34,973 nucleotides of DNA, taken from the NCBI GenBank assembly GCA_051294375.1, contig CM119265.1:25119866-25154838 (forward strand), in the 5' to 3' direction. A program made the translations under genes and the position numbers. The notes below the pieces were generated by a model. It was not told where the DNA came from. It did not search any database and saw only the letters and a list, made by a program, of their open reading frames with translations. The stretch comes from Paraspadella gotoi. Lineage: Eukaryota > Animalia > Chaetognatha. Below, one piece after another: positions 1 to 34,973 of this stretch. Position 1 is the stretch's first letter. Each line of letters opens with the position of its first letter.

Positions 1-620
1 ATGGGGGAGGGAGGTGTGGGGAGAAAAGGGATCGTGATGAAATGTGAGGCCACTCGTCAGTGTTGGGAACGGGTAGCGTGGGTAAAAGGGATTGTGGTGG
101 AGCGCGAGAAGGAATGTGTGGAGGGAAAAGAAGTGTGGGGAAAGAGACTATGTGATAATGCGATATGGATGGATTTTTTTCGATATTTTAAGGATAGTAC
201 TAGTAGCCTACTAATAGCCTACTGCGAAAATTAAAAAAAACCTAAAATTTTTTTTTTTACAAATTAATGTTCACTGATGGTATGTTGTTCACAATTGACT
301 TTTAGAATTTTCGTACATAACTTTCACTAAGTTCTAATGAGAAGGGAAGGAAATGGAAAATGGGAGGTGTGGTGCTAAAAAAAAACTGAATAAAAAGTGA
401 AACAAAAAAATAGAGAGACGGAGATGATGCATCGCAGCGACTTTTCCCCATGATCACGTAACTAAACTAGTATAGAACATATATATATATATATATATTT
501 ACAACCGGCATTTAATGATTTTTAATGATTTATTTGTAAAAAAAATGGACGGAAGTAAAAATTATTGAGATTAAATATGTCACCGTAAAACGAAACGGAG
601 GAAATTAAAACCGAAATAAA

Positions 621-697
621 TATCATATCATATCATCATCATCATCATATCATATCATATCATATCATATCATATCATATCATATCATATCATATCA
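621..697. repeat. (CATAT)n microsatellite with short (CAT)n interruption
   Basis: Direct reading. Confidence 0.95.
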
Positions 698-749
698 AAC
701 CGTCGAAGATGGAATCAGAACCAGAAACGGAATCGAATCCGCGACTCTG

Positions 750-885
750 ATTGGATGAATCAACATCGGAATGGACCAATGAGAAGATGGGCTTCGTGCC
801 ATCGGGAAAACGAGCCCGTGTCGATGATCCGATTGACTTGTATAAATGCTGATCACTTTTGTATTGATTCCATCTGTCTCAGATT
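750..885 (+). promoter_or_regulatory. Pol II promoter-like cluster (inverted CCAAT, CCAAT, TATA)
   Basis: ATTGG at 750-754, CCAAT at 776-780, TATAAAT at 841-847, and pyrimidine-rich Inr-like sequence about 30 nt downstream. No linked CDS identified. Confidence 0.35.
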
Positions 886-1082
886 CTCACACCGCTTTTG
901 CTTGTCTTATTTCTGAGAATAAAATCCACTTTGGTTTCATGTTGAAATCTCTGGCGACTGACTTAAATAATATCCTGCTGATCTTAAATTGCGCGTGAGC
1001 TCAATCACTCATCCTTTCGATCACCCGAAGCTAATCACTCTCTGTATCACCCGCCGCGACTGAACGGTAGCTCNNNNNNNNN

Positions 1083-1302
1083 NGACGACGACGACGACGA
1101 CAACGACGACGAAGACACCGTTGATGATGATGACGCAGATGATGACGACGATGACGAAAACGATGACAATGACGACAAGGAGGACAACAATAATGGCGAC
1201 GATGCCGATGAAGACGACGACGTGTACAATAACGAAGATGACGAGTATAAAGACGACGATGACAACGAAGATGACGATATAACTACGATTACTACGTTGC
1301 CG

Positions 1303-1342
<40 letters not shown>

Positions 1343-1350
1343 CGGCGACG
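1083..1350. repeat. Degenerate (GAC)n tract
   Basis: GAC/GAT/AAC triplets ending in pure (GAC)n. Confidence 0.9.
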
Positions 1351-1804
1351 AAGATTACAGCAATTCCTCGGCGACTTGGCGAAGAATAATGAGTTATGGT
1401 TCAAAGGAAAATTGATTCGTACGTGTGGATAGATAATCGTCATGCCCGTGCGAGTCGTACCAAAGTTAGGACGGAAGTAGTACTAAACCATATTATTTTT
1501 TTACTATACACGATATATAAGCTATAAAAATTGCAAATTATTGCCTATCATAAGTTTATAAATAGAAATAAAGATGCAGATAGTCTTAGTGTTTTATTTA
1601 CAAGGCACGACAACCACAACTATACGGAGAATGCGATAAGAAAAAAAAAGCATCGACAAAACAACAAAACCAGAAAAAAAAGAAAAAGAAAAGGAAAAAA
1701 AGGAAAAAGAAAATCTTCAAGATTTCCATTTATTTACTGCCTCATCTTCCAGGAGACCTTGAGAAGCCGTTGAGAAGCCGTATGGAATAACGCATTCGGC
1801 ACAC

Positions 1805-1914
<110 letters not shown>

Positions 1915-2859
1915 CCAAAATAAAACAGTGTGTCCAGGATGTCCGGGTAACTGAACACGTAATTTTTTTTCTAGACTTTTCGACTAATATCTACTTGGCG
2001 CTTTTCTTCTAATATCAATTTAAATTAATAAAGTCTTCCATTCTTTACAATCATATACAAACGAGTTTGAACAAACAATGCCAGATTTGCTTGCTATATT
2101 TAGCTAATCAGTTAATCAGATGATAAGCAATTTAGAAATGAGTTTCGGGTGGACTTTTCTCCATTTGAAAAAAATATTAACTAAAATCTATTTCCTAATA
2201 AACTATCAACGAGGAAAAATATTAATTAAAAATATTAATTAAAATCTATTTCCTAATAAACTTTATTAAACTATAACTATAACTATAATTGCAAAAAAAA
2301 TATAAATAATTTTACTGACATAAAAATGTCATTCCTTCACTCGAATTCTTTGATATCATTGTAATTTTATCACAATGAAATTATTACAATGATATTACTG
2401 AAAAAAACTTAATATTTTCATTTGATGCCGAATTTTTCTTACTAAAAATTCCAACCTCCACTCTTGGCTGACCTCCTCCACCAATCAGAGTCGAGTGATT
2501 CCGAGAAGATATTTTTAATTTTTAAATTTTTACACGCGAAGTCATCGAGGAAACGTGACGCTTTCAAAACCTGTGGAGTGGTCGGACGGACATACATACA
2601 GAGTGACAGACAGACAGACAGAAAGTCACACTAACGCACGGAAATACTTTCTTCGCATAATTTATCATAACTTAAGTGTATATCCGACAAGATTTTTTTT
2701 TTTTTTGTGACGGACAAAGTAGATTGTAGAGTCGGGATCTTCTGATAAGCAGATCCGACTCAAAATTCCAAAATTCAGTAATTCTGACCGAGCTTAAAAA
2801 CGAAGCTTAAAGATAGTTTGTTTCGATTAAATTCTGAACCAGATAGAACTTTTTAAAAA

Positions 2860-2907
2860 ATGTTTATTCTTCTGTTGATGACGACAATCAGCGTTTCTAC
2901 CAGTCTG
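2860..2907 (+). CDS. Exon 1 (signal peptide) of a 4-exon, 279-aa type I membrane protein with a three-finger/Ly6-uPAR-like ectodomain
   Basis: AAAATG start; encodes MFILLLMTTISVSTSL. GT donor at 2908, phase 0. An 85-nt intron ends ctttcatatcAG at 2992. Splicing creates the mature N-terminus LKCY typical of LU domains. Confidence 0.8.
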
Positions 2908-2992
2908 GTAAAAGAAATTATATATCAGCATGGTCTGCAGGTTAATCGATGATATTGAAATGAAAATCTAAGATTCGTTCCTTTCATATCAG

Positions 2993-3135
2993 AAATGTTA
3001 CGAAGGTACGAGTCAAAATTTGGATTTCATGGAGTTGGACTTTTGCGAGACTTGTTTCATTATTTCCGTTTATCCCGCTGGATTCCCGCCATACCACGAG
3101 ATGAGCTGCGAAAAAAGTAGACTGACTAATGAACA
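2993..3135 (+). CDS. Exon 2: N-terminal part of the LU/three-finger-like domain
   Basis: Encodes KCYEGTSQNLDFMELDFCETCFIISVYPAGFPPYHEMSCEKSRLTNE(Q) with no stops. Strong donor CA|GTGAGT at 3136, phase 2, compatible with exon 3. Confidence 0.85.
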
Positions 3136-3276
3136 GTGAGTAGGGTTAAAATTTAGTTTCTGTTTAAATGTTGGTCTACTGTTTAAAATAACAATTCATT
3201 AACTCTTAATATTTTCTAAGGTGAAAGAGACAGTGATATTTGATAAGTGTTAATGACAGAACCGGTTCAACTATAA

Positions 3277-3353
3277 GGCAGTCCCTGAGCTTCGGATCAG
3301 GCTGTAACACCATGTTACAGGCGGCGTTAAGCGCCCCGTCCCTCTTAACTGCC
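3277..3353 (-). ncRNA. Twister-ribozyme-like motif, P5-type permutation (family A, 3' LTR)
   Basis: Minus: GGCAGU UAA GAGG GA CGG GGCGCU UAA CGCC GC C UGUAAC AUGGU GUUACA G CCUGA U CCG AA GC UCAGG G ACUGCC. P5, P3, P4, T1 (CCG/CGG) and T2 (GC/GC) all pair, and the conserved UAA, GA and AAGC are present. P1 is minimal and P2 imperfect. Predicted cut between 3329 and 3328. Confidence 0.72.
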
Positions 3354-3355
3354 AG

Positions 3356-3427
3356 ACGACCACCGGGCTAGAACCCCGGACCTTTGGGTTGGGAGGCGAA
3401 TGTCTTGCCTCCGGCACCAATGGCCGC
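3356..3427 (-). other. tRNA-derived (Gly-like) Pol III A/B-box module inside the LTR, not a functional tRNA; second copy at 3781-3849
   Basis: 72 nt long. Acceptor-like stem GCGGCCA/UGGUCGU, A-box-like TGGTGCCGGAGG, TCGCCTCCCA as in tRNA-Gly(CCC), and T-arm CCGGG-GTTCTAG-CCCGG. The anticodon stem does not pair. Confidence 0.65.
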
Positions 3428-3462
3428 TGATGAACGATTGGTGGATTTTAGTCCACCATACA

Positions 3463-3474
3463 TCCCCCCCTCCC
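3463..3474 (-). promoter_or_regulatory. Polypurine tract
   Basis: Minus strand GGGAGGGGGGGA immediately precedes the TGTATGG start of the 3' LTR. Confidence 0.8.
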
Positions 3475-3635
3475 ATAGGGAGAAGTCTTGTTGCGTCTCT
3501 TCAGTGAATTGTTGTTGTTGGTGGAAAGTTCGTCACCAAGTTGAGGCATGTCGCCTGATGTGTTGTGTGCGGAAAGTGCATCGCCAGGTTGAGGCATGTC
3601 GCCTGAAAGTGTTGTTGTTGCTGTTGTGTTCGGAA

Positions 3636-3649
3636 GTCGGGGCTCACCA
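3636..3649 (-). promoter_or_regulatory. Primer-binding site complementary to the tRNA-Trp 3' end
   Basis: Minus strand reads TGGTGA(G)CCCCGAC, versus the tRNA-Trp PBS TGGTGACCCCGAC known from avian retroviruses. One inserted base. Confidence 0.8.
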
Positions 3650-3702
3650 ATGAAGAGACAGTAATTATTGATAAGTGTTAATGACAGAAACGTTCAATAT
3701 AA

Positions 3703-3778
3703 GCAGTCCCTGAGCTTCGGAATCAGGCTGTAACACCATGTTACAGGCGGGTTAAGCGCCCCGTCCCTCTTAACTGCC
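3703..3778 (-). ncRNA. Twister-ribozyme-like motif (family A, 5' LTR)
   Basis: Near-identical second copy with single-base indels. Predicted cut between 3754 and 3753. Confidence 0.68.
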
Positions 3779-3960
3779 AGACGACCACCGGGCTAGAACC
3801 CCGGACCTTTGGGTTGGGAGCGAATGTCTTGCCTCCGGCACAATGGCCGAACGTGAATGAACGATTGGTGGATTTTAGTCCACCATATAAGCCATTTTCC
3901 TTAACTTAGGACAAAATAAGCATCCAGCTATCAGTTTTACGATTGATCACACGTATCATT

Positions 3961-4263
3961 TGAAATTGGTAGAACCAATATAAAAATTATCCATTCATTT
4001 AATAAATAAGCTATCTTGCCCCTGACTTTGGACAGGCTTTGGTGGTTTAAGGCCTCCATCACTCTTACAATATAATGACATAGCAGGTCCCTGCAAGCGT
4101 TCAATCAAGACTCTCTCACAGTCTCGTTTATTCACTCCCAGAGTACCTGGCTTCCCTATCAATGAAGTGGTATACAATTTTAAAGAATGTTTCAATTATA
4201 AGGAAAGACCACTCCCTTAAGTATTTGATCGGGGAATACTATATTGTACTCCGCACTAGCATC
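3961..4263 (+). repeat. Unclassified dispersed repeat (~300 bp) in intron 2
   Basis: Reverse complement occurs at 32135-32456 and partially at 31921-32110. A more diverged relative lies near 25440-25520. Confidence 0.8.
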
Positions 4264-4929
4264 TTTTAAAAATTAGTATGATAATAAAAACAAGAACGGA
4301 GATTCCAATGTGTGTGGCGCCGAAAGGACCTTCTAATTACGTGTATTTTTGACATATACAGCATCGGAAAACGTCTTTTATTCTTGATATTCTTTAAAAA
4401 CAAAAGGTGTCGCTGACAGTCTCTTAGATTTGAGGTTTCTTCCCGCTCAGCAAAAATGACAAAAGAACAACCAAATAAATAGGGCAGTGAATTTTGGGTT
4501 AGATTTGTAGATTTGTAGGGTGATCACGTGACTTTAAAGTTTACAAGTATTATATATATGCACATTAAAGGTCTTACGGTGCCTTACCCTCTTACCAAAT
4601 ATGAACTTAATTGATAAAGCATTAAGCAAGTTATAAATATTTTTAACATAAGTGGACAGATCGATGGACAGACATACCAACCAACTATCTGACAGACCGA
4701 CCGAAAAGTGACTTATAAAGTTTAAATAGTAAGAGATATTTATTAGCTTTTGTTTAAATTTTTCAAACTGCTCCAACCATCCAATAACGAGTAATTGGGG
4801 ATTAATGCTCAGGTGGGACGGACAGACAGACGGACAGACGGACTCATGTTTAATTATCTATGTACCGTGCATTTTGTATAAATTACTTAATTAAAAGTCA
4901 TTCACAAACCATTTCATACATATATTTAG

Positions 4930-5126
4930 GCTCAAACAGAAGGAAAAGGATATTCACAAACTTAAAAAGGATTCCGGCGAGTCGTTCGCAATAAAACAGT
5001 GCACGAGCAATCTTTGCAACACACCGATCATGAACAAGAAGTCTGCCGGGCTGATGGTGGCCGTCGTTATTGTCGTCCTTCTAGATGTTCTCATCATCAT
5101 CGCAGTCATCGTATTAATATTTCTTG
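4930..5126 (+). CDS. Exon 3: C-terminal CxxxxCN motif plus transmembrane helix
   Basis: Acceptor tttAG at 4929. Encodes LKQKEKDIHKLKKDSGESFAIKQCTSNLCNTPIMNKKSAGLMVAVVIVVLLDVLIIIAVIVLIFL. Donor G|GTAAAC at 5127, phase 1. Confidence 0.88.
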
Positions 5127-6101
5127 GTAAACACTTTCTTATTATTTTTAATGAAATAGTAATATGTTAATCGGTATATACTATATGGTATTTTTAAACT
5201 TAGATCTAAACTTCTGACTAACCTTAGCGATAGAACTAGTTGATTTAGTAAATAGCGAAAAAGGCGTATTCTAACAATTATTAACTTTCTAAGGCGTTGT
5301 TTTTCATTTTGTTCAATTTTTTTTTCCGAAAAAATGAAGAGAAAGAAAAATATTAAAAAATGAACGTTAAAAAATAAAATTTAAAAGTTAAAAAAAAAAA
5401 CAAAAAAAAAAACAAAAACTAAACCTTAAAACATAAGCTTAGGAGCCGACGTCGTTCTTAGAGATCGAGGTGGAGATTTTCGTTCAAATCTGACGACCAC
5501 ATTTTTTTCTCTTGTCAAATCATCAACATCTTGATATCAAACAAGCCAGAACAAATAGACTGCTTCTGGACGAAAAAATTTTCTATCTCTGATTTTATAT
5601 AGAAATGAAAGGGATTTTTTTCCTAGAAAATGATATAAACATGACTGAGGTATGTTCCTGTTCAACAAATGAGGTCCAATTTTGGAATCCTTTGGCAAAG
5701 TGTCTGAAGGGCACTCAAAATTTTTCTTTACTTTATTTAGTTATTTTAATATAATACAATCATGGTAAAGTGAATTAGTCCATTTTGGTGAAATTTTTAT
5801 TTAAAGTAAAAGTAAAAGAGGAGCTGACGATCGAAATTCTAAGAGTTTTCAACCGGGAGTCAGATTCGGGAAAAATCTTCTATGGCAAAAATCTTCCAAA
5901 AAAGGGGTGGATTTTCCGAAGATTTTGGTTAATATTTTGTATATTTATGGTCGGATTTTTTTAAAACTTAATATTAACAATATTGCCATCATTCTACCTT
6001 GGCCGGTATAAGAATATATTAAAAAAAACCTCTGGCTTTGTTCGTCAGAGCTTAGTCCTAATAAGCTAGAAAGGTCAGGCTCTCTTTTCTTCTCCTTCAA
6101 G

Positions 6102-6553
6102 GCAAAATAACGGCTGACTTTAGCAAGAAAGAAGAAGGCGGTGAGGATAATGCCAACGCAAACGCCAGTAAGAACTTTTTCTCCAAGACTGAGAAGCTGA
6201 GGTGGAAGCTGCCGACAAAACCAACTCAGAGTTCTTTGAATCAAAACAAGAACGGGATTGAGGGGAAACCAAAGCCCGCCGTTGCTGAGGAGTCGAAAGA
6301 ACGCACCCCGATGACGGCAAATGTTCCTTATGGGGGAAATGATTCTAGGATGGGACAAGGCCCTTTGACCGGACAAGTCCCAATTGCGGGACATGATCCT
6401 AGAATGGAACAAGGCCCTTTGACCGGACATGGCCCGATAGGCGGACTTGAACCGAGGATGGGACAAGGCCCTTTGACCAGACACGGCCCGATGATGGAAC
6501 ACAGCCCAGCGAACCAGGGCAAGGCCGTAGAGGAAGCGGAGGGTCAGCCATAA
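6102..6553 (+). CDS. Exon 4: cytoplasmic tail with three 18-aa repeats; TAA stop
   Basis: Polypyrimidine tract 6080-6098 and AG at 6100-6101. The phase-1 join gives G-KITADFSKKEEGG..., in frame with ORF 6236..6553. 54-nt repeat starts at 6350, 6404 and 6458 (RMGQGPLTG/RMEQGPLTG/RMGQGPLTR). Confidence 0.85.
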
Positions 6554-6978
6554 ATGGATTGTGAAGCGAGTTCGAGAGTTAAGAAAAAAAATAAGAAGTC
6601 CTGGAAATTTTTTTTTTTTTTTTTGAAATCGCTTTGGCCCACGATGAAAGATCAACTCGAACATCATTCAATTGCTCCATTCAAACTAATTTACTTAATG
6701 TTATAGTTTTCATTTGATTACAATATTTTCATTGTGCCTTAAATTGTGAATATTTTGTATTACATGAGGATATGATTTTCGTGCGGGTAGAAATGTGAGT
6801 GAAAATCGTTTTTAGTGAAAATGAGGGTCACTTTTACAATTTTATTAAAAAAATTGTTTTAATGTTCATCCAAGTCGTTTTGATATCCTTCTATGGAGAA
6901 GGGGCTAAGTGTGCTGAAGAGGGGGAGATGGAGATGAGGGGAGAGGGAGGAAGGGAGGAGGAGGAGAGGGAGGAGGAG

Positions 6979-7074
<96 letters not shown>

Positions 7075-8275
7075 AAGAAAACGAACCGGAAAAAAAAAGT
7101 GGAATGCCCAGTGAAGTGAATCCCTTGAAGACAGATTGTCGTCGGTGAAGGTGAAAAGAAGCGGATTATTCACAAATCAGTTTTCACAAATCTCCGCTTC
7201 TTTGGCCTTTCACTTTGGGGAATTTTCTTCTTTTTTTTTGAGAGAGAGAGAAAAAAATCTTTCTTCCTTAGGAAAATCTTTCGTTGACAGACAGAGACGG
7301 ATGTACAGACGGACGGACGGACTGACAGAAAAATAAAGTTGAATTGAATCGTTGGAGGAACCACGAATTTGTGAGAGACTGAGGGACAAGAGTGAAAGAG
7401 ACGTCAAAGTCTGTGACAGATCGATTCACATCACAACTTTGATGACAGCAAACAACGCCGGATCTGCGCGCGGGCATTTAGCGATAAGGAACGAATCAGA
7501 TAATAAGTTATGGTTAATATTCCAATTTCTTTTTTATTTATTACAATTTTTATATTTCAACCTTTTTTGTGGTAGTTGTTTTAATTCTGGTGATAATACA
7601 GATAATACAGGACGGACGGACAGACTGACATACAGACGGAAATCATTTTTTTGGCGTAATTTAGTAGAATTTGATATAACTAATTTGACATAATCTAAGT
7701 GATTTACCGACAAGATTTTTGGAGTGGGACCGACTGACCGACAAAGCGAATAATGGAGTCGGAGACGGAGTCTGCTGTAAACAGATTCGGCAGAAAACCA
7801 ATTCGAAAATTTGGATTGTGGAAAGTCGAAAGTGAAAGATTTCTTTCTTTCTTTCTTTCTTCTTTCTTTCTTTCTTTCTTTCTTTCTTCTTTCTTTCTTT
7901 CTTTTCTTTCTTTGTTTTTTCTTTCTTGTCTTTCTTTTCTCTCTCCTCTCTCTCTCTCTCTCTCATTAAAATTCGATCTCCCTTAAACGTCGAAACGGGG
8001 AAGAAATGTGTCAGGGCGAGACGAAGCGCGAAGTGGTAAGGGTTCGAGCTGACGAGGTAAGTCACGCCGAGAATCTCGTCAAGAGGAGAGAAAAGGTGAG
8101 TTAAAGAGAGAGAGTAAAAAGTTTTAGTGTTCACTTTTTAAGATCACTCTCAAAAATGTATTTGTAAAATTTGACAAAGGGGAGATGAGACAGATTAAAG
8201 AAAAATATGTTAATAATAATATTTTGTTTTCATTTTGATTTTCACTTCATTTTTTATTCTGACTTGACAGCTATT

Positions 8276-8354
8276 CTTTCTATTCTATTCTATTCTATTA
8301 TATTCTATTATATTCTTTTCTTTTCTTTTCTTTACGTTTCTTTCTTTTTTTAGT

Positions 8355-8413
<59 letters not shown>

Positions 8414-8415
8414 TT

Positions 8416-8471
<56 letters not shown>

Positions 8472-8502
8472 TTTTATCTATCTTTTTTTCTTTCTTTCTT
8501 TC
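8276..8502. repeat. Compound (TATTC)n/(TTTA)n/(TTTC)n microsatellite; another (TTTC)n at ~7840-7965
   Basis: Direct reading. Confidence 0.9.
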
Positions 8503-9591
8503 CCGAAACGATCCACGTCCCCCATAAACGTGCCAGTAAAACCGGAGACTCGCAAACATAAACAGAATCAATTGGCGAATATTTTCTCGGAATTTCTCTC
8601 ACGTCGCCCCCCCCCCACGGAAAAAAAAGGTAAAAAAGAGTAAAAAGAAGAGAGTCGTGCTAAAAATAGAACAAGTTACTCGGTGCATAAAAAAAGTAAA
8701 GAAAGTTGCTCTGGGCTTTCAAAGAGAACAAAATTCTGCTGCTTTATTTTAAAATACGTTAAAACTAAATGTTGTATTAATTTATTTGGTTTTAATCAAA
8801 AAGACTTAGCGCAGGAAATGAGTTAAAGCTCGGGTAAAAAAAAACTAATCCTCAGTCTTTGCGAGACTTTGTCTCATTAAAAAAGAATTAAATAAAAAAT
8901 CAAAACAAAGAAAACAAAAAAAAGCTGAAATCAGGTCGGGTAAACTAGAGTCGAGTTTCAAGAATAACAAATGAGAACAAATTCCCATTAAATTTAAAAG
9001 GAAAACACAGAAAAAAAAATAATAAAAAAAAGAGAGAGAAAATTCCATTAGGACCGAAAGAAAAATTCCATTAAAAACGTCCTTGAGATGAAGCGGCGCC
9101 GGGCGTCGTCCGTGACACCCTTAGGGCTCTCGGGCTTCTGCAGACCCGGAGATTATTCCACTACGACCGTCAGCAGCCTTTGTGTGAGAGCAACCATCTG
9201 CTTTTCTGTTGCAATTGTCAAGGATTCTCGATCGACGCTGATGAATCTTGACCGAAAATACGTAGTGTAAAAATACAAATAAAAAAAATAAATGAGATAA
9301 TAAGTCAAATAATAAACAATTTATATCTTTCTTTTTTTAAATATATATTTTTAATTCTCACGCGATAATTTTTGAGACGAAATACAACTTTTTTTTTTTT
9401 AGTAAGAACGAGTTTAAGATAAAATTATGCTAATGATTTTGATTTGAATAAATATTCTACTCAACATTACAACCTTAAGTCGATATACAATTCCCAACTT
9501 TCTGCTGACGCTCTCTGGCAGACGAGAGCAAAAACTGTTAATCTTGTAAAACTTTAGTTGTTTCCTTTCGACCTTCTTTTTAAAGACATTA

Positions 9592-9695
<104 letters not shown>

Positions 9696-9917
9696 CTTTT
9701 TCAAGGGCGGCGCATCCTTTAGAAAGAAGAAGCACCTTTTTCCCCCTTTTTTTTTATTCTGAGGAAGAAAAGGGGAGAATTTATTTAAATTGTTTTCTTT
9801 CTTTATCTTATTATTCAATATTAGGTACATAAAAATATATATATTATAATCAGTTAATCAGACGTCAAAGTGACTCTTATTTAAGGTTGGCTCCCCGCTG
9901 CAATCCAAGCCTACATG

Positions 9918-10050
9918 GGAGAGCTTTGGAGAGCTTTGGAGAGGTTTGGAGAGGTCTGGAGAGGTCTGGAGAGGTCTGGAGTGGTCTGGAGCATATGGAT
10001 GATCTGGAGAGGTCTGGAGTGGTCTGGAGAGGTTTGGAGAGGTTTGGAGG
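9918..10050. repeat. 10-bp minisatellite (GGTCTGGAGA)n
   Basis: About 13 degenerate units. Confidence 0.92.
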
Positions 10051-10859
10051 TAGTTCAAACCCGTACAGATATCCTGTAACGTTAAATGGAGGATATTCGC
10101 CATCGACAAATCGTTCCATCGTGGTCACGTTCTGTCGAAAGCATCCCATCGGGCTTCTTATTGCGTCATGTGCATTGTCCATGTGAAAGAAGTCGACACA
10201 GTGTGACTCATCACATTGTTTGCCAAATTTATTGGTTAAATCATCGTGAGACCATCGGCGGGTTCGGGCTCAACGGGTTTAGATTAGTGATGAATGAATT
10301 AATTTTTTTAGTTAGAAACATAAAAAAAAAATTACATGCCGTAAAATAGCCGTAAAAAATAATTATATTTAATTTTCAGCTATTTATGTCAATTTCCATT
10401 CAGATGTGGACAAACATTGAGGGAGTAGTTTGTAATGTGATTATCAAAAAAACATATTCGAAATGTCTTCCGTGTCCCATCCATAAAAACTGCAGCAGCA
10501 GTAAAAGTGGCTGCCGCAGCAAAGCCAACCCCCCCAAAAAAAAAACAACAAAAAACTTCACAATTTGATCGAGATTTCGGATTTTCTTCAAGTCGCCCCC
10601 CCCCCTTGGCCTCCCCCCCACTAAAAAAAAATGGAAGATTGGTTCTCGCGCCATTTTAAAAACAAACAAAACGCCAGCGCCGCCTCTCGGTTGAGAGAAG
10701 AGGGTAAGAATTGAGAGAAAAAAAAGGTAAACAAAGTTTTGAGGAAAGATTTTTTAATCGATTTCAACTCGTTTTTGGGAGAAGAAATAAAACGACTTTT
10801 GTTTATTTATTTTTTGAAGAAAAGAAAAGAAGAGTGGAAGGAGAAGAAAGATGACAGTC

Positions 10860-11261
10860 ACGATGAGATGATGACAATGACAACCATGACGACGATGACG
10901 ACGACGACGACGATGACGACAACGACGACGATGACGACAACGACGACGATGACGACAACGACGACGATGACGACCACGACGATGAAAGAAAACGACAAGG
11001 ACGATGTCGAAGATCGGGACGATTTCAAAGAAAAGAGCGAAGATGACAATGACGACCAGGACGACGTAGAAGACGATGATAAACGCGAAAATGACAAAGA
11101 CGACAATAATGGCAACGAAAGGGACGACGATTATGACGACGTTGATGACGACGACGAGGACGACGACGACGAGGCACAATTCAACAATGATGATGGAAAA
11201 GGCGGAGACTCAGGCGACGACGATGGTGATAACAGTGAGATGGATGGAGGCCCAAAGCCGA

Positions 11262-11309
<48 letters not shown>
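10860..11309 (+). repeat. Degenerate (GAC)n tract
   Basis: Source of the poly-Asp/poly-Thr ORFs in the track. Confidence 0.88.
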
Positions 11310-11311
<2 letters not shown>

Positions 11312-11380
11312 GCCGATATTTCTAGTGGTTTTATGCGACGCGATTCTGAAGCATTTTGAAAAGGGAAAGAAAAATGAAAG

Positions 11381-11428
<48 letters not shown>

Positions 11429-11937
11429 GGTAGCAGTTTCGGGTCGAGAGATGGAGTCGAGAAGGGGGCGAAGGGGAGCAAGGAGTTCGTTTAAGAATTG
11501 GGCGAGTGGAAGCAACGCGCCAGGGGGAGCAAGTAGGACAAGAACACGAGTGGATTGAGCCAGCTGGAGCATGAGAAAGCCAGTCAGGCCAAATAAGTAG
11601 TGAACTCTAGTTTAGCGAGATCGGTATAACACGAGGCTAACTGGAGCAGTGAAGAGATCGTTACAAAAGAGGCCAGGAGTAGTGAAAGGTGATGAATTAG
11701 GAAACATGAGTAGAGCGAGTATTTCAGAGGAGCTAGAAGAAGCCGAGTACAGAAGGGACGAAGGGAAAGCTAATGCGAAGGGGGCTAAGTGGAGGTACAA
11801 GGGGGTGCGAGTACGTAAGCGGCCAACTGGAGCGAAGGGGGAGGGTGGAGATGGAGGGGGTGTCGAAGTCGACGAGAACAGCAAGAAGCAAATGACTTGA
11901 ATGATTTGGTCTCAGCAGGCGACGTTTCTCCGTTTCG

Positions 11938-12287
11938 GTCGTCGTCGTCGTCGTCTTTGCTGTCATCGTCGTCGTCATCTTCGTCGTCGTCGGCGTTGCT
12001 GTCGTCGTCCTCGTCGTCATCGTCGTCGTCGTTGTCCTCTTCGTCGTCGCTGTCGTTGTCGTCGTCGTCTTCGTCGTCGTCAATGTCTTTGTCTTTTTCG
12101 TAGTCGTCGTCTTCGTCATCTTCGTCGTAGTCACCGTCGTTGTTTTCGTCGTCGTCTGTATCGTCTTCGTCGTCGACGTCGTTTTCTTCGTCGTCTTCGT
12201 CGTCGACAATATGGCGACCGCCGCTGAATTGTAATCGGGCAATTTACTTCGCCTCAGACTTTTCGAAACCCATTTAACATTTATGCT

Positions 12288-12328
<41 letters not shown>

Positions 12329-12333
12329 TATCG
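11938..12333 (-). repeat. Degenerate (GTC)n tracts, inverted relative to 10860-11309
   Basis: Direct reading. Confidence 0.88.
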
Positions 12334-12882
12334 TTTTCTGGTTTTTTTCCAGAAAATATTTGAGGTTACGTAGAAGTTCAAAAACATCAAGCTGAGCTGA
12401 GTTGCCATGGAGATATCGTGTGGCACCGTCGCTCTCTACGATAAAGCGAGAAACGTTTTTTGGTACATATTGATATTGCCCTGGTTAAATACGTATATAC
12501 TGTTTATTAAACTGATCTCAAATCTACATACATGATCAGAGTTTCTATGTTGTTGTCGCGTTTCCCACCGTGATAACGACGATTCCACTGCATTTAGCAA
12601 CTGCCATCAATACTGGAACCGCAATGGATCTGGAAACCTAAATTGCTCCTGGAACCGCTTTCCTTCATTAAGTCTCACGTCAGCGGTTTTTTTTCTTTTT
12701 CGTCTGCGTTGCCATTTTTTTTTGGTTTTTTTTTTNNNNNNNNNNNNNNNNNNNNNNNNNNNNNNNNNNNNNNNNNNNNNNNNNNNNNNNNNNNNNNNNN
12801 NNNNNNNNNNNNNNNNNNNNNNNNNNNNNNNNNNNNNNNNNNNNNNNNNNNNNNNNNNNNNNNNNNNNNNNNNNNNNNNNNN

Positions 12883-12964
12883 TGAGGGGAAAGGTTTCTG
12901 AGGGGAAAGGTTTCTGAGGGGAGGGGTTTCTGAGGGGAAAGGTTTCTGAGGGGAAAGGTTTCTG
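12883..12964. repeat. 16-bp minisatellite (TTTCTGAGGGGAAAGG)n
   Basis: Tandem units next to the gap, at the duplication junction. Confidence 0.92.
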
Positions 12965-13572
12965 GAAAGAGGACCTTCTAATTAACGTGTATTTTTGACA
13001 TATACAGCATCGGGAAACGTCTTTTATTCTTGATATTCTTTTAAAAAACAAAAGGTTGGCTGCAGTCTCTTAGATTTTGAGGTTTCTTCCCGCTAAGCAA
13101 AAATGACAAAGGAACAACCAAATAAATAGGGCAGTGAATTTTTGGGTTAGATTTGTAGATTTGTAGGGTGATCACGTGACTTTAAAGTTTACAAGTATTA
13201 TATATAGCACATTAAAGGTCTTACGGTGCCTTACCCTCTTACCAAATATGAATTAATTGATAAAGCATTAAGCAAGTTATAAATATTTTTAACATAAGTG
13301 ACAGATCGATGGACAGACATACCAACCAACTATCTGACAGACCGACGAGAAAAGTGACTTATAAGTTTAAATAGTAATGAGATATTTATTAGCTTTTGTT
13401 TAAAATTTTCAAACTGCTCCAACCATCCAAAAAGAGTTTTGGGGATTAATGCCTCAGGTGGGACGGACAGACAGACGGACAGACGGACTCATGTTTAATT
13501 ATCTATGTACCGTGCATTTTGTATAAATTACTAATTAAAAGTCATTCACAAACCATTCATACATATATTTAG

Positions 13573-15198
13573 GCTCAAACAGAAGGAAAAGGAATATTCA
13601 CAAACTTAAAAAGGATTCCGGCGAGTCGTTCGCAATAAACAGTGCACGAGCAATCTTTGCAACACACCGATCAATGAACAAGAAGTCTGCCGGGCTGATG
13701 GTGCCGTCGTTATTGTCGTCCTTCTAGATGTTCTCATCATCATCGCAGCATCGTATTAATATTTCCTTGGTAAACACTTTCTTATTATTTTTAATGAAAT
13801 AGTAATATGTTAATCGGTATTACTATATGGTATTATTTTTAAACTTAGATCTAAACTTCTGGACTAACCTTAGCGATAGAACTTGTTATTTAGTAAATAG
13901 CGAAAAAGGCGTATTCTAACCAATTGATTACTTTCTAAGGCGTTGTTTTCATTTTGTTCAATTTTTTTTTTTCCGAAAAAATGAAGAGAAGAAAAATATT
14001 AAAAAATGAACGTTAAAAAATTAAAATTTAAAAGTTAAAAAAAAACAAAAAAAAAAACAAAAACTAACCTTAAAACATAGCTTAGGAGCCGACGGCGTTC
14101 TTAGAGATCGAGGTGGAGATTTTCGTTCAAATCTGACGACCACATTTTTTTTTCTCTTGTCAAATCATCAACATCTTGATATCAAACAAGCCAGAACAAA
14201 TAGACTGCTTCTGGACGAAAAAATTTTCTATCTCTGATTATATAGAAATGAAAGGATTTTTTCCTAGAAAATGATATAAACATGACTGAGGTATGTTCCT
14301 GTTCAACAATGAGGTCCAATTTTGGAATCCCTTTGCAAAGTGTCTGAAGGGCACTCAAATTTTTCTTTACTTTATTTAGTTATTTTAATATATACAATCA
14401 TGGTAAAGTGAATTAGTCCATTTGGTGAAATTTTTATTTAAGTAAAAGTAAAAGAGGAGCTGACGATCGAAATTCTAAGAGTTTTCAACCGGAGTCAGAT
14501 TCGGGAAAAATCCTTCTATTTGGCAAAAAATCTTCCAAAAAAAGGGTGGATTTCCGAAGATTTTTGGTTAAATATTTTGTATATTTTGGTCGGATTTTTT
14601 TAAAAATTAATATTAACAATATTTGCCATCATTTACCTTGGCCGGTATAAGAATATATTAAAAAAAACCTCTGGCTTTGTTCGTCAGAGCTTAGTCCTAA
14701 TAAGCTAGAAAGGGTCAGGCTCTCTTTTCTTCTCCTTCAGGCAAAATAACGGCTGATTTAGCAAGAAAGAAGGAAGGCGGTGAGGATAATGCCAACGCAA
14801 ACGCCAGTAAGAACTTTTTTCTCAAGACTGAGAGCTGAGGTGGAGCTGCCGACAAAACCAACTCAGAGTTCTTTGAATCAAAACAAGAACGGGATTGAGG
14901 GAAACCAAAGCTCCGCCGTTGCTGAGGAGTCGAAGAACGCACCCCGATGACGGCAAATGTTCCTTTATGGGGGAAATTGATTCTAGGATGGGACAAGGCC
15001 TTGACCGGACAAGTCCAAATTGTGGCGGGACATGATCCTAGAATGGAACAAGGCCCTTTGACCGGGACATGGCCCGGATAGGCGCGGACTTGAACCGAGG
15101 ATGGGACAAGGCCCTTGACCAGACACGGCCCGATGATGGAACACAGCCCAGCGAAACCAGGGCAAGGCCGGTTAGAGGAAGCGGAGGGTCAGCCATAA
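13573..15198 (+). pseudogene. Partial duplicate of the membrane-protein gene (exon 3 at 13573-13769, exon 4 at 14741-15198), frameshifted, lacking exons 1-2
   Basis: Same exon and splice-site sequences as 4930-5126 and 6102-6553 with many 1-nt indels. These may be sequencing errors rather than true decay. Confidence 0.6.
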
Positions 15199-15677
15199 AT
15201 GGATTGTGAAGCGAGTTCGAGAGTTAAGAAAAAATTAAGAAGTCCTGGAAATTTTTTTTTTTTTTTTTGAAATCGCTTTTGGCCCCACGATGAAAGATCA
15301 ACTCGAACATCATTCAATTTGCCTCCATTCAAACTAATTATACTAATGTTATAGTTTTCATTTGATTACAATATTTTCATATGTGCCTTAAATTGGTGAA
15401 TATTTTGTATTACATGAGGATATGATTTCGTGCGGTAGAAATGTGGAGTGAAAATCGTTTTTTAGTGAAAATGAGGGTCACTTTTACAATTTTATTAAAA
15501 AAAAATTTTTTTTTTTTAATGTTCATCCAAGTCGTTTGATATCCTTCTATGGAGAAGGGGCTAAGTGTGCCTGAAGAGGGGATATGGAGATGAGGGGAGG
15601 GGAGGAAGGGAGGAGGAGGAGAGGGAGGAGGAGGAGAGCGAAGAGAGAGAGAGAGAGAGGGAGAGAGAGAGGAGGAG

Positions 15678-15713
<36 letters not shown>

Positions 15714-16547
15714 GAGGAAAGAAAAAAAACGAACCGGAAAAAAAAAAGTGGAATGCCAGTTTTTTTGAAGTGATCCTTGAAGACAGATTGTCGTCGGTGA
15801 AGTGAAAAGAATCGGATTATTCCACAAATCAGTTTTCACAATCTCCTCTTCTTTGCCTTTCACTTTGGGGAATTTTCTTCTTTTTTTTTGAGAGAGAGAG
15901 AAAAAACATCTTTCTTCTTAGGAAAATCTTTCGTTGACAGACAGAGACGGATGTACAGACGGACCGGACGGACTGACAGAAAAATAAGTTGAATTGAATC
16001 GTTGGAGGAAAACGAATTTGTGAGAGACTGAGGGACAAGAGATGAAAGAGACGTTCAAAGTCTGTGACAGATCGATTCACATCACAACTTTGATGACAGC
16101 AAACAACGCCGGATCTGCGCGCGGGGCATTTAGCGAGTAAGAACGAATCAGATAATAAGTTATGGTTATATATTCAATTTCTTTTTTATTTTTATTTTAC
16201 AATTTTTATATTTCAACCTTTTTTTTTGTTGGTAGTTGTTTTTAATTCTGGTGATAATACAGATAATACAGGACGGACGGACAGACTGACATACAGGACG
16301 GAAATCATTTGTTTGGCGTAATTAGTAGAATTTGAATATAACTAATTTGACATAATCTAAGTGATTTACCGACAAGATTTTTGGAGTGGGACCGACTGAC
16401 CGGACAAAGGAATAATGGAGTCGGAGACGGAGTCTTGCTGTAAACAGATTCGGCAGAAAACCAATTCGAAAATTTGGATTGTGGAAAGTCGAAAGTGAAA
16501 GATTTCTTTCTTTCTTTCTTTCTTCTTTCTTTCTTTCTTTCTTCTTT

Positions 16548-16583
<36 letters not shown>

Positions 16584-17052
16584 GTCTTTCTTTTCTCTCT
16601 CCTCTCTCTCTCTCTCTCTCATTAAAATTCGATCTCCCTTTAAACGTTCGAAACGGGGTGAAGAAATGTGTCAGGGCGAGACGAAGCGCGAAGTGGTAAG
16701 GGTTTCGAGCTGACGAGGTAAGTTTCACGCCGAGAATCCGTCAAGGAGAGGAAAAGGTGAGTTAAAGAGAGAGAGTAAAAAGTTTTAGGTGTTCACTTTT
16801 TTTAAGATCACTCTCAAAAATGTATTATTGTAAAATTTGACAAAGGGGAGATGAGACAGATTCATAAGAAAAATATGTTAATAATAATATTTGTTTCATT
16901 TATGATTTTCCACTTCATTTTTTATTTCTGACTTGACAGAAAGCTTATTCTTTCTATTCTATTCTATTCTATTATATTCTATTATTTCTTTCCTCTTTCT
17001 TTTCTTTACGTTTCTTTCTTTTTTTATTTTAAGTTAATTTATTTTATTTACT

Positions 17053-17087
<35 letters not shown>

Positions 17088-18356
17088 TTTTTTATTTTTT
17101 TATTATTTTATTTTTATTTATTTATTTATTTCTTTCTTTCTTTCTTTCCTTTCTTTCTTTCTTTCTTTCTTTCTTTTTCTTTTTTATCTATCTTCTTTTT
17201 TTCTTTCTTTCTTTCCCGAAACGAATCCACGTCCCCCCATAAACGTGCAGTTAAAAACGGAGACCTCGCAAACATAACAGAATCAATTGTGCGAATTATT
17301 TTCTTTCGGAATTTCTCTCACGTCGCCCCCCCCACGGAAAAAAAAGGTAAAAAAGAGTAAAAAGAGAGAGTCGTGCTAAAAATAGAACAAGTTACTCGGG
17401 TGCATAAAAAAAGTAAAGAAAGTTGCTCTGGGCTTTCAAGAGAACAAAAATTCTGCTGCTTTATTTTAAATACGTTAAACTAAATGTTGTATTAATTTAT
17501 TTGGTTTTTAATCAAAAAGACTATACGCGCAGGAAATGATTTAAGCTCGGTAAAAAAAAACTAATCCTCAGTCTTTGCGAGACTTTGTCTCATTAAAAAG
17601 AATTAAATAAAAAATCAAAAAACAAAAGAAAACAAAAAAAAGCTGAAATCAGGTCGGGTAAACTAGAGTCGAGTTTCAGAATAACAAATGAAACAAATTC
17701 CCATTAAATTTAAAAAGGAAAACACAGAAAAAAAAATAATAAAAAAAAAAAGATGAGAGAAAATTCCATTTAGGACCGAAAGAAAAATTCCATTAAAAAC
17801 GTCCTTGAGATGAAGCGGCGCGGGGCGTTTCGGTCCGTTGACCACCCTTAGGGCTCTCGGGCATTTGCAGACCCGGAGATATTCCACTGTTTACGACCGT
17901 CAGCAGCCTTTGTTTGAGAGGCAACCATCTGCTTTTCTGTTTGCAATTGATCAAGGCATTCTTCGATCGACCGATGAATCTTGACCGAAAATACGTAGTA
18001 TTGTAAAAATACAAATTAAAAAAAATAAATGAGATAATAAGTCAAAATACTAAAACAATTTATATCTTTCTTTTTTTAAATATTATATTTTTTTAATTCA
18101 TCACGCGATAAATCTTTTGAGGACCGAAATACAACTCTTTTTTTTTAGTAAGAATCGAGTTTAAGATAAAATTATGCTAATGATTTTGATTTGAATAAAA
18201 TATTCTACTCACATTACAACCTTCAGTCGATTACAATTCCCAAACACTTTCTGCTGTTTCGAGTAGCCAAAAAACTGTTAATTCTTGAAACTTTAGTTGT
18301 TCCTTTCGACCTTCTTTTTTAAAGACATTACGCTCACTCTCTCTCTCTCTCTTCTC

Positions 18357-18407
<51 letters not shown>

Positions 18408-18638
18408 GCTTTTTCAAGGCGGCGCATTCCTTTAGAAAAAGAAGAAGCACCTTTTTTCCCCCTTTTTTTTTATTCTGAGAAGAAAAGGGAGAATTTATTT
18501 AAAATTGTTTTCTTTCTATTATCTTATTATTTCAATATTAGTACATAAAAATATATCATTATATAATCAGTTAATTCAGACGTTCAAAGTGACTCTTTTT
18601 AAGGTTGCTCCCCGCTGGCCAATCCCAAGCCTACATAG

Positions 18639-18899
18639 GGAGAGCTTTGGAGATCTTTGGAGAGGTTGGAGAGGTCTGGAGAGGTCTGGAGAGGTCTGGG
18701 TGGTCTGGAAGAGGTCTGGAGAGCCGTCTGGATGGTTCTGGAGACGATTCTGGAGTGGTTTAGATGACTGGGAGTGGTCTGGATGAGGTCTTGGAGAGGT
18801 CTGAGTGGTCTGGAGAGGTCTGGAGATGTCTGGAGTGGTCTGGAGAGGTTCTGGAGAGGTCTGGAGTGGTCTGGAGAGGTTTGGAGAGCGTTTTGGAGT
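18639..18899. repeat. 10-bp minisatellite (GGTCTGGAGA)n, longer version in copy 2
   Basis: Roughly twice the length of 9918-10050 between the same flanks. Confidence 0.9.
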
Positions 18900-20182
18900 A
18901 GTTCAAAACCCGCTACAAGATTATCCTGTAAGTTAAATGGAGGATATTCGCCATCGCACAAATCGTTCCATCAGTTGGTCACGTTCTGTGAAGCATCCCA
19001 TCGGGCTTCTTATTGCGTATGTGCATGTGTCCATGTGAAAGAAGTCGACACAGTGGTGACTTCATCACATTGTTGCCAACAATTTATTGGTTAAATCATC
19101 GTGAGGACCATCGGCGGGTTCGGGCTCCAACGGGTTTTAGATTACCCTCATGAATAATTAATTTTCTTTAGTTAGAAAGCATAAAAAAAAAATTATCATG
19201 CCGTAAAAATAGCCGTAAAAAATTCAATTTATATTTTAATTTTCAGCTATTTATGTCAATTTCCATTAGATTGTGGACCAAAACATTGAGGGAGTAGTTT
19301 GGTATGTTTGATTATCAAAAAAACATTATTCGAAATGTTCTTCCGTGTCCCATCCATTAAAAAACTGCAGCAGCAGTAAAAGTTGGCTGGCCGCAGCAAA
19401 GCCAAACCCCCCCCAAAAAAAAAACCAACAAAAAACTCACCAACTTGATCGACGATTTTCGGATTTTCTTCAAGTCGGGCCTGTCCACCCCCCCCCCTGG
19501 CCTCCCCCCCCACTTAAAAAAAAATGGAGATTGGTTTCGGTCGGCGCAATTTAAAAACAAACAAAACGCCAGCGCCGCCTCTCGGTTGAGAGAAGAGGGT
19601 AAGAATATGAGAGAAAAAAAAACGGTAAAACAAAGTTTTGAGGAAAGATTTTTAATCCGATTTTCAACTTTCGTTTTTGGGAGAAGAATAAAACGACTTT
19701 TGTTTATTTAATTTTTTTTGAAGAAAAGAAAGAAGAGTGGAAGGAGAGGAAAGATTGACAGTCACGATGGAGGATGATGACAATGGACAACCATGACGAA
19801 CGATGCACGACGACGACGACGATGCACGACAACGACGACGATGACGACAACGACGACGATGACGACAACGACGACACGATGACGACCACGGACGATGAAG
19901 AAAACGACAAGCGACAGATGTCGAAGATCGGGACGATTTCAAAGAAAAGAGCGAATATTGCACAATGACGAACCAGGACGCACGTAAGAAGCACGATTGA
20001 TAAACGAGAATGCGACCAGACGACAATAAAATGAGCAACGAAAGGGACGACGATTATGACGACGTGTGATGACGACGACGCACGACGAGGCACGAATTCA
20101 ACATGATGAAGCGAAAAGGCGCGAGAACTCAGGCGACGACGATAGGTCGATAACAGTGAGATGGAATGGAGGCCCAAACCGA

Positions 20183-20237
<55 letters not shown>

Positions 20238-21589
20238 GTGCCGATTATTTCTAGTGGTATTTATGACGAATCGCTCTCTGAAGCATTTTAGAAAAGGGAA
20301 AGGAAAAAATGGAGAGATCGAGAGAGAGAGAGAGAGACTGAGAGAGAGAGATAAAGAGAGAGAGAGAAGAGAAGAGAGATGAGAGAGAGAGAGACCGCGC
20401 TTTGTTCTCGTGGTCGATGAGATGAGTCGGAGAAGGGGCGAAGGGCGAGCAAGGAGTTCGTTTAAGAATTGGGCGAGTGGAAGCAACGCGCCGGGGGAAA
20501 GCAAAGTAGGACAAGAACACGAGTGGATTGAGCCAGCTGGAGCATGAGGAAAAGCCACGTCAGGCCAAATAAGTCGTGAACTCTTAGTTTAGCCGATAGG
20601 ATCGGTACTAACACGCAGGCTAACTGAGCAGTGAAGAGATCTCTCTTACAAAAAGAGCCAGGATGTAGTGAAAAGGTGATGAAAAATTAGGAAACATGAG
20701 TAGAATGCGAGTATTTCAGAGGAGCATAGACAGAAGCGGAGTACAGAAGCGGACGAAGGGAAAGCTACATGCGGAAGGGGGCTAAATTGGAGGTACAAGG
20801 GGCGATGCGAGTACCGTAAAGCGGCCAACTGACGGAGCGAAGGGGAGGTGGAGATGGAGGGGGTGTCGAAGTCGCGAGAACAGCAAGAAGCGCAAATGAC
20901 TTGAAGATTTGGTCTCAGCAGGCGACGTTTCTCCGTTTCCGGTCGTCGTCGTCGTCGTCTTTGCTGTCACTCGTCGTCATCTTCGTCGTCGTCGGCGTTG
21001 CTGTCGTCGTCTTCGTCGTCCATCAGTCGTTCGTATTCGTTGTTCCTCTTCGTCGTCGCTGTCGTTGTCGTCGTCGTCTTCGTCGTTCGTCAATGTCTTT
21101 GTCTTTTTCGTAGTCGTCGTCTTCGTCATCTTCGTCGTAGTCACCTCGTTGTTTTCGTCGGTCGTCCTGTATCGTCTTCGTCGTCGACGTCGTTTTCTTT
21201 CGTCGTCTTTCGTCGTCGACTAATATGGCGACCGCCGCCTGAATTGTTAATCGGGCAATTTACTTCGCCTCAGACTTTTCGAAACCCATTTAACATTTAG
21301 CTGTCGTCGTCGTCGTTCGTGTCCGTCGTTCGTCGTCGTCGTCGTCGTTATTCTGTTTTCTGGTTTTTTTCCAGAAAATATTTGAGGTTACGTAGGAAGG
21401 TTCAAAAACATCTAAGCTGAAGCTGAGTTGCCATGGGAACGATATCGTGTGGGCACCGTCGCTCTCTACGATTAAAGCCGAGAAACGTTTTTTGGGTACA
21501 TATTGATATTGCCCTGGTTAAAATACGATATATTATGGCAAACAGCAGGCGTTAGCCTGTGATGCCCATTTGGGATGGGGCATCTCACT

Positions 21590-21675
21590 GTTGGCTTTGG
21601 GGGCTTCCGACCCTCAGTGACGCAATCCAGTCACTGGCGCTGGTTACCCGTAGGACCCGGTCTCGCTTTGCCAAC
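21590..21675 (-). ncRNA. Twister-ribozyme-like motif, P5-type (family B, 3' LTR)
   Basis: Minus: GUUGGC AAA GCGA GA CCG GGU CC UACG GG UAA CCAGC GC C AGUGAC UGGAUUGC GUCACU GA GGG U CGG AA GC CCC CAAA GCCAAC. P5, P3, P4, T1 (CGG/CCG) and T2 pair. Predicted cut 21646/21645. Confidence 0.72.
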
Positions 21676-22018
21676 GCAGAGGAAGTCATTAGCGACTGTG
21701 AGATGGAACACTACGCCTGGATGGTGTGTTCCCCCTCTGAGCCAATGGATTTAGCGCTAACGCATGCTGTGGACGTGACGGCGGTAGTGAAATATACCAC
21801 CAACAGGATCCCCGGACCAAGACATCACCTCAGGTTCCTCAAGCCTGAGAGGGTCTGACAGACTGTCACCATAGTGGGAAGAGAGAGAGCAGAGCGCTTC
21901 GAGTTGTGGGGCGCATAGGCGTTTGTACGTAAGCGTACCCCAGGGGCATAGGCGTTTGTCGTAGGCGTACCCGATTTTACGATCGGCAGGGACCATCGCG
22001 TTTGCGTAGCGTACCCTG

Positions 22019-22053
22019 AGAAGGTGCGTGTTCGATAGATAGAGGCTTCACCA
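22019..22053 (-). promoter_or_regulatory. Degenerate tRNA-Trp-type PBS with similarity extending into the T-arm
   Basis: Plus strand AGAAGGTGCGTGTTCGA...TTCACCA resembles the tRNA-Trp 3' half AGAAGGTTGCGTGTTCRAATCACGTCGGGGTCACCA. It lies 1 nt from the LTR. Confidence 0.6.
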
Positions 22054-22105
22054 CTTATGCAACAGCAGGGTTGCTGTCGATGCCCATTGGGATGGGCATC
22101 TCACT

Positions 22106-22197
22106 GTTGGCTTTGGGGCGCTTCAAACACCTCAGTGACGACACTCCAAGTCACTTGGCGCGACGTTACCCTAGGACCGGTCTCGCACTTTGCCAAC
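22106..22197 (-). ncRNA. Twister-ribozyme-like motif (family B, 5' LTR; noisy)
   Basis: Same layout, with P2 UCGC/GCGA, P3 AGUGAC/GUCACU and P5 GUUGGC/GCCAAC. P4 and its loop are corrupted by errors or mutation. Predicted cut 22168/22167. Confidence 0.55.
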
Positions 22198-22704
22198 GCA
22201 GACGGGAAGTCATATAGGACTGTGGATGGCAACACTACGCTGGGATGGTGCTGTTCCCCCTCTGAGCCAATGGATTTTAGGACTGAACGATGGTGGACGT
22301 GAGGCGTGTTTGGAATATACCACCACAAATATACTGGTTTTATTAAACTGATCTCAAATCTACATACATGATCAGTAGTTTCTATGTTGTTGTTCGCCGC
22401 TTTCCCACCGTTTGATAAACGACGATTTCCACTGCATTTAGCAAACTGCCATCAATACTTGGAACCGCAATGGATCTGGAAACTAAAATTGCTCCTGGAA
22501 CCGCTTCCTTCATTAAGTCTCACGTCAGCGGTTTTTTCTTTTTTCGTCTGCGTTGCCATTTTTTTGGTTTTTTTAAAGCGTTTTTGTTTTTTTTTTGCGT
22601 TTTTTGTGTTTTTTTTGTTTTTTGCCACGATTTCTCAGCTTTCTCCCAGGATATTGTTTCGCCCAACTTGAAAACCCGCGGGCGTTCGGGCAGGCGGGGA
22701 TAAG

Positions 22705-22935
22705 GTTTCTAGCGGTAAAAGGTTTCTGAGAGGGTAAGGTTTCTGAGGGAGGGGGTTTCTTGAGGGGGAAGGTTTCTGAGGGAAAAGGTTATATGAGGGA
22801 AAGGTTTCTGAGGGGAAAGGTTTCTGAGGGGAAAGATTTCTGAGGGGGAAAGGTTTCTGAGGCGGTAAGCGTTTCTAGGGGAAGGNNNNNNNNNNNNNNN
22901 NNNNNNNNNNTTTCTGAGGGGAAAGGTTTCTGAGG
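22705..22935. repeat. 16-bp minisatellite (TTTCTGAGGGGAAAGG)n spanning a gap
   Basis: Degenerate tandem units on both sides of the N-run 22886-22910. Confidence 0.9.
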
Positions 22936-23009
22936 AGAAAGGGAAAGACGAGGGGATTGGAAAGTCAAACGAAAGGGCGCGGGGGGAGGGGAATAATAGG
23001 GATGTTAAG

Positions 23010-23947
23010 GGGAGAAGGAGCTTCTGAGCAAAAAACCTCGGGATATCCAATTTCAAAATCCAAATTCAAATTGCGTTTTGAAATCGATTTGAGTTCAATA
23101 GCGAACCAAGTTTTTTTTTATTGTTGTTTTTTTGAGCTTCACCAGGTTTTTGGGCCAAAAGCTTTTTGCTTTTTCTTTTTTACTTTTTACTTTTTAGTCG
23201 TTTGCTTCTTTTTGGCCATTTTTATGCTTCGCTACCACTTTCCTTTCTCAGACATCCATTTCGTTCCTTTTCTCTCTTCCTTTATTTCAATTCTTTAAAT
23301 GCCAATATCTAATTCGTTAGAATTGTTTATTTCGTCGATTCGTATCGTAAGTAACTTTTCCCCCCTCGAGAATTAAAATTTGAAAATACTACCGACTAAT
23401 AATTAACGACGACTTCTAAGCGACTACAGTCGAGTCACTCCACACGGAACTACTAGGAGCCGGAGAAGGAGCTTGCTGAGCAAAAAACCTCGGATAATCC
23501 AATGTTTCAAACTCCAAATTCAAATTGCGTTGTTGAAATCGATTTGAGAGTTTCAATAGGCGAAACCAAGTTTTTTTTTATTGTTGTTTTTTGAGCTTCA
23601 CCAGGTTTTATGGGCCCTAAAAGCTTTTTCTTTTTTCTTTTTTACTTTTACTTGTTTAGTCGATTTGCTTCTTGGCCATTTTTCATGCTTCGAACGCGAT
23701 ACCACTTTCCTCTTCTCAGAACATCCATTTCGTTCTTTCTACTCCTTCCTTATATTCAATTCTTATAAATCATCCCAATCATCTAATATTCGTTCCAGAA
23801 TGTTTCCATTTCTCCGCTCCGCCGATTCGCTATCTAAAGTAAACTTTTCCCCCTCGGAGAATCTTAAAATTGAAAAACTATCCGAACTTAATATAATTAA
23901 CGACGATACTTCTAAGCGACTACAGTCGAGGTCACTCCACACGCGAA
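23010..23947. repeat. Local tandem duplication (~23010-23449 and ~23462-23947)
   Basis: Both copies start GGAGAAGGAGCTT(G)CTGAGCAAAAAACCTCGG and end GTCACTCCACAC. They differ mainly by indels; likely an assembly artefact. Confidence 0.85.
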
Positions 23948-25132
23948 ATCCCCCCCCCCCCGAACCCCGATCCGCCACACGCACTCGCACACGACAGTCC
24001 ATCGCGGCTGCGGTCGTCAAGCGCGCGACAGCGGCCCCCCTACACCCCCTGACGGCCGCTGCGACGGGTCACGCGCGCAGCGCCGACACGTCGACCGCAG
24101 CTGCGCTTCCGAACAGCGAACGCCAATACGCGCTTCGCCCAAAAAACAAAAAAAAAGAGATACCGAATCAAGAAAGCGAAGAGACGGTCAACAAAAACGT
24201 CACGCTGCCCGCCTGATTGACACGAATTTATTGGAGCTCTGAACCAAAAGTTAAATCCCGGCACCGAGAAAGGGGAGGGGGTGTTAGAAGGGGGCGGTAT
24301 GAGTGAGGAGGAGTGGGGTAAGGAAGGTGTGAAACGGGTGTGACGGTAAGGGAGTTCAAAAAGAGAGGTGGTGATGGATTTCATGGCGAGATGATTTTAG
24401 GATTTTTTTTAGTTTTGAGGCAAATTAGCTGTGCTAGACTTAAGAGAAGTTCAAAGAATACATGGGTCAAAGGAAACCGAGAAGTAAACGGCGAAAAGAC
24501 TCTACGCACATCCCGAAAGTACGAGAAATACCAAAAGACTGCGAGAGCACATCAGAGACCGACGAGCTGAAAGCGGAGAACGTAAGCAGCTACGCGACCT
24601 AGACTCGCAGAGGAAGGCATCTCTAATGGATGCGGCTGCAACGAAGCCATACGGCAGTACGGACAGAGTCTGACACAACTAAGAGTGGACGAGGGCACTA
24701 CGAAGACGAGAAGAGACGACGAACGGAGAGAGGATGAACGAGGAGAGAGAAACTAATCGACGAATCGACGGCATCTGCCCCGCACAGTTAAAGAACAAAA
24801 GCACTCTTAGACAAAACACCTCGGTGACAGAAGTCTGAGCCAAAGGAAAAGGCAAACGAAGAGAGAGAGATGAGAGTCAGAGAGAGGAGAGAGACTGAGG
24901 AGAGAGAAGAGGAGCGAGAAGAGAGAAGAAGGAGTTCGAGAGAGGAGGAGAGAGATAATAAGGAGATTTGCAAATTAGAAAAAAAAAAGAAAAGATAATA
25001 GAAAAAAAAGCATATTGGTGATAAAGAAATCTAATTCTCTTTCTGTCAAATCGTTGATAAGCAATAGATATTATGTGACAGCAAAGGAATCTCTTTTGTG
25101 TTTTTCATTTCCCCCTATTATTCATTTTTGCA

Positions 25133-25169
<37 letters not shown>

Positions 25170-25602
25170 CTCCTCTCTCTCTCTCTCCTGACTAACGGTG
25201 AAAAACTTAATCTATTCTCCGGTAAGTGAATTTCTGTTGAATTACCTCCAAAAAAAAAAANNNNNNNNNNNNNNNNNNNNNNNNNAAAAACAATCTTCAT
25301 AACAAATTTTAAACAGTCTTAATAATTCTCAAAACAGTCTTAATAATAATTTATTTCTTGAATATATTTCACCATAAAATAGTTCTAGTACGGAGTCCAA
25401 TAGTACTTTTAAACAATTTAAAAAGTTTATACAAATACTGTATTGTACCACCTCATTGTTAGAGAGGCAAGGTTCTCCGGTTCTCTGAATAAACTGGACC
25501 GAGAGACTAGATTGAGTCAGGGATAAATTCATATTGGCTGAATCTTTATAAAAAAGGTGTACCCTGTGCAAGACTATACCGCGAGCAGTTCACCGTCAGT
25601 AG

Positions 25603-25725
25603 CACACGGGGTCCCGAACTTCGGATACGGCTGGAATCCGTCACAATAGGTGGTTTAGACGCCCCGTCCCGCTTTTTACTTGTGTCAGCAGACCGTGACC
25701 CCGAGTTCTTTGGGTTGAGACGAAA
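25603..25725 (-). mobile_element. Diverged, truncated solo family-A-like LTR with twister-like motif
   Basis: Minus: ...CAACCCAAAG...AAAAA GCGG GA CGG GGCGUC UAA ACC AC C...G CCG(U)A U CCG AA GU UCGG GAC. Shares GCCCCGTCCC, CTTCGGAT and CTTTGGGTTG (plus strand) with 3277-3400. Confidence 0.65.
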
Positions 25726-25923
25726 TAGTATGAAAGACTATGAAATACTATGAAATACTACTTTTTCAACCCGAAAGTTTTTTTTATGAAATATTGTCAA
25801 ACGACAAACAAATTAGTCGACCGAGCGATCGACCGATCGACCGACCTATAAAAATTGATCGCTCGGTCCAGCTTAAGTTTGTGCTCTTCTTCATTACTGT
25901 TGAAAGTCGTAAAAGAGTGAAAA

Positions 25924-25954
<31 letters not shown>

Positions 25955-27673
25955 AACAACAACAAACGGATCAAACGACCGAACTTACCTAAGGGTTCCT
26001 TACCTAATTAAAAATTAATTGGCTTTCAATTTAATTGTTTTTAATCGCGTTGAAACGCTTTTCCGTCTGTCTGTCTTTTGGTCTGTCTGTCGGTCCGTAG
26101 ATAGTAAGCTTACAAAGATAAAAGTGTTACGTAAAAAGGTTTTGGCGTTTGAATTATGCGGCTTCGGAGGAAGAAAATAGAAGATAGAAAAGAGAAAGAA
26201 AGAAAGATAGAAAGAAATATAAAGGAAGAAAGAAAGATAGAAATAAACAAGGAAAGAAAGAAATATATTATATTATATTGTAACATCGTGATTATTTTAA
26301 TCGGGATTAAACGACTTAAAGAGACTTATAGAGTTTTATCGATAATTAGTGTAGCGAAGTGAATAAAAAAAAAGTGGTAAGAACTTTTATTTTATTTTAC
26401 GATTCGTACATGTTTTGATCAAATAATTAATTATTTAATTAATTTAATGATTCAATTTAGAAACTAAAGTTGTAAAATTATTTCTTATTTATTTATCGTA
26501 TAAGTCCGCATTTTTTCTCCCTTTTTTTTTCTCTTTTTTTGGGGGGCATCTGTCGCGCTATTTCCTCCCGATATCTTTTTCATCATCTCTGTCACCATCT
26601 GTTCCCTGTCACCATTATCTCTGTCATCAACTTCCATTCAATTCCATCACTTCTCTCTTTCGATGTGCACTAAGAGAGATCGGATTTTTTTTCTCTTCAG
26701 CAAAGATGCGAATTCAACATCGGACGCTCGCGGTCAAGTAGGATGAAGCGGACAGGGTGAAAGAGGAGGATAGGGAGGAAGAGACCGAGACGAGAAGAGA
26801 GAAGAGAGAGCAGGAGAGAGATGATAGAGAGAGACGGAGAGAGAGAGAGAGAGAGAAGGAAGCAGCTGACGAGAGAATGTCTAAATTTTAGATACTCCTT
26901 GTTTTCCCAATTTTTATTTTAAACCTGGTTTTAAAAAGCTTTTGTTTCTTTGATTTTAATATTATTTTTTGAAATTCCCAAACCTTTTGTTTTTTTCATT
27001 AGCCTCAACTTTCCATTTCTTTGCATTGTCCGCTCGTCGCTCATCTTCTTTCATTCTCACTCCCTTAAATTACGATTCAAACATCGAGAAATGAAATGCC
27101 GTGGAATTACCCGAGGGAACCTAGAAATCTCATTCAAAGACGACGACGGCGACGACTGACGACGACGACTGACGACGACGACACAATCGACGACTGACGA
27201 CGACGATTCTTGGTTCCGTCCAGAAAATGGAAAGCCATAACCATTTTCGCCCTTAAAACCCTGGCAGGAACAACGGAAGTAGTTTTTATACGAAAGCCCA
27301 GCAGCACAAATAGCAGCTGCCGCCTCCTCTGCCGCCGCAGCCGCCGCCAGCCGCCGCCGCGGGCACTTGCGAGACGTTACTCCTCATCTATTGCCGCTGT
27401 TTATCTTTTCAACTTTGGAATCGATTCGAGATCTGCCGTCTCACGTATCTTCTTATTCTCGGCGCGCTGTCATTTGTCACAATAGTTTTTTATGCACTTC
27501 CCGACCATGTGCTGTCACTTCTTAATCTCCTTTCATCTCTCGCGTTGTCATTGTCACTTAATTTTTGTCCATTCACTTCCACCATTGCTGTCACCTTACT
27601 TAAATCTCCGTGTTTTGTCCTCGCCGCTGTCATTGTCACATAGATTTTTATCACTTCCATCTGCGTTGCTCTT

Positions 27674-28278
27674 CACTTCTTAATTTTCTTTCATCTCTCA
27701 TCGCTGTCCATGTTTCAAACGGTGTAGTCTTTTTGTTGTTATGGCCGCAACCAAGTCATAACCACTCCTTTTTATCGTTCGGTTCTGCACTTCATATCAG
27801 TTTCGCCGACGATAATTATCTCCTTGTCTATCAGTTTTTAAAGATAGTTTTCGTTTAACCATAAATAATCTCCTGTCTTGATCACTTTCTAGCTGTTCGA
27901 TTTTCTCATCTCTCTTTTTTCGTTTCACCGTTTCACCAACATTATCTATTTTTTATCACCCTCAACCTCTCTGTCACAACGTATCTCTTTTAATCGTGAA
28001 ACAATGACAACCGTCGGTGCATGTCACACCACGGGTGGACTTTCGTCAGAAAAGGGTATAGAACTGAAATGTGAAGCCTTGCTTCATCCGCGCGAGTACT
28101 TGCCTTAGCGAACATCCTCCGCGCCCTTCATGCCGCCGTTTCGTTTCCCTTTCTGCTCTGGTTCTCTCTCAATTTGTGTATCAACCTTACCCTAAGGCAT
28201 CCAATTAACCCCTTCGAGCGTGGGCTAACTCCTCTCTGCTCCCACCTCTCTCTTCTCTCTGGACCTCGTCTCTCCTCG

Positions 28279-28309
<31 letters not shown>

Positions 28310-29054
28310 CTGCCAACCAAGCACGTTTCGCAGGCTGTTAACATCGACTGCCTCGCGATCCTTCCGTCCGCCCCTATCTCCTCGATTTACTTACCCTGAC
28401 CCACCCAACCCCCGCTATTCTCGCCCCCCCAAAAAGACGCGAAATGCGGCGGAATCGCGCGCGAAACCGCGAGTCATTAATTCCCGATTGGTTCCATCAA
28501 GCGACGCCTCTTCTTACGGCGAGAAGACAGGGCGCCGATTTTGCGCGTTCGCGCAACTCTTGTAATGGGCAGAAAAATACGGTAGAGAGGTAGGTAGCAT
28601 TAGTGGTGAGGTGATGCGATTGGGTGTATAGAGTGGTGGGCGCGCCATGGTTGTGCGAATATACGGGTGGACAAGTGGCGATGCTGGTTGAAGGGTGTAT
28701 AGGAGTGATACACGTGGGCGTGAACATTTGACTCGCTGAATGGTCTGTTAGAGTGGCATAGGGTCTGTGAATTTTAAACGCGATGGTGTAAATGAGTAGA
28801 GTCGCCTAATATACACAAAAAAAAAGCACCTGTAATGAAAAATTGTGAACACTTGATAAACGAACGTTTGAGATCGGAGTTGTTGAATGGTGGTTGAGAG
28901 AACGTCGGGTGTTATGTAGTTATATGAATCGTGATGGAGAAAGACGACGGAGTTCGTGAAATCGAGATGAAAGCGTGAAGTCAGTGGTGAGAAGCGACGA
29001 TGCAAAACCTAAAGAAAGCGGTGTAGCACACCTGGTGGAGGACGGGTGGTTAAT
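27674..29054 (+). repeat. Block duplicated at 33616-34973
   Basis: Colinear match, e.g. CCTCGCGATCCTTCCGTCCGCCCCTATC and GAGAAGCGACGATGCAAAA, with indel-dominated differences. Confidence 0.9.
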
Positions 29055-29946
29055 TTAGTGTTCGATCGCTTAAACGGAATCGTGACAGGGGGGCGGGAGT
29101 TGATTGCCGTCGCAAATGGTCTGCCGGTATAATGTCAGAGGTGAGGAGGGGAGGAGGTGAGGAGGTGCGATTGAGGTCTGGAGGTCAACGGGTCAGGTGG
29201 GGGGAAAGAGACGAATAACAGTGAATGGATTTTTATCTCGGTCGTGGGATGGCATCGAAATGGCAATATGACGCGCCGCAGATAGGTATGGACCGTCGAC
29301 CCGAGTTGGCATGCCAGTGAGACCGAAATGGCATGCCCATCTCGACCGTACGTTTGGCGTGCCAGTCGCCGCCACAAAATGCTTGAGCGTTCAACGATGA
29401 TGGCTTTGCTAGTCGAACCGAGATTGATATGTCAGACTCGATCCCAGACTAACACTCGAGCATGCCAGATCGGTGACACCGTCAGACATGACTCGCTTCC
29501 ATTCATCAATGATGGCTTGCCAGTCGAACCGAAATGCACTCGTCGTCAAGTCAACCGAGAATGGGCATGCACCTCGAACCTGGATCGGTCTCGCACCTCA
29601 ATCAATGAACCTAACTCTTCGACTCTTTCAAAATGAATATAAACCCGTTTCGATATTCGGTCATTTTTCTCGTTAAACTGTCGACGATAAACGTTCACGC
29701 TGTCACCGTATCTCGCTATAAACGTTCTCGTTACAAGCGGATGAGTTCTGTTATCGAAGAGCAAGAGAGAAGGAATAGGCAATAACCCAAAGATTCGAGA
29801 TTAAAGAGTGAGATTTATAGAGGAAGAATAAGAAGAATTCTACTCTCTATCTCTCTCCTCTCTTCTCTCTCTTCTCTCTCTCTTCTCTCTCTCTCTCTCT
29901 TCCTTTTCTGCCGACAAAACGCAGAGAATGGGGAAAATTTTCTCAG

Positions 29947-30001
<55 letters not shown>

Positions 30002-31920
30002 AGAGGAGAGAGCCAATATGGATTTACTGTTTGGAATTGTTGTGGATCTGGAGGTTCTTACGATCGCTTTTATTGCGCGTTTCCGATCTGAATTTTATGA
30101 TTGATCAAAATTCTTTCCATGGCCCCTTTATGGTGTAAGGTCCCGATCGAATCAATACATCGTGGAACACTACGTCCGTATACCATTTATTCTACAAATA
30201 TTATAAATGAATAAATTTTTGTTAATTTCGTTGGGTGTACTACATTACTTTCATTAAGACAAGAAATCAAGTTAGAAAGTATTTGCCAAAATTTTCTTTT
30301 ACATTATTTTTTCCATAACGATCCTTTCATAGGCCATCTTTGTAATGGGGTTGTCAGAAGTTTGATTTTGGGAACCTTCCCAAATGAAACTTCATACATT
30401 TCTGAGAAAACTTTGCAATGGAGCAAACATGTTCTAAAATGGCGAGACGCGCTCGGTAATTAATTTTGAAATGTTATTTATAGATAAGAAATGTCAAAAT
30501 TCAGAGTTGTCAAAGTAGTCTTACACAAAGTATAATGTTTTATTTCTCAATATTTGATATAAGTGAGTAAAAATTGAGAAAAAAACCTTAAAAAATCATT
30601 ATCATCATCATTATCCGATATGTAAATTTCAGTTTTTGCTTAAACTTTTTGTGCTCTATCCAGTATCATATTAAAAAAACTTGAAATATAAAAAAAATTG
30701 ACAATATTAATAATTTTACTTATGGTTCGGAACATATTTTGCAAAAAAAAAAAGAAAAAAATTTAACAAAATAACTAATACCAATAATGGATTTGTCTCA
30801 TGCCTGTTTCCCATTTTAAAAATTTGAAAATTTGGTCGGCGACCTCGGCTTTCATGAAAAAGCGTAATAGGTAAATCGCTTTTTGCTAAATCGCTTAAGC
30901 GATTTACTTACCCCCGAAAATGTACCAATTTTGGGCCCGCTCCCTTTTTTTTTTTTTCAATTTTTTTTTTTTTTTCCGTCTTGTAACTTTTGTTACCTAC
31001 AACGAGGATTTGTCTCTTACTTTTTCTACTATGAGAATTTCCCTTTACTTTCTATAGAAATTTGCTCTTATGTCTGGCACCCCACTAGTTCTTACTTGCA
31101 TCGCTTTTACAAACCACAAATAAGCAAAGCGGTTTTGATCCTGTTTTGGTCTTACCATATAAACAGATGGCTCCACAAACAAAAGAGCATACCTTTCTAA
31201 AAACAAAAGAACAGTCCCATTTAAATTTCTTTAGTATTTGTGCACCTATTCTACTAGAGGCTTTACAAAGCAGGAGGTCTTTTCGTAAGACGAAGGAACA
31301 TTCATTTGCTCTTCTGTCCTGCACCCACTAGATCTTCACTTGCACCTGCTCTTCAACCAAAATAGAAATAGAAAATAGAAATAGAAAAAAAAAGAATAAT
31401 ATTGCTCACCAAGATGTGCACTCTGCTAGTTTCCGATCAACGTTGGACTGACTTTACGATTCTTATTTAAATAACGTTCAGTTTTTGCGAACAGGATGGC
31501 GCCGAAGTTATTTATCAACAAACATTTGGCGACGGAGGAACAGGAGATAAAAATGTTTGTTTCCATAAAAACGAGGTGATGAAAATTAATTTCTTTAATT
31601 CGAGACTTAAAATATAGAAAACGGAATATAAAAGTCAATTAACAATTAAACCCCAACGGCGAGTTAAAACGTGAACTTTCTAGAGGGCAACGACTTTTCT
31701 CTCTCTAAAAACATTTGCTAAAGTTAAAATAAGACGGATACCAATTGTCCCCCTTTTTCCCCCTTCTTCCGACTGAATCAGTGTTTAAAACTTTTCCCTA
31801 TATATGGGCCGTCTCGATCGCGATGTCGTCCGCCGGTGACTCCGCGGACGTTAACTTTCATTTCGCGCGGAACGTCACGCATCGGCCGCCAACGGAGCTG
31901 TCAAAAACAGAAATATACCG

Positions 31921-32456
31921 GTTCACTGGGAGTGAATATAATGAGACTCGTGAAAGAGTCTTGATAGAAAAGCTTGCAGAAACTCTGCTGATATTCATTA
32001 TCTTGTAAGTGTGATGGAGGCGCGTAAACCGACAAAGGCCTGTCCAAAGTCAACGAAGTAGCTTATTTAATTAAATGAACGGATAATTTATATATGTTGT
32101 ACCAATTTCATAAAAATTCACCTCCTTGTATTTTGATGCTAGTGCGGGGAGTACAATATAGTATTTCACCCGATTCTAATACTTAAGGGAGTGCGGTCTT
32201 TTCAGTACAAATGGAAAGCATTCTTTGAAATATTACTTACCACTTCATTGATAGGGAAGCCAGCGTTCACTGAGTGAAATAAATGAGTACTGTGAAAAGA
32301 GTCTGATGAAAGCTGGTGCAGAAAACCTGCTATGTATTATCTTGTAAGTGTGTGCATGGAGGCCTTAACCACCAAAAAGCCTGTCACAAGTCAGGGACAA
32401 GATCAGCTTATTAGGTAAGATGAATGGATAATTTTATTATTGTTGTACCAATTTCA
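31921..32456 (-). repeat. Two adjacent inverted copies of the 3961-4263 repeat
   Basis: GATGCTAGTGCGG..AGTACAATATAGTATT..TACCACTTCATTGATAGGGAAGCCAG..TACCAATTTCA is the reverse complement of 3961-4263. Confidence 0.8.
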
Positions 32457-33615
32457 TAATATATATAAGTATGATAGTATAGTATTATATAAGTATATGA
32501 TAATCATAATAGAAAAATATAAAGTATATCATTCATGTAAAATGTAAAGATTGGAATAATAGAGAAATAGAAATAGAAAAAAGAATTAATTAATTAAGTT
32601 AATTAATTAATTAATGATGGTTTTATTAAACCACTAAGCTGTTTAAATATGGTGTTTTGATGTCACGTGATTTACTTACGTCTGGATGTGCACCAATAAG
32701 TAAAGAAATTTTTTATTAATCATTTTCTTTTTAGTCGCGGGTCACTCGCGATTCTATTTTTTACTGCACTTAGCAAATCTTTTTATGGACTTGCCCCTTT
32801 AAAAAGCCCCGTATTTATTTTTATTTCGATGGTTTATTCATGTTTATTATGACCTATTTATTTCGTATTTCTGCACTAGTCGGGCCTTGACCGGGCACTA
32901 GGAGCGTCCTTTGGTGGAAGCGGAGTATCCTCTTTGCTGTGCTCGCTTTGACGTCGCGTCTCGTTCGGCAAAGTCATTCGTGGCAAGGCGTGTTTTTTTC
33001 AACGGGCGGTTGGCTGGCACACTGCCTCAGTTTTCAAAGAAGACCTCCAGGCGTTAACGCCCCTCTCCTTCCTCCCGTCCGCTATCTCCTACACACGCTG
33101 ATTATAAATCGCGACAACATCCCACCCACCCCCCGAGTTTAGTGTCACCCTAAATTACATGATGGTAGGTCTAGACTCGAAAAAATGATGTATAAATTGT
33201 TTTACTTTGGCTTTTAATAATTGAATGACAGTCGAAACGTTTTATATAGATTGATTTAAAATTGATATGAAGTTTAAACGATCATGGATTTTAAGAAATT
33301 TTCTTGTTTTGCTGTTAAATATTTATATTTACTAAATATATTTAAGAGGAATATGTTTCCTAAAAACGTACAATATGCAACACAATTTATGTCCATATTT
33401 TGCTGTGCGTCAGGTGGTTGGTTCCTCATTTTCTCAATTGCCATTAATGTAAAGAAGGGAAATATATAAAGGGAAAGAGCGCGTTGTTTTATTAACTACT
33501 TTTGCGGTTTATCATACTTATTTGTTTATGACTCCTCTACTCTTTTTCTTTCTTTCTCTCTCTCACTCTTCTCTTTCTCTTTTCTCTTTCNNNNNNNNNN
33601 NNNNNNNNNNNNNNN

Positions 33616-34973
33616 CACTTCTTAATCTTCTTTCATCTCTCACGCTGTCATTTTCAAATTGTTATCTTTTTGTTGTTATCACAGTCATAACTTTATCCTT
33701 TTTTATACTTCTTCTGTCACTGTCATATCATTTCCACATAATTATCTCCTTTTATCAGTTTTAAAATAGTTTTTTACATAAATATCTCCTTCTATCACTC
33801 TAGCTGTCATTTTCTCATCTCTCTTTTTTCGTTTCACCGTTTCACCAACATTATCTTTTTTATCACCCTCACCGTCTCAGTCACAACGTTATCTCTTTTT
33901 ATCGTGAACAATGACAACCGTCGGTGATGTCACAACGGGTGGACTTCGTAGAAAAGGGTATAGAACTGAAATGTAAGCCTTGCTTTCATCCCGCGCGAAC
34001 TTGCCTTAGCGAACATGCCTCCGCGCCTTCATGCCGCCTTTCTTTCCCTTTCTCTCTTTCTCTCCATTTGTTATCACCTTACCTAAAGCATCAATTAACC
34101 CCGTTCGACGTGGCTACTNNNNNNNNNNNNNNNNNNNNNNNNNNNNNNNNNNNNNNNNNNNNNNNNNNNNNNNNNNNNNNNNNNNNNNNNNNNNNNNNNN
34201 NNNNNNNNNNNNNNNNNNNNNNNNNNNNNNNNNNNNNNNNNNNNNNNNNNNNNNNNNNNNNNNNNNNNNNNNNNNNNNNNNNNNNNNNNNNNNNNNNNNN
34301 NNNNNNNNNNNNNNNNNNTCGCAGGCTTTTAACATCGAATGCCTCGCGATCCTTCCGTCCGCCCCTATCCTCCTCATTTACTTACCCTGACCCACCCAAC
34401 CCCCGCTATTCTCGCCCCCCAAAAAGGAGCGAAATCGGGATCGCGCGCGAACCGGAGTCATAATTCCGATTGGTTCCATCAACGACGCCCTTTTACGGCG
34501 AGAGACGTGGACGCCGATTTTGCGGTTCGGAACTCTGACGGGGAGAAAAATAGGTAGAGGGTAGGTAGAGTAGTGGTGGGTGATACGATTGGGTGGTTAT
34601 TAGAGTGGTGGGCGCGCCAGAGTTGTTGCGAATATAGGGTGAAAGTTGCGATGCTGGTTGAAAGGGTGATACGAGTGATACAGTGGCGTGATTGAATTTT
34701 GAATGGTTAGAGTGATAGGGTGTGAATTTTAAACGACGATGGGTTTAAATGATAGAGTCGCTAATATAAAGCCTGATGAAAATTGTGAACATTGATAAAG
34801 AACGTGAGATGGAGTTGTGAATGGTGGTGGAGAACGTGTGATGTAATTATGAATCGTGATGGAGAAAGTCCGACGGAGTTGTGAATTGAGATGAAAGCGT
34901 GAATCATGGTGAGAAGCGACGATGCAAAATAAAAGAAAGCGGGTGAGGACTGGTGAGGACGGGTGAGGTTAAT
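33616..34973 (+). repeat. Second copy of 27674-29054 (gap-flanked, runs off the window end)
   Basis: Same colinear match as 27674-29054; contains gap 34119-34318. Confidence 0.9.

Follow-up and report, generated by a model that had tools for sequence, protein, structure and literature searches.

A non-coding LTR mini-retrotransposon (TRIM) of 666 bp lies on the minus strand, at 3887-3222, of the window analysed, a stretch of 34,973 nt from Paraspadella gotoi, and its sequence supports the presence in each LTR of a P5-permuted twister fold with predicted cleavage. By analogy, the element is likely an animal counterpart of the LTR retrozymes of plants.

The element displays two LTRs, a total length below about 1 kb, no coding capacity, and a site of primer binding (PBS) as well as a polypurine tract (PPT) at the inner LTR edges. 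The 5' LTR (3651..3887, minus strand, 237 nt) starts with TATGG and ends with TTCA, its limits being given by the LTR alignment and by loose contig ends at 3651. The 3' LTR (3222..3460, minus strand, 239 nt) is delimited by the same alignment and by loose contig ends at 3460. These two repeats, announced as about 240 bp each in the original prediction, are identical at 226 of 230 aligned bases, with 11 gap columns in addition, and differ mostly by single-base indels typical of noisy long-read assembly. They enclose a non-coding internal region of 190 nt (3461..3650, minus strand), covered by contigs in four runs and including a 19-nt direct repeat (3606-3588 and 3558-3540, minus strand). The PBS (3636..3649, minus strand) begins one base past the TTCA end of the 5' LTR and matches the tRNA-Trp pattern of the CsRn1 clade, as given in PMC2582038; its base 3639 is missing from most contigs. 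The PPT is a purine tract of 12 nt (3463..3474, minus strand) located 2 bases ahead of the 3' LTR start. The longest stop-free stretch of the element counts 93 codons and has no match in Pfam. Moreover, neither a retroelement domain nor one diagnostic of the host was found by Pfam in 60 translated frames of the window, where four weak low-complexity matches were obtained. Thus, the tRNA-Trp PBS, the PPT and the absence of coding capacity previously claimed were all recovered.

The element is flanked by a probable 4-bp target-site duplication, TAAG on the plus strand, provided that one extra base is allowed at 3221. On the 5' side, it stands at 3888..3891, contigs exiting the LTR at the equivalent base 3460. 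The element therefore ends at 3887 and not at 3889 as first proposed, 3888-3891 being the target duplication. On the 3' side, TAAG stands at 3217..3220, where the match of the unique flank contigs of X1 and X4 ends. The extra G 3221, between the 3' LTR and TAAG, is probably an assembly error because unique contigs stop matching at 3220. The check for a target duplication is thus positive on both sides of this single copy at the cost of discounting one base. Two further structures were observed in the element. A short strong hairpin is located at the 5' start of each LTR, upstream of a tRNA-like cassette (3457-3440 and 3884-3867), and the internal bases 3495-3503 are a 9-base complement of the LTR 3' end (3651-3659), the predicted fold closing a domain around the PBS. 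Such a closed domain is reminiscent of retroviral U5-leader stems.

The assembly of the window is noisy, with six N runs, so that single-base differences need outside checks. Contigs from public sequencing runs were used, 16 of the 18 runs listed holding the stretch and the best nine sharing one organism label; X1, X4, X5 and X9 were compared. In these four runs, there are exactly two points where contigs depart from the repeat, 3460 and 3651, at about equal frequency, with respective counts of 103 and 100 in X1, 126 and 91 in X4, 70 and 54 in X5, and 26 and 31 in X9. The flanks beyond the element ends are mutually unrelated (agreement 0.41-0.44), and, in each of the four runs, the consensus of the loose ends is ATAT beside either end. 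The family thus comprises at least about 100 insertion sites, its two ends being fixed and its target AT-rich. The unique flank at 3000-3220 is matched without difference by contigs of X1 and X4. The junction between PBS and LTR is bridged by independent contigs (an X5 record covering 3602-3767 and an X9 record covering 3531-3681), and none among the contigs listed spans the whole element. The LTR-element anatomy initially put forward is therefore borne out in independent contigs by the sharp ends, the unrelated flanks and the bridged junction.

The same contigs inform about variation. Inside the twister fold, the common variants listed fall in the P3 loop (3312) and at the P5 end (3353), 15 further variant rows existing and depth being low at P2. 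With the same low depth at P2, no common variant among those listed for the four runs affects the twister core. G 3325, which disturbs P2 in the 3' LTR, is replaced or omitted in nearly all the contig depth at this place. A diverged LTR subfamily is also seen in X4 (joint 3317-3388), in which P2 consists of three perfect pairs and the fifth base of GANGG differs. In addition, bases 3403 and 3437 and their 5' LTR equivalents are shared by both LTRs and differ from about 95-100% of the contig depth. Such shared private bases are expected if both LTRs were copied from one RNA, an assembly effect being another conceivable source.

The twister folds of the P5 type are found at 3703..3778 in the 5' LTR and at 3277..3353 in the 3' LTR, both on the minus strand, both from the minimum-energy fold and the family comparison, and the latter from a descriptor as well. 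In each LTR, a closing helix is followed by P2', GACGG, a six-base spacer, UAA, P2, GC, an 8-pair P3, a 5-pair P4 and the loop UCCGAAGC, the order P2'-GANGG-spacer-UAA-P2-T2-P3-P4 being that of the Rfam P5 consensus. The features of the type P5 present include the UAA cut site, the GANGG strand, the UCCNAAGY loop, the pseudoknots T1 and T2, and the helices P2 and P4. In the 3' copy (minus strand), GACGG is located at 3340-3336, the spacer at 3335-3330, UAA at 3329-3327 and L4 at 3296-3289, with a predicted cut at 3329/3328. In the 5' copy, carrying one extra base near 3721 compared with the other LTR, the self-complementary P1 spacer stands at 3760-3755 and the predicted cut at 3754/3753 (minus strand). 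In both copies, P3, P4 and P5 are part of the minimum-energy fold, with z values of -2.33 and -1.59. P2 of the 5' LTR is formed of three pairs with a one-base bulge, a layout common to the neighbouring family. Thus, the caveat of an imperfect P2 holds as far as this bulge is concerned and loses weight in that G 3325 is mostly replaced or absent in contigs and that the neighbour shares the layout.

A descriptor requiring both pseudoknots, P2 and P4, composed after the motif had been seen, matches the 3' copy as well as another element, located at 4060-4025; the 5' copy is missed due to one extra base before L4. It matched 1 of 20,000 dinucleotide-shuffled LTRs and none of 200 shuffled windows. 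A looser pattern detects five places in the window, belonging to three families. Rfam models, the check suggested at the outset, called neither LTR twister at E up to 10, and no hammerhead was matched in the 2200-5000 part of the window at the same threshold. The miRNA matches of the Rfam scan were discarded as simple-repeat artefacts.

The second of these families is a high-copy element at 3961-4263 with a twister at 4066-4020 on the minus strand and a perfect palindromic spacer. Its match to the Rfam Twister-P5 model (RF02684) reaches 25.8 bits (E 0.014), the gathering score being 37.6. One end is fixed at 3961 (258 contigs in X1) with unrelated flanks, and the other continues in tandem for about 23 bases. 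This element looks like a twister-bearing non-LTR retrozyme or a tail of the Penelope/Naiad type, its unit measuring about 326 bp, and decayed tandem copies of it are found at 31920-32456 on the plus strand. In a third twister-like motif, at 25680-25611 on the minus strand, T1 and T2 are intact and the spacer is self-complementary; P2 and P4 are imperfect. Elsewhere in the window, an 8.6-kb tandem duplication (4325-12732 versus 12970-22574) with 88-92% identity and differences consisting mostly of indels adjoins N runs and is possibly an assembly artefact or an uncollapsed haplotype. A 162-codon frame at 6065-6553 (plus strand), made of 18-residue Gly/Pro-rich repeats, matches the Pfam Cementoin family just above the cut-off and may be an exon of a structural protein.

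Comparison of the LTR twister with the family at 4020-4066 reveals changes on both sides of several pairs. Indeed, the third T1 pair and the first T2 pair go from G-C to A-U, the first P2 pair goes from C-G to A-U, the spacer changes on both sides, and P4 keeps its pairing with another sequence. A MAFFT alignment of six twister-like copies misplaced P3 and P4 and was excluded from the pair counts. When a model was built from the two LTR copies, the other two families were the best non-self matches in the window (16.5 and 16.1 bits, E 0.05-0.06), scores also reached by unrelated loci preselected for an 18-nt match, 8 of 29 lying at 15.7-18.6 bits. The twister-like fold claimed for each LTR is thus found in both, with P5, P3, P4, both pseudoknots and a short P2, and with double changes relative to two families. 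Its alleged likeness to Schistosoma twisters is also verified, since the layout UAA-P2-GC-CUGUA of S. mansoni twisters given in Table 1 of PMC8501958 is the same. Relatives were searched for more widely. Metagenome scans returned 0 loci, and an 18-mer gave 29 loci, none aligning beyond 26 nt. In viral scans, a loose pattern yielded 120 loci, of which one (L095) meets the descriptor and none is similar by BLAST, and a tight pattern yielded 0. The scan of prokaryotic genomes gave 0 loci, and phage records gave no match.

The spacer between GANGG and UAA is GGCGCU for the LTRs; that of the second family is AGGCCU, and that of the third GGCGUC. In all three window families, it pairs fully with a second copy of itself; the spacer of the decayed copy at 32013 is not self-complementary. 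P1 consists of one G-U pair within a copy versus six pairs between two copies. The reservation that P1 has only 1-2 bp thus applies to a single copy, whereas the sequence concerned is a self-complementary hexamer and not a decayed stem. In a transcript carrying both LTRs, the swap is nested, the 5' half of one ribozyme pairing with the 3' half of the other. The swapped structure has a fold energy of -191.7 kcal/mol, and the two separate folds have energies of -188.3 and -180.9. In unconstrained folding, the probability of P5 is 0.54-0.59 between LTRs and 0.01-0.09 within a copy. The thermodynamic support for the swap is modest because the free fold, at -206.0, has a much lower energy than the swapped one and assigns to the spacer duplex a probability of 0.0, pseudoknots not being counted. 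An amphibian hammerhead with a one-pair helix and a palindromic loop cuts better as a dimer, as described in PMC7229834. Given the self-complementary hexamer in all three families, both LTR copies within a transcript are likely to cut together, as a strand-swapped pair.

Upstream of the twister, each LTR includes a tRNA-like cassette with A-like and B-like boxes 44 nt apart and acceptor-like and T-arm-like stems. In the 3' LTR, it covers 3356..3427 (minus strand), with a degenerate A box from 3419 and a B box from 3375, and was recognised by a descriptor and by its fold (z -2.74). In the 5' LTR, it was located by alignment to the 3' LTR at 3781..3852 (minus strand) and, containing indels, fails in the descriptor scan. 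This descriptor, designed post hoc, matches none of 20,000 shuffles and no other place in the window. Neither ARAGORN nor Rfam calls a tRNA for the cassette. The B box contains GGTTC, and the A box departs from the TRGCY/YGG pattern of PMC10886601. The earlier account of the LTR contents, supported as to the twister, overlooked both this cassette and the self-complementary P1 spacer. The cassette is likely a Pol III promoter, to judge by its boxes and stems. A tRNA-like cassette, although degenerate here, is the hallmark of Helenus TRIMs (PMC10886601). The 5' end of the element adjoins the PPT, 33 bases upstream of the tRNA-like head, a position consistent with priming at the PPT rather than with a start of the SINE type. 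The sense strand of the element is devoid of T4 runs, the first one occurring at 3188, 34 nt past this copy. T4-free stretches amount to 9 of 604 in the window and to 1058 of 5000 base shuffles, and this absence is not significant against base shuffles.

A full cycle of cutting, circularisation and copying, going through a Pol III RNA, a double cut, a 425-nt circle and copying by a CsRn1-type helper, is favoured with moderate confidence on sequence grounds. Pol III would start at the tRNA-like head of the 5' LTR and read through, as the sense strand has no T4 run. The self-complementary hexamers of both LTR copies would then pair, because P1 forms poorly within one copy, and the halves would swap to create two hybrid active sites. 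As these hybrid sites need both LTRs, active sites would appear only once the 3' LTR is transcribed. The double cut at 3754/3753 and 3329/3328 would release a monomer carrying PBS and PPT, for which the predicted cut coordinates and the length of about 425 nt first given agree with the sequence (425 nt exactly). The swapped helices would hold together the 5'-OH and cyclic-phosphate ends of the monomer for a host ligase such as RtcB, an enzyme that circularises animal retrozyme RNA in vitro (PMC7229834). Both cuts being at the same LTR position, the monomer would have no terminal repeat and ordinary strand transfer would be impossible, which argues for a circle. tRNA-Trp would prime at the PBS, and the reverse transcriptase would cross the circle junction, before the PPT primes the second strand and an integrase inserts the DNA at AT-rich 4-bp targets. 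The enzymes for reverse transcription and integration would be provided by a CsRn1-like Ty3/gypsy helper, no such element being seen in the window. The stability of the circular monomer is not unusual (z -1.36, with 9 of 100 shuffles being as good), a difference from what is reported for retrozymes. The ligated junction of such a circle would be identical to LTR sequence.

Another explanation, rather unlikely, is that of a Helenus-like TRIM with a passenger ribozyme. A SINE with a tRNA head and a Penelope/Naiad-type twister tail would have become the LTR, the RNA would be linear and undergo ordinary strand transfer, and the twister would be inactive or cut rarely. Kojima indeed proposes that a SINE inserted into an LTR gives rise to such TRIMs (PMC10886601), and the minimal P1 and the bulged P2 suit a ribozyme of this kind. 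The twister is separated from a TTCA end by 63-67 nt in the LTRs and, in the tandem family at 3961-4263, by 64 nt, which hints at an LTR built from a tRNA head and a Penelope-type tail. However, the LTR and tandem-family tails are not significantly alike, 93 of 1000 shuffles scoring as well, and the core and the covarying pairs are intact in a family of at least about 100 insertions, with no core variant among the common ones listed. Furthermore, since ordinary strand transfer could not survive an active double cut, a passenger twister would have to be nearly inactive. Naiads themselves are reported to have no canonical hammerheads (PMC8557442).

Somewhat less probable still is an active ribozyme serving a linear cycle, in which usually one site would be cut, trimming of the read-through tail standing in, for instance, for a Pol III terminator, and no circle would be needed. 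The LTRs are devoid of T4, whereas those of the Helenus elements inspected mostly carry a T-run after the tRNA part (PMC10886601), and either single cut leaves a usable repeat, with a redundancy of about 95-103 nt for strand transfer. Nevertheless, both LTRs share the same fold, the swapped pair would offer two equivalent sites, and plant LTR retrozymes of the same layout accumulate as circles (PMC7761336).

It is very improbable that the repeat was mobilised by a Penelope/Naiad element and that its partial tandem mimics LTRs, without any true LTR element. Naiads form pseudo-LTRs and prefer (TA)n targets, and a non-autonomous relative was at one time mistaken for an LTR element (all in PMC8557442). 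In the present element, however, the inner LTR edges coincide exactly with PBS and PPT, neither end varies in position and a 4-bp duplication is probable. The neighbouring tandem family forms a contrast, with random flanks at one end (3961, 258 contigs in X1) and a tandem continuation at the other. Finally, an assembly duplication of one LTR or a twister-like fold arising by chance is hardly credible. In its favour, the assembly is noisy, with an 8.6-kb duplication showing many indels, no listed contig spans the element and Rfam makes no call. Against it, independent contigs contain the internal region and the junction of PBS and LTR, the LTR pair is flanked by the target duplication, the twister descriptor matches 1 of 20,000 shuffles and three families covary.

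Several known systems are close to the element. Plant LTR retrozymes (Cervera, Urbina and de la Pena 2016, PMC4918200; PMC7761336) are likewise non-coding, with a self-cleaving motif per LTR, predicted in the present case. PBS, PPT, a 4-bp duplication, a probable Ty3/gypsy helper and a unit RNA delimited by two cut sites are other common features (PMC4918200). In contrast, plant retrozymes carry a type III hammerhead instead of the P5 twister and a PBS for tRNA-Met instead of tRNA-Trp, their LTRs measure 300-400 bp versus 238 bp here, and their monomers about 600-1000 nt versus 425 nt (PMC4918200). The host differs too, being here probably an invertebrate animal according to the genome's repeat landscape and the PBS type. 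The tRNA-like cassette is peculiar to the present element, and circles have been observed for retrozymes, whereas they are predicted here (PMC4918200). Strictly, an LTR retrozyme is defined by a type III hammerhead in each LTR, the place taken by a twister fold in this element.

Helenus TRIMs and TRIMp3 (Kojima 2024, PMC10886601) resemble the element by their size below 1 kb, a tRNA-like sequence in the LTR, and PBS and PPT. Animal Helenus families share the 4-bp duplication, and some wasp families also share the tRNA-Trp PBS and TA...CA ends, the PBS comparison including Gypsy-32_NVi and Helenus-2_SyJa (PMC10886601, Fig. S2). They differ in that the tRNA part of the present element, near the LTR 5' end, shows more degeneration and is not followed by a T-run (PMC10886601). 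In the available text of this paper, ribozymes appear solely in one reference title. In its consensus file, where line breaks may hide some occurrences, 7-mers of the twister L4 were found at 12 places (PMC10886601). Internal regions account for 11 of these and the remaining 1 precedes a fungal tRNA part; on visual inspection, no twister context surrounds any of them.

In Schistosoma mansoni, Perere-3 bears twister T-variants (Liu et al. 2021, PMC8501958), which also have a core attached to a retrotransposon and a long P3 beginning with CUGUA. They are of the P1 type and located at the 5' end of an autonomous non-LTR element, whereas the twister described here is of the P5 type and present in both LTRs. 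Animal non-LTR retrozymes and Penelope-like elements carry dimeric type I hammerheads that share the one-pair helix, the palindromic loop and a closure model of the RtcB type, but belong to another ribozyme class, in repeats having no LTRs, PBS or PPT (PMC7229834; bioRxiv 10.64898/2026.07.22.740005). Ty3/gypsy elements of the CsRn1 clade such as PwRn1 and AgCR have the same tRNA-Trp PBS pattern, a 4-bp duplication and termini that may depart from TG...CA; these autonomous elements, encoding gag and pol, differ in this respect and are candidate helpers (PMC2582038).

Animal ribozyme repeats are stated to lack LTRs, PBS and PPT (PMC4918200, PMC7229834), and a 2026 preprint keeps the same two classes of retrozymes (bioRxiv 10.64898/2026.07.22.740005). 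As for twisters, their known association is with non-LTR elements. Within the open literature accessible in part, outside subscription journals, Repbase, the lists of Roth et al. 2014 and preprint supplements, neither a twister-bearing LTR element nor an animal retrozyme with PBS and PPT was found. The element may, tentatively, be both the first animal and the first twister-based LTR retrozyme, driven by Pol III, combining a tRNA head and a Penelope-type tail, cut as an obligate swapped pair and replacing the first strand transfer by a circle. An obligate dimeric twister, if real, would be a new natural architecture overlooked by Rfam, and, should the element cut and circularise, circles made by ribozymes would be suggested as a general way of entering LTR reverse transcription. 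That a gypsy enzyme reverse-transcribes a circle has long been proposed and is so far unshown; this step becomes directly testable with an element of 666 bp, in high copy number, whose primer, cut sites and helper clade are predictable. If the element cuts and circularises, the retrozyme strategy known from plants would have arisen independently in another kingdom, with another class of ribozyme.

Follow-up and report, generated by a model that had tools for sequence, protein, structure and literature searches.

Anatomy of a short non-coding LTR element

The window considered here, that is, the whole analyzed stretch of 34,973 nucleotides, is draft sequence of eukaryotic appearance that is rich in repeats and interrupted by six runs of N. 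At positions 21534-22327, its minus strand carries a non-coding LTR element, denoted family B to tell it from families A and C in the same window, which is recognized by a pair of LTRs and a primer-binding site (PBS) for tRNA-Trp. Read along the minus strand, the element comprises a 5' LTR (22056..22327), a 2-nt spacer, the PBS, an internal part, and a 3' LTR (21534..21805). The LTRs, each of about 272 bp, start with TG and end with TA, as delimited by alignment of the pair and, for the 5' LTR, by contig loose ends, whose agreement is lost past both termini. The first-pass annotation, which had placed the element at 21533..22327, described a real element, but the LTR ends at 21534. The internal region (21806..22055, minus strand) is non-coding as judged from its Pfam-negative ORFs: the three ORFs that span the element match 0 Pfam families. 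Within this region, a repeat of ~20-33 nt occurs in three copies (21922-22016, minus strand), and a weak polypurine tract (PPT), GGGGA, lies 3 nt from the 3' LTR (21813-21809, minus strand). The 20 nt examined before this LTR contain 8 purines; the corresponding tract of family A is clear.

Alignment of the two LTRs (22327-22056 against 21805-21534, minus strand) gives 245 matches, 9 substitutions and 37 gap columns, with an indel spectrum that resembles that of the flanks of the same error-rich stretch. Since the substitutions are only 9 and the remaining differences are gap columns in an error-rich read, the true divergence between the LTRs is likely to be small. By its anatomy, family B is a TRIM: it is shorter than 1 kb and non-coding, has two LTRs, a PBS and a target site duplication (TSD), and is present in many copies.

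The insertion site and the abundance of the family

A second copy of the segment 4325-12732 lies at 12970-22574 and contains the insert. Beside the insert, the second copy shows 23 extra letters, 1 missing letter and 6 substitutions over 376 columns, so that, together with the gap columns between the LTRs, the earlier description of this copy as indel-rich holds true; we infer that the second segment copy is a poorly polished long read, and the two copies probably represent a pair of alleles set in tandem. The first segment copy supplies the empty site, with a single ATAT (12495..12498, unstranded), whereas the insert is bracketed by ATAT at 21530..21533 and at 22329..22332 (both unstranded), with one extra letter at 22328. 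The target duplication is, therefore, likely to be the 4-bp ATAT, a reading of one site that assumes a single extra letter at two places of a read rich in insertions. An alternative 5-bp reading was rejected as being at odds with the LTR ends in the contigs.

Nine public runs, all from one organism, match the stretch 2650-6900; none of them is annotated as an RNA run, although X9 may be one. Contigs of four of these (X1, X5, X8 and X9) were mapped on 21380-22540, where 2603, 704, 97 and 155 contigs could be aligned. In X1 and X5, one contig each skips the element at flank depth, indicating an empty allele in two samples, and none of the contigs listed for the four runs joins flank to element (those of X8 and X9 do not reach the flanks). 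From the skipping contigs and the lack of a flank-element join among those listed, the insertion at 21534-22327 is probably polymorphic and recent.

That other genomic copies of family B exist is borne out by the high depth of short-read contigs from four samples. In X1 and X5, the summed contig depth, which is a rough guide rather than a copy number, is 2,200-10,700x that of the flank over the LTRs and 130-1,150x over the internal part, which suggests that the genome has full copies in the hundreds and LTRs in the thousands. As the depth of the LTRs exceeds that of the internal part, many solo LTRs would fit the data. In long contigs, LTR pieces are found within unrelated flanks, and the agreement of loose ends falls past TG at one terminus and past TA at the other. 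No exact match to an LTR or core motif was detected in metagenome contigs, viral contigs or prokaryote genomes (0 in each).

The primer-binding site

Two blocks of the element are complementary to tRNA-Trp. The acceptor-end block (22043..22053, minus strand), identified by tRNA comparison and by an X8 loose end at 22038, lies 2 nt past the LTR and pairs with the 3' end of the tRNA. The second block (22019..22035, minus strand), which pairs with the variable loop and the T arm, has the best local score among 556 window pieces. The X8 contig end carries the PBS, and its first ten letters are those of family A. Each of the three metagenome loci in which the two blocks occur together is a tRNA-Trp(CCA) gene; on its own, the T-arm block does not single out Trp (of 26 viral loci that match it, 19 lie in tRNA genes, 0 of them Trp). 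Among the listed papers that match the PBS motif, it occurs only in primers. The sites of families A and B both omit the part opposite the 3' strand of the T stem, and it is from this omission that we regard the PBS of both families as bipartite. The predicted primer of family B is tRNA-Trp, as judged by comparison with tRNAs from metagenome loci. The possibility that the PBS is part of an antisense copy of the whole tRNA was considered and rejected: the match to the 5' half is the internal repeat of the element, and only the 3' half was accepted.

A twister-type fold in the LTRs

The LTRs of family B contain a twister-type fold on the same strand as the PBS, and we predict that it is a ribozyme. 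In the 3' LTR (21590..21675, minus strand), the fold represents the P5 permutation with an additional P3 helix, and the predicted cut falls between 21646 and 21645; in the 5' LTR (22106..22197, minus strand), where loop L4 is garbled in the read, the cut would fall between 22168 and 22167. In the 3' LTR, all pairs are formed in P5 (6/6), P3 (7/7), T1 (3/3) and T2 (2/2), and three of four in each of P2 and P4, the P2 count being obtained by skipping one extra letter; the core letters UAA, GA and AAGC are all in place. This pairing upholds the P5-type twister layout that had been assigned to the LTR. The 5' LTR, as written, forms 2/3 of T1 and 2/4 of P4, and the contig depth over its garbled reading (22121-22159) is 0 in all four runs. 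By contrast, the reading of the 3' LTR falls within the contig bin of greatest depth, with no substitution reaching 10% or more and with an unvaried L4, and the single extra letters in its P1 and P2 are absent from the contigs. The predicted monomer, or circle unit, from cut site to cut site (21646..22167, minus strand) is 522 nt long as written, with 56% GC; this length agrees with the ~522 nt given before, but is probably somewhat too long owing to the extra letters in the read.

A descriptor for the P5 permutation, composed after the sequences had been seen, matches the 3' LTR of B and family C, that is, 2 of the 7 candidate cores in the window, and has 0 matches in 150 window and 3000 element dinucleotide shuffles (10.4 and 4.8 Mb, ~15 Mb altogether). 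It has no match on the plus strand, in agreement with the earlier placement of twister and PBS on one strand, the minus strand. A comparison with Rfam gave only a weak match. The top family within the element is twister-P1 (21639-21595, minus strand, covering P3-P4-L4; 17.1 bits, E 1.4), but nothing reaches threshold (67.2 bits for twister-P1) and there is no Twister-P5 match in B; neither of the Rfam twister models has the P5-open, P3-bearing shape. No hammerhead family was found in the element at E up to 10.

At the P2 pair adjoining GA, both the 3' LTR and the contig ends have C.A, and U-A occurs only in a single reading of the 5' LTR; the Rfam P5 consensus has U-A at this position. One loose-end consensus tail of X1 (20 contigs, median length 13) diverges from the window just past P1, and for this reason T1' and P2' may vary among copies. 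Exhaustive mutagenesis of the rice twister has shown that T1 and T2 are sensitive to mutation and accept compensated pairs, and that P1, P2 and P4 often tolerate mismatches (PMC5113685).

Of the extra hairpins that the first-pass annotation described after the motif, the 9-bp hairpin downstream of the twister is real (22079..22100, also ~21561-21584, minus strand; the extra letters in its 3' copy are absent from the contigs). The second one, as written, rests on letter 22067, which the contigs read otherwise, and the contig ends point to another stem, of 6 bp, at the same place. The notion of a highly structured RNA is not supported by the comparison with shuffled sequences: the 522-nt monomer, in this error-rich copy, folds with z of -0.30, and 37 of 100 shuffles fold equally well. 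The cores, with z from -0.3 to -0.9, likewise fold no better than their shuffles.

Three families and a palindromic P1

The view of B as a distinct second family is substantiated by its LTR, for which the best blastn piece against the LTR of A is 18 nt long (E 0.12). In T1, the letters differ between the families but remain paired, with CCG/CGG in A, CGG/CCG in B and CCA/UGG in C, and T2 turns to AC/GU in C. That the window contains yet another twister family, C, accords with the suggested diversified class of elements. The further statement that independent sequences keep the same pairings has to be narrowed: pairings and core letters are kept, but "independent" is too strong a word given that A and B have in common the layout, the type of PBS and two short boxes near the 5' end of the LTR. 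From these sequences, deep common descent of A and B appears as likely as convergence.

In all three families, an even-length self-complementary segment, of 8 nt in B and 6 nt in A and C, separates T1' from UAA. In family B, this P1 segment (22169..22176, minus strand), which is the same in the contig loose ends of all four runs, has no room for a normal hairpin loop. As a hairpin, P1 could form 1-2 bp, as compared to 6-8 bp in a duplex of two copies, with self-duplex energies of -11.0 (B), -8.3 (A) and -9.1 (C) kcal/mol. Three palindromic 4-nt centres would be expected by chance at ~3e-4 if the families were independent, a value that carries less weight for related families. The Rfam P5 consensus has a looped P1 hairpin and is without P3.

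Because P1 is a loop-less palindrome in all three families, it appears likely that cutting would need two LTR copies paired via P1, which would leave a stable circle. In the available text on amphibian hammerheads with a one-pair stem and a palindromic tetraloop, cleavage is described as far better in dimers (PMC7229834). The requirement for a dimer is weakened by reports that P1 is dispensable for some twister activity (PMC5113685; PMC8501958). No natural obligate-dimer twister was found in the literature examined.

A possible Pol III promoter

A box-A-like Pol III motif is located at LTR position 58 of family B (22259..22269, also 21734-21744, minus strand) and is followed 34-35 nt downstream by a degenerate motif resembling box B. 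The combined box A and B score of B is reached by 7/400 and 27/400 shuffles, and that of A by 5/400 and 20/400; for the opposite strand, the counts are 321 and 96 of 400 in B and span 41-321/400 over A and B. A tRNA profile built from 16 eukaryotic tRNAs (16 of 26 tRNA matches) has only two good matches in the window, one per family A LTR (E 8.8e-5 and 0.0027), just upstream of the family A twister. Family A is, by its sequence, a Helenus-type TRIM with a predicted twister. In family B, there is no match to the tRNA profile and the best of 16 tRNA alignments is not significant; a tRNA-type Pol III promoter in B is no more than suggested by the box motifs. No run of four T was found on the RNA strand of element A or B. 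A 5S-derived promoter of the Ajax / Cassandra kind was also considered for B and rejected, with 14 and 228 of 500 shuffles reaching the plus-strand score and no Rfam 5S match.

Relation to known elements

Retrozymes are divided into LTR elements with type III hammerheads, mainly of plants, and non-LTR elements with type I hammerheads of animals, according to the accessible part of a July 2026 preprint in which the word twister is absent (bioRxiv 10.64898/2026.07.22.740005). Judging from the available text of PMC4918200 and PMC7761336, plant LTR retrozymes resemble family B in being non-coding, in having a self-cleaving motif in each LTR (predicted in B) and a PBS after the 5' LTR, in the 4-bp TSD, the solo LTRs and the proposed Gypsy-type helper, and in the size and composition of the unit (500-700 nt and ~55% GC, as compared to 522 nt and 56%). 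Unlike these elements as there described, B has a twister of the P5 permutation instead of the type III hammerhead, a PBS for tRNA-Trp instead of tRNA-Met, a weak PPT, TG...TA ends, and a monomer that, in this copy, is not unusually self-paired, and its circle is only predicted. Hence, family B would not be a strict member of the LTR retrozymes, the hammerhead and tRNA-Met features being absent, although it would work in a plant-retrozyme-like manner.

Helenus, or TRIMp3 (Kojima 2024, PMC10886601), is similar to B as a TRIM of <1 kb; its animal families, in the portion of the paper at hand, have a 4-bp TSD, a Gypsy-type PBS that may be for Trp, and thousands of LTRs. In contrast to B, no ribozyme is described in that portion, and B has only weak box A/B motifs. 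The supplement, in the part available and with line breaks that can hide matches, gave 0 matches for six motifs of A and B and 8 matches to six twister-loop motifs, none of which shows the twister layout by eye. With the type-P5 twisters (Rfam RF02684; RF03160 for P1), B shares the strand order, the UAA/GA/AAGC core, T1/T2, P3 and P5; as opposed to RF02684, its P1 is a loop-less palindrome, P3 is present, and its scores fall below threshold.

Metazoan non-LTR retrozymes, as far as the accessible text goes (PMC7229834; bioRxiv 10.64898/2026.07.22.740005), share with B a weak closing helix with a palindrome, the tetraloop there working better as a dimer, and small RNA circles, which are only predicted for B; they differ in lacking LTRs, PBS and PPT, in carrying hammerheads, and in their Penelope-like origin. 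The twister T-variants of Perere-3 from Schistosoma mansoni are described, in the available portion of PMC8501958, as serving a retrotransposon, as is predicted for B, but Perere-3 is an autonomous non-LTR element with a single 5' ribozyme, a P1 formed with the flank, and no circle. The CsRn1 lineage of Ty3/Gypsy has a tRNA-Trp PBS and, typically, a 4-bp TSD like B, but its members are autonomous and coding, with a CHCC motif in gag and a GPY motif in the integrase, and this lineage is only a candidate helper (PMC3630058, accessible text). A Trp PBS together with a 4-bp TSD fits both animal Gypsy elements (PMC3630058) and animal Helenus families (PMC10886601), as presented in the same partial texts. 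The suggestion of an animal host stems from indirect signs of this kind: two protein searches with ORFs of the window returned no match, and Pfam yielded a single repeat-type match among 11 ORFs.

In the literature on retrozymes, twisters, LTR elements and TRIMs, to the extent of the texts available and with most subscription journals and Repbase outside its scope, no twister is reported in the LTRs of an LTR element; the same holds for the accessible portions of PMC3587641, PMC6765202, PMC13725137 and bioRxiv 10.1101/2022.07.19.500677. What appears to be new here is a predicted twister in place of the hammerhead in a retrozyme-like LTR element, a design so far described only for plant hammerhead elements. 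New is also the loop-less palindromic P1 in all three families.

A proposed life cycle and its alternatives

We favor, with moderate confidence, the view that the locus holds a recent copy of a high-copy non-coding LTR mini-retrotransposon with one twister-type fold per LTR, whose RNA is predicted to cut itself once per LTR, likely only when the LTRs pair via P1, so that the unit would be circularized and would likely be reverse-transcribed from tRNA-Trp by a Gypsy-type helper. The start of transcription could lie within ~50-130 nt of the beginning of the 5' LTR, perhaps under a tRNA-type Pol III promoter, which is clear in A and weak in B. A transcript that includes two LTRs would form two domain-swapped twisters, one cutting each LTR; amphibian retrozymes offer a parallel, with double hammerheads that cut in the paired form (PMC7229834, available text). 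A monomeric circle would possess one copy of P1, so that it would be poorly cleaved and hence stable. By analogy with plant retrozymes, the ligated circle would be the likely template, since a transcript cut in this way would have lost the terminal repeat on which normal strand transfer depends. Reverse transcriptase and integrase could come from a CsRn1-like Gypsy element, given the Trp PBS and the 4-bp TSD; no helper is seen in the window, which contains no coding element. A more specific version, which we put forward tentatively and at less than even probability, is that diversified twister LTR retrozymes exist in what is probably an animal genome as Pol III-driven TRIMs, with a ribozyme that would fire only in the two-LTR precursor, as a domain-swapped double twister, giving stable circles that a CsRn1-like Gypsy element would reverse-transcribe from the bipartite tRNA-Trp PBS.

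The same anatomy could belong to an ordinary TRIM, possibly Pol III-driven and Helenus-like, that relies on normal R-region strand transfer and has inherited a twister which, in B, is slow or dead. The C.A at the first P2 pair, a P4 of only 3 bp and a P1 of 2 bp in the monomer would all fit such decay, as would the weak Rfam score and the absence of unusual structure in the monomer, and Helenus-type TRIMs reach thousands of LTRs with no ribozyme described in the available text (PMC10886601). Nevertheless, B has retained both pseudoknots as well as UAA, GA and AAGC even though its stems have no sequence in common with those of A, L4 lies in the deepest and unvaried contig bin, and mismatches in P2 and P4 are often tolerated (PMC5113685), so that we regard this explanation as unlikely. 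Rather improbable, too, is an active twister that would only trim the ends of a linear transcript, or act as a monomer, with no stable circle as template. RTE/Perere-3 non-LTR elements do have twisters at their 5' end that process linear RNAs (PMC8501958, accessible portion), and P1 is not essential; yet cuts in both LTRs would leave no terminal repeat for strand transfer, which is the argument made for circles of plant retrozymes (PMC4918200, in the part available), and the palindromic P1 of three families would go unexplained.

The remaining explanations concern the origin of the copy itself. An internal-deletion derivative of an autonomous, CsRn1-like Gypsy element whose own LTRs carry the twister would account for the long bipartite Trp PBS and the 4-bp TSD, which match a Gypsy lineage, and the great excess of LTR depth over internal depth could hide LTRs attached to other internal sequences. 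No coding remnant is found inside, however (0 Pfam families for the 3 ORFs), and neither plant retrozymes nor Helenus have LTR sequences in common with their respective helpers, as described in the accessible texts (PMC4918200, PMC10886601); we consider such a derivation very improbable. An assembly artefact or a chance fold in an error-rich long read might be suspected from the indel-rich stretch, from the filled site being seen in the window only, and from the duplicated segment joined by N runs. This suspicion is largely refuted by the high depth of the family in short-read contigs of four samples, and the TSD that brackets the insert and the 0 descriptor matches in 15 Mb of shuffles also speak against it, leaving it hardly any probability.

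Implications

If the self-cutting mini-retrotransposon that we propose is real, a circle-based life cycle would be independent of the class of ribozyme, and twister ribozymes would gain a second defined genomic role. Such elements would also provide a link between TRIMs with Pol III promoters and retrozymes. The palindromic P1 would be a simple, testable switch by which a circle could avoid recutting itself and, as the family is probably young and polymorphic, and very numerous, its life cycle should be directly testable.

Duplication and neighboring repeats

The segment at 4325-12732 recurs as 12970-22574, with the join between the two copies of this 8-kb duplication lying at runs of N, and insertions are abundant in the second copy. 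The duplication probably consists of two alleles, or includes a raw long read, set in tandem; it preserves the empty site of the family B element (a single ATAT at 12495-12498). The duplicated segment is closed by a 16-17-bp tandem repeat (22696-22942 and 12883-12964) that adjoins the N runs.

Further repeats are found in the window, namely, a tandem pair at 23011-23943 (some 450-480 bp per copy, 83% identity), which may represent assembly doubling, and a repeat, dispersed or doubled, at 27463-29054 and 33616-34973 (82-83% identity) that begins with a 77-78-bp tandem unit. The long inverted repeat at 29843-30012, with (CT)n and (GA)n arms, is the source of Rfam microRNA matches there, which are spurious. 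On the plus strand, an open frame at 6065-6553 with an 18-residue repeat looks like an exon; it shows a weak Cementoin-type Pfam match (E 1e-6), and no homologue was found in a protein search.

Twister-bearing families

The internal region of family B contains three copies of a short repeat (21922-22016, minus strand), each capable of local pairing. Family C is a repeat of ~300-325 bp with a P5 twister, present at 3961-4263 (minus strand) and, as a partial and a full copy in tandem, at 31920-32456 (plus strand). Its twister (Rfam Twister-P5, 25.8 bits) has a palindromic P1 helix and the pseudoknots T1 (CCA/UGG) and T2 (AC/GU). No primer-binding site was seen at the family C repeats at either location; they may represent solo LTRs, or else the tail of a Penelope-like element.

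In the family A element (3222-3890, minus strand), each LTR includes a tRNA-derived block (3821-3791 and 3406-3366, minus strand) with the twister immediately downstream. The element ends in TG...CA and has a clear polypurine tract, a bipartite Trp primer-binding site and a predicted unit of 425 nt. Family A is a Helenus-type TRIM, a small non-coding LTR element, that carries a predicted ribozyme.
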